A DNA stretch of 64,000 nt from Eledone cirrhosa (lineage: Eukaryota): positions 17,670,001 to 17,734,000 of the forward strand of contig OZ024742.1 of assembly GCA_964016885.1 (NCBI GenBank). Reading direction: 5' to 3'. The notes under the pieces were generated by a model. That model worked only from the letters and a program-made list of their open reading frames with translations. It ran no database searches and was not told the origin of the DNA. Below are positions 1-64,000 of this stretch, in pieces (within the stretch, counting starts at the first letter, position 1; every line of letters starts with the position of its first letter). A program made the translations under genes and the position numbers.

Positions 1-3000
1 TGTGGTGGGTGTATGTCTATGTCCTGCCTGTGTGTATATGTATGACTATGTATGTGTGTGGTGGGTGTATGTCTATGTCCTGCCTGTGTGTATATGTATG
101 ACTATGTATGTGTGTGGTGGGTGTATGTCTAGCTCTGTCCTGCCGGTGTGTATATGTATGTCTATGTATGTGTGTGGTGGGTGTATGTATATGTCGTGCC
201 TGTGTGTATATGTATGACTATGTATGTGTGTGGTGGGTGTATGTATATGTCCTGCCTGTGTGTATATGTATGACTATGTATGTGTGTGATGGGTGTATGT
301 CTAGCTATGTCTTGCCTGTGTGTATATGTATGACTATGTATGTGTGTGGTGGGTGTATGTCTAGCTCTGTCCTGCCTGTGTGTATATGTATGACTATGTA
401 TGTGTGTGGTGGGTGTATGTCTAGCTATGTCCTGCCTGTGTGTATATGTATGACTATGTATGTGTGTGGTGGGTGTATGTCTATGTCCTGCCTGTGTGTA
501 TATGTATGACTATGTATGTGTGTGATGGGTGTATGTCTAGCTATGTCTTGCCTGTGTGTATATGTATGACTATGTATGTGTGTGGTGGGTGTATGTCTAG
601 CTATGTCCTGCCTGTGTGTATATGTATGATGATGTATGTGTGTGGTGGGTGTATGTCCATGTCCTGCCTGTGTGTATATGTATGTCTATGTATGTGTGTG
701 ATGGGTGTATGTCTAGCTATGTCCAGCCTGTGTGTATATGTATGACTATGTATGTGTGTGGCGGGTGTATGTCTATGTCCTGCCTGTGTGTATATATATG
801 ACTATGTATGTGTGTGGTGGGTGTATGTCTAGCTCTGTCCTGCCTGTGTGTATATGTATGACTATGTATGTGTGTGGTGGGTGTATGTCTATGTCCTACC
901 TATGTGTATATGTATGACTATGTATGTGTGTGGTGGGTGTATGTCTATTTCCTGCCTGTGTGTATATGTATGTCTATGTATGTGTGTGGTGGGTGTATGT
1001 ATATGTCCTGCCTGTGTGTATATGTATGCCTATGTATGTGTGTGGTGGGTGTATGTCTATGTCCTGGCCGTGTGTATATGTATGACTATGTATGTGTGTG
1101 GTGGGTGTATGTATATGTCCAGCCTGTGTGTACATGTATGACTATGTATGTGTGTGGTGGGTGTATGTCTAGCTATGTCCTGCCTGTGTGTATATGTATG
1201 ACTATGTATGTGTGTGGTGGGTGTATGTATATGTCCTGCCTGTGTGTATATGTATGACTATGTATGTGTGTGGTGGGTGTATGTATATGTCCTGCCTGTG
1301 TGTATATGTATGACTATGTATGTGTGTGGTGGGTGTATGTCTAGCTCTGTCCTGCCTGTGTGTATATGTATGTATATGTATGTGTGTGGTGGGTGTATGT
1401 CTATGTCCTGCCTGTGTGTATATGTATGTATATGTATGTGTGTGGTGGGTGTATGTCTATGTCCTGCCTATGTGTATGACTATGTATGTGTGTGGTGGGT
1501 GTATGTCTATCTCCTGCCTGTGTGTATATGTATGACTATGTATGTGTGTGGCGGGTGTATGTCTATGTCCTGCCTGTGTGTATATGTATGACTATGTATG
1601 TGTGTGGTGGGTGTATGTATATGTCCTGCCTGTGTGTATATGTATGACTATGTATGTGTGTGGTGGGTGTATGTCTATGTCCTACCTGTGTGTATATGTA
1701 TGACTATGTATGTGTGTGGTGGGTGTATGTATATGCCCTGCCTGTGTGTATATGTATGATTATGTATGTGTGTGGTGGGTGTATGTCTATGTCCTGCCTG
1801 TGTGTATATGTATGACTATGTATGTGTGTGGTGGGTGTATGTATATGCCCTGCCTGTGTGTATATGTATGATTATGTATGTGTGTGGTGGGTGTATGTAT
1901 ATGTCCTGGCCGTGTGTATATGTATGACTATGTATGTGTGTGGCGGGTGTATGTCTATGTCCTGCCTGTGTGTATATGTATGACTATGTATGTGTGTGGT
2001 GGGTGTATGTATATGCCCTGCCTGTGTGTATATGTATGATTATGTATGTGTGTGGTGGGTGTATGTCTAGCTATGTCCTGCCTGTGTGTATATGTATGAC
2101 TATGTATGTGTGTGGTGGGTGTATGTATATGTCCTGCCTGTGTGTATATGTATGACTACGTATGTGTGTGGTGGGTGTATGTATATGTCCTGCTTGTGTG
2201 TATATGTATGACTATGTATGTGTGTGGTGGGTGTATGTCTATGTCCTGCCTGTGTGTATATGTATGACTATGTATGTGTGTGGTGGGTGTATGTATATGT
2301 CCTGCCTGTGTGTATATGTATGACTATGTATGTGTGTGGTGGGTGTATGTCTATGTCCTGCCTGTGTGTATATGTATGACTATGTATGTGTGTGGTGGGT
2401 GTATGTATATGTCCTGCCTGTGTGTATATGTATGACTATGTATGTGTGTGGTGGGTGTATGTCTAGCTATGTCCTGCCTGTGTGTATATGTATGACTATG
2501 TATGTGTGTGGTGGGTGTATGTCTATGTTCTGCTTGTGTGTATATGTATGTCTATGTATGTGTGTGGTGGGTGTATGTATATGTCCTGCCTGTGTGTATA
2601 TGTATGTCTATGTATGTGTGTGGTGGGTGTATGTATATGTCCTGCCTGTGTGTATATGTATGTCTATGTATGTGTGTGGTGGGTGTATGTCTATGTCTTG
2701 CCTGTGTGTATATGTATGACTGTGTATGTGTGTGGTGGGTGTATGTATATGTCCTGCCCGTGTGTATATGTATGACTATGTATGTGTGTGGTGGGTGTAT
2801 GTATATGTCCTGCCTGTGTGTATATGTATGTCTATGTATGTGTGTGGTGGGTGTATGTCTATGTTCTGCTTGTGTGTATATGTATGTCTATGTATGTGTG
2901 TGGTGGGTGTATGTCTATGTCCTGCCCGTGTGTATATGTATGACTGTGTATGTGTGTGGTGGGTGTATGTCTATTTCCTGCCTGTGTGTATATGTATGTC

Positions 3001-6000
3001 TATGTATGTGTGTGGTGGGTGTATGTCTATGTCCTGCCCGTGTGTATATGTATGACTATGTATGTGTGTGGTGGGTGTATGTATATGTCCTGTCCGTGTA
3101 TATATGTATGACTGTGTATGTGTGTGGTGGGTGTATGTCTATTTCCTGCCTGTGTGTATATGTATGTCTATGTATGTGTGTGGTGGGTGTATGTCTATGT
3201 CCTGCACGTGTGTATATGTATGACTATGTATGTGTGTGGTGGGTGTATGTATATGTCCTGTCCGTGTGTATATGTATGACTGTGTATGTGTGTGGTGGGT
3301 GTATGTATATGTCCTGTCTGTGTGTATATGTATGATTATGTATGTGTGTGGTGGGTGTATGTATATGTCCTGCCTGTGTGTATATGTATGTCTATGTATG
3401 TGTGTGATGGGTGTATGTCTATGTCCTGCCTGTGTGTATATGTATGACTATGTATGTGTGTGGTGGGTGTATGTATATGTCCTGCCTGTGTGTATATGTA
3501 TGTCTATGTATGTGTGTGGTGGGTGTATGTCTATGTCCTGCCTGTGTGTATATGTATGACTATGTATGTGTGTGGTGGATGTATGTATATGTCCTGATTA
3601 TGTGTATATGTATGACTATGTATGTGTGTGGTGGGTGTATGTATATGTCCTGCCTGTGTGTATATGTATGACTATGTATGTGTGTGGTGGGTGTATGTAT
3701 ATGTCCTGATTATGTGTATATGTATGACTATGTATGTGTGTGGTGGGTGTATGTATATGTCCTGCCTGTGTGTATATGTATGACTATGTATGTGTGTGGT
3801 GGGTGTATGTATATGTCCTGATTATGTGTATATGTATGACTATGTATGTGTGTGGTGGGTGTATGTATATGTCCTGCCTGTGTGTATATGTATGACTATG
3901 TATGTGTGTGGTGGGTGTATGTATATGTCCTGCCTGTGTGTATATGTATGACTATGTATGTGTCTGGTGGATGTATGTCTAGCTCTGTCCTGCCTGTGTG
4001 TATATGTATGACTATGTATGTGTGTGGTGGGTGTATGTATATGTCCTGATTATGTGTATATGTATGACTATGTATGTGTGTGGTGGGTGTATGTATATGT
4101 CCTGCCTGTGTGTATATGTATGACTATGTATGTGTGTGGTGGGTGTATGTATATGTCCTGCCTGTGTGTATATGTATGACTACGTATGTGTCTGGTGGAT
4201 GTATGTCTAGCTCTGTCCTGCCTGTGTGTATATGTATGTCTATGTATGTGTGTGGTGGGTGTATGTCTAGCTTTGTCCTGCCTGTGTGTATATGTATGTC
4301 TATGTATGTGTGTGGTGGGTGTATGTATATGTCCTGCCTGTGTGTATATGTATGACTGTGTATGTGTGTGGTGGGTGTATGTCTAGCTCTGTCCTGCCTG
4401 TGTGTATATGTATGTCTATGTATGTGTGTGGTGGGTGTATGTATATGTCCTGCCTATGTGTATATATATGACTATGTATGTGTGTGGTGGGTGTATGTCT
4501 AGCTCTGTCCTGCCTGTGTGTATATGTATGACTATGTATGTGTGTGGTGGGTGTATGTCTATGTCCTACCTATGTGTATATGTATGACTATGTATGTGTG
4601 TGGTGGGTGTATGTCTATGTCCTGCCTATGTGTATATGTATGACTATGTATGCGTGTGGTGGGTGTATGTATATGTCATGCCTGTGTGTATATGTATGCC
4701 TATGTATGTGTGTGGTGGATGTATGTCTAGCTCTCTCCTGCCTGTGTGTATATGTATGACTATGTATGTGTGTGGTGGGTGTATGTATATGTCCTGCCTG
4801 TGTGTATATGTATGACTATGTATGTGTGTGGTGGGTGTATGTATATGTCGTGCCTGTGTGTATATGTATGACTATGTATGTGTGTGGTGGGTGTATGTCT
4901 AGCTCTGTCCTGCCTGTGTGTATATGTATGTCTATGTATGTGTGTGGTGGGTGTATGTATATGTCGTGCCTGTGTGTATATGTATGACTATGTATATGTG
5001 TGGTGGGTGTATGTCTAGCTATGTCCTGCCTGTGTGTATACGTATGACTATATATGTGTGTGGTGGGTGTATGTCTATGTCCTGCCTGTGTGTATATGTA
5101 TGACTATGTATGTGTGTGATGGGTGTATGTATATGTCCTGCCTGTGTGTATATGTATGACTATGTATGTGTGTGGTGGGTGTATGTCTATGTCCTGCTTG
5201 TGTGTATATGTATGACTATGTATGTGTGTGGTGGGTGTATGTCTATGTCCTGCCCGTGTGTATATGTATGACTATGTATGTGTGTGTTGGGTGTATGTCT
5301 AGCTATGTCCTGCCTGTGTGTATACGTATGACTATATATGTGTGTGGTGGGTGTATGTCTATGTCCTGCCTGTGTGTATATGTATGACTATGTATGTGTG
5401 TGATGGGTGTATGTATATGTCCTGCCTGTGTGTATATGTATGACTATGTATGTGTGTGGTGGGTGTATGTCTATGTCCTGCTTGTGTGTATATGTATGAC
5501 TATGTATGTGTGTGGTGGGTGTATGTCTATGTCCTGCCCGTGTGTATATGTATGACTATGTATGTGTGTGTTGGGTGTATGTCTAGCTATGTCCTGCCTG
5601 TGTGTATACGTATGACTATATATGTGTGTGGTGGGTGTATGTCTATGTCCTGCCTGTGTGTATATGTATGACTATGTATGTGTGTGGTGGGTGTATGTCT
5701 ATGTCCTGCCTGTGTGTATATGTATGACTATGTATGTGTGTGGCGGGTGTATGTCTATGTCCTGCCTGTGTGTATATGTATGACTATGTATGTGTGTGGT
5801 GGGTGTATGTCTATGTCCTGCCTGTGTGTATATGTATGACTATGTATGTGTGTGGTGGGTGTATGTCTAGCTATGTCCTGCCTGTGTGTATATGTATGAC
5901 TATGTATGTGTGTGGTGGGTGTATGTCTATGTCCTGCCTGTGTGTATATGTATGACTATGTATGTGTGTGGTGGGTGTATGTCTATGTCCTGCCTGTGTG

Positions 6001-9000
6001 TATATGTATGACTATGTATGTGTGTGGTGGGTGTATGTCTATGTCCTGCCTGTGTGTATATGTATGACTATGTATGTGTGTGGTGGGTGTATGTATATGT
6101 CCTGCCTGTGTGTATATGTATGACTATGTATGTGTGTGGTGGGTGTATGTCTATGTCCTGCCTGTGTGTATATGTACGACTATGTATGTGTGTGGTGGGT
6201 GTATGTCTATGTTCTGCTTGTGTGTATATGTATGACTATGTATGTGTGCGGTGGGTGTATGTATATGTCCTGCCTGTGTGTATATGTATGACTATGTATG
6301 TGTGTGGTGGGTGTATGTCTATGTCCTGCCTGTGTGTATATGTATATGTCCTGACCGTGTGTATATGTATGACTATGTATGTATGCGGTGGGTGTATGTA
6401 TATGTCCTGCCCGTGTGTATATGTATGACTATGTATGTGTGTGGTGGGTGTATGTCTAGCTCTGTCCTGCCAGTGTGTATATATATGACTATGTATGTGT
6501 GTGGTGGGTGTATGTCTATGTTCTGCTTGTGTGTATATGTATGATTATGTATGTGTGTGGTGGGTGTATGTCTATGTCCTGCCTGTGTGTATATGTATGA
6601 TTATGTATGTGTGTGGTGAGTGTATGTCTATGTCCTGCCTGTGTGTATATGTATGACTATGTATGTGTGTGGTGGGTGTATGTCTAGCTATGTCCTGCCT
6701 GTGTGTATATGTATGACTATGTATGTGTGTGGTGGGTGTATGTCTATGTCCTGCCTGTGTGTATATGTATGACTATGTATGTGTGTGGTGGGTGTATGTA
6801 TATGTCCTGCCTGTGTGTATATGTATGTCTATGTATGTGTGTGGTGGGTGTATGTCTATGTCCTGCCTGTGTGTATATGTATGACTATGTATGTGTGTGG
6901 TGGGTGTATGTCTATGTTCTGCTTGTGTGTATATGTATGACTATGTATGTGTGTGGTGGGTGTATGTATATGTCCTGCCTGTGTGTATATGTATGTCTAT
7001 GTATGTGTGTGGTGGGTGTATGTCTAGCTCTGTCCTGCCTGTGTGTATATGTATGACTGTGTATGTGTGTGGTGGGTGTATGTCTACGTCCTGCCTGTGT
7101 GTATATGTATGACTATGTATGTGTGTGTTGGGTGTATGTATATGTCCTGCCTGTGTGTATATGTATGACTATTTATGTGTGTGGTGGGTGTATGTCTATG
7201 TCCTGCCTGTGTGTATATGTATGACTATATATGTGTGTGGTGGATGTATGTATATGTCCTGCCTGTGTGTATATGTATGTCTATGTATGTGTGTGGTGGG
7301 TGTATGTATATGTCCTGCCTGTGTGTATATGTATGACTGTGTATGTGTGTGGTGTGTGTATATCTATGTTCTGCCTGTGTGTATATGTATGACTATGTAT
7401 GTGTGTGTTGCGTGTATATCTATGTTCTGCCTGTGTGTATATGTATGACTATGTATGTGTGTGTTGCGTGTATATCTATGTTCTGCCTGTGTGTATATGT
7501 ATGACTATGTATGTGTGTGGTGTGTGTATGTCTATGTCCTGCCTGTGTGTATATGTATGACTATGTATGTGTGTGGTGGGTGTATGTCTAGCTATGTCCC
7601 GCCTGTTTGTATAAGTATGAATATGTATGTGTGTGGTGGGTGTATGTCTATGTCCTGCCTGTGTGTATATGTATGTCTATGTATGTGTGTGGTGGGTGTA
7701 TGTATATGTCCTGCCTGTGTGTATATGTATGACTATGTATGTGTGTGGTGGGTGTATGTCTAGCTATGTCTTGCCTGTGTGTATATGTATGACTATGTAT
7801 GTGTGTGGTGGGTGTATGTATATGTCCTGCCTGTGTGTATATGTATGACTATATATGTGTGTGGTGGGTGTATGTATATGTCCTGCCTGTTTGTATATGT
7901 ATGACTATGTATGTGTGTGGTGTGTGTATGTCTATGTCCTGCCTGTGTGTATATGTATGACTATGTATGTGTGTGGTGGGTGTATGTCTAGCTATGTCCC
8001 GCCTGTTTGTATAAGTATGAATATGTATGTGTGTGGTGGGTGTATGTCTATGTCCTGCCTGTGTGTATATGTATGACTATGTATGTGTGTGGTGGGTGTA
8101 TGTCTATGTCCTGCCTGTGTGTATATGTATGACTATGTATGTGTGTGGTGGGTGTATGTCTAGCTATGTCTTGCCTGTGTGTATATGTATGACTATGTAT
8201 GTGTGTGGTGGGTGTATGTATATGTCCTGCCTGTGTGTATATGTATGACTATATATGTGTGTGGTGGGTGTATGTATATGTCCTGCCTGTTTGTATATGT
8301 ATGACTATGTATGTGTGTGGTGGATGTATGTCTAGCTCTGTCCTGCCTGTGTGTATATGTATGACTATGTATGTGTGTGGTGGGTGTATGTCTATGTCCT
8401 GCCTGTGTGTATATGTATGACTATGTATGTGTGTGGTGGGTGTATGTATATGTCCTGCCTGTGTGTATATGTACGACTATGTATGTGTGTGGTGGGTGTA
8501 TGTATATGTCCTGCCTGTGTGTATATGTATGTCTATGTATGTGTGTGGTGGGTGTATGTCTATGTCCAGCCTGTGTGTATATGTATGACTATGTATGTGT
8601 GTGGTGGGTGTATGTATATGTCCTGCCTGTGTGTATATGTATGATTATGTATGTGTGTGGTGGGTGTATGTCTATGTCCTGCCTGTGTGTATATGTATGA
8701 CTATGTATGTGTGTGGTGGGTGTATGTCTAGCTATGTCCTGCCTGTGTGTATATGTATGATGATGTATGTGTGTGGTGGGTGTATGTCTATGTTCTGCTT
8801 GTGTGTATATGTATGACTATGTATGTGTGTGATGGGTGTATGTCTATGTCCTGCCCGTGTGTATATGTATGACTATGTATGTGTGTGGTGGGTGTATGTC
8901 TATGTCCTGCCTGTGTGTATATGTATGACTATGTATGTGTGTGGTGGGTGTATGTATATGTCCTGCCTGTGTGTATATGTATGACTATGTATGTGTGTGG

Positions 9001-10280
9001 TGGGTGTATGTCTAGCTCTGTCCTTCCAGTGTGTATATGTATGACTATGTATGTGTGTGGTGGGTGTATGTATATGTCCTGCCTATGTGTATATGTATGA
9101 CTATGTATGTGTGTGGTGGGTGTATGTCTAGCTCTGTCCTTCCAGTGTGTATATGTATGACTATGTATGTGTGTGGTGGGTGTATGTCTATGTCCTGCCT
9201 ATGTGTATATGTATGACTATGTATGTGTGTGGTGGGTGTATGTCTATGTCCTGCCTATGTGTATATGTATGACTATGTATGTGTGTGGCGGGTGTATGTC
9301 TATGTCCTGCCTGTGTGTATATGTATGACTATGTATGTGTGTGGTGAGTGTATGTCTATGTCCTGCCCGTGTGTATATGTATGACTATGTATGTGTGTGG
9401 TGGGTGTATGTATATGTCCTGCCTGTGTGTATATGTATGACTACGTATGTGTGTGGTGGGTGTATGTCTAGCTATGTCCTGCCTGTGTGTATATGTATGA
9501 CTATGTATGTGTGTGGTGGGTGTATGTCTAGCTCTGTCCTGCCTGTGTGTATATGTATGACTGTGTATGTGTGTGGTGGGTGTATGTCTACGTCCTGCCT
9601 GTGTGTATATGTATGACTATGTATGTGTGTGGTGGGTGTATGTATATGTCCTGCCTGTGTGTATATGTATGACTATTTATGTGTGTGGTGGGTGTATGTC
9701 TATGTCCTGCCTGTGTGTATATGTATGACTATATATGTGTGTGGTGGGTGTATGTCTATGTCCTGCCTGTGTGTATATGTATGACTATATATGTGTGTGG
9801 TGGATGTATGTATATGTCCTGCCTGTGTGTATATGTATGTCTATGTATGTGTGTGGTGGGTGTATGTATATGTCCTGCCTGTGTGTATATGTATGACTAT
9901 GTATGTGTGTGTTGCGTGTATATCTATGTTCTGCCTGTGTGTATATGTATGACTATGTATGTGTGTGGTGTGTGTATGTCTATGTCCTGCCTGTGTGTAT
10001 ATGTATGATTATGTATGTGTGTGGTGGGTGTATGTCTATGTCCTGCCTGTGTGTATATGTATGTCTATGTATGTGTGTGGTGGGTGTATGTCTAGCTCTG
10101 TCCTGCCTGTGTGTATATGTATGACTATGTATGTGTGTGGTGGGTGTATGTCTAGCTCTGTCCTGCCTGTGTGTATATGTATGTCTATGTGTGTGTGGTG
10201 GGTGTATGTCTAGCTCTGTCCTGCCTGTGTGTATATGTATGACGATGTATGTGTGTGGTGGGTGTCTGTCCTGCCTGTTT
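1..10280. repeat. 56/60-bp GT-rich minisatellite array (continues beyond window start)
   Basis: Unit TGTGTGTGGTGGGTGTATGTCTATGTCCTGCCTGTGTGTATATGTATGACTATGTA (56 nt) repeats continuously; a 60-nt variant carries a 4-nt insertion (GTCTAGCTATGTCC / GTCTAGCTCTGTCC). Confidence 0.98.
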
Positions 10281-10667
10281 ATACGTTATATAAACATGTG
10301 CCTTATAAGGAAGTATCAACTATAAAGTAGAGAGTGGTATAATGCTGTGAATTTAACGAAGAAACAGAGAAATTAAATATACAATAAAAGAAAAGGAACA
10401 ATTAAAGAAAAAAAGAAACAGAAAGATTGAAAGGAAAGAAAGAAAGTGTATGTTATATATTTAACTGGATAGTCGTAGCTTATAAATATGTTTAATGCAA
10501 AGAAATATGTATCCAGCCAAACTTTGATTCAGCTGAGTGATCGGCGCATAATTTTTTTGCTGTGTAAGTATTTCTTTATCGAGTTATAGATCTGGAGGGA
10601 AACACAAGGAAAAAACAAAATGGAATATAACCGTAAATTACAAACATAAAATGGAAATAAAACTCAC

Positions 10668-10771
10668 TTCTTTGTAATGTTTGTGTAATCGAAACATGAA
10701 TGTGAAAGTGACAATCGATTACCCGTCCAACGCTGCAACCATGGGCTTCCCATGCTAGACTTGAACTGTGG
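10668..10771 (-). other. Possible 104-nt internal exon of an unidentified host gene
   Basis: Minus strand reads tatttctatttAG|ccacag...acaaagaa|GTGAGT; two frames are open (e.g. PQFKSSMGSPWLQRWTGNRLSLSHSCFDYTNITK). No partner exon identified. Confidence 0.3.
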
Positions 10772-11040
10772 CTAAATAGAAATATTCACAGGAATACAAA
10801 TTCACAGGAGCTCCACTATAAGGAAAACTGCAAAAAAAAAAAAGAAAAAAAAAAGATCCTAATAGCGAATGAGGGAAGGAAGGTGAAGAACATATCGCTG
10901 TGAACTGAAAACACATATACCAAACTTCCATTGCATGCAGGTTTGCGGGTATAACCGACGGGATAGGATTAGGCTACACAGAATAGACAAGGCAAAGTTT
11001 TCAACTAAATTCGACAACGATACTAATCAATTGTGCCCTA

Positions 11041-11171
11041 GGCGCATGACTTAGTGGCTAGAGCATTGGGCTTGCAATCGAAAGGTTGTGAGTTCAATTC
11101 TCGAACCGGGCGATGTTGTTGCAAGACACTTTATTTCGCGTTACACCAGTTTACTCAGCCGTAGAAATGAG
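11041..11171 (+). mobile_element. tRNA-derived SINE (family 1)
   Basis: A-box-like TGACTTAGTGG and B-box-like GAGTTCAATTC, then body CAAGACACTTTATTTC...CCAGTTTACTCAGCCGTAGAAAT shared with copies at 12410, 13467 and 18372. Confidence 0.8.
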
Positions 11172-11536
11172 ATGATAGGACTGGAGTCCCTATCATTAAA
11201 TCACCCAAGACACCTCCAACGAGATGTATCTTGGAGGAGGCCACCTAAACCTTCATAGATAGGAGCTGTCTTTTTAGATGCCTGAGCAAGTCTTGGAATA
11301 GATTTGATAGCATGGGGAAAAATTAAATATATTCCCCTCATGCTATGATAGCAACATGTTCCAGAATGTAATGTCTGGAGTAGCTGCCCACAGAGGCAAA
11401 CCAGATTTAGAAAAGCGTATATTTTTATTCTCATAAATATTATATGTACTGCTTTTATTTTTCAGTTTTCGAATTCTAACCGTTATCACCATTAATGTAT
11501 ATATTTTTATTATTATCACTATTATCCTGTATTAAT

Positions 11537-11591
<55 letters not shown>

Positions 11592-11594
<3 letters not shown>

Positions 11595-12010
11595 GACAGG
11601 GGGAAGAAAAAAATGGCTTCACTTGTGCTTTCAACAAATTTATTTTCTTCACAAAATCCAAAAAGAACTTTTCTTAAAAAACATTATTTTATAAATTAAG
11701 TTGTTGGTTGTTGGTTAGGTCTTAGGAGTTCTTGGTTAACGTAGGAGGTATTGTTTCGTTTTTAGAAAGACCTTTCACGCTGAGGTGCGCTTGTCAAACA
11801 GTTTGACAAGCGCACCTCAGCGTGAAAGGTCTTTCTAAAAACGAAACAATACCTCCTACGTTAACCAAGAACTCCTAAGACCTAACCAACAACCAACAAC
11901 TTAATTTATAAAATAATTTTTTTTAAGAAAAATTCTTTTGGGATTTTGTGAAGAAAATAAATTTGTTGAAAGCACAAGTGAAGCCATTTTTTCTTCCCCC
12001 CTGTCTTAAT
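11592..12010. repeat. ~415-bp near-perfect palindrome next to (TA)n
   Basis: Arms of ~205 bp mirror around TTGTCAAAC-A-GTTTGACAA (centre 11800); starts right after (TA)n at 11541-11590. Confidence 0.95.
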
Positions 12011-12409
12011 ATACCTAACTGTACCAAGGATTACACACATTTTCCAATATATATATATGTATACGTACATACACCCACATATTCATATTTAAATAGAGAG
12101 ATATGTATGTATATGCGTATTGTGTGTAAGATATTTTTTTATGGTGATATATTGACTAAGTGTAATAGAATCTTTAAAATATAATCAGAAAATAATTGTA
12201 CAGACATGAAGTTCTTTGTTTTTGTCTCCGTTGGTTTTCTTACAATTATAATAGCATCAGAGCTTTCCATCTACAATTCAACAAACTTTTACTGCAGTTA
12301 TTGTCTCACTATTCATTTTGTTGTAAATATTGTTATATATACAGTTGTAATGTACCTGCTACAATTGAGAAAACAGATATCGAGTTCGTGTGCCATCACT
12401 GACTCAAGA

Positions 12410-12516
12410 CTTGCAATTGAGAGGTTGTGAGTTCTATTCTAGGACCGGGTGGCGGGTTGTGTCAATGTGCAAGACACTTTATTGCACGCTACACCAGTTT
12501 ACTCAGCTGTAGAAAT
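12410..12516 (+). mobile_element. tRNA-derived SINE family 1, 5'-truncated
   Basis: Aligns by eye to 11071-11168 (CTTGCAAT..GGTTGTGAGTTC..CAAGACACTTTATT..ACTCAGCTGTAGAAAT). Confidence 0.75.
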
Positions 12517-12679
12517 AAATACATAAATACAGTTGTATTATACCTGCTACAATTGATAAAACATCAATTGCTGATATAGAGTTCCTATGCCATCACTGAC
12601 TCAAAATTGTGGTCATAGACAATCACCTAACTTTCACAGGATCAATCCACATATCCGTGTACTATCAGTTCTCTATTTG

Positions 12680-13120
12680 TGAGGAAGACTGAACGTGACT
12701 TGTATGAGTGTCTGATAGTGCACTTATCCCCCTCCTCTCTTATCAAGTGACTATGAACTATTCTACGTATGTGTGTCTCACAAGGGATGACTCACCTGCT
12801 CCGTCTTTACTATACCTACAGTTTTGTACATACTGACCACAATGAATACATACAATAGTTTATAACTTTGCTTATTAATCCGTATGGTGAGCAAATAGGG
12901 TCCCTCGTGCTGGCCTCCCCACAGCCCCGGCGGACAGGATGGAGAAGGCGTTTCCCCGGAGGATGGTAAGGGAGATGCGCAGGAAGAGCCATTCCAACTC
13001 GCGAGACTCACACCTGTGGCTGGCTAGCTCAGCGCCTAAGGTGGCCAATAGGGAGTTAACCCTAGGGCCGAGGACACCAGAAGTCTCCACTGCCAATAGC
13101 ATGACGGCGAACCTAAGCGA
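12680..13120 (-). mobile_element. 3' fragment of CRE-like non-LTR retrotransposon (end of RLE domain + 3'UTR)
   Basis: ORF 12875-13102(-) AVETSGVLG...LFLRISLTILRGNAFSIL matches the C-terminal AVETxG...RxSxxIxRGNA motif of CRE-clade elements; the 3'UTR boundary is approximate. Confidence 0.7.
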
Positions 13121-13466
13121 CTTTATATAGTTTGACTATTGTACGATTGGATGTCTTCAAGAGAGAGAACCTAGGATTTACCTGTCCAATTGTCGACAGC
13201 AGACTCTTTAAAATATATCTCTAGATCGATATTCTCCGTTTACCTATCTCGATACAAATTTTAGTCAACTAATGATTGGCTGCTACAAAACCGCAGCGGA
13301 GGGAGAACTATTAAATAATTGTATATTTCTTAAACACGAAATATTTTGTGAACTTGGCTATTTATATTGCTAACACATTAAATCAAATTATTTAGGAAGT
13401 ATTTTCACTCAATTTCAGCATTTAAGGCCCCCATCGGTCACTAATGACCATCGCTTTGCACCAGCA

Positions 13467-13608
13467 ACTCATTTCTACAGCTGAGTTAACTGAAGCAACG
13501 TGAAATAAAAGGTCTTGCTCAAGGACACAACTCATCACCCGGGTCAAGAATCGAACTCACAACTTCTCAATTGCAAGCCCCATTCTCTAACCACTAAGCC
13601 ATGCACTT
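13467..13608 (-). mobile_element. tRNA-derived SINE family 1
   Basis: Reverse complement has TGGCTTAGTGGTTAGAG and GAGTTCGATTC boxes, then GTGTCCTTGAGCAAGAC...ACTCAGCTGTAGAAATGAG. Confidence 0.8.
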
Positions 13609-14041
13609 CACTCAATATAGCACACATTAACAGTCAAGCAACAAATCTATCTCATTTCTACATAAAATTACTCGAAAAATACACAACTAATGTTGATATT
13701 TGCCCAATTTCAACATTCAAAAGTTAATACAACATGGGCCCTACACAATCACTCGGTCACAGGCAATTTTTACAATTCATAATATACAGTCTAAAAAGAA
13801 ATAATCGGTGCACACATCCAAGCTAACACAAACTGACGTGATAGTCATGGCTGCTGTTTCGCTAAACAACAGTTATAAAGAAATCTAATTGTTCAGTATA
13901 TATACACTAGCACTATTGTACTCGCTGCCAAACACATACTATAATTTTATTATGAGCACAACCTGTAAAGATTATTACAGTTGAAGTTAAGAATACAAAT
14001 TATGTAAACGTTGGAAACTAGCAAACATAATACATAATATA

Positions 14042-14225
14042 ATTGTTTCTACTTTAGGCACAAGGCCAGCAATTACTCAGTGCATTACTGGTACTTTATT
14101 TTATCGACCCCGTAAGGATGAAAGGCAAAGTCAACCTCGGCGGGATTTGAACTCAGATCGTAAAAGGACGTAACTATGCTGGAAAGCATGGCGTCCGACC
14201 CTCTACCGATACTGCCAATCCACCA
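14042..14225 (-). mobile_element. tRNA-derived SINE family 2 (CORE-like body)
   Basis: Reverse complement has GAGTTCAAATCC B-box then GCCGAGGTTGACTTTGCCTTTCATCC..GGGTCGATAAAATAAAGTACCAG; second copy at 18631-18822. Confidence 0.8.
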
Positions 14226-14965
14226 TGAAAAGTTATAAAGGAGGAATGTAAACGCAGGACAATGCCAAGTTATATAAACTTAAGAAAATTAACAGAGGAC
14301 AAGACTATGAACGTAAAAACACTTTTTCAATGGGAAACCTTTAAAAATTATATTTTTAAATATAAACAGTGTTTTCTCGAAAAATCGAGTTGATGTGCGA
14401 GTGTATTAGAATTTATAGAATAATGAGAAACCCAACATTAGGATAGCTGCCAAAACAGTAAAATGGCGTCAATGAGGGTGTTGGGTATATAAACGAAAGA
14501 TACAGATCTTCAGGGTCATCGTCCGATGATGTGAACTTTGGCAGTTGCGACCCCTACCAACGGTACTGCTGGTTCATCCTAGGTCACTACGTCTGACACA
14601 AACCAAACGTTGTCCAGTGGAGTAAGAGACGAAAGACAAAACATTAATTTATAGCAATTAAGCTAGAACAAGTACACATAAAAGTGTGGTGCACGAGAAT
14701 CATGAATGAAACAAAGGAAAAAAGAAAGGAATATTCATGTGAGTATCGGTAACAAGGATGTTAATGCCATTCCCCGTCCAAGCAAGAATTGGCTCTGCAG
14801 ACACAATAACAGTGGTCCGCTTCATCATGTGGTCCTTTTTAAGGCAATCTTCTGCACCCTTCTTGTTGCAAACACGTTTAGTCGCTTCTAACGATACACA
14901 GGGATGCGCTATGTCTATTCTAAACAGGATATACTCACATACATATTCCTTCCAGCTCATGGCTC

Positions 14966-15005
14966 TCTGAGTTCAAATCCCACCGAGGTCAAATTTGCCT
15001 TTCAT
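14966..15005 (+). mobile_element. SINE family 2 fragment
   Basis: CTGAGTTCAAATCCCACCGAGGTCAAATTTGCCTTTCATC matches the reverse complement of 14117-14156. Confidence 0.6.
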
Positions 15006-15153
15006 CATCTCCTCTCTCTCACTATCTATCTTTCTCTGAAAGATATCTGCTGTACTTGGGCCGGGGGAGGTATGGGCTCCGCTAGGCTTAACATGCCCAA
15101 GAAACGCCGTGTGTCAATACGGCGCCCCTATGACTATCAGGAGTTACGGGACC

Positions 15154-15193
<40 letters not shown>

Positions 15194-15291
15194 ATGTGTG
15201 TGTGTGTGTGTGTGTGTGTCTAATGGTACCTAAGATGCTTCCATAGGCGGTATGCCGGTTGAGCACTCTATGCTCCTACGGAGCAGAGTAT

Positions 15292-15620
15292 TATAGAATG
15301 GAAAACGAAAAATCAGTGATGCATCGGAACTCAATTTATTGTGTTACAATTGTTTCCCCGGTGAACAGCTCGAGGTGCGATCTGTGTGTGGACCTACCTG
15401 ACTCTAGACTCGCAGATTCCTCGGACACGTCTATTGATTTCGGAGCATATCCTCCGAGCACATGCTCCGAAATCAATTGACATGTCCGAGGAACCTGCGA
15501 GTCTAGAGTCAGGTCGATCCACACACAGATCGCACCTCGAGCTGTTCACCGGGGAAACAATTGTAACACAATAAATTGAGTTCCGATGCATCACTGATTT
15601 TTAGTCGTTTTCCATTTATA
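15292..15620. repeat. ~330-bp palindrome (foldback element)
   Basis: Arms ATGGAAAACGA...TTTCGGAGCAT / ATGCTCCGAAA...TCGTTTTCCAT with 13-nt loop ATCCTCCGAGCAC; (CA)n and (TA)n follow. Confidence 0.95.
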
Positions 15621-15649
15621 CACGCATACATTCACACACACACACTATA

Positions 15650-15732
<83 letters not shown>

Positions 15733-16659
15733 GTGTGTGTGTGAATGTATGCGTGTATAAGTGTGTGTGCCACAGAAGCAGCTATATGCTTACATCTACA
15801 TCTATAGTATGTATGGCTTTAGAAATCGTTTGTCAATGTAGAAATCGTATCACCTCGGATTGCTGCTTAAAAGTAATGAATGGATTTCATTATATATTTG
15901 CCTACACAGCACGCATAAGAGATTATACTAAGGCGTGTATTGAACAGTTTCATGTTTAGTCACACATTGTGTACGAAAGAGATACAGAGGTGAAAAGTTA
16001 AAGTGAAAATTGAGGAGATAGAAGAATTAGCATTTGCTTTCCTGCAATTCTGCATTTATAATTTGTAAAGATATTTTTTCATTTTTTTTTTATTTTCGTT
16101 TTCTTTTTATTGCTTTCATACAAGAAATAATAATATTGTTGTTTTTAACCATGTTTCTCAACACAAACGAAATTCAACGAATTTTAACTTAAAATATGCA
16201 AATTATATACCACTTATGCGACATCTTAACTCAGTTTTTTTTACCGTACGTCTAACTCTCATTCTCTTACATGACTATAATAAACTTTATTACTCGAAAA
16301 TAGTTTTAGATTTTATTCTATTTTTCCAGCAATGTTTTACTGCCCTTATCGCGTATTTTTTGTTGAACACAAAGACAATAGCTCAACAATATTAATTAAA
16401 CGGACCTCAAGAACTACAAATAATTATCTAAAAACGAAACGATGCAAGTACCCATAAAATAATATGAATATCTTTGTGAATTGGTCAATAACACACACGT
16501 TCTTTCTGTCATTTTGTCTCTTTCTCTCACTCCTCCTCGATTCTTGTCTATCTATCTATCTCTATTTCTCTCCCGCCTTTTCTTACGTGCATACATTCAT
16601 ACATAGAACCATGCATATACTTTGGAAGGGTCATTAAAAACACACGCACCTGTTGGTTT

Positions 16660-16726
<67 letters not shown>

Positions 16727-16884
16727 ATACTTTGGGAGGGTCATGTTGCCAATAAGAAACACACGCACCAGTTGCTTTCACTTCAATTTATTATATATTT
16801 ATAAATTTATAAATTTACAAATCTACAAACTTATAAACTTCTGGTTGGTTGGTTGGTTCCACAACCAGATAGTTGTTTATATAT

Positions 16885-16929
16885 AGTCATAGTCCTTTCG
16901 TCACACACTCTGTGACCTCTTCAGTGACT
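16885..16929 (-). ncRNA. Minimal type-I hammerhead ribozyme
   Basis: Minus strand: AGTCA-CTGAAGA-G-GTCAC(agagtgt)GTGAC-GAAA-GGAC-TA^TGACT; 5-bp stem I, 5-bp stem II with one extra G, very short stem III. Confidence 0.75.
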
Positions 16930-17072
16930 GGGGATTCCTATCTTTGTTTCTGTGCCTTTCCTTTCTTCTGTCCTACGCCATTTTGTTTCTGTGTGTGTGT
17001 TGTGTTATTTATTTATTTATTTATTGTTGGTTGGTTGTTTGTTCTATGTGTGTGTGTGTTTTCATTTTGTCC

Positions 17073-17400
17073 TTAATTGTAAGTTGTGATGTTGCTGTTC
17101 CACTCATATTTTCTATTTAATTTTGGTTGTAATTCTTTTATGCTTACTGCCTCTGTAATTTGCCTAAACATTGCATCTTTTCTGAGTGTGGATTCTATTT
17201 TTATTTCTATGTTCTCTAATTTACCCCTGTGCTCTATCTTAGCATGTTGGTAGAGCACAGATGATTCTTTATTATCTTGAAGGTCTCGCCAGTGTTCATT
17301 TATTCGTTCCCCTATACTACGAGCTGTCTCACCTATGTACACTATATTTTTGTTTCTACATTGTCCTTCAGTACATCTTATGCTATACACTACATTTCTA
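17073..17400 (-). pseudogene. GIY-YIG endonuclease fragment of a Penelope-like element
   Basis: VYSIRC..C...IVYIGETARSIGERINEH...R...EAVSI....PKLN: YIG motif, catalytic R and E, terminal PxLN. Confidence 0.88.
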
Positions 17401-17888
17401 GTTTTACAGTTAATATGGGGGCTTATTTTACAGGTTATACATTTCTTATCTATACATGAGGGTATAGATGACTATATATAAACAACTATCTGGTTGTGGA
17501 ACCAACCAACCAACCAGAAGTTTATAAGTTTGTAGATTTGTAAATTTATAAATTTATAAATATATAATAAATTGAAGTGAAAGCAACTGGTGCGTGTGTT
17601 TCTTATTGGCAACGTGACCCTCCCAAAGTATAACAATATCGGTTTCAACACACGATTTCAGATAAAGAATCTTACTAAACAAATTCAGAAACGAAATATA
17701 TATATTTTCTGTTGTTCTCCTGTCTCACTCGCTTTACGCGTTTTAATTGTCCTAATAACTTATTTTGGTTATTATTGCACCGAAGTGAGATATATGATTT
17801 TTAATGCAATGAAATATCTATGATCTTCGGCAAATCACTGATGAGGGACGTATTTTATTACATGTTACCATGTGCTACCTGCAGTATT

Positions 17889-17993
<105 letters not shown>

Positions 17994-18371
17994 CCGACGT
18001 TTCCATTCGATTACGGGGGATGTCTTAGTCCTGTTTCTTTTCTGACACACCTCGTATAGTACCTCTGTATATTTTATCACTCTTTTATTGTACAGCTTTA
18101 TTGTTACAATGAACATATGCATATTGTAATGTTTCTATCATTTTATAACATTAAACTCCACAACCTCTTAGGTAATATATAAGACATCATTCTAAGTATT
18201 TTTCAAGCTATATCTGATTTTATTTCATTTCATTTCAACATCTTTCTGGGGAATTAAATTAATCCTCTCTTCTTCTTCTTCTTCTTCTTCTTCTTCTTCT
18301 TCTTCTTCTTCTTCTTCTTCTTCTTCTTCTTTTCTTCTTCTTCTTCTTCTTGTGAACGCTCAAGTATTTAT

Positions 18372-18522
18372 ATGTTGTCCAAGTGAAAAGCAAATGCTGA
18401 TACAGCTTGGCACCAATGACGTCGCAACTCACTTCTACAGCTGAGTGAACTGGAGCAATGCGAAATGAAGTGTCTTGCTCAAGAACACAACACACAACCC
18501 AGCCAAGGAATCGAACCCACAA
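18372..18522 (-). mobile_element. tRNA-derived SINE family 1, partial
   Basis: Reverse complement GGTTCGATTCC...GTGTTCTTGAGCAAGACAC...ACTCAGCTGTAGAAG; lies next to (TTC)n at 18269-18351. Confidence 0.75.
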
Positions 18523-18630
18523 CACTATTCACAGGGAAATTGCTTCTACAGGACTAGAACTTTTTCATTCGTATGAAATCATCATACGAATGAAACATTC
18601 TAGCCCTGCAGAAGCAATTTCTATATTAAA

Positions 18631-18822
18631 TAATTGTTTCTACTTTTGGCACAAGGCCAGCAATTATCCCAGTACATTACTGGTACTTTATTTTATCGAC
18701 CGCAAAAAGACGAAAGGCAAAGTTAACATCGGCGGGATTTGAACTCAGATCATAAAGGGCCGTAACTCTTTGCTGCAAAGCATCACGTCCGATCCTCTAC
18801 TGATACTGCCAATCCGCTGCCC
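18631..18822 (-). mobile_element. tRNA-derived SINE family 2
   Basis: Collinear with 14042-14225. Confidence 0.8.
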
Positions 18823-18830
18823 TATATATA

Positions 18831-19025
18831 TAATGAAGGAAGTGTGGTAAGGAACCAGGTGGACCATAACGCACCAGAGTACTCGATACTTTGGGTAGTA
18901 GAGTGGGTAATAGGAAAAGTTTAGGACCCCGACGGCAGAGCTCAAGCCGTTTCGACGGCTATTTCTGGACAGAAATAGCTGTCGAAACGGCTTGAGCTCT
19001 GCCGTCGGGGTCCTGAACCTTTTCT

Positions 19026-19026
<1 letters not shown>
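18831..19026 (-). mobile_element. Truncated copy of the 38.0-38.2 kb ribozyme element with a ~95-bp palindrome
   Basis: 18831-18970 is the reverse complement of 38060-38198; palindrome AGGACCCCGACGGC...TTTCTG-GA-CAGAAA...GCCGTCGGGGTCCT centred at 18968-18969; TA on both sides. Confidence 0.85.
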
Positions 19027-19102
<76 letters not shown>

Positions 19103-20329
19103 CCTTATGTGTGTTTTTGAGTGTATCCGTTTATATATGTTAGTACATAGAATATTAGTACCGGCAGTGTTTCTAAAAATGTCGGCATATTTCGAGTATT
19201 GTATAGTTTAAATATGTGTATCTATGAATATCAATGATTAGAAAGAGTTTCCATTAGACATTATGTCATATTTTGAAGTTAATATGTAAAGATTCTCCAA
19301 ACGTCCATATCTTGAGTACTGAATCAACCATATTTGAAGAAATATTTGAAAATGCCCGATAAGTGGTTATTCGAGTGAGTAGTGAATGCCATTTTTGTTA
19401 TTTTCATTAAAGTCCAATATAATTGCCTACTAACGAAAAGCGAATATTTCATTGTGCCGTTTGACAAATTCTCAATTTTGCTGATGACTACTTTCTAAAG
19501 TAGAAAACTAATTTTTCTATGGATAGAAGATGTAGGCGTCTGATTGCATATACACATATTCTTATATTCATTTTCTCGATTCAGAATGATGTGTAATCCA
19601 ATTACGATTCCTGCAGAATTTGATTTCAGAGTCATTATAATCGAAGATATTCATGGAAATGCATTTCACCTGGCTTATTGCTTGCTTCATATATCTATCT
19701 CTTCCACTTTAGCTGAATGTCTTAATATTCGTATCTTTTTTCATTTGTTTTTAATATAACGGTTTGATGTTTCGTCCTCAAATGCTCAAATGCTGATGTT
19801 GTGTCGTGTTCAATGAAAGGCTTTAAACACATTTTTTATTAAATTAATCATTTCTTCTCGATAAAGAAACAATGAGCTAATGAATTGGTAAATGAAACAT
19901 TGACAAATGTTCAGATCGTCTTAATAAAACAATAGATATTCGCCAGTTATAGCAAAAGGCATACATAAAAGATAATAGAATATTGTATAATATATAATGT
20001 GGAAAATGATGTAGACAATGTGAAATGGATGGTAAAATGAAGGCAACGAAAAGGTTAGTTCCCTGGTATTTATCATTATTGTTTTTTTTTTCTTTCGCCC
20101 TAATATTTCGGAACTTAAAAATCCCTAATTCAGAGTATGAGGAACTCTCAGAGCAAAATGTTCCGGTTTTATCGCTTGTATTCGCGACCGTATTCTTTCG
20201 ATCGTTACTCAAGATTCATGACCATAGCTAATGGTTGGCACGAATATAGAATTGAAAGTAGCGAGTTTGGTGTTTATGCCTACCTCCCTTCTTCCAATTA
20301 CCAAATACTGAAGCTGGCGCATTACTGCA

Positions 20330-21530
20330 CCAGCTCCTGCAATTCTTACACTTAATTCAGCCTCCTACCTTTCATCACTCATGAACATGCCCCGGATACT
20401 TGAACGTCTCTATCTGCTTCAGTGGAACTCCATTCACATGTAGAGTGCACTACGCAGGCTTCCTTCAGTGAACGAGTGTCTCAGTTTTCGCAACACTGAT
20501 TTTCATTCCAGCCATGCAGCTCTAGACCTATCAAGTGCAAGTTGGAGATCTTCAGTGAAGTTAAGTAATACCATGTCATCTGCAAATTCCAGCTGACTGA
20601 TTTTACACCCACCAGTCGTGATACCACTTCTAACCCTGCTGAACATCTCAATCCTGTTCATGAAATTAATGAACAGGAGAGGTGAAAGTACACACCCTTG
20701 CCGTAGTCCTACTCCCACATTGAATGGTTTCGACATTTATCTGAACACAGAAACCTAGGCATTTGTAAAGAGACATCAGGGCAACAAGAACCTGGCCATC
20801 GATCCCATACTCCTGCACAACCTTCCACAACAGGTCCCGAGGAAAGTGATCATGTGCCTTTTCAAGGTCTACAAAACACGAATATACCTCTTGGCAATAC
20901 TCCCACGATTTCTCGAAGACCTGCCGAGTTGTGAATATTTGATTGGCTGTATTGCGTCCGGGACGAAAACCACACTGTTCATCAACTAACTTGACCTCGA
21001 CAATCTTCCTGCATTTCTTTACCAGACACTTAGCATGGATTGTACCGGGTAGGTTTAACAAGGAGATCCCTCTGAAAGTGCAACAATCTCTATTGTCTTC
21101 CTTTTTGAAAATTGGGATTATCATGCCCGATTGCCATTGCTTATGTGCCTTTCCAGAGATCCAGGCCACCCGGCACTCACGAGTCAGCCAAAAGACACCT
21201 TCTCTATTTAAGGCTTTTAACATCTCGAGCCGGATTTTATTTTCTCCAGTGGCTGTGCCACATTTGAGCTCTTTAACTGCTCTTGTGAACTCAGCCTCTG
21301 GGAGATTAGTCACCACTCCCAGATGCACCTCGTGTACATCCAAAGATGCTGTTGTAATCGGATTTAGGAGATCAGCAAAGCTTTCTCTTCGCCTCATGAG
21401 GATGCACTTTCTGAAGAGAGAACCCCAGACAGCAGATGTGGAGGAGGGCTTCTTATTATGGAGTCGGTGGATGGTCTGCCAGAACACTTTATTTGCTGAT
21501 CTGAAGTCGGATTCCAGCTTCTTCCTGTAA
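20330..21530 (-). pseudogene. RTE-clade LINE fragment (degraded reverse transcriptase)
   Basis: ANKVFWQTI...PIFKK...RGISLL...EQCGFRPGR...CFVDLEKA, then after a frameshift GLRQGCVLSPLLF...FADD. Confidence 0.88.
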
Positions 21531-21999
21531 TATGTAGAGCGATATAAGGCTTTGCACGATTCATATTTAACTTCCGATTCGATATACTGTCGGGTCCCAA
21601 ATAATAGGGAGATCATCGGGCGTGGAATAAGTGAGGGGTTTGGAAGTGGGGTGTTGGAATAAGTGCGGGGGAGGGGTCGGTAATTTGTCGGTGATATTTT
21701 AAAAGCCAGAATTAGACGTTTAGTTTACATAATGAGACCCCCAACCCACTCTATTTATTTTATAACGTATGAGATTTTTAGTAATGTACTTTTTTGTCAT
21801 GTATAATGTTTTATAATGTCTAAAGAAAATTAAGTGTCGCAGGAATGCTACCACTTAAAATAAGATTTCGCCGGAGATAGATTAGCAATATTAAATGCCC
21901 TGTTCATATGTATTGAGTGGTCATTCAGCTAATAGTTAGACGTTCTATGTAGACTTATAAGTAAAACACACTATTCAGTATATGTATATATATGTACGT

Positions 22000-22030
<31 letters not shown>

Positions 22031-22037
22031 TACATAA

Positions 22038-22118
<81 letters not shown>

Positions 22119-22467
22119 AGTGTGTGTGTAAGTATGCGAGAAATAAAATTCTAACTGTATTCATATATATATATATGTGTGTGTGTATGAGTGTATGTGT
22201 CAATTTGTGTGTGTAACGTTATATCTTAATATGTATATAACGTTATAACCGAGACTGCAGTAATGTGTATATAATTATACAACACATATCTAATATGTAG
22301 CCATGTAAATATGCCAGAAAATATTAATTTCCATATAAATTGAAAAAATTCTAAACACATTTAATCGAGTCTCGGTTATCCAATTTGTATGTATACAGAT
22401 AAAACTTTATCACACACCTCGGCTGCTAGTGCACTTATTAATATACACACCTCACACACACATAAAC

Positions 22468-22504
<37 letters not shown>

Positions 22505-22644
22505 GAGAGAGAGGGAGAGAGAGAGGGGGGGATACATATGTGGGAGTATGATTCACTCCAAGTAACAATGGATTGAATCCCAAACAACTTATATGTGTTT
22601 AAATAGACGGACGGGCTGACGGACAAACAATCAAACATACATAC

Positions 22645-25105
22645 AGATATCTTTCTTTATTTGCCACAGGGGCGTACACAAATGGGACATTACAAGACGT
22701 GACGGCGGGGGTTTTACATGAAAATAACTTTAACATTAATAAATAACAATAAACTATATATAATAAAGTAACAATTGAAATCTCCAATAGGGGGGAACGT
22801 TACTGCAGGGTTGTTTTACACCCCGTGGATAGAACAACCCTCAACACCAGGAACACGTTTTGTAGGTGTTCCCGTCTTCCCTCTGTTTATCTTCCTCAAC
22901 CTACAGGTTTATATACAGAGAAGGCCCATTCACTCGGGCCATTTTTGCCACATTCACCCACCTTTCAGCGAATTTACTGGGGTGTAGCACCTCTCTCTCC
23001 ACTCTCACCTCCCTTCTGAAATGATACTTAAAGAAGGGGATAAGTTGTTGTCCAGAGAGAAAGGTGTCTGCCCTCAGTCCTTTTAACCTCGTCCACCATA
23101 TTACCTCTTTCGCCATAGCCACCAGACAGAGGAAAACCGCCTCTCCTTCGTTCTTAAATGAAGGCGGCGGGATGATCCTCACGATGGACTCGGCTGACAA
23201 CTGGATGCGTCCCACACGTGACAGTAGCTGTTCGACATAATTCCACAGGTCGGTCAGCCCTGGGCACTGAACAATTGCGTACAGAACGGTTTCGATGTCC
23301 TGCTCGCATCTTGGACAGGTCCTTTTGGCAGGATCTCTGCCAGGGCGTCCGTGCCTGTAGATTTTGTCTCGAACTAGTAGAGCTCCTCGGTAGCACTGCC
23401 AGGCCAGAGACCTCTGGAAGTTATCAATAGGCCCTGGACGGAAAGTCCTCCCGAACAGACTGGTCAGTTCGTCCTCCTCTATGCCTAGAGTTTCCCTGAG
23501 AACGTCGTCGCACTTATCCTCCACTAATCCCCTATAGAATGTCGAAGTGGGGTCTCCGCTGATTGCCGTTCCGCTTGGTAGAGGGTTGTGAGCGCATGTA
23601 GGCACTCGAGGTGCCATGCACCCATTTTCGGTCTTCGCTTGATCCAGGACTGCAGCTCTGTTAGTGAGACGAGTTGTGGAAGAGCTTGTCTCACAAACGA
23701 CAGCCACACCGGTTCACCGGTCAGGAATACCTGGAGATGGCGTAGCCTCAGTGCGTGTTTGCGCATCATCAGCCACGGCATGCCCAGCCCTCCGTTAGAA
23801 GGGTTTTGACAGCAGATGGATCTCCTCACCAATGGAACCTGTCTTTTCCAGAGGAACTTGAAGAGTAGGCGTTCCATTTTGGTAAGGTATTCGCGGGGGC
23901 AAGGCACGACTGTCAAGCGGTAGTAGATGACGGACGCTCGACCTTTCATGGAGAGTTTGCACTCAGCCCACTTCTGAGTGAGTGCAAACACCTTCGCCGT
24001 GACCTCGTTCCAGTTCTTGTCTACCTGGAGGTCTGGATCAAACCAGACCCCGAGCAATTTCACCGGTCCTTCCGTCCAGCGTCCAACGACACTTACGGAA
24101 GGCATGGGTTTGCCTCTCCAGTTGCCGAGTTGCAAACCGACAGACTTGTTTGGGTTTAGTCTTGCTCCTGTCAACGTTTCGTATTCCTGTAATAGGTTGC
24201 CGATTACCCTGATTTCCGATGTTTTCGACACCATTACGGTTATGTCATCGGCATAGGCCGACGCTGCTTTCCGCAGTCCTGGTTCGATCGGGATGCCCTG
24301 CAACAGCTCCAACTTCCGCAGTAACGGCTCGAGAGTCAGTACATACAGAATGGAGGAGAGAGGGCATCCCTGACGGATGAAACGCATGATTTGGAATGGC
24401 TCTGATAGGTAGCCATTCACCTAGACTGCCGAGCAGATGCTGGTGTACATGGCAGCGATCCAGCCTCTGAAGATGGGACGGAAGCCGGCCGCCTTGAGAA
24501 CTGCTTCCAAGTATTGATGATCGACCCTATCAAATGCCTTAGACTGATCTAAATTGATCAGAGCCCCACCGAAGCCAGGTTTACACCCTACCCTCTCTAT
24601 GATGTATCGCATGAGGTGGAAGTTGTCGTGTATGGACCTGGTCGGGATTGAACACGTTTGCGCTTCCCCTACCAGGTTCTCGATGACAAGCGCCAGCCTC
24701 GCTGCTAACACCTTGGCCAAAATCTTTAACTCTGTGTTCAGCAGAGTTATAGGCCTGAAATTTCTTATCTCATCCCCCTTGTTCTCATCTTTCCTGATCA
24801 GCGTTACTACGCCTCTGCCTACAGAACTGGGAATCCTCCTGTTCTGCTGCCAACTACAGTAGACCGCTTCGAGGACGCCAGAGAACAAGTCTCATAGGGT
24901 AGATCATCTAAAGCAGGTGATTTGCGTTTCCCGCAGCGGCCTATGGCATCTTCTATTTCGCCCGATGTGATCGGCCTCTCTGCAATTGTGCCCGAGAGTC
25001 GTGGTACGCCATCGAGGTAGGAGCTGAAGTCCACCACCTCGCTCTATGTACCGCTTTGCCCGAACAGTTGTGCAAAATGCTGCTGGAAGGCCGTGCACAT
25101 CTGCT
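22645..25105 (-). mobile_element. 5'-truncated Tx1/L1-like LINE (ORF2 pseudogene + 3'UTR)
   Basis: Fragmented ORFs with FRPITLLN, DQSKAFDRV, QGCPLS, YADD and CPRC..zinc finger, homologous to 52539-55958; AATAAA at the 3' end. Confidence 0.93.
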
Positions 25106-25119
25106 TGGATTCAAGATAC

Positions 25120-25154
<35 letters not shown>

Positions 25155-25164
25155 CAGATAGATA

Positions 25165-25999
25165 CATTTCTTTATTAGCCACAAGGGCACAAAAGAAGGG
25201 GACAAATACAAATGGGGAGTTTACATACAGGTATATGAAAATAAAACTATTAATAAAATAACAAATAACAATTGAAATCCCCAATAGGGGGGAGGCGTTA
25301 CACAGGGGTTGTACACACCCCGAAAAAATGTACAACCCTCATCTCCAGGAGCACAAAGAGTGAGTACCCCCCCTCCTCTCTTTCTCTTTTTCCTCAACCT
25401 ACAGGATTATATAGAGAGAAGGCCCAACCACTCCGGCTATCTTTGCCACATTCACCCACCTTTTATAAACTTTGCTGTGGTACAGAACCTCTCTCTCCAT
25501 CCTGATTCTTCTTCCAAAATGATATTTGAAAAAATGAATCAGTTGTTCGCCGGAGAGAAAGGTGTCTGACCTCAGCCCTTTTAACCTCGTCCACCATACA
25601 ACCTATTTCGCCATAGCTATCACACAAAGGAAAACCGCCTCTCCTTCGTTTTTGAAGGAGGGTGGCGGTTTGATCATGACAATTGACTCGGTGGTCAACC
25701 GGATTGGTCCCACCCGCGACAATAGTCGTTCTACATAGCCCCACAGGTCGGTAACGCCCGGGCAGTGTATGAATGCGTGCGCGACGGTTTCTTCGTCTCG
25801 CACGCATCTCGGACAGATCTTTTTCGAAGAGTCGCTGCCCGTGCGCCCATATCTGTAGAGCTTGTCTCGAACGGTCAGCGAGACGAGTCGTGGGAAGGCT
25901 CGCCTCACGAACGGGGCCCACACCGGTTGTCCGGTGAGGAATACGTGGAGGTGCCGCAGCCTGAGTGTGTGTTTGAACATCGTCAGGCACGGCATCCCC
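25165..25999 (-). mobile_element. Short 3' fragment of a Tx1/L1-like LINE embedded in (GATA)n
   Basis: LRLRHL...VRDKLYR...CPRC..H..C, with an internal deletion near 25875; (GATA)n at 25115-25163 and 26000-26066. Confidence 0.9.
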
Positions 26000-26066
<67 letters not shown>

Positions 26067-26583
26067 AAGGTAGATAGAAAAATAGATGTACATTATTCCT
26101 TTAACATGTTCCTTTGAGTAATCTACATGCAAAGATAAAGACTGAAAACAAAAGGGAAATAGAAATTAGCTGATAAACTATCAGTTAAGACAACAACAAA
26201 AACAAAAAACTACAACAATAACAAGAACAACATCAATGACGATATGATGATGAAGTAGAGGAAAGGGAGCTGCACTAGGGGCAGTAAACCCAATCTAATT
26301 TTTGAAAGAGAAAGAAAATAGAAAACCAAAATGGAAGCCAATAGTGAATCGGATGACATGCCTATTAGGAATATATATAAAAATATAATAAATACCACAA
26401 GAATGTATAATAGATGAGAAATGTTTACTTGAACGAAGAATTCTGTCGTCCATATTTAGAGGGAAACTTTCACTTCACCATTTGGTTTCACTTAATAAAG
26501 GGCCGGGAGGAAATGGAAAATGCTAGATTGATGAATCTGGGAGAAGTAGATTCTCTGGTTTTTACTTATTTAGTTATCACAGC

Positions 26584-26680
<97 letters not shown>

Positions 26681-26682
<2 letters not shown>

Positions 26683-26738
26683 AACCAGTAAGACCCCGAC
26701 AGCTGAGCTCAAGCCGTTTCGACGGCTAATTCTGGACT
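26681..26738 (-). mobile_element. 58-bp fragment of the 38.0-38.1 kb ribozyme element between TA tracts
   Basis: Reverse complement of 38060-38117 (GTCCAGAATTAGCCGTCGAAACGGC...GTCGGGGTCTTAC). Confidence 0.8.
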
Positions 26739-26759
26739 ATATATATATATATATATATA

Positions 26760-27172
26760 TATAAAAGTTTACATATATATATACATACATATACATATAC
26801 GTGTTTTGCAACAGGTCACTTTGTGGCTCAAAGAAAAATTAATAAATTAAACAATCAGCTATATATCATAAAACATATCTATAGAATCACAAGATAAAAT
26901 ATATACTATTTCCTCTCCCAATTAGCATAATTAACTATATAAAAAATCGAATAGACCAGGCTATAAGAATGGGGCTTCTATTTTTTATATAGTTAATTAT
27001 GCTAATTGGGAGAGGAAATAGTATATATTTTATCTTGTGATTCTATAGACATGTTTTATGATATATAGCTCTGATTGTTTAATTTATTAATTTTTCATTG
27101 AGCCACAAAGTGACCTGTTGCAAAACACGTATATGTATATGTATGTATATATATATGTAAACATTTATATAT
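26760..27172. repeat. ~410-bp palindrome with 32-nt loop
   Basis: Arms ~26760-26947 and ~26980-27172; loop plus part of the arm recur at 27605-27720. Confidence 0.93.
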
Positions 27173-27174
27173 AA

Positions 27175-27716
27175 TAATCTCCCATTGGGTTGAGATACAA
27201 ATTTGGCTGTATTGTGCTGTGCTTTCTAGCAAAAATGCCACCAGTCGTAAGCAACTACCACACCCCTTCCAACCTGACCGCGACTACGTCACGATTTTAG
27301 CCATTTTGAAATGAATTCTTGGCGCGATCGCTTTGGAAAATTTAATGTCTAAATAAGAGCGAGCTTCCTGATGAATCCGGCGCTCGAGTTTATATAATTA
27401 TTACATAATTATTGGAAAACTCAAAACACGGACGAAATCATGGTAGAGGTATTTAAATGTATTCTATTTTCTCCTAGTTTATTTTAAACCTAATTCTGTT
27501 TAGTTGACTATATCTGGGCGATTACGCTGTCGAAATATTCGATAAATATTCCGCTACGGCCGACGCGAAGCGCTAGTTTCGGTTATTTGTCGGAGATTCC
27601 TTCATAGAAGCCCCATTCTTATAGCCTGGTCTATTCGATTTTTTATATAGTTAATTATGCTAATTGGGAGAGGAAATAGTATATATTTTATCTTGTGATT
27701 CTATAGACATGTTTTA

Positions 27717-27720
<4 letters not shown>
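27175..27720 (+). mobile_element. Non-coding hammerhead-bearing element (pLTR-like) ending in (TA)n
   Basis: Contains a hammerhead fold at 27363-27450; its 3' 115 bp equal the loop and arm of the preceding palindrome. Confidence 0.65.
27363..27450 (+). ncRNA. Type-I hammerhead ribozyme with extended stem II
   Basis: GCTTC-CTGATGA-ATCCG...(GAGTTT..AAACTC)...CGGAC-GAAA-TCATGG-TA^GAGGT; near-palindromic stem III; A10.1-C11.1 mismatch suggests decay. Confidence 0.72.
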
Positions 27721-27770
<50 letters not shown>

Positions 27771-27813
27771 TTTGAAATTTATTTTGAAACTTTTACTTAT
27801 TTGCTAAGCCTTG

Positions 27814-27854
<41 letters not shown>

Positions 27855-27856
<2 letters not shown>

Positions 27857-28079
27857 GATATTAACAAATGGAAACTATATTTATAAAACCATATTTTTTT
27901 CATTATACATATTTCAAGGACACCAAGTTAAATCATGGTATGCCTTCATCAAACAAAATACAATATATATCAGTTTTATAAATAAGCATTGACGTACCCT
28001 TTCAAAATGCGACCATTACTTTTGGAGGACATCCTGATGTCCTCCAAAAGTAATGGTCGCATTTCGAAAGGGTACGTCA
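27855..28079. repeat. Dispersed TA-flanked repeat ending in a 90-bp palindrome
   Basis: 27855-28032 aligns with 39047-39226; palindrome TGACGTACCC...GGACATC-CT-GATGTCC...GGGTACGTCA at 27990-28079. Confidence 0.85.
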
Positions 28080-28112
28080 TCGCGATTCACATACGACCTA
28101 CCATACATCTTG

Positions 28113-28330
<218 letters not shown>

Positions 28331-28430
28331 TTGAGGTTGGTAATGGCACATGGAATATATAAGAGACAGAATACTTTTTTGTGAAAAAACATATAATTTT
28401 ATAAGGTAAGGAAATAATAAAGGGTATAAA

Positions 28431-28477
28431 AAATGACCGGTTTCGATGGGTCTGCAAAAGCCATCTTTTCAAATGTT
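28431..28477 (-). ncRNA. Hammerhead ribozyme, U3-A8 variant (inverted copy)
   Basis: Reverse complement of 32714-32761. Confidence 0.6.
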
Positions 28478-29000
28478 GATTAATATTAAGAAAATTAATA
28501 ATAAGAAGAGTTAAAATTTGAGATTTGAAAATTCAAGTATAAAGTTCAGTGTGGGATTTCATAGTAGTTTTCATCTTGGTAGCAGCAAGTTGACTGCTGT
28601 GTCCCTTTCTGGTAGTGAATGAGCAGTTATTTGGGGGAGTGGGTTATTTTATAAAGGTCAGATTTAGCAATGGCCAGATGGCCAGCTGCTGGTCAGTGAG
28701 GGGGTTGAAGCAATATACATACATATATCTCCCTGTGGTCGGTAGGAGAGGGGAGAGTGATAGATAGGGATTTAGTGCACTTACACCTATATATACACAC
28801 ATACCCTCATCCACACACACATACATATACATATACATACATATATATATATATATATACATATATATACACATATATACATATATATACATATACACAC
28901 ATACATACACACACACATACATATACATACACACACACACACATATATACACATATATATATACACACACACACATACATATACATACACATTCATCCAG

Positions 29001-29063
<63 letters not shown>

Positions 29064-29168
29064 TACACATATATACACACACACACACATATATATATAC
29101 ACACATACACACACATATATATACACACACACATATATATATACACATACGCATACATCCAGATACAC

Positions 29169-29199
<31 letters not shown>

Positions 29200-29228
29200 A
29201 TACACACACATACATACATCCACATGCA

Positions 29229-29275
<47 letters not shown>

Positions 29276-29392
29276 ATACATACACCCACACACATAGAGA
29301 AATGGCCTCCAAATATATATATATATACATACATACACATATATTTTTTCCATAATATAAGAAGTTAGGACAGTGAAATTAAAATACAAGTC

Positions 29393-31525
29393 ATGGAATA
29401 CTGCCGAAAGCTGCGACTAACGGAATTCTTCCACAACGACACCAACACTGAAGACGAATCACTGCTTAGAAATAAAAGCAATTTCTGCCCACAAAGGGGA
29501 AGAAATAAAGCACTGGACACGTACTGCGAACACATCACCAACTTTCCCTATGAAAAAATTACAAATAAACACACGAAATCAAACCTATCTACACACGAAT
29601 GGGAAGAATTATTCACACTTAGAAACAACCCTGAGATAACCATCAAAGAAGCCGATAAAGGCAGTACTGTTGTCATTATGAATACGGACTACTATAGGAC
29701 CCTCGCACTTAACATTTTAGAAAACAACACATACTATGAAAAAACAGAAAACTACAAACACACCAAAACAATGGGGAACCTTTTGACCTTACTGAATAAA
29801 TACCGCAACAGCTTAACCACAAAAGAGTTTAACTATATAAGCCACTTCAAATGCAATACAAGCTCTTTTTACGGCTTACCAAAACTCCACAAATGTAAAC
29901 CCATAAACGATGCATGTGACACCTCAACCAACAATTACATTGAACTAACACCACCAGAAGACCTAAATCTCAGGCCAATTATAGCAGGCCCTACATGTGA
30001 AACCCACAGACTTAGCAACTTTCTGGACATCCTACTGAAACCCTTTCTACAACATATACAGAGCTACATACGAGATGACCTTGACATGCTGAAGCACCTC
30101 CCTAAAACAGTAAGTGCAAATACAATTCTTGTCTCTTTGACGTAATAAACCTCTACACAAACATACCCCACAACTATGGAATAACAGCAGTCCAATACTG
30201 GCTTAACACACACCCATCAGAAATACCGACACGCATCAACAAAGATTTTATCACTGACGGACTCCGCTTTATCCTACAAAATAACTACTTCACATTCAAT
30301 GGTTCAACATACAGACAAGTATCAGGTACTGCAATGGGCACGAAAGTAGCACCCACATATGCCAACCTAGTCATGGGATTCCATGAACAACAAATATACA
30401 GTCAGTCCCTTCTCTTATTTGGAGACTCTTTCCACACACACCTCAAAGCCAATTGGAAAAGATATCTAGACGACTGCTTTATCCTATGGCAAGAAGACAT
30501 GAACTCACTTACTATGTTTAAAAACATGATAAACAACATAGATAATAACATACAATTCACAATGGAATCCAATCCCAAGGAATTAGCCTTCTTGGATATT
30601 CTCATCTCTGTAATAGACGGGAAATTAGATACAGATATATTCTATAAACCCACAGATTCCAAGCAATACCTCTTTTTCACATCAAGTCACCCAAAACATA
30701 AAAAAACTTAACATTCCTTACAATTTGGCCAAACGTATATGTACCATAGTATCAGATCCACCTAAACGGGAGCAAAGACTAAAGGAACTAAAAGACACCC
30801 TTATCTTAAGAGCCTTTCCACTTGAAATAATCAACAATGGAATAGACAGGGCAAAACACCTAAATCCCCATCAACTTAACAATCCAAAACAGAAAACCAC
30901 ACTCAACACCCTGCCATATGTATCCACTTTCAACCCCAGAAATACCGAAATGTTTGATCACCTACACAAAAACCTCCCCATCCTACTTAAAGATGTAAAA
31001 ATGAAGTCTATTCTTGAAACACACAAGATCCTTAAAAGTAAAAGACAACCCAAATCACTAAAACGCATTCTCACTGGACCAAATATACCCAAACCAATCC
31101 TCAACCCTACAGTTACCAAATGTGGTAGAACAAACTGTGGAACGTGTCTCTACCTCACTGAAGGACAAAAATTTACATTTAAAGATGGCCAAACATTTAC
31201 AGTAAAAAACAATTTCACCTGCAACTCGGAGAACTTGATTTACGCAATAACTTGCTGTGGGTGCAAACGCAACTACATAGGACAGACGGGCACCTCATTA
31301 CGCAAAAGAATGACCATCCACCGCAAACAAATCCGGGACGCTAACACAAGAAAAATCCCCTTGAGCAGCCATATTGCGAACTGCGCAGGAATGACACTAC
31401 CCAACTTTAAAATCTTCCCCTTCTACAAGTGCTCAGATTCGTTCACACAGCAACAAAGAATAAACAAAGAAAATCTATTCCTTAACAAATTTAAACCAAA
31501 ACTAAACGGGTTATCACCCCAGTAG
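29393..31525 (+). pseudogene. Penelope-like RT + GIY-YIG polyprotein, 5'-truncated, two frameshifts
   Basis: IKEADKGS, FYGLPKLHK, LRPII, AMGTKVAPTYANL, RYLDD, YKPTD, CxxxxCxxC linker, LIYAITC..YIGQT, PKLN; frameshifts near 30137 and 30705. Confidence 0.95.
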
Positions 31526-31915
31526 AATTGTCATAAAATATAAACACACATACGCACGGAGTGACAGATATATGTGTGTGGATGTGTGCATGTATATAAT
31601 TATCACTACTATTAAAGACCAGAGACCAATTCTGTAGAATCAGGTTTATTCGTTGACAGACCATGCCTTTGTGTGACAAACACATCCATATTAAACCCTG
31701 CACGTGCACACACATATATCTATATATATATGCGCACACAGAATTCACCACTGTCGGTTGCGGGGCCCAATCTACATGAAGAACTCAATGTGATCAGAAT
31801 GACTTGTATTTTAATTTCACTGTCCTAACTTCTTATATTATGGAAAAAATATGTGTATGTATGTATATATATATATATATTTGGAGGCCATTTCTCTATG
31901 TGTGTGGGTGTATGT

Positions 31916-31947
<32 letters not shown>

Positions 31948-32103
31948 GTGTATCTGGATGTATGCGTATGTGTATATATATATGTGTGTGTGTATATATA
32001 TGTGTGTGTATGTGTGTATATATGTGTGTGTGTGTGTGTATATATATATGTGTGTGTATGTGTGTATATATATGTGTGTGTGTGTGTGTATATGTGTATG
32101 TAC

Positions 32104-32153
<50 letters not shown>

Positions 32154-32292
32154 GTGTATCTGGATGAATGTGTATGTATATGTATGTGTGTGTGTGTATA
32201 TATATATGTGTATATATGTGTGTGTGTGTGTATGTATATGTATGTGTGTGTGTATGTATGTATGTATATGTATATATATGTATATATGTGTA

Positions 32293-32363
<71 letters not shown>

Positions 32364-32713
32364 ATGTATGTGTGTGTGGATGAGGGTATGTGTGTATATA
32401 TAGGTGTAAGTGCACTAAATCCCTATCTATCACTCTCCCCTCTCCTACCGACCACAGGGAGATATATGTATGTATATTGCTTCCACCCCCCTCACTGACC
32501 AGCAGCTGGCCATCTGGCCATTGCTAAATCTGGCCTTTATAAAATAACCCACTCCCCCAAATAACTGCTCATTCACTACCAGAAAGGGACACAGCAGTCA
32601 ACTTGCTGCTACCAAGATGAAAACTACTATGAAATCCCACACTGAACTTTATGCTTGAATTTTCAAATCTCAAATTTTAACTCTTCTTATTATTAATTTT
32701 CTTAATATTAATC

Positions 32714-32761
32714 AACATTTGAAAAGATGGCTTTTGCAGACCCATCGAAACCGGTCATTTT
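32714..32761 (+). ncRNA. Minimal hammerhead ribozyme, U3-A8 variant, in Penelope pLTR
   Basis: AACAT-TTGAAAA-GATGG(cttttgcagac)CCATC-GAAA-CCGG-TC^ATTTT; palindromic ACCGGT stem III as in dimer-acting PLE hammerheads; stem I 4/5 paired. Confidence 0.62.
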
Positions 32762-33428
32762 TTTATACCCTTTATTATTTCCTTACCTTATAAAATTATA
32801 TGTTTTTTCACAAAAAAGTATTCTGTCTCTTATATATTCCATGTGCCATTACCAACCTCAATTTTCTCTATAACCTTCGTTTTGTGTAGAAACTTACACT
32901 TTTCATATATATATTGGTAAAAGGAAAAGAAAATGCTGACAAATTGTTCCCAGTGAAAAATAGTTTAATTAGGAATAAGTAAAAATTAGTAATAGTATTG
33001 GTTAGTATTCAGTTTTGGTTTTAAGTTTTTACCGGTCGCGTATTTCTAATGCTTTTCAAAACTAATTTTGAGATAGAGCGCCCGTGATGTTTGCTCTAAT
33101 CTGATTAGATTGGTAAATTCTACCTGTGTTATGTGAAAAAAGTGGCTCCAGATGTATGAAAAAATTCTTGTGGTCAAAACAACTTTGATTGGTCAGTAGA
33201 GGTCATGTGAATGTTAAAAATTGATTTTGCGCCAAATGTAGGTTTGTCTCGGCTGATTGAGAAGTCACTGAAAAATAAGTCTTTTAAGACAAATATGTGT
33301 GTGTGTGTGTGCAGTAGTAGTAGTAGTAGTAGTAGTAAAGAGGTTCGTTGTTGTGATAATGGTCAGCAGGGATGTGTCTGCGAAACCGCAGCCTGCTGAC
33401 AGGTCAACAGTTCAGATGCCTATTAAGA

Positions 33429-33552
<124 letters not shown>

Positions 33553-33796
33553 CTTGTGTACAAATATGTATGTGCCCATCAGTGTGCAATGCATGTGTGC
33601 GTATATGTATGTGTGTGTGTGTCGGCACGTTTATATCTATAGACATCAAAAGGTATGCAAGTTTGTGTATATTTGTGTTGCACCATAGAACATGTGTGTT
33701 TACGTATGTCATTGTGTTTATATGTGGATAGAGATGTAAGTAGGATGTATGCTGATGTAGGTATGTATGTTGACGTGTGTATGTTGTGGGTTCGTC

Positions 33797-36060
33797 TTAG
33801 GGAGAAGTATTTAGACGGGGTCCGTATTTGTTAATAAAGTGAGATTCCTTGATGATGCGCTGGGTGTGGGTGGCATTATCTATAAATTTGTAGAGGGGAA
33901 AGATTCTGAAGTTGGGATGATTTTGGGCAGCACATGTATCAATGTGTTCACACTCAGTGGTATTTTCCTGTATTCCCGTATTTTAATTTGGGATCTAGAG
34001 ACAGTCATGCGTTGGCGTAGGCTGTTTTTGGTCTGGCCTATGTATTGTTCTCGACAACCCGAGCAAGTTAATACATATATTAGATTTTCTGATGCGCATG
34101 TGAAATTGTGTTTTACTATAAAACGTTGTCCTTCTTTGAAATAGAATTCCGAACCCTCTATTAGGTTGATGCATATTCCACAGTTGGGTCTATCGCATTT
34201 TTTTACTGTGGGTTTCGTTGTTGTGGTTGGCAGTACTTTGGCATGTGTTAGGATGTTTTTCATTGATTTAGATTGTCTTTTGCTCTTTATGATATCGTGG
34301 TGTGTTCGTAGGATTTGGTTCATTCTATGGTCCTTTTTTAACACAGGGATGTTCTGGAGGATGGTGTCAAAGGCCTCATTGTTGAGGGGGTTGTGTGTGG
34401 AGATGTATGGAAGAGCTTTTAGTTTCGGTTGATTTACTTTAGGGTGTCTAAGGTTCTGGGTACTGAGTTTTAGGGCACGTTGGATTCCATTGTCAATTAG
34501 TGATGCAAGGTAGTCCCTGCCTATGAGTGTGTCCTTTAGTTCTTGTAGCCGTAAGTAGCAGATGTTTTTATTGGAGACTATAGTACAGACTCTCTTGGCT
34601 AAGTTGTAGGGAATATTAATTTTAACGTTTCTAGGGTGGCAAGAGTTGAAAGGAAGATATTGCTTGGAGTCTGTGGGCTTGTAGTATATGTCTGTTTCTA
34701 TTTTTTGTTATGAATCTTAATGAGGATGTCGAGGAAGTGGAGTTGTTGATGGCTCTATTCCATCGTGAAGTTAATATTCGTGTTGAGCCCATTTATAAGG
34801 GTGTGAAATTCTTTAAGTTTCTCGATGTTTTCGTGCCAAAGGATGAAGCAGTCATCTAGATATCGCTTCCAGTTCCTTTCTATGTGTAAGTGGAGAGTGT
34901 TTTCAAATTTGTTTAGTACTTTAGTGTAGAGGGTGATTTCCAGGTATCCCATGACTAGGTTGGCATATGTGGGGGCTGTTTTCGTTCCTATAGCGGTCCC
35001 AGATTTCTGCCTGTAGGGTTTGTTATTGAAAACGAAGTAATTGTTCTCCAAGATAAATTTGAGTCCCTCTATCACGAATTCTTTTTTGATGCGTTGTGGG
35101 AGTTCATTGTGGTAATTATCCAGCCAGAATTGGATAGCTTCTATTCCTAGGTTGTGTGGGATGTTGGAGTATAGGTTGACTACATCGAACGTCACTAGTA
35201 GGGTTTGTTCAGAAAGGGGCATATTAGGGAGGTGATTGAGCATATCTAGGTCGTCCCTTATATAGCTTTTGATGTGTTTGAGAAAAGGCTTGAGAAGGAT
35301 ATCAATGAAGTTGCTAAGGCGGTGGGTTTCGCAAGCGGGGCCTGCTATTATAGGTCTTAATTTGAGATCATTGGGTGAGGGGACATTGATGACTATGTCT
35401 GTGGCTTCCTTGCATGCCTTACTTATTAATTCGCTTTTATGTACTTTAGGGATACCGTAGAAAAGGCTGGATTTACTTGTGAAGTCTGTGATGAAGCTGA
35501 ATTCCTTGTTAGTGAGTCCTTCTTTGTATTGGTTGATCAGAGGTTTTAGGTTTCTCATAATTTTCTGTTGATTGTAGTGTTCAGCCTTTTCGCAGTATGT
35601 TTCGTTTTCCAAAGTGGAGAGCGCTAAGTTGCTATAGAATTCTGTCTCTATTAGGACTACTGTACTCCCTTTATCAGCCTCTTTAATTGTAATGGTTCTG
35701 TCGGTTTTTAATCTATTTAATTCTTCCCATTCTTTCTTGTTGAGGTTTGGCTTGTGTTTTTGTCTGTGCAAGTGTTGGTAAGGGAAGTTTGTGATGTGTT
35801 CACAGAATTAGTCCAGGATTTTATTTCTACCTTTTGATGGGGTGTAATTGCTTCTATTTCTGGCTAATGATTCATCCTCATTGTACTGGTCGAATAGTTC
35901 TTCACTGAGTCGTAACTTTCTACAGAAGTCTGTGATGTCTTCCTTCATTTCATAGTAGTTAGGACGTAGTGGGGTCGGTGTGAATTTATGTCCTTTGGAG
36001 AGTAAGTTGATAAGGTTGGGTGTTGGTTCTGCACTAGTTAGATTGATAATTTTTATTACT
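33797..36060 (-). pseudogene. Second Penelope-like RT + GIY-YIG ORF (different subfamily, disrupted)
   Basis: LLSKGHKFTPTP, IKEADKGS, FYGIPKVHK, FDVVNLYSNIP, RYLDD, CDRPNCGIC, LIYVLTC..YIGQT, PRLN; stops and frameshifts; similar composition extends to ~36700. Confidence 0.93.
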
Positions 36061-36871
36061 CTCGGTTTCTCCTCCCTGTCTTGTGTTATTTTGTTTGCCT
36101 GTATCTGTGTGCTGTGTCTAAAAAATGGTTGGGGTAGAGGGGTTGTTTGCTGATGTTAAGTGGTCTCCTGTGTTTGTTATATTCCTTGTTGTTGTAAAAT
36201 GTGGTTCGGGTTCGTGGTTGTAGATTGAATGGGGTGTTACTGTATTGCGAGTATGGATGTGTGTTTCTATGTGCCATGTTGGATTGTGGTGTTATAGGTG
36301 GCCTACGTTGTTGGTTGTATCGTGTGGTGTGGGTTTGTTGTGTATTGTGGAAGCGAGAGTTGAGACAATGGAAATTACCTTGCTGTCCCCTTGAAGCGGG
36401 GAAGTTGTTACATCTATCATGGTGGTGGTATCTTTTCCCTATGTTTGACGATGAGGCATCCGCGTAGTAGTTGAGTGATTTGGTATGGTGTCTCCTTGAA
36501 GGGGGAAAGTTGTAAATGTCATTCTGGGGGAGATGATTTCTAGGGTTTTTGTTCCTTCTTATGGTAGCGAGGTTGGGAAGTTCATCTTCGGTGTGGTGCT
36601 TCCTTCTTCTTTTGTTAGTGGCTGGGGGGTTTGCGAAGTTGTTGTGCGATTCAGTTATGGGTTTTCCTTTTTTATGAACGGGTTATTTGGTCGTTTTGAC
36701 TGCTGCTATTTATAGTGGTAGTAGACTGACCTCCCTGCCTCTGCTTCTATCTTTACACACGGCACTGGACAGAATTGTTTCCACATCATTCATTCTCATC
36801 TCGGGAACAATTTTGAATAGCGCCAGTTCGTAATTTGAACTCGGGAATTTTATATTCTCCGAGTGAAAAGA

Positions 36872-36958
36872 ACCTTCTGACGAGAGTTTATCTTTTCAAT
36901 GGAAGGCCGCAAGGACTGTCCATTTAATTTTGAGACTCGAAACAGATTCGGTAAAGGT
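36872..36958 (+). ncRNA. Type-I hammerhead ribozyme with long stem II
   Basis: ACCTT-CTGACGA-GAGTTT...(AATGGA..CC-GCAA-GG..TCCATT)...AGACTC-GAAA-CAGATTCG-GTA^AAGGT; perfect 5-bp stem I, intact core. Confidence 0.82.
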
Positions 36959-37167
36959 AACCATAGTGAGTACAGTGACTTTTTTGAAATTTAATTTGAA
37001 ACTTTTTCTTATTTGCTAAATCTTGATTATATATGTTCTGGCTCGTTAATTTATTAACCTGCTATTGAACCACATTGGCATATGGTTGGACAATACATGT
37101 GTCCCTGGACCCTTTTTGCGTGTAGGGATATATACTTTATTATATATATATATATACATATATATAA

Positions 37168-37445
37168 GTGGTTGCTGGCCCTGTGTTTGGGGTAGAAACC
37201 TTTATTCTTCTTTCTCCATTTTTTTTTTGAGGGGGGGGGGGGGGTCCTGTATTAATTTTCCGTTCTTTACTTTTACTTCGTACGATCTTTCATGTAGCTT
37301 GTATAAGACTTTTTGTTTCGTGGCGGTACCCTTAGAGTTAGCACTAGTATTTTTTTGCGGGACCCTGAATTATATTCTCGTACTAGTTTACTTTCTTGCA
37401 CTGGGTGGTTGCTGGCCCTGTGATTGGGGTAGAAACCTTTATTAT
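37168..37445 (+). repeat. 40-bp direct repeat pair
   Basis: GTGGTTGCTGGCCCTGTG(T/A)TTGGGGTAGAAACCTTTATT at ~37168 and ~37405. Confidence 0.8.
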
Positions 37446-38010
37446 TTTCGTGGTAGTCTCTTTAGTATTCTGCCCCCCCCCCCCCCCTTTGTTGACCCGT
37501 CACCGTACGATACACGCACTTATACCTCGTATAAGGGTCCCTTTATTTCCGTCCCACCTAGTTTATTTCTATTATTATTATTTATTTTTTTATTCTACAT
37601 TATATATATATATATATTTCTTTTTTTTTATTTATTTATCTATTCTTTTATTCACTTATTTGTTTATTTATTTATTTATGTATTTCTTTAGCCTAGCAAT
37701 AGCGAGAGACTTAAGTCTTAGTAACCAGATTTTGCTTTTTTTTTTCTCTCTCAGTACCTTTTATAGTTTTACCTTCATCGTTCTACTTACCGTTTCGACC
37801 TCCTCCCCCTCCCCCTTTTCCTCTTTGACCTCACACCCAGCTGTAGCTGGCACTACCAACGCATGAATGGGTCTACTCCACCTCCTCTCCCTTTTTCTCC
37901 TACCGGCAGGTTTAGCTACCCCTTCCCCCACCAACTTGCCATCACAGATTTACTACTAACTTGTGATGTGATCAATCCTGGTGATTATCTCTTTGACCAT
38001 ATATGGAATT

Positions 38011-38104
38011 ACCCCTTGATAAGTTCGGCTATTTAAATACCAGAATAAATTTTCATTCAGTACAGAATTAGCCGTCGAAACGGCTTGAGCTCAGCCGTCG
38101 GGGT
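38011..38104 (+). ncRNA. Type-I hammerhead ribozyme, U3-A8 variant, long stem II, stable stem III
   Basis: ACCCC-TTGATAA-GTTCGGCTA...TAGCCGTC-GAAA-CGGC(ttgagctca)GCCG-TC^GGGGT; perfect stems I and III, GUC triplet. Confidence 0.82.
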
Positions 38105-38419
38105 CTTACTTGTTCCTATTACCCACTCTACTACCCTAAGTATTGAGTACTTTGGTGCGTTATGGTCCACCTGGTTCCTTACCACTTTTCCTTCGTTATA
38201 TATATATATATATATATATACATATACATATGCATATATATATATATATATGACTGATTTTTGCGTTTCGTTTCGCCTTTTCTATATATATATATATATA
38301 TATTTCGTTTCGCCTTTTCTACCCGCCGAATGGCGATAGCTGCCGGTATTTTTGCATAGCTACGGCTTTCTAAATAGTTGTTTACAAACATACCGTATTT
38401 CTTTAGAAATACGAAATTC

Positions 38420-38467
<48 letters not shown>

Positions 38468-38468
<1 letters not shown>

Positions 38469-38524
38469 GGATCTAGCTATCGAAACGGCTGGAAATGAGC
38501 CGTCGGGGTCCTGACTCTTTTCCT
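38468..38524 (+). mobile_element. Diverged 3'-half copy of the 38011 hammerhead between TA tracts
   Basis: TAGCTATC-GAAA-CGGCT(ggaaatg)AGCCG-TC-GGGGTC: stem III kept, loop changed. Confidence 0.7.
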
Positions 38525-38640
38525 ATATATATACCCAGGGAGTATAACTTGGAGTTACTGTAGGTTCACCCGGGTGAGCACTCGATGTTTAGGTTCACTT
38601 CAGTGTCGAGGTGTAGAGCTAGACAGAGTGTATTACAAGA

Positions 38641-38725
38641 GGTCTGACGAGCCGCTGATTACAGAGTCGGGTCAGATCGATACAGATCGAACGTTCAGCT
38701 GATCAGTGGCGAATCGCGCATCACC
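38641..38725 (+). ncRNA. Hammerhead ribozyme fold with one core lesion, in a ~240-bp TA-flanked element (38533-38770)
   Basis: GGT-CTGACGA-GCCGCTGATT...GATCAGTGGC-GAAT-CGCGCA-TC^ACC; 10-bp stem II; GAAT instead of GAAA; AATAAA follows. Confidence 0.62.
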
Positions 38726-38768
38726 AACCAATAAAAGTAATGAAGGAGTAACCAATCGTCCTTGTTAT

Positions 38769-39226
<458 letters not shown>

Positions 39227-40683
39227 AGGATATTGGATTTGTTTATCTTAGTAAGTCATTGTTTTATGGAGAAGGAAAAAGACGGAGAGAGAGAGAAAAA
39301 CCGAGAGAGAGAAAAGTTGAGAAAGAAAAGGAGATATAAAGAAAGAAAAAAAGAAAAAAGAAAAAGGAGAGAGAGATATCAAAACACCAGACAGAAAGTA
39401 AAAATCAAGAGAGAGAAATATAGAGATAGAGAGAGGGGGAGAAAACGAAAACCTTAAGTCATGTCATATTAAGTTATGTTAACAATTGAGATTAAATGAA
39501 TAAATAAAATTAGAAATATTAATATTCATGAATGGAATATATATATATAATATGAGAAATTAATCATTGTTTAACTATAATTAGATATTTAGTTTAAGAG
39601 TTGAGATCAATATATTAAAAATTGGAATTTAAACATTAAGAAATCTATATATTGCTAGAGAAAATTACCTATCATATAACACGTACACACACGCAAAAAA
39701 TACACATAAATATATATATATATATATACACACTCAGAAGATACACATTATATCCACTGCCGTATATAATATATACATACAAAGCATAAATGATTTTTTT
39801 TATTATTAATGTTATACACCCTTGCGTTATTAAATAAAACATTTTAATATATATATATAAAAATATATAGGATTAGCTTTCATGCATTTAAGGCTGTTAA
39901 ATTATGCCTATCTGCAATCAAATTGTATGGGTACACATGTACATGTACACACACAATTCTTACATATACATATACACACATGTGTGTGTATCACCCGATT
40001 GGTAGACACGCGTCACTCATGCATATATACAGACAGACATATATTCATAAAAATGCATATAACACATGTATATGTATGTTAATACACACATATACATACA
40101 TACTCGTATAGAGATAAGTATACATCAATATATCACATAGTATAATTGAGTACATAAAATACAAAAGGATTATATTTTGGAAATATAATTATATCAATAT
40201 AACTTAAAAACAAAAGAATTCTAAAATATTAAAATATTAAAATATTTTAAAATATTATAGAATATTTTAAGTTAAAATAATATGTTTAATAGATTTAGTA
40301 TAGAAATTTATCTTACGTATATTTTACTCAAGATATCGAAAGGATAAACGTTCGAAAATTATGAGAAGCTATCAGAATAAAAAACAAACCTAATAAAAAA
40401 TAAAAAATAATAAATAATAATAATAATAATAATAATAATGTTTTCTTTATTAACCACAAGGGTTTACATAAAGTAGACATTAAGGACAGTACAGGACAAT
40501 ACAGGACGGTACAAATGGGCATTTCTGCGTGTAAAAAAAACAGAGGTTGAAATAAAATAACAAAGAAAAATTCCCCAATAGGGCGGAGACTTCCAAGGGA
40601 CATTTGTGGAGAAAGCCCATTAAAAGACCACAGTGGCCCTGACCACCAGGGCAAGTGCCCTCTCCCAGTTTTCCACCTTTAAT

Positions 40684-43600
40684 TTACAGACACATACTCA
40701 GAGAAGGCCCATTCATTCGGGCCATACTTGCTTCTCTCACCCATCTTTCAACAAAATGCTGGGAAGAGAGCACTTCCCTCTCTACCCTGATTTTCCTTTT
40801 CAAATGAAATTTGAAAAAGTTAATCAGGGCATCACCGAAGAGGTAAGTGCTCGTCTTCAGCCCTTTCAAACGTGTCCACCATACTATCTCTTTCGCCATG
40901 GCCACCAGACAGATAAAAACTGCCTGCCCTTCCAGGCTAAAGGAAGGGGGCGGGGCAATCCTCACGATGGACTCAGCTGATATCTGGATCCGTCCTACAC
41001 GTGACAGCAGGTGTTCGACATAAACCCACAAGTCAGCAATGCTCGGACACTGGACGAGTGCGTGCAGGACGGTTTCGTCGCCCTGCGCGCATCTCGGACA
41101 TGCCCGGCTGACGGCACCTCCATGCCTGTAGAGTTTATCCCGAACTGGCAAAGCTCCTCGGTAGCACTGCCAGGCCAGGGATTTCTGGAAGTTGTCCATA
41201 GGCCCCGGCCCGAAAGTCCTTCCGAAGAGATTGGCTAGTTGATTTTCGTCGACGCCTAGAGTTTCTCCAAGTACGTCGTCGCTCTTCCCCTCCACTAATC
41301 CCCTATAGAACGCCAAGGTGGAGTTTCCACCGATCACATTGCCCGATTGGTCGAGGGCTGTGAGCGCCTGAAGACATTCCAGTCTCCAAGCGCTCCCTCT
41401 CGGTCTTCGCTTGACCCAGGACTGCAGCTCCGTCAAGGAGACGAGCTGGGGAAAAACGTGTCTAGCAAACGGCGACCACACCTGATCACCGTCGAGGAAG
41501 AGGTGGAGATGTCGTAGCCTGAGCGCGTGTCTGCGCATCATCAGCCACGGCATGCCCAGCCCTCCACGTAGCGGGTGTTGACAGCAGATGGACCGCCTGA
41601 CCATCGGAGCGCGTCCCTTCCACAAGAAGCGAAAGAGCAAACGCTCCAGCGCAGTCAGGCGGGGCTTAGGACAAGGTACGACGGTCAGGCGGTAGTAGAT
41701 GACGGATGCGATGTACGCATTCGCCACCTCCTCTCGACCTTTCAGGGATAGCTTCCTCTCGGCCCATTTCTGGGTGAGAGAAGCCACCCTGCTCGTCACC
41801 TCATCCCAGTTTTTGTCAGTCTGGAGGTCTGGACCGAACCAGACCCCTAGCAATTTAACCGGTCCGTCCGTCCAGCGTCCGACGATGCTGTTGGACGGCA
41901 TGGACCTGCCTCTCCAGGTGCCGAGCTGCAGGCCCACTGACTTTTCCTGGTTGATCATTGCTCCTGTCACCGCTTCGTATTCTCTTAGTGTAGTGCCGAT
42001 CACCTCGATGTGTTTGGCGTTCGACACCGCTACGGTGACATCGTCGGCATATGCTGACACGGATCTTCCGCATCCTAGTTCGCGCGGGACCCCCCTCAAC
42101 GTCTCCAGTTTGTGCAGTAATGGCTCGAGAGTCAATACGTACAATAGGGACGAGAGGGGACATCCTTGGCGGACCGAGCGCATGATGTTGAACGGTTCCG
42201 AAAGGTGACCGTTCACTCTCACTACAGAGCAGATGTCGCTGTGCATGGCAGCGATCCAGCCTCTGAAGACGGGCCCAAAGCCAGCCGCCCTCAGGACTGC
42301 CGCTAGGTAACGATGGTCGACCCTATCGAAGGCTTTCGACTGATCTAAATTGATCAAAGACCCACCCGTGCCAGGTTCCCTAGCTACCCTCTCTACGATG
42401 TATCGCATGAGGTGGAGGTTGTCGTGGATGGATCTGTCGGGAATGGCGCATGTCTGTGCCTCTCCCACCAGACCACCAACAACAAGCGCCAACCTCTTTG
42501 CTAGCACCTTGGCCAAAATCTTGAACTCTGCGTTTAGCAGAGTTATGGGCCTAAAATTATCTATGTTATCCCCCTTGTTCGGATCCTTTCTCAGCAGCGC
42601 CACCACTCCTCGGCTCACAGAGCTGGGAATTCTCCCGTTCTGTTGCCAGTTGCAGTAGACGTCCGCCAAGAGGCCTCCGAACAAGTTTGGCATTTGTACG
42701 TAAAGTTCATAGGGCAGACCATCCAAACCAGGCGATTAACCCCTTGTGCAACTAGTCATTGCATCCCGTACTTCAGCGGTTGTTATCGGCTTTTCGCAAC
42801 ACTCCGCCTCAGTGGCCGAAAGCCACGGCAGTCCGTCGAGGTAGACACTAAAGTCCATCCCTCGATCCGGCCCGCCACTGCCCCCGAACAGTTGAGCGAA
42901 GTGTCGCTGAAAAGCTTCACACATTTGCCCGGGATCGAGTAGCATGCGCCCGTCGTGGTCCACCAAAGACCGGATCGTGGGTTTGTTGCCACGACGCGCC
43001 TCCGCCACTCGGGCCCATTGAACGGCTTTCGTCCCCTCGTGTCTGAGAGCACGCACCCTAGCTCTGACAACGCAGCCTTCGTGCTTTGCATTGAAGAATT
43101 GGTCAAGGGCCGATTTCGCCGCAAGTACGTCGGTCGCGATGCCTTTGCTAAGCGCCTCATCTAATTTTCTAACTAATTCTCCCTCGGCTCTATTTTTCTC
43201 TATTGCTAAAGTCTTACTAAACCTAATGGACTCTATTCTAATTGATCTTTTCAGAGCAAACCACCACTTGTTGTTGACGATGGACCCCGTCAACGCCCGC
43301 TTAACTAGTTCGCTAATACGGTCTCTGTAGGCCTTGCGCGCTGGTAAGGACGCGTTTAGCTTCCAGTAGCCGGGTCCTCGTCTATGAAGCCTATCTAAGT
43401 CAAGCACACAGATCACGAATTTGTGGTCCGTGAAGCTGACTATCTTGAATTGTGGACAGCCTATGCTAGACCTATCTATTTCCCTACAAAATACTCTATC
43501 TAGATATGATCTGGATGACCCTATGCGATTTGTCCAAGTCCACATTGGTACATTCGGGAAATCCATTTGGTACCTGTCAGACAGTTCAAAACGTCTGAGC

Positions 43601-44103
43601 AGGTTGGTGAGACTCTTGCACCCTCCTTCCCTATCCACTAATCCCACACAATCCCAGCGTGCATCTAAGATCCCGTTCCAGTCGCCCACTAACACTAAAG
43701 AGCGGGACGTTCCAAGAAAGGTCTCCAGACGCCGGAAGAAATCAGGCCGCCCTGCTCCTGTCGGGGCATAGACGGCCACTAACCTGAAAGCTTGCCCGTC
43801 TCCGCTGGTCACGTCCAGCACCACCAACTTACCTTCTGGGTCCAGGAAGATGGCCCGTATGGCAAGATCCAAACCTCTCCGAAAGAGCACAGAAACTCCT
43901 CCCCCCGATCCCGGACGGCTGAGAGATGCGTACACATCGTAGCCGCCGAAGATCGGTGCGAAAGCCTGTGCTTCGGAGATTCTGGTCTCGCTGATGGCCA
44001 CTACATCTATGTTTAGTGACCTGGGGTCGTTGAGCAGGTGGCCCTGCTTCCATGACGACCCCAAGCCACGCGCATTTATGCTGCCTATTCTGAGCGAGGT
44101 CAT
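40684..44103 (-). pseudogene. ORF2 (APE endonuclease, RT, C-terminal zinc finger) with one premature stop
   Basis: NARGL, GDWN, LDR, TDH; QGCPLS, YADD; CPRC..H..C; in-frame TAA at 42736-42738 where units B and C encode Lys. Confidence 0.93.
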
Positions 44104-44137
44104 GTTGAAAAGGAGTGGAAAAGATGGGAAAGACCAC

Positions 44138-46091
44138 TTACCTTACTTCTCGTAGGGGAAGGACGCTTTTTCCATCCTTTTCACTGCTTGTGGCTTCCTC
44201 AGGAAGGATGTCCTTATAAATCCTCCTGGAGAGTGCTTGTCGGAAGTCTCCGATGTCTTTGGGGAATTTTTGTTTTAGTGTCATGTACGTTTTCTGTGTG
44301 ATGCGAGTGATTTGTATGTGTGGAGGTGGTGTGAATTTTGGGGTTGTTGTGTAGTCTTTTTCTGTGATGCTGGTGTTGTGTTGGATGTAGTGTAATAATT
44401 GCTTGTTGTTCAAATTTAATGCTGTGTAGTGTGTATCGTTTTGGTTGTTTTGTTTTGTTTGCGTTTGTTGTGGGTTTGTTTCTGTTTCGCATTTTGGTGA
44501 CTTTTGTGGTGTAGGTGATGGTGGTTTTGGGGTTAATGATGGTGATGGTGTTGGTGATGCTGGCATATCTGTCCTAACTTTTTTGTTTGTTAATTTATTT
44601 GTTTCCCTCTGTATTTTGTTTTTGGAGTGGGAAGGAAGAGAATTTTTTCTTTTTTGGTTTCTTTTTTTTTCCTGATACCGTTTCCCACTCCTCGTTGTCA
44701 CAATCTGTTTCCAGTTGTGATAGGCCGGGGAGTGGAAAATCCTTCACATGCGTTAGTTTTGGTTGTGGCGTGGTGGATGGTGTAGGCGCTGGTGCTAGTT
44801 CTGAAGCGTTGGGTGGTGGTGGTGTTGGTTTTGCTGGTGGTGGTGGTGTTGGTTTTGCTACTGTTGCTGGGGTTGTTGCTGTTATAGTTGCTTCTGTTGT
44901 TGCTGCTACAGTTGTTGCTGCCATCTCTGCTACTGGTGGTGTTGATGGTTGTGTCACTGGGGTGGGTAGGAGAGGTGGCCTCAATCTTTTAGCCTGAGGG
45001 CAGAAAGCCCTTAGGTGGGTTCCTTCACCACAAACGACACACCTAGGTCTTCTGCCCTCGACAATTACCGTGAGGTGGCTGCCGTCAGTGAGGTCTATTA
45101 CCTCTGGGATCTCCTCAATGCTTTTTTGGTCCGCTTGGATCAGGAGCTCCATCCCAGATCCGGACCAGTTCTCCTGCTTTTCTTTTTCTATTGTTATTAT
45201 TTTTGTGTTGGCTTCGATGCCGGCGAGGACGACCGCTATTAGCCAGGGAATTTCGATGGCCGGTGGAACGTGGGTCACCCTGATCTTTACGAGTCTCTGG
45301 CCACAATAGCTTGGGACGAGTGTGAAGTCGTCACTTCTTAATGGGCCATGGAGTGTTCTCTAGCCTCCTCTGGTGTTTCAAAGAACACGTCCACGGTTCC
45401 ATACTTTTGCCCACGTCTGATGTGGGTTTTTTCTTGCCCACACATGTCCCAAAGCTTTTTGGATTTGGGACTCGGATGCCCGTTCCACTCGGCGCGATTT
45501 TACATTTATTGTTCGATACGACACAGTGCATAGGCGCCGATGCTCCATGTTATTAGGTGGCGGGGTGAGGCTGACCCTGTACGCATCTTTCTTTACCATT
45601 TGTTTAGCATTTTCTAAATCCTCCTGAGTTACTGTAAATGCTTCGAACTGTTTTGCTACTCTGGCAAAACTGAGGGTGGTTTTTTTAATGTCATTGTTGT
45701 TGTTGTTGTTGCTATCGTTGCTTTTGTTATTATTAATTTTAGTTTCAGCTGTGGTGGTGGTGACGTCAGTGAAATTCTGTTTGGGAGAGTCCATTTTGGA
45801 AAATATTTCGACATCACGAGTTGATTTATTTTTTCCTTTTGTTTCTGTTGTCGCGGTGGTGGTGGTGGTGGTGGTGGTGGTGGTGGTGGTGGTTGTCGCG
45901 GTGGCTTTAACACCTGCAGTCATTGGTAATGGCGGGAAATGAATGTCTGCCTGAGACAAATTTAAAATATTGCTAGTGCTTAAATTGTGTGTGTTGGCAG
46001 ACGTAATATCATTTACAATGGTGGTGTCGGTGTGAGGTGTTAATTTGTGAGAAGGGCTTTCAGCTGCTTGGTGCAGTGCTGAATTAGCCAT
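44138..46091 (-). pseudogene. ORF1 (CCHC zinc knuckle, Pro/Thr-rich), frameshifted
   Basis: CVVCGEGTHLRAFC; frameshifts in T-homopolymers near 45430 and 44660. Confidence 0.85.
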
Positions 46092-46568
46092 TTTTTTTTC
46101 AAAGAAATTTTTTGATAATCATAAAAGTTTAAATTTTGGGCACAAGGCCCCAATCTTTTTGGGTGTCCTTTTCGGAAAACGATGTATGTGCGCTTATATA
46201 TAGTTAACAATAAAAATTTTCCATAAATGGCAATTTTTAACAAACGGAAATAACAAACCTTTGCGGAGCTCACGATGATACGATTTACTACGTAGGTCGC
46301 CAATAATAATAATAATAATAATAATGTTTTCTTTATTAACCACAAGGGTTCATATAAAGTAGACATTAAGGACAGTACAGGACAATACAGGACGGTACAA
46401 ATGGGCATTTCTGCGTGTAAAAAAACAGAGGTTGAAATAAAATAACAAAGAAAAATTCCCCAATAGGGCGGAGACTTCCAAGGGACATTTGTGGAGAAAG
46501 CCCATTAAAAGACCACAGTGGCCCTGACCACCAGGGCAAGTGCCCTCTCCCAGTTTTCCACCTTTAAT

Positions 46569-49500
46569 TTACAGACACATACTCAGAGAAGGCCCATTCA
46601 TTCGGGCCATACTTGCTTCTCTCACCCATCTTTCAACAAAATGCTGGGAAGAGAGCACTTCCCTCTCTACCCTGATTTTCCTTTTCAAATGAAATTTGAA
46701 AAAGTTAATCAGGGCATCACCGAAGAGGTAAGTGCTCGTCTTCAGCCCTTTCAAACGTGTCCACCATACTATCTCTTTCGCCATGGCCACCAGACAGATA
46801 AAAACTGCCTGCCCTTCCAGGCTAAAGGAAGGGGGCGGGGCAATCCTCACGATGGACTCAGCTGATATCTGGATCCGTCCTACACGTGACAGCAGGTGTT
46901 CGACATAAACCCACAAGTCAGCAATGCTCGGACACTGGACGAGTGCGTGCAGGACGGTTTCGTCGCCCTACGCGCATCTCGGACATGCCCGGCTGACGGC
47001 ACCTCCATGCCTGTAGAGTTTATCCCGAACTGGCAAAGCTCCTCGGTAGCACTGCCAGGCCAGGGATTTCTGGAAGTTGTCCATAGGCCCCGGCCCGAAA
47101 GTCCTTCCGAAGAGATTGGCTAGTTGATTTTCGTCGACGCCTAGAGTTTCTCCAAGTACGTCGTCGCTCTTCCCCTCCACTAATCCCCTATAGAACGCCA
47201 AGGTGGAGTTTCCACCGATCACATTGCCCGATTGGTCGAGGGCTGTGAGAGCCTGAAGACATTCCAGTCTCCAAGCGCTCCCTCTCGGTCTTCGCTTGAC
47301 CCAGGACTGCAGCTCCGTCAAGGAGACGAGCTGGGGAAAAACGTGTCTAGCAAACGGCGACCACACCTGATCACCGTCGAGGAAGAGGTGGAGATGTCGT
47401 AGCCTGAGCGCGTGTCTGCGCATCATCAGCCACGGCATGCCCAGCCCTCCACGTAGCGGGTGTTGACAGCAGATGGACCGCCTGACCATCGGAGCGCGTC
47501 CCTTCCACAAGAAGCGAAAGAGCAAACGCTCCAGCGCAGTCAGGCGGGGCTTAGGACAAGGTACGACGGTCAGGCGGTAGTAGATGACGGATGCGATGTA
47601 CGCATTCGCCACCTCCGCTCGACCTTTCAGGGATAGCTTCCTCTCGGCCCATTTCTGGGTGAGAGAAGCCACCCTGCTCGTCACCTCGTCCAGTTTTTGT
47701 CCGTCTGGAGGTCTAGACCGAACCAGACCCCTAGCAATTTAACCGGTCCGTCCGTCCAGCGCCCGACGACGCTGTTGGACGGCATGGACCTGCCTCTCCA
47801 GGTGCCGAGCTGCAGGCCCACTGACTTTTCCTGGTTGATCATTGCTCCTGTCACCGCTTCGTATTCTCTTAGTGTAGTGCCGATCGCCTCGATGTGTTTG
47901 GCGTTCGACACCACTACGGTGACATCGTCGGCATATGCTGACACGGATCTTCCGCATCCTAGTTCGCGCGGGACCCCCCTCAACGTCTCCAGTTTGTGCA
48001 GTAATGGCTCGAGAGTCAAAACGTACAATAGGGACGAGAGGGGACATCCTTGGCGGACCGAGCGCATGATGTTGAACGGTTCCGAAAGGTGACCGTTCAC
48101 TCTCACTACAGAGCAGATGTCGCTGTGCATGGCAGCGATCCAGCCTCTGAAGACGGGCCCAAAGCCAGCCGCCCTCAGGACTGCCGTTAGGTAACGATGG
48201 TCGACCCTATCGAAGGCTTTCGACTGATCTAAATTGATCAAAGACCCACCCGTGCCAGGTTCCCTAGCTACCCTCTCTACGATGTATCGCATGAGGTGGA
48301 GGTTGTCGTGGATGGATCTGTCGGGAATGGCGCATGTCTGTGCCTCTCCCACCAGACCACCAACGACAAGCGCCAACCTCTTTGCTAGCACCTTGGCCAA
48401 AATCTTGAACTCTGTGTTTAGCAGAGTTATGGGCCTAAAATTATCTATGTTATCCCCCTTGTTCGGATCCTTTCTCAGCAGCGCCACCGCTCCTCTGCTC
48501 ACAGAGCTGGGAATTCTCCCGTTCTGTTGCCAGTTGCAGTAGACGTCCGCCAAGAGGCCTCCGAATAAGTTTGGCATTTGTACGTAAAGTTCATAGGGCA
48601 GACCATCCAAACCAGGCGATTTACCCCTTGTGCAACTAGTCATTGCATCCCGTACTTCAGCGGTTGTTATCGGCTTTTCGCAACACTCCGCCTCAGTGGC
48701 CGAAAGCCGCGGCAGTCCGTCGAGGTAGACACTAAAGTCCATCCCTCGATTCGGCCCGCCACTGCCCCCGAACAGTTGAGCGAAGTGTCGCTGAAAAGCT
48801 TCACACATTTGCCCGGGATCGAGTAGCATGCGCCCGTCGTGGTCCACCAAAGACCGGATCGTGGGTTTGTTGCCACGACGCGCCTCCGCCACTCGGGCCC
48901 ATTGAACGGCTTTCGTCCCCTCGTGTCTGAGAGCACGCACCCTAGCTCTGACAACGCAGCCTTCGTGCTTTGCATTGAAGAATTGGTCAAGGGCCGATTT
49001 CGCCGCAAGTACGTCGGTCGCGATGCCTTTGCTAAGCGCCTCATCTAATTTTCTAACTAATTCTCCCTCGGCTCTATTTTTCTCTATTGCTAAAGTCTTA
49101 CTAAACCTAATGGACTCTATTCTAATTGATCTTTTCAGAGCAAACCACCACTTGTTGTTGACGATGGACCCCGTCAACGCCCGCTTAACTAGTTCGCTAA
49201 TACGGTCTCTGTAGGCCTTGCGCGCTGGTAAGGACGCGTTTAGCTTCCAGTAGCCGGGTCCTCGTCTATGAAGCCTATCTAAGTCAAGCACACAGATCAC
49301 GAATTTGTGGTCCGTGAAGCTGACTATCTTGAATTGTGGACAGCCTATGCTAGACCTATCTATTTCCCTACAAAATACTCTATCTAGATATGATCTGGAT
49401 GACCCTATGCGATTTGTCCAAGTCCACATTGGTTCATTCGGGAAATCCATTCGGTACCTGTCAGACAGTTCAAAACGTCTGAGCAGGTTGGTGAGACTCT

Positions 49501-49987
49501 TGCACCCTCCTTCCCTATCCACTAATCCCACACAATCCCAGCGTGCATCTAAGATCCCGTTCCAGTCGCCCACTAACACTAAAGAGCGGGACGTTCCAAG
49601 AAAGGTCTCCAGACGCCGGAAGAAATCAGGCCGCCCTGCTCCTGTCGGGGCATAGACGGCCACTAACCTGAAAGCTTGCCCGTCTCCGCTGGTCACGTCC
49701 AGCACCACCAACTTACCTTCTGGGTCCAGGAAGATGGCCCGTATGGCAAGATCCAAACCTCTCCGAAAAAGCACAGCAACTCCTCCTCCCGATCCCGGAC
49801 GGCTGGGAGATGCGTACACATCGTAGCCGCCGAAGATCGGTGCGAAAGCCTGTGTTTAGGAGATTCTGGTCTCGCTGATGGCCACTACATCTATGTTTAG
49901 TGACCTGAGGTCGTTGAGCAGGTGGCCCTGCTTCCATGACGACCCCAAGCCACGCGCATTTATGCTGCCTATTCTGAGTGAGGTCAT
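46569..49987 (-). pseudogene. ORF2 with two stops and a frameshift
   Basis: TAA near 49856, 1-nt deletion near 47690, TAG at 46968. Confidence 0.9.
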
Positions 49988-50021
49988 GTTGAAAAGGAGT
50001 GGAAAAGATGGGAAAGACCAC

Positions 50022-52019
50022 TTACCTTACTTCTCGTAGGGGAAGGACGGCTTTTCCATCCTTTTCACTGCTTGTGGCCTCCTCAGGAAGGATGTCCTTA
50101 TAAATCCTCCTGGAGAGTGCTTGTCGGAAGTCTCCGATGTCTTTGGAGAATTTTTGTTTTAGTGTCATGTACGTTTTCTGTGTGATGCGAGTGATTTGTA
50201 TGTGTGGAGGTGGTGTGAATTTTGGGGTTGTTGTGTAGTCTTTTTCTGTGATGCTGGTGTTGTGTTGGATGTAGTGTAATAATTACTTGTTGTTCAAATT
50301 TAATGCTGTGTAGTGTGTATCGTTTTGGTTGTTTTGTTTTGTTTGCGTTTGTTGTGGGTTTGTTTCTGTTTCGCATTTTGGTGACTTTTGTGGTGTAGGT
50401 GATGGTGGTGTTGGAGTTAATGATGGTGATGGTGTTGGTGTTTGGGTTGATGGGGTTGGTGATGCTGGTGTGGATGGTGGCATATCTGTCCTAACTTTTT
50501 TGTTTCTTAGTTTATTTGTTTCCCTCTGTATTTTGTTTTTGGAGGGGGAAGGAAGAGAATTTTTTTCTTTTTTGGTTTCTTTTTTTTTTCCGGATATCGT
50601 TTCCCACTCCTCGGCGTCACAATCTGTCTCCAGTTGTGATAGGCCGGGGAGTGGAAAATCCTCCACAGCCGTTAGTTTTGGTTGTGGTGTGGTGGATGGT
50701 GTAGGCGCTGGTGCTAGTTCTGAAGCGTTGGGTGGTGGTGGTGTTAGTTTTGCTGGTGGTGGTAGTGGTGTTGGTTTTGCTACTGTTGCTGGGGTTGTTG
50801 CTGTTATAGTTGCTTCTGTTGTTGCTGCTACAGTTGTTGCTGCCATCTCTGCTACTGGTGGTGTTGATGGTTGTGTCACTGGGGTGAGTAGGAGAGGTGG
50901 CCTCAATCTTTTAGCCTGAGGGCAGAAAGCCCTTAGGTGGGTTCCTTCACCACAAACGACACACCTAGGTCTTCTGCCCTCGACAATTACCGTGAGGTGG
51001 CTGCCGTCAGTGAGGTATATTACCTCTGGCATCTCCTCAATGCTTTTTTGGTCCGCTTGGATCAGGAGCTCCATCCCAGATCCGGACCAGTTTTCCTGCT
51101 TTTCTTTTGCTACTGCTATTATTTTCGTGTTGGCTTCGATGCCGGCGAGGACAGCCGCTATTAGCCAGGGAATTTCGATGGCCGGTGGAACGTGGGTCAC
51201 CCTGATCTTTACGAGTCTCTGGCCACAATAGCTTGGGACGAGTGTGAGGTCGTCACTTTTTAATGGGGCCATAGAGTGTTCTCTAGCCTCCTCTGGTGTT
51301 TCAAAGAACACATCCACGGTTCCATACTTTTGCCCACGTCTGACGTGGGTTTTTCTTGCCCACACATGTCCCAAAGCTTTTTGGATTTGGGACTCGGATG
51401 CCCGTTCCACTCGGCGCGATTTTACATTTATTGTTCTATACGACACGGTGCACAGGCGCCGATGCTCCATTTTATTAGGTGGGGGGGTGAGGCTGACCCT
51501 GTACCCATCTTTCTTTACCATTTGTTTGGCATTTTCTAAATCTTCTTGAGTTACCGTGAACGCTTCGAATTGTTTTGCTACGATGGCGAAACTGAGGGTC
51601 GGTTTTATAATGTCATTGTTGTTGTTGTTGCTATCGTTATTTGTGTTAATCTTAATTTTTGTTTCAGTTGTGGTGGTGGTGACGTCATTCGTCTTTGGTG
51701 CGGAAGAGTCCATTTTGCTTGATTTCATTTCGACATCACGAGTTAATTTATTTTTTTATTCTTTTGTTTCTGTTGTCGCGGTGGTGGTGGGGGTGGTGGT
51801 TGTCGCGGTGGTGGTGGTGGTGGTGGAGGCTTTAACACCTGCAGTCATTGGTAATGGCGGGAAATGAATGTCTGCCTGAGACAAATTTAAAATATTGCTA
51901 CTGCTTATATTTTTTTTTGTGTTGGCAAACGTAGTAACATTTACAATGGTGGTGTCGGTGTGAGGTGTTATTTTGTGAGGAAGGCTTTCAGCTGCTTCGT
52001 GCAGAGGGGAATTAGCCAT
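50022..52019 (-). pseudogene. ORF1, disrupted
   Basis: Same CCHC knuckle as unit A; break near 51756 and stop at 50283. Confidence 0.85.
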
Positions 52020-52227
52020 TTTTTTCAAAGAAATTTTTTTGGATAATAATAAAAGTTAAAATTTTGGGCACAAGGCCCCAATCTTTTTGGGTGTCCTTTT
52101 CGGAAAACAATGTATGTGTGCTTATAAACAGTTAACAATAAAATTTTCCATAAATGGCAATTTTAACAAACGGAAATAACAAACCTTTGCGGAGCTCACG
52201 ATGATACGATTTACTACGTAGGTCGCC

Positions 52228-52277
<50 letters not shown>

Positions 52278-52538
52278 TTTCTTTATTAACCACAAGGGTT
52301 TACATAAAGTAGACATTAAGGACAGTGCAGGACAATGCAGGACGGTACAAATGGGCATTTCTGCGTGTAAAAAAAACAAAAATAGAGGATGTAACAAAAA
52401 TAACAATGAAAATAACAATGAAAAATTCCCCAATAGGGGGGAGACTTCGGAGGGACATTTGTGGAGAAAGCCCAGTAAAAAGCCACAATGACCCTGACCA
52501 CCAAGGCAAGTGCCCTCTCCCAGTTTTCCACCTTTAGT

Positions 52539-55500
52539 TTACAGATATATACTCAGAGTCGGCCCATTCACTCGGGCCATTCTTGCTTCTCTCACCCATC
52601 TTTCAACAAAATGCTGGGAAGAGAGCACTTCCTTCTCTACTCTGATTTTCCTTTTCAAATGAAATTTGAAAAAGTCAATCAGAGCATCACCGAAGAGGTA
52701 AGTGCTCGTCTTCAGCCCTTTCAAACGTGTCCACCATACTATCTCTTTCGCCATGGCCACCAGACAGATAAAAACTGCCTGCCCTTCCCGGCTAAAGGAG
52801 GAGGGCGGGGCAATCCTCACGATAGACTCAGATGATAGCTGGATCCGTCCTAAACGCGACAGCAGGTGTTCGACATAAACCCACAAGTCAGCAATTTTCG
52901 GACACTGGACGAGTGCGTGCAGGACGGTTTCGTCGCCCTGCGCGCATCTCGGACATGCCCGGCTGACGGCACCTCCATGCCTGTAGAGTTTATCCCGAAC
53001 TGGCAAGGCTCCTCGGTAGCACTGCCAGGCCAGAGATTTCTGGAAGTTGTCCATAGGCCCTGGCCCGAAGGTTCTTCCGAAGAGATTGGCTAGTTGATTT
53101 TCGTCGACGCCTAGAGTTTCCCCAAGTACGTCGTCGCTCTTCCCCTCCACTAATCCTCTATAGAACGCCGAGGTGGAGTTTCCACCGATCACATTGCCCG
53201 ATTGGTCGAGGGCTGTGAGCGCCTGAAGACATTCCAGTCTCCAGGCGCTCCCTCTCGGTCTTCGCTTGACCCAGGACTGCAGCTCCGTCAAGGAAACGAG
53301 CTGGGGAAAAACGCGTCTAGCAAACGGCGACCACACCTGATCACCGTCGAGGAAGAGGTGGAGATGTCGTAGCCTGAGCGCGTGCCTGCGCATCATCAGC
53401 CACGGCATGCCCAGCCCTCCACGTAGCGGGTGTTGACAACAGATGGACCGCCTGACCATCGGAGCACGTCCCTTCCACAAAAAGCGAAAGAGCAAACGCT
53501 CCAGCGCAGTCAGGCGAGGCTTAGGACAAGGTACGACGGTTAGGCGGTAGCAGATGACAGACGCGATGTACGCGTTAGCCACCTCCGCTCGACCTTTCAG
53601 GGATAGCTTCCTCTCCGCCCATTTCTGGGTGAGAGAAGCCACCCTGCTCGTCACCTCGTCCCAGTTTTTGTCCGTCTGGAGGTCCGGACCGAACCAGACC
53701 CCTAGCAATTTAACCGGTCCGTCCGTCCAGCGCCCGACGACGCTGTTGGACGGCATGGACCTGCCTCTCCAGGTGCCGAGCTGCAGGCCCACTGACTTTT
53801 CCTGGTTGATCATTGCTCCTGTCACCGCTTCGTATTCTCTTAGTGTAGTGCCGATCGCCTCGATGTGTTTGGCGTTCGACACCACTACGGTGACATCGTC
53901 CGCATATGCTGACACGGATCTTCCGCATCCTAGTTCGCGCGGGACTCCCCTCAACGTCTCCAGTTTGTGCAGTAATGGCTCGAGAGTCAATACGTACAAG
54001 AGGGACGAGAGGGGACATCCTTGGCGGACCGAGCGCATGATGTTGAACGGTTCCGACAGGTGACCGTTCACTCTCACCACAGAGCAGATGTCGCTGTGCA
54101 TGGCAGCGATCCAGCCTCTGAAGACGGGCCCAAAGCCAGCCGCCCTCAGGACTGCCGCTAGGTAACGATGGTCGACCCTATCGAAAGCTTTCGACTGATC
54201 TAAATTGATCAAGGACCCACCCGTGCCAGGTTCCCTAGCTACCCTCTCTACGATGTATCGCATGAGGTGGAGGTTGTCGTGGATGGATCTGTCGGGAATG
54301 GCGCATGTCTGCGCCTCTCCCACCAGACCACCAACGACAAGCGCCAACCTCTTTGCTAGCACCTTGGCCAAAATCTTAAACTCTGTGTTTAGCAGAGTTA
54401 TGGGCCGGAAATTGTCTATGTTATCCCCCTTGTTCGGATCCTTTCTCAGCAGTGCCACCGCTCCTCGGCTCACAGAACTGGGAATTCTCCCGTTCTGTTG
54501 CCAGTTGCAGTAGACGTCCGCCAAGAGGCCTCCGAACAAGTCTGGCATCTGTACGTAAAGTTCATAGGGCAGACCATCCAAACCAGGCGATTTACCCCTT
54601 GTGCAGCCAGTCATTGCCTCCCGTACTTCAGCGGCTGTTATCGGCTTTTCGCAACACCTCGCCTCAGTGGCCGAGAGCCGCGGCAGCCCGTCGAGGTAGA
54701 CACTAAAGTCCATCCCTCTACCCGGCCCCCCGCTGCCCCCGAACAGCTGAGCGAAGTGTCGCTGAAAAGTTTCACACATTTGCCCGGGATCGAGTAGCAT
54801 GCGCCCGTCGTGGTCCACCAAAGACCGGATCGTGGCTTTGTTGCCACGACGCGCCTCCGCCACTCGGGCCCATTGAACGGCTTTCGTCCCCTCGTGTCTG
54901 AGAGCACGCACCCTAGCTCTGACAACGCAGCCTTCGTGCTTTGCATTGAAGAATTGGTCAAGGGCCAATTTCGCCGCAAGCACGTCGGTCGCAATGCCTT
55001 TGCTAAGCGCCTCGTCTAATTTTCTAACTAGTTCTCCCTCTGCTCTATTTTTCTCTATTGCTAAAGCCTTACTAAACCTAATCGATTCTATTCTAATCGC
55101 TCTTTTCAGAGCAAACCACCACTTGTTGTTGACGATGGCCCCCGTCAACGCCCGCTTAACTAGTTCGCTAATCCGGTCTCTGTAGGCCTTGCGCGCTGGT
55201 AAGGACGCGTTTAGCTTCCAGTAGCCGGGTCCTCGTCTATGAAGCCTATCTAAGTCAAGCACACAGATCACGAATTTGTGGTCCGTGTAGCTGACTATCT
55301 TGAATTGTGGACAGCCTATGCTAGACCTATCTATTTCCCTACAAAATACTCTATCTAGATATGATCTGGATGACCCTATGCGGTTTGTCCAAGTCCACAT
55401 TGGCACATTCGGGAAATCCAATCGGTACCTGTCAGACAGTTCAAAACGCCTGAGCAGGTTGGTGAGGCTCTTGCACCCTCCACCCCTATCCGCTAATCCC

Positions 55501-55958
55501 ACACAGTCCCAGCGTGCATCTAAGATCCCGTTCCAGTCGCCCACTAACACTAAAGAGCGGGACGTTCCAAGAAAGGTCTCCAGACGCCGGAAGAAATCAG
55601 GCCGCCCTGCTCCTGTCGGGGCATAGACGGCCACTAGCCTGAAGGCTTGCCCGTCTCCGCTGGTCACGTCCAGCACCACCAGCTTACCCTCTGGGTCCAG
55701 GAAGATGGCCCGTATGGCGAGATCCAAACCTCTCCGAAAAAGTACAGCAACTCCTCCACCGGATCCAGGACGGCTGGGAGATGCGTACACATCGTAGCCG
55801 CCGAAGATCGGTGCGAAGGCCCGTGCTTCGGAGATTCTGGTCTCGCTGATGGCCACTACATCTATGTTTAGTGACCTGAGGTCGTTGAGCAGGTGACCCT
55901 GCTTCCATGACGACCCCAAGCCACGCGCATTTATGCTGCCTATTCTGAGTGAGGTCAT
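52539..55958 (-). CDS. LINE ORF2p: APE endonuclease + reverse transcriptase + zinc finger (1139 aa)
   Basis: Intact ORF with NARGL/SET/GDWN/LDR/TDH, FRPITLLN, DQSKAFDRV, QGCPLS, YADD, CPRC-X8-H-X4-C. Confidence 0.96.
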   Translation of the reverse strand: MTSLRIGSINARGLGSSWKQGHLLNDLRSLNIDVVAISETRISEARAFAPIFGGYDVYASPSRPGSGGGVAVLFRRGLDLAIRAIFLDPEGKLVVLDVTSGDGQAFRLVAVYAPTGAGRPDFFRRLETFLGTSRSLVLVGDWNGILDARWDCVGLADRGGGCKSLTNLLRRFELSDRYRLDFPNVPMWTWTNRIGSSRSYLDRVFCREIDRSSIGCPQFKIVSYTDHKFVICVLDLDRLHRRGPGYWKLNASLPARKAYRDRISELVKRALTGAIVNNKWWFALKRAIRIESIRFSKALAIEKNRAEGELVRKLDEALSKGIATDVLAAKLALDQFFNAKHEGCVVRARVRALRHEGTKAVQWARVAEARRGNKATIRSLVDHDGRMLLDPGQMCETFQRHFAQLFGGSGGPGRGMDFSVYLDGLPRLSATEARCCEKPITAAEVREAMTGCTRGKSPGLDGLPYELYVQMPDLFGGLLADVYCNWQQNGRIPSSVSRGAVALLRKDPNKGDNIDNFRPITLLNTEFKILAKVLAKRLALVVGGLVGEAQTCAIPDRSIHDNLHLMRYIVERVAREPGTGGSLINLDQSKAFDRVDHRYLAAVLRAAGFGPVFRGWIAAMHSDICSVVRVNGHLSEPFNIMRSVRQGCPLSSLLYVLTLEPLLHKLETLRGVPRELGCGRSVSAYADDVTVVVSNAKHIEAIGTTLREYEAVTGAMINQEKSVGLQLGTWRGRSMPSNSVVGRWTDGPVKLLGVWFGPDLQTDKNWDEVTSRVASLTQKWAERKLSLKGRAEVANAYIASVICYRLTVVPCPKPRLTALERLLFRFLWKGRAPMVRRSICCQHPLRGGLGMPWLMMRRHALRLRHLHLFLDGDQVWSPFARRVFPQLVSLTELQSWVKRRPRGSAWRLECLQALTALDQSGNVIGGNSTSAFYRGLVEGKSDDVLGETLGVDENQLANLFGRTFGPGPMDNFQKSLAWQCYRGALPVRDKLYRHGGAVSRACPRCAQGDETVLHALVQCPKIADLWVYVEHLLSRLGRIQLSSESIVRIAPPSSFSREGQAVFICLVAMAKEIVWWTRLKGLKTSTYLFGDALIDFFKFHLKRKIRVEKEVLSSQHFVERWVREARMARVNGPTLSIYL

Positions 55959-55993
55959 GTTTAAAATAGAGTGGAAAAGATGGGAAAGACCAC

Positions 55994-58093
55994 TTACCGT
56001 ATTTTTGGTAGAGGAGGGATGGTTTTTACATCCCTTTTCACTTGATCGTCTGGTGAAGGGACCGTTGAATCGTCCCTTCGGCTGGTCGTCGGCTCTTCTA
56101 AGAGAATGTCTGAATATACTCTTCGATTAATGGTTCCTCCTAGGTCCCTGAAATCACCAACTGCGTTGGGAAATTTCGTTTTAATGTTTGTGTATTGTTT
56201 CTGTGCTATTTTTAGCAGTCTTATGTTAGTTGGCGTTTTGATTGGTGCTGGTATTATGTAGTCCTGTTGTGAAATGTCTGTGTGTTCAATTATGTAAGTC
56301 ATTAGTTTCTTGTTGTGTGTGTTTATTGCCGTGCATTTGTTTTTCTGGGGGTGGGGTGTGGTTCTGCTATTTTCTTGTCGTTGTTGCTGGGTGTGTGTGT
56401 TTTGTTGTTGTGTTTGCGATGTTGGTGCTTGTGGTGGTGGTGTTGAAGGTGTTGTTGGCGGTGGGGTTGTCGCCGGTGGTGATGGTGGTGCTGGTGTGGG
56501 TGGTGATGGTGTTGGTGGAGTTGCTGCTGTGGGTCTCTTTGCAGTAGACTTTACCCTTTTCTCATTTCTTTCCTCCCTTTTCAAAGGCGACGATGCGCTG
56601 CTTCTGCGTTTGTGCCTTCTTGAGACCTTTTGCCATCCCTCTCCCACCTCACACTCCATGTCTGATTCTGTAAGGTCGGGGAGGGGTACCAGCTCCACTC
56701 TTTCACTTGTTGTTGTTGGTGATGTTTGCACTGGAGTCTCTGTTGCAGCTGCATTTGGTATTGCTGTTGTTGTTGTTAATATTTCCACTGCTGCTGCTGT
56801 CTTTGATTTCCGTGGAGTGGGTATGGGTGCCACGGACCTATCGTTCCTGGTTGCCGCTTGTCCTGTTGCTGGTAGCCGTGGAACCGGATTCGGGAGGAGG
56901 GGGGTTTTCTCCTTTCTCAGGGTCTTCTCGTTGCAGAAGGCCCTGAGGTGAGTCTTCGATCCACAGCGAAAGCATTTCGGGCGTTTGCCCTCAACACTTA
57001 TGGGCAGTTGAGTGCCGTTATCGAAGTCTATCACATCCGGGATAGCTTCGATGCACTCCTGGTTGGTTTGGATTAGCATCTCAATGGAGGAGCCGACCCA
57101 ATCTTCTCTTACTTTTTTCTGTACTTGCAGTACAGTTGTTTTGTCCTCGATTCCGACGAGGACAGACGCGGCCAGCCAAGAAGGGGTCATTCCGGGGGGG
57201 ACGTGGGTCAGTTTGACCCTCACAATTTTTTGCCCGCAGTAGGAGGGCACCAACACCATTTCCTCGCTCCTTAGGGTCACTACTGATTGGGCCTTTGCCT
57301 CCTGGGGTGTGGCAAAAAGTACGTCTACGGTGGCGTATTTTTTGCCTCGGGTGATGTGCGTTTTCCTCTGCCACACAGACCCCAAGGCTTTTTGTATTTG
57401 GGCCTCTGTGGCTCTTTCCACCCTACGGGATTTTGTACTTACTGTACGGTACGTGACCGTACAGTGCTCTTGGGTTTCGAAAAAATTTTTCGCTGCCTTG
57501 CAGATTGCTCGGTGTCCGTTCTTTGTCACCATCTTCTTCGCTTCCTCTAATTCCTCATTTGTTATGAGGATTGTTTCCAGGTTTTTCGCAATACCTGCAA
57601 ATGAGATTGGTTTTTCTCTGCTGTTGTTGTTGTCGTCAGAGCTGCTGGTACTTTTGTTGTTGCTGCAGGTACTACGACTACTGCCTCCGCCGCTGTTGCT
57701 GTGGTTGTTGTTGGTGTTGCTGCTGCTAATGCTGTTGTTGTTTATGCTGCTGGTGATGCTGTTGCGGCTGCTACTGTTGTTTTCATTGTCACTGTTGCTG
57801 TTGTTATTACGGCTGCTACTGCTATTATTCCTGACGTCAGACGAATGAACTGGGTTTTCGTATTTCCCGCACACCTGTTTCGTCGCTGTCGTCGTCGTCG
57901 TGGAGAAACCTTGCACGCTTTGCACGAGACTTTTCTTTTCTTTCGTCGCTTGCGAAAGAGAAGGTAGGGAGAGAGACACATTTAAAGAAGGGAGGGAGAG
58001 AGACAATCTTCTCTCTCCTGTAGTGATGATTGAGGAAGAAGAAGACGGAATGAGTGGGAGTGACGTATGAAATTTTTTTTTTTTGGTAGCCAT
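55994..58093 (-). CDS. LINE ORF1p with CCHC zinc knuckle and low-complexity Ser/Asn and Pro/Thr tracts
   Basis: Open frame; first ATG at 58093 (MATKKKK); CFRCGSKTHLRAFC. Confidence 0.9.
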   Translation of the reverse strand: MATKKKKFHTSLPLIPSSSSSIITTGERRLSLSLPSLNVSLSLPSLSQATKEKKSLVQSVQGFSTTTTTATKQVCGKYENPVHSSDVRNNSSSSRNNNSNSDNENNSSSRNSITSSINNNSISSSNTNNNHSNSGGGSSRSTCSNNKSTSSSDDNNNSREKPISFAGIAKNLETILITNEELEEAKKMVTKNGHRAICKAAKNFFETQEHCTVTYRTVSTKSRRVERATEAQIQKALGSVWQRKTHITRGKKYATVDVLFATPQEAKAQSVVTLRSEEMVLVPSYCGQKIVRVKLTHVPPGMTPSWLAASVLVGIEDKTTVLQVQKKVREDWVGSSIEMLIQTNQECIEAIPDVIDFDNGTQLPISVEGKRPKCFRCGSKTHLRAFCNEKTLRKEKTPLLPNPVPRLPATGQAATRNDRSVAPIPTPRKSKTAAAVEILTTTTAIPNAAATETPVQTSPTTTSERVELVPLPDLTESDMECEVGEGWQKVSRRHKRRSSASSPLKREERNEKRVKSTAKRPTAATPPTPSPPTPAPPSPPATTPPPTTPSTPPPQAPTSQTQQQNTHTQQQRQENSRTTPHPQKNKCTAINTHNKKLMTYIIEHTDISQQDYIIPAPIKTPTNIRLLKIAQKQYTNIKTKFPNAVGDFRDLGGTINRRVYSDILLEEPTTSRRDDSTVPSPDDQVKRDVKTIPPLPKIR

Positions 58094-58306
58094 GTTGTTT
58101 TGTTTAAAATGAAATTTTGGGTACAAAACCCCAATAACTGGCTATTTAACCCCGAAGGGCCAAATAACGGACAGAAAGACCCCTCTCACGAGGAGGAGGG
58201 TGTCTTTATCAACAATTTGGTTCAAGTTTTAAACAATTTACAATTGTTTTAACGGTTAAAAATTACTATACCTTACAGAGCCGAGCCTCCGTCAACCATG
58301 GCATTC

Positions 58307-58337
<31 letters not shown>

Positions 58338-61300
58338 GTCTTGGTTGACATTCGTTCTAGAAGTGGTAACACGAAATGATTACCCCTTGGCGGATAAGGA
58401 TAAAACGCGACAAAATAAAGTAAATGTCTAATGATAAAATCTCATACCGGATCGGCCGTCACCCGGGTAAAAAAGGGCCGCGTCCCTCAGAGAGGAACCA
58501 GACTGGGGTCGAAAAATCAGCTAATGGTTCAAACCTTCCCATCACTTCGGAGCTGGAGACCTCCCATAACCGGAATACTCCTACTGTTGGCCCTCCATGC
58601 TCACCACCAAGAAATCCAAAGAAAAAGAGAGAAAAATGGTCAAGGGAAGATAATAAAGAAGTCCTTGAGGCTTTCTACACTGCCATGTACTACCCATCAA
58701 ATACATCGAATACAGAACAAACATATATCAACTGGAAAAAGAAACATCCCGAAAACAGAGGCTATATTGACAGTAACAAACTAGCCAATATACGAAGAAA
58801 TATTGTAAGAAAAAAGTTACTAACTGATATAGAAATTGATCAGATCAAGCTAGTAGCACAAAGTCAGCAAAGGGAAAATGAAGCATGTGTCAGTGAAAAC
58901 GAGGTAAACTGTAACACTTCGAATCCCAGGGTTGGGGCGGAATCACTGGCAACAGAACAAATTAAGGAAAGGAGCGAAAAAGTGGAGGGAGTGCATGCTC
59001 AGGATGAAACTCCAAATGAAAATAATGAGATCGTAAATGATAAAGAAATGAATGAGAATGAACTTGCAACTTGAAGGATGAAATTATGATCGAATGGATG
59101 AAAATGAAAGAATCTGACATGGGGCAACGAGACACCCTCCCTAAGATCCAGAACTCCAAACAGAACCAAAAGATAATACACAAGACTAACATAATTCTCA
59201 AAAACATTATCATCACAAACAAACTAAACATTACTGACTTAAATCATCTCTATTATGCATCGGCTAAAGTCACCACTCACTTATGTGGAGTGAAGATGAA
59301 AAAACAAAGGAATTCCCACAAGAAATCTACTTGGCAAGATAACATCAATCGCCAAATAAACCTTCTCCGATCTGACATAGAAGTTTTAACAAACTATAAA
59401 GTAGGTGAACATGTTAAACAAACTAAACTTAGAAAATTGAAAAAAAAGTACAGTATAAGATCAACATGTGACATAGACATGCTGATAGAAACAATCAAGC
59501 AAAAAGTGTCGGCCAAAGCTGCTCGTATAAGGCGCTTTGAAAAACGATCTAGATTCTATAAGGACAATAATATGTTCAAAAACAACCAAAGAAACTTCTA
59601 CAGAAAAATTGGTAAGTCAACAATAACTGCTAAATCAATACCACCCAAGGAGGAAGTGCAAGAATTCTGGGAAAAGATCTGGGCCGAAGAAAAAGTTCAT
59701 AACATACATGCCCCATGGATAGACAGACAAATGAAAGAAACAGCTCACCTTGAAGAACAAACATGGGAAAATATAACAGTTGAACAGCTGCGCTTGGCTC
59801 TAAGAAAAACCAGCAAATGGAAATCCCCGGGAAAAGACAAAATACAAAACTTTTGGATAAATGCCTTCACAGCTGTTAGCCCAACTTTACAATTAAATAG
59901 TTAAGGAGCCAGAAAAGATACCATCATGGCTAGTTAACGGCATTACATTCCTGATACCGAAGAATGATGAGACAAACAATCCCAAAAATTACAGACCGAT
60001 AACCTGCTTGACCACAATGTATAAAATTTTAACATCAGTCCTAACTGAATACACATATGACCACCTGATAACAAATGACCTATTTCCCATTGAGCAGAAA
60101 GGGTGTAAACGAGGCTCATATGGCTGTAAGGATCAGCTTCTGGTTAACAAAATGATACTGGAAGATTGTCATAATAGACACAAGAATCTATCGATTGCTT
60201 GGATAGATTATAAAAAAGCATTCGATAGTTTGCCACACAGTTGGATTGAAAAATGTTTAGAGATTTTCAAAATATCCCCCGTTGTCAGGAGGTTATTGTC
60301 ATTCAGTATGAGGACATGGAGAACGACACTCCTTTTGAATAGTGAAACAAAATCACTGGAAGCTGGAGAAGTTAACATTAATTGTGGAATTTTTCAGGGT
60401 GACTCTTTATCACCGCTTTTATTCTGCATCGCACTTATACCATTAAGTAAAATGCTCAATGAAACAAAACATGGATATAGAGTCTATGACAAAACCATTA
60501 ATCACCTGTTCTACATGGATGACCTGAAACTATTTGCAAAAAATGATGAACAATTGCAAGGGCTATTATCCACTGTGAAGCAGTTCAGTGATGACATTAA
60601 AATGGAGTTTGGACTGAATAAATGCGCCAAAGCAACGTTCACCAGAGGAAAGCTGCTGAAGAGTTCAGACATTAATCTTGATCGGGGGAACGTGATAAGA
60701 GAGCTTGATCAAGAAAAAACTTACAAATATCTAGGTGTTTGTGAAGGAGACGGAATCAAGCACTCGACAATGAGGGAAAGGATAAGGAAGGAATGTTACC
60801 GCAGAGTCAGAGCAATCTTAAGAACGGAATTGAATGCAAGGAATAGGATCGATGCCATAAACACGCTTGCCATACCAGTAGTAACCTACAGTTACAATGT
60901 CATCAACTGGTCAAGCACAGAGATCCGTAGGCTCGATACAAAAATCCGAAAATTCTTAACCATGCACAGAATGCATCACCCTAAGGCAGACATAGATAGA
61001 ATATATCTCCCTAGGAAAGAGGGAGGACGTGGATTAATCCAGTTAGACATTGCGTTGAAAACTGCAACAATTGGATTATCCACATATCTAAGGGAATCAC
61101 ATGATTGGATGATCAAACTCGTTTTGAAACACGAAAGCACCAAAAGATCATATTCCATTACAAAAGATGCACAAAGATACAGTAATGGACTACAAATTTC
61201 AGAAGTCCCATTTACTGCTGAAATGGAAAACACAGAAAAAGCAAAGCAGGTAAAAGTAACTGCAAAGAAAGAACTGCTACAGAAACTGGCTAAGAAATGG

Positions 61301-62202
61301 CAAGAAAAGCCTCTGTATGGAAAATACCCAGAGCGAGCTAACAATCCTGATGTTGACAAAACTTTAACCCATCAGTGGTTGGCATCCTCTGGACTGAAAT
61401 CGGAGACTGAAGGACTGATTATATCAGCACAAGATCAGTGTCTGCCAACAAAAAATTACCAAGCCAACATAATAAAAAATGGGTGCAGCCCATTATGCCG
61501 TGTATGCAAAAAACAACCAGAGACCATTGACCATATAATTTCAATGTGCAGTCCTATAGCTCCAACCGAATACCTAAACAGGCATGACAGAGCTGCACAA
61601 TACATACATTGGATAATGTGTAAGCATTTTGACCTGCCCCATCAAAAGAATTGGTGGGAGCATCAACCACCTCCCATACTTGAAAAAGATCACATCTCAA
61701 TCTTGTGGAACTTTAGCATCCAAACAGACCGAAAAATAGATGCAAATAGACCTGATATAATATTGAAGGACTTTCAAAGGAGGGTATGCCTGCTAATTGA
61801 TATGTCTGTTCCAATAGACAAGAATGTATCTATAAAAACATTTGAAAAATTGAGCAAGTACAAGGATCTGGAGATAGAAGTTGGAAAAATGTGGAAATTG
61901 AGAACTAAAACAATATCAGTGGTTGTAGGCGCTCTGGGAATGATACCTAAGGGGTCTAATGATTACTTATCGCAAATCCCAGGAAACCCGCGTATAGGAG
62001 AAATACAAAAGATAGTACTAATGGGAACTGCCCATATACTAAGGAAGATCCTGTCAATATAAGTACATCACAAGTCTAAACACTAAGGATGCATGTGTGA
62101 ATATGTATGTTCTTTCTTGAACATGGCGGACCATGTTGTCTCTTGAGGTCACTGGTTGTGACTTGGTGATAACTCGTATAAACATAAAGCAAGATAAATG
62201 CA
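58338..62202 (+). mobile_element. Full-length R4/Dong-like non-LTR retrotransposon (RLE type) in (TAA)n
   Basis: Single long ORF with RT, CCHC and PD-(D/E)XK endonuclease; flanked by TAA repeats, the known Dong target. Confidence 0.92.
58424..62062 (+). pseudogene. RT + CCHC + restriction-like endonuclease ORF with two breaks
   Basis: KSPGKD, YRPITCL, DYKKAFDS, QGDSLSP, YMDD, CRVC..ETIDHIISMC, RHD, NRPDI..IDMS..KLSKY; breaks near 59072 and 59900. Confidence 0.92.
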
Positions 62203-62227
62203 AATAATAATAATAATAATAATAATA

Positions 62228-63060
62228 AGTGGTTGGCATCCTCTGGACTGAAATCGGAGACTGAAGGACTGATTATATCAGCACAAGATCAGTGTCTGCC
62301 AACAAAAAATTACCAAGCCAACATAATAAAAAATGGATGCAGCCCATTATGCCGTGTATGCAAAAAACAACCAGAGACCATTGACCATATAATTTCAATG
62401 TGCAGTCCTATAGCTCCAACCGAATACCTAAACAGGCATGACAGAGCTGCACAATACATACATTGGATAATGTGTAAGCATTTTGACCTGCCCCATCAAA
62501 AGAATTGGTGGGAGCATCAACCACCTCCCATACTTGAAAAAGATCACATCTCAATCTTGTGGAACTTTAGCATCCAAACAGACCGAAAAATAGATGCAAA
62601 TAGACCTGATATAATATTGAAGGACTTTAAAAAGAGGGTATGCCTGCTAATTGATATGTCTGTTCCAATAGACAAGAATGTATCTATAAAAACATTTGAA
62701 AAATTGAGCAAGTATAAGGACCTGGAGATAGAAATTGGAAAAATGTGGAAATTGAGAACTAAAACAATACGAGTGGTTGTAGGCGCTCTGGGAATGATAC
62801 CTAAGGGGTCTAATGATTACTTATCGCAGATCCCAGGAAACCCGCGTATAGGAGAAATACAAAAGATAGTACTAATGGGAACTGCCCATATACTAAAGAA
62901 GATTCTGTCAATATAAGTACATCACAAGTCTAAACACTAAAGATGCATGTGTGAGTATGTATGTTCTTCCTTGAACATGGCGGACCTTGTTGTCTCTTGA
63001 GGTCACTGGTTGTGACTTGGTGATAACTCGTATGAACATAAAGCAAGATAAATGCAACTG
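62228..63060 (+). mobile_element. 5'-truncated R4/Dong-like copy
   Basis: Near-identical to 61376-62202; TAA repeats on both sides. Confidence 0.95.
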
Positions 63061-63077
63061 TAATAATAATAATAATA

Positions 63078-63524
63078 AATATTGAAGGACTTTAAAAAGA
63101 GGGTATGCCTGCTAATTGATATGTCTGTTCCAATAGACAAGAATGTATCTATAAAAACATTTGAAAAATTGAGCAAGTATAAGAACCTGGAGATAGAAAT
63201 TGGAAAAATGTGGAAATTGAGAACTAAAACAATACCAGTGGTTGTAGGCGCTCTGGGAATGATACCTAAGGGGTCTAATGATTAGTTATCGCAAATCCCA
63301 GGAAACCCGCGTATAGGAGAAATACAAAAGATAGTACTAATGGGAACTGCCCATATACTAAGGAAGATTCTGTCAATATAAGTACATCACAAGTCTAAAC
63401 ACTAAAGATGCATGTGTGAGTATGTATGTTCTTTCTTGAACATGGCGGACCTTGTTGTCTCTTGAGGTCACTGGTTGTGACTTGGTGTTAACTCGTATGA
63501 ACATAAAGCAAGATAAATGCAACT

Positions 63525-63525
<1 letters not shown>
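63078..63525 (+). mobile_element. Shorter 5'-truncated R4/Dong-like copy
   Basis: Near-identical to 61759-62202; TAG at 63283; followed by (TAA)n. Confidence 0.95.
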
Positions 63526-63562
<37 letters not shown>

Positions 63563-64000
63563 TAAATAAATAAATAAAATATAAAAAAATATAAAAAATA
63601 AAATATATGAAAAATATGAAAATATAAAAAATATAAGAAATAGGAAATATTTTCTCATTTCAAGAGCTCTCAATATATTTCTCTAGAATAGTTTATTATA
63701 TTTATATTTATATTTAGGAAGAAAATGTATTTATACTTGAGAAAATGAAAAAGGTGAAGGAATCTAATGATTTATCGACAGGTTTCATATATTAAGCAAA
63801 TTACTTAATTAATTATACTACATTTTAAATTTATATTTATATTTAAACGTTGAGTTCAATCTATGTCTGCAGCAACTGAATAAATTATTCCTTAAATTTA
63901 GGGAATTTTTGTTCTTTAATATAAAGAATATTTCCTCTATACAAAGATCGCAATTTTCTGAAGAGGAATTAAAAGGAGTAGCTTTTTGAAATAATATTCC

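What the first reader, a model, noticed from the sequence alone, without database searches (positions are those of the whole stretch)
38011..38104. Hammerhead with U3-A8 core covariation and otherwise strong stems
Seen: core TTGATAA replaces CTGANGA, with perfect stem I (ACCCC/GGGGT), stem III (CGGC/GCCG) and a GUC site. The same double change appears in an unrelated sequence at 32719 (TTGAAAA) and possibly at 11803 (TTGACAA). Known: C3-G8 is a tertiary Watson-Crick pair that tolerates compensatory change. Inference: the variant is under selection here and would be missed by CUGANGA-only searches.
Basis: partly seen in the sequence, partly recalled or inferred. Interest (0 to 1): 0.75.

Follow-up and report, generated by a model that had tools for sequence, protein, structure and literature searches.

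The report
Retrotransposon hammerhead with swapped core pair
This is a real hammerhead-shaped RNA motif, likely a slow self-cutter, at the end of a broken Penelope-type jumping gene; its U-A core swap is already published, and the family also made over 1,600 copies while that pair was mismatched, so the pair is likely useful but not essential.

Summary
The motif is real and not decay. It is the type I hammerhead of a Hydra-clade Penelope-like element (PLE); the window holds only a 1-kb end fragment. U3-A8 is the family state (about 5,500 of 7,268 matches), and an older homologous family has C3-G8, so the double change did happen. U3-A8 hammerheads in PLEs are in print (2011, 2014). 'Otherwise strong stems' is wrong for stem II: a lone G-C pair, then a UU/U loop. 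Selection on the pair is weaker than claimed: 1,661 matches carry C3.A8 and a small subfamily carries U3.G8. A tree with both sites masked places the C3.A8 copies as a ladder between older and younger U3-A8 subfamilies, so the window's U3 is likely a restoration. Twelve other core positions never changed between subfamilies (0/12 versus 15/31 in loop II). 32719 is a credible U3-A8 minimal hammerhead of an unrelated, Neptune-like PLE (2,077 matches, poor stem I). 11803 lacks stem I and is not supported. Cleavage is untested. This scan reported the same family and its mismatch phase before, on other DNA of this genome.

The parts
37205..38251 (+). 5'-truncated 3' end of a Hydra-clade Penelope-like element (3' UTR / pseudo-LTR to 38119, then the tail), inserted at (TA)n; no ORF of this family in the window
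   Evidence: 88-96% identical to copies that follow an RT + GIY-YIG ORF on the same strand in L056-L063, L065; tblastn of that ORF against the window is empty; 107 of 285 fragments end at 38119
38011..38015 (+). stem I, 5' strand (ACCCC)
   Evidence: pairing probability 0.98 in the 103-nt fold, 0.58 and 0.30 in 300- and 450-nt contexts
38016..38022 (+). core strand U3 U4 G5 A6 U7 A8 A9; N7 is free across subfamilies (G 58, T 16, A 13, C 12 of 99)
38023..38076 (+). stem II: G10.1-C11.1, UU/U loop, 6 bp CGGCTA/TAGCCG, then a variable 35-40-nt insert
   Evidence: 4 of 11 pairs with a change on both sides across 10 representatives
38077..38098 (+). G12 A13 A14 and stem III (6 bp, 7-nt loop; near-perfect palindrome, can self-dimerise)
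   Evidence: cofold -30.7 kcal/mol against -7.1 for the hairpin
38099..38104 (+). C17 (predicted cut after 38099) and stem I 3' strand GGGGT
   Evidence: U16.1 in 99 of 99 and C17 in 97 of 99 copies
38463..38530 (+). short 3' stub of the related family C (3' half of the same hammerhead, no 5' core)
   Evidence: family C core is U3-A8 in 87 of the first 100 of 199 matches
18823..19025 (.). fold-back pair of 3' stubs of the same superfamily, turning inside the 3' arm of stem II
26678..26743 (-). 65-nt 3' stub of the same superfamily
32719..32756 (+). second U3-A8 motif: minimal hammerhead (5-bp stem II, palindromic ACCGGT stem III, 2-bp stem I) behind the RT + GIY-YIG ORFs at 29369-31525 (Neptune-like PLE, family B); inverted copy at 28435-28472 (-)
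   Evidence: 2,077 matches, 99 of first 100 TTGAAAA
11803..11831 (+). hammerhead-like remnant without stem I in the repeat of a third PLE family (D, RT 52% identical to family B); window copy is a fold-back palindrome

Best explanation
The sequence is the type I hammerhead motif in the pseudo-LTR of a Hydra-clade Penelope-like retroelement, with the known U3-A8 substitute for the C3-G8 core pair, and it likely works as a slow, non-essential self-cleaving ribozyme that would cut the element's sense RNA after the GUC at 38099. Shown: position, strand, family membership, copy numbers, conservation of 12 core positions between subfamilies, compensatory changes in stems I and II and at 3-8 against an older family. 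Inferred: transcripts from tandem or pLTR-started copies fold the three-way junction, alone or as a dimer through the palindromic stem III, and are cut at a low rate because G10.1-C11.1 is unstacked and stem II is too long for the usual loop I-loop II contact; cutting helps the element (the pair was restored) but is not required (the family kept multiplying while mismatched). The window copy itself is an ORF-less fragment with no shown function.
For: Sense orientation behind RT + GIY-YIG ORFs with Hydra motifs RWR, DKT, CxCX5C, CxxC, CxH and (TA)n targets. Core fixed between subfamily majorities: 0 of 12 positions vary against 15 of 31 in loop II, Fisher p = 0.003; with family C 0/12 against 21/31. 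N7 and 10.2 vary freely. 7 of 23 pairs change on both sides in 10 representatives; slid controls give 1-4 (relatedness inflates the shuffle test). An older homologous family reads CTGATGA in most copies that keep the core. The window copy folds into the three-way junction (0.8 kcal/mol above the MFE; rival hairpin probability 0.01). Natural U3-A8 is reported as active in vitro (Perreault 2011, passage); PLE hammerheads tested by Cervera and De la Pena cleave weakly and mostly as dimers. C3.A8 copies form a ladder between two U3-A8 groups, both bounding branches starred (99/92 and 100/96).
Against: No cleavage or RNA data. No pile-up of copy ends at the cut site: 1 start at 38100 and 2 at 38098 among 285 fragments, and no such loose end among the best-supported rows in genomic contigs. 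The full hammerhead fold including G10.1-C11.1 is only 7% of the predicted ensemble in the window copy and 0.4-2% in the A3, A4 and A5 representatives. The 3' half of the motif lies in the last 60 nt of the element and could be conserved for reverse-transcriptase binding rather than catalysis. One back-mutation at position 3 can be chance. The tree root rests on copy divergence and on family C, not on a well-supported outgroup.
Confidence: 0.6

Rival explanations
1. The motif is a catalytically dead descendant of a hammerhead; the fold is kept as a structural signal (3'-end recognition by the reverse transcriptase, or part of the internal promoter), and U3-A8 is a neutral leftover.
For: 1,661 C3.A8 matches and a U3.G8 subfamily spread; weak stem II junction and a rival GAA-tetraloop hairpin that dominates in A3 and A5 (probability 0.64 and 0.81); no ends at the cut site; Craig et al. 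note that hammerhead-less Naiads proliferate well.
Against: U4, G5, A6, A9 and G10.1 lie 55-60 nt upstream across a freely changing loop and are still fixed in all subfamilies and in family C; position 3 returned to the pairing base; the youngest subfamily also gained A10.2-U11.2, which raises the predicted hammerhead share to 47%.
Confidence: 0.22
2. The ribozyme is active and needed; C3.A8 is tolerated in this context (for example a protonated A.C wobble or support from a dimer), so all subfamilies cleave.
For: All other core positions are conserved through the mismatch phase; tolerance of core changes is ribozyme-specific (PMC3884650 passages; PMC3088659 passages).
Against: A8 and C3 together remove the Watson-Crick pair; a large rate loss for 3-8 mismatches is recalled from Przybilski and Hammann 2007 and Nelson and Uhlenbeck 2008, which I could not open. 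No compensated C3-G8 subfamily arose from the 1,661 C3.A8 copies: only about 9 scattered C3-G8 copies with this stem II among the first 100 of 122 G8 matches.
Confidence: 0.15
3. Two independent post-insertion transitions in a CUGANGA family, or a chance match.
For: Such decay exists in this genome: in an abundant C3-G8 family there are 58 U3.G8, 32 C3.A8 and 1 U3-A8 matches.
Against: Family consensus is TTGANAA; 0 of 60 shuffles give the descriptor.
Confidence: 0.01

Closest known systems
U3-A8 minimal hammerheads of Schistosoma mansoni Cercyon PLEs (Cervera and De la Pena 2014, PMC4209133; parts 1-3 of 4 of the text read)
   Same: Type I hammerhead in a PLE pseudo-LTR, U3-A8 in place of C3-G8 (about 1,300 hits there), short stem I, palindromic stem III region, G10.1-C11.1.
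   Different: Here stem III is a stable 6-bp hairpin, stem II carries a UU/U loop and a 35-40-nt insert, and there is no extra nucleotide between 9 and 10.1.
Hammerheads of Hydra-clade PLEs (Craig et al. 2021, PMC8557442; passages and supplement File S1/S2 read)
   Same: Same element clade by protein motifs and (TA)n target; hammerhead close to the 3' end; stem III longer than in minimal hammerheads.
   Different: All 26 Hydra rows of File S2, Hydra-1_Obim included, have a CTGA core and loop 2 of at most 10 nt; none has U3-A8 or a long stem II.
Natural U3-A8 core variants (Perreault et al. 2011, PMC3088659; passages read)
   Same: Same covariation at 3-8, stated to be active in vitro and first seen in nature there; weak stem II also reported.
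   Different: Those weak-stem examples are braced by pseudoknots; I found no such brace here (inspection only).
Metazoan non-LTR retrozymes (bioRxiv 10.64898/2026.07.22.740005, part 1 of 5 read; PMC7229834, listing only)
   Same: Type I hammerheads derived from PLE pseudo-LTRs; this genome has a 316-bp tandem family with U3-A8 (L099) and a 469-bp one with C3-G8.
   Different: The finding belongs to a protein-coding PLE family, not to a tandem retrozyme.

Membership tests
Hammerhead ribozyme (type I) | Three helices around the core in type I order | tested here: met
   compensatory changes in stems I and II
Hammerhead ribozyme (type I) | U4 G5 A6 N7, A9, G12 A13 A14, A15.1-U16.1, H17 | tested here: met
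   96-99 of 99 copies at each site except G12 (92, CpG)
Hammerhead ribozyme (type I) | Watson-Crick pair between positions 3 and 8 | tested here: met
   U3-A8 in the window copy and about 75% of 7,268 matches; not met in 1,661 C3.A8 matches
Hammerhead ribozyme (type I) | Stem II closed at the core by a stacked G10.1-C11.1 | tested here: inconclusive
   pair present but followed by a UU/U loop; predicted probability 0.10
Hammerhead ribozyme (type I) | Loop I - loop II tertiary contact of fast hammerheads | not tested
   stem II is extended by a variable insert; no contact was recognised by eye, no covariation test run
Hammerhead ribozyme (type I) | Site-specific self-cleavage after H17 | not testable with these tools
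   no RNA run listed; no genomic pile-up at the cut site
Rfam hammerhead families | Match to an Rfam covariance model | tested here: not met
   no hammerhead family among 129 matches at E <= 5; the canonical motif at 16924 was missed too, so the test is insensitive
Penelope-like element, Hydra clade | RT followed by C-terminal GIY-YIG-type endonuclease, pseudo-LTRs, inverted 5'-truncated copies, tail | tested here: met
   ORFs and direct/inverted repeats in L056-L063, L065; Pfam gave no family for two of these ORFs, so the call rests on motifs
Penelope-like element, Hydra clade | RWK, DKT, CxCX5C linker, CxxC and CxH around the endonuclease E/N, no CCHH | tested here: met
   RWR and SDKT in L057; CNCPDRSSC, CNLCSEE, CKH in L056 against the definition; RWR differs from RWK by one conservative change; absence of CCHH judged by eye
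Penelope-like element, Hydra clade | Insertion into (TA)n | tested here: met
   copies end at CCTAT followed by TA repeats
Penelope-like element, Hydra clade | Placement in an RT phylogeny with reference Hydra proteins | not tested
   reference proteins were seen only as supplement excerpts
PLE minimal hammerhead (32719) | Palindromic 15.2-16.2/loop 3, G10.1-C11.1, pLTR location, sense strand | tested here: met
PLE minimal hammerhead (32719) | Helix I of 4-5 bp | tested here: not met
   2 contiguous pairs; a 2-bp helix I is reported for Drosophila virilis Penelope
PLE minimal hammerhead (11803) | Helix I, G10.1-C11.1, palindromic stem III | tested here: not met
   0-bp stem I, G-U at 10.1-11.1, AGGT not palindromic

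The most novel reading that the evidence does not exclude
One retroelement lineage records a full cycle of its ribozyme's catalytic pair: C3-G8 in an old family, U3-A8 after it, a U3.G8 side branch, a long C3.A8 phase with over 1,600 insertions across four successive loop haplotypes, and then restoration to U3-A8 followed by repair of stem II in the youngest subfamily. If C3.A8 is nearly inactive, Penelope-like elements can transpose without self-cleavage yet are pulled back to it, which gives a natural allelic series for the open question of what PLE hammerheads are for.
Probability: 0.35. Interest if true: 0.6.

Novelty: new variant of a known kind. Interest (0 to 1): 0.33.

Why it matters
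The finding as written adds a known variant: U3-A8 hammerheads in Penelope-like elements were reported in 2014. Two things keep some value. First, annotation: about 5,500 family-A and 2,077 family-B motifs in this genome escape CUGANGA searches, so hammerhead counts and 'no hammerhead' calls for PLE families are biased. Second, the role of hammerheads in PLE transposition is stated to be unclear (Craig et al. 2021), and this family supplies natural paired and mismatched cores in near-identical backgrounds that can be assayed directly.

Tried and rejected
Rfam scan: no hammerhead match, only low-complexity miRNA noise. RNA evidence: no RNA holder listed; contigs of a second organism covered only the 3' half, so no cross-species state of positions 3 and 8. 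Fossil cut marks: no pile-up of 5' starts at 38100; starts gather at 38055-38066 and are mostly fold-back turns; the sample is biased towards copies with a whole core. Within-family covariation in a C3-G8 family: only 1 double change among 59 U3 matches, as expected from decay. U3.G8 as the intermediate between C3-G8 and U3-A8: not shown; family C, which is older, is U3-A8 in 87 of 100 and the old-family root is unstable. Reading 11803 as type III or long-range type I: only a 200-nt-range chance pairing. Linking the motif to the PLE ORFs at 33880-36682: they are a different element on the other strand; family copies stop matching at 37205. Pfam did not recognise the Hydra-type ORFs. Papers not held: Przybilski and Hammann 2007, Lunse 2017, Martick and Scott 2006, Nelson and Uhlenbeck 2008; the supplement of Cervera 2014 was not opened and Lunse 2017 may hold further U3-A8 or long-stem examples. 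Searches for a published mismatched PLE hammerhead subfamily or for G8A/C3U kinetics found nothing in the held library; that library lacks most subscription papers.

Full report
OBSERVATION. The window reads ACCCC TTGATAA G TT CGGCTA ...insert... TAGCCG T C GAA ACGGCT TGAGCTC AGCCGT C GGGGT at 38011-38104. This is a type I hammerhead layout with U3 (38016) and A8 (38021), a 5-bp stem I, a 6-bp stem III and GUC at 38097-38099. The descriptor occurs once in window 10301-64000 and in 0 of 60 shuffles. Stem II is the weak point: G10.1-C11.1 is followed by a UU/U loop, probability 0.10, and the complete hammerhead fold is 7% of the predicted ensemble, although the three-way junction itself is favoured and the rival GAA-tetraloop hairpin is not (0.01). 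Stem III with its loop is a near-perfect palindrome that self-dimerises at -30.7 kcal/mol. Rfam gave no hammerhead match in the window.

WHAT IT BELONGS TO. The genome is 3.0 Gb; a cephalopod is my guess from the repeat content, not a result. All 40 scored matches to the motif were 99-100% identical. In 9 of 10 longer regions fetched, the motif lies on the same strand as an RT + GIY-YIG-type ORF, in direct or inverted terminal repeats (L064 had none). The ORF has RWR, DKT, CxCX5C, CxxC and CxH, the motifs that define the Hydra clade, and copies end at (TA)n, 107 of 285 fragments at 38119, 20 nt behind the predicted cut. The window holds only the last 1 kb, 37205-38251, with no ORF of this family. 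The lead to the Hydra clade came from earlier scan notes and was checked here.

IS U3-A8 THE FAMILY STATE? Yes. With exact flanks there are 262 matches, and 98 of the first 100 listed read TTGATAA. The wider superfamily has 7,268 matches against 6 in the reversed control. Of these 1,661 are C3.A8 and 122 have G8 (including fold-back artefacts), which leaves about 5,500 U3-A8. With both core strands left free (6,330 matches; 99 of the first 100 recovered) the states are U3-A8 80, C3.A8 17, U3.G8 2, C3-G8 0. N7 and 10.2 vary freely; U4, G5, A6, A9, A13, A14, A15.1, U16.1 and C17 are kept in 96-99 of 99, G12 in 92 (CpG). The related family C, about 19% diverged from its own majority in a G8-enriched sample, is U3-A8 in 87 of the first 100 of 199 matches. 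A still older homologous family reads CTGATGA, has an unbulged stem II and GCCC/GGGC in stem I; its first five copies were found by a G8-restricted search, and most further copies with an intact core, found by similarity, agree. So the double change is one real event between homologous families. On 10 representatives 7 of 23 pairs change on both sides, against 1-4 for slid controls; relatedness and decay limit this test.

IS IT UNDER SELECTION? The core is. Between seven subfamily majorities 0 of 12 catalytic positions change against 15 of 31 in loop II (p = 0.003), and 0 of 12 against 21 of 31 with family C (in the old family 10.1 is often A). The 3-8 pair is held more loosely. C3.A8 is not scattered decay: it sits on four successive loop haplotypes (listing) and in both repeats of single insertions. 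A second subfamily has U3.G8 in 21 of 23 matches and A8 in none. For comparison, decay in an abundant C3-G8 family gives 58, 32 and 1 matches for the two single and the double change. A tree of 86 copies (141 extracted, 55 dropped as truncated upstream; positions 3 and 8 masked; four long-branch rows are probably chimeric) shows the C3.A8 copies as a ladder between an older group (A4 U3-A8 and U3.G8) and a younger U3-A8 group that holds the window copy, with both bounding branches starred. Divergence from group majorities falls in the same order: 7.7% and 7.3%, 3.5%, then 2.0% for the window's group and 0.4% for the youngest; two small U3-A8 groups at 3.5% and 4.3% overlap the C3.A8 value. The simplest reading is U3-A8, then C3.A8, then U3-A8 again. 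The root is inferred from age and from family C; no AU test was run.

THE OTHER TWO SITES. 32719 lies behind the RT and GIY-YIG ORFs at 29369-31525, with an inverted copy at 28472. It has TTGAAAA, a 5-bp stem II closed by G-C and the palindromic ACCGGT stem III typical of dimer-type hammerheads, but only 2 pairs in stem I. It has 2,077 matches, 99 of the first 100 identical in the core. Its element type is far from family A (RT 24% identical for the related family D), so U3-A8 arose or was kept independently. 11803 is in the repeat of family D, a PLE whose RT is 52% identical to family B; it has no stem I, G-U at 10.1-11.1 and no palindrome. It may be a remnant homologous to the family-B motif but fails as a hammerhead. 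Genome-wide, a short-hammerhead pattern gives 13,370 matches against 1,518 control; of the first 100, by my count 67 belong to two C3-G8 families, 21 are well-stemmed U3-A8 (family B, a 316-bp tandem family, one single) and 12 are unclear.

MECHANISM. Shown: a conserved hammerhead architecture on the sense strand near the element's 3' end. From established knowledge: C3-G8 is a tertiary Watson-Crick pair (PMC3884650 passages), U3-A8 is active in vitro and occurs in nature (PMC3088659 passages), and PLE hammerheads cleave weakly, mostly as dimers, and are proposed to process precursor RNA (PMC4209133). Inferred: this motif cuts slowly after 38099, and cutting is helpful but dispensable. Against: no ends at the cut site (1 of 285 at 38100), no RNA data, and misfolding predicted for several subfamilies. 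That 3-8 mismatches strongly slow cleavage is recalled; the primary papers were not held.

COMPARISON AND NOVELTY. Cervera and De la Pena 2014 report U3-A8 in PLE hammerheads with about 1,300 hits in Schistosoma mansoni, so the headline is known. The 26 Hydra rows of Craig et al. File S2 all have a CTGA core and short loop 2, so U3-A8 with a long stem II in a Hydra family is a variant not listed there. I found no paper on a PLE subfamily spreading with a mismatched core, within a library that lacks most subscription papers. The scan has already noted this family, its long stem II and its mismatch phase at other places of this genome; those notes are not independent support.

VERDICT. Observation partly confirmed, interpretation partly supported, a new variant of a known kind, interest 0.33.

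Noticed in passing
window 16885-16929 (-): Canonical C3-G8 minimal-type hammerhead (5-bp stem I, 6-bp stem II with the extra nucleotide, A17) about 150 nt behind a GIY-YIG-like ORF at 17073-17471; missed by Rfam.
   Followed up: partly
window 18823-19025, 26678-26743; many loci: Short stubs and fold-backs of the family start or turn at the equivalent of 38055-38066, inside the 3' arm of stem II, 55-65 nt from the element end.
   Followed up: partly
window 11590-12013: Fold-back palindrome of family D whose centre lies 3 nt before the TTGACAA motif; the same turn point recurs in several other loci, though the query selected for it.
   Followed up: partly
L099 (G000:C1:6519946-6521556) and L100: 316-bp tandem repeat with a well-formed U3-A8 type I hammerhead, retrozyme-like; a 469-bp tandem family (L101) has C3-G8.
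   Followed up: partly
L115 and relatives (youngest subfamily): A10.2 pairs with U11.2 and a G-U wobble weakens the second AGCCGT copy; the predicted hammerhead share rises to 47% against 7% in the window copy.
   Followed up: partly
family C: A small G7-G8 branch within family C includes both TTGAGGA and CTGAGGA copies, a possible return to C3-G8.
   Followed up: no
window 40400-58300 (-): Three head-to-tail copies, about 5.9 kb each, of a non-LTR retrotransposon with APE-RT ORF2 (one 1,195-aa frame intact) separated by (AAT)n; older relatives at 22900-25700.
   Followed up: no
window 58400-63550 (+): Non-LTR element with RT and a C-terminal restriction-like endonuclease motif (label recalled), followed by repeated 3' ends of 465 bp.
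   Followed up: no
window 1-10270: 56-bp satellite array, about 180 copies.
   Followed up: no
window 33880-37100 (-): A further, frameshifted Neptune-like PLE next to the finding, unrelated to it; no hammerhead was detected there by my short-hammerhead scan.
   Followed up: partly
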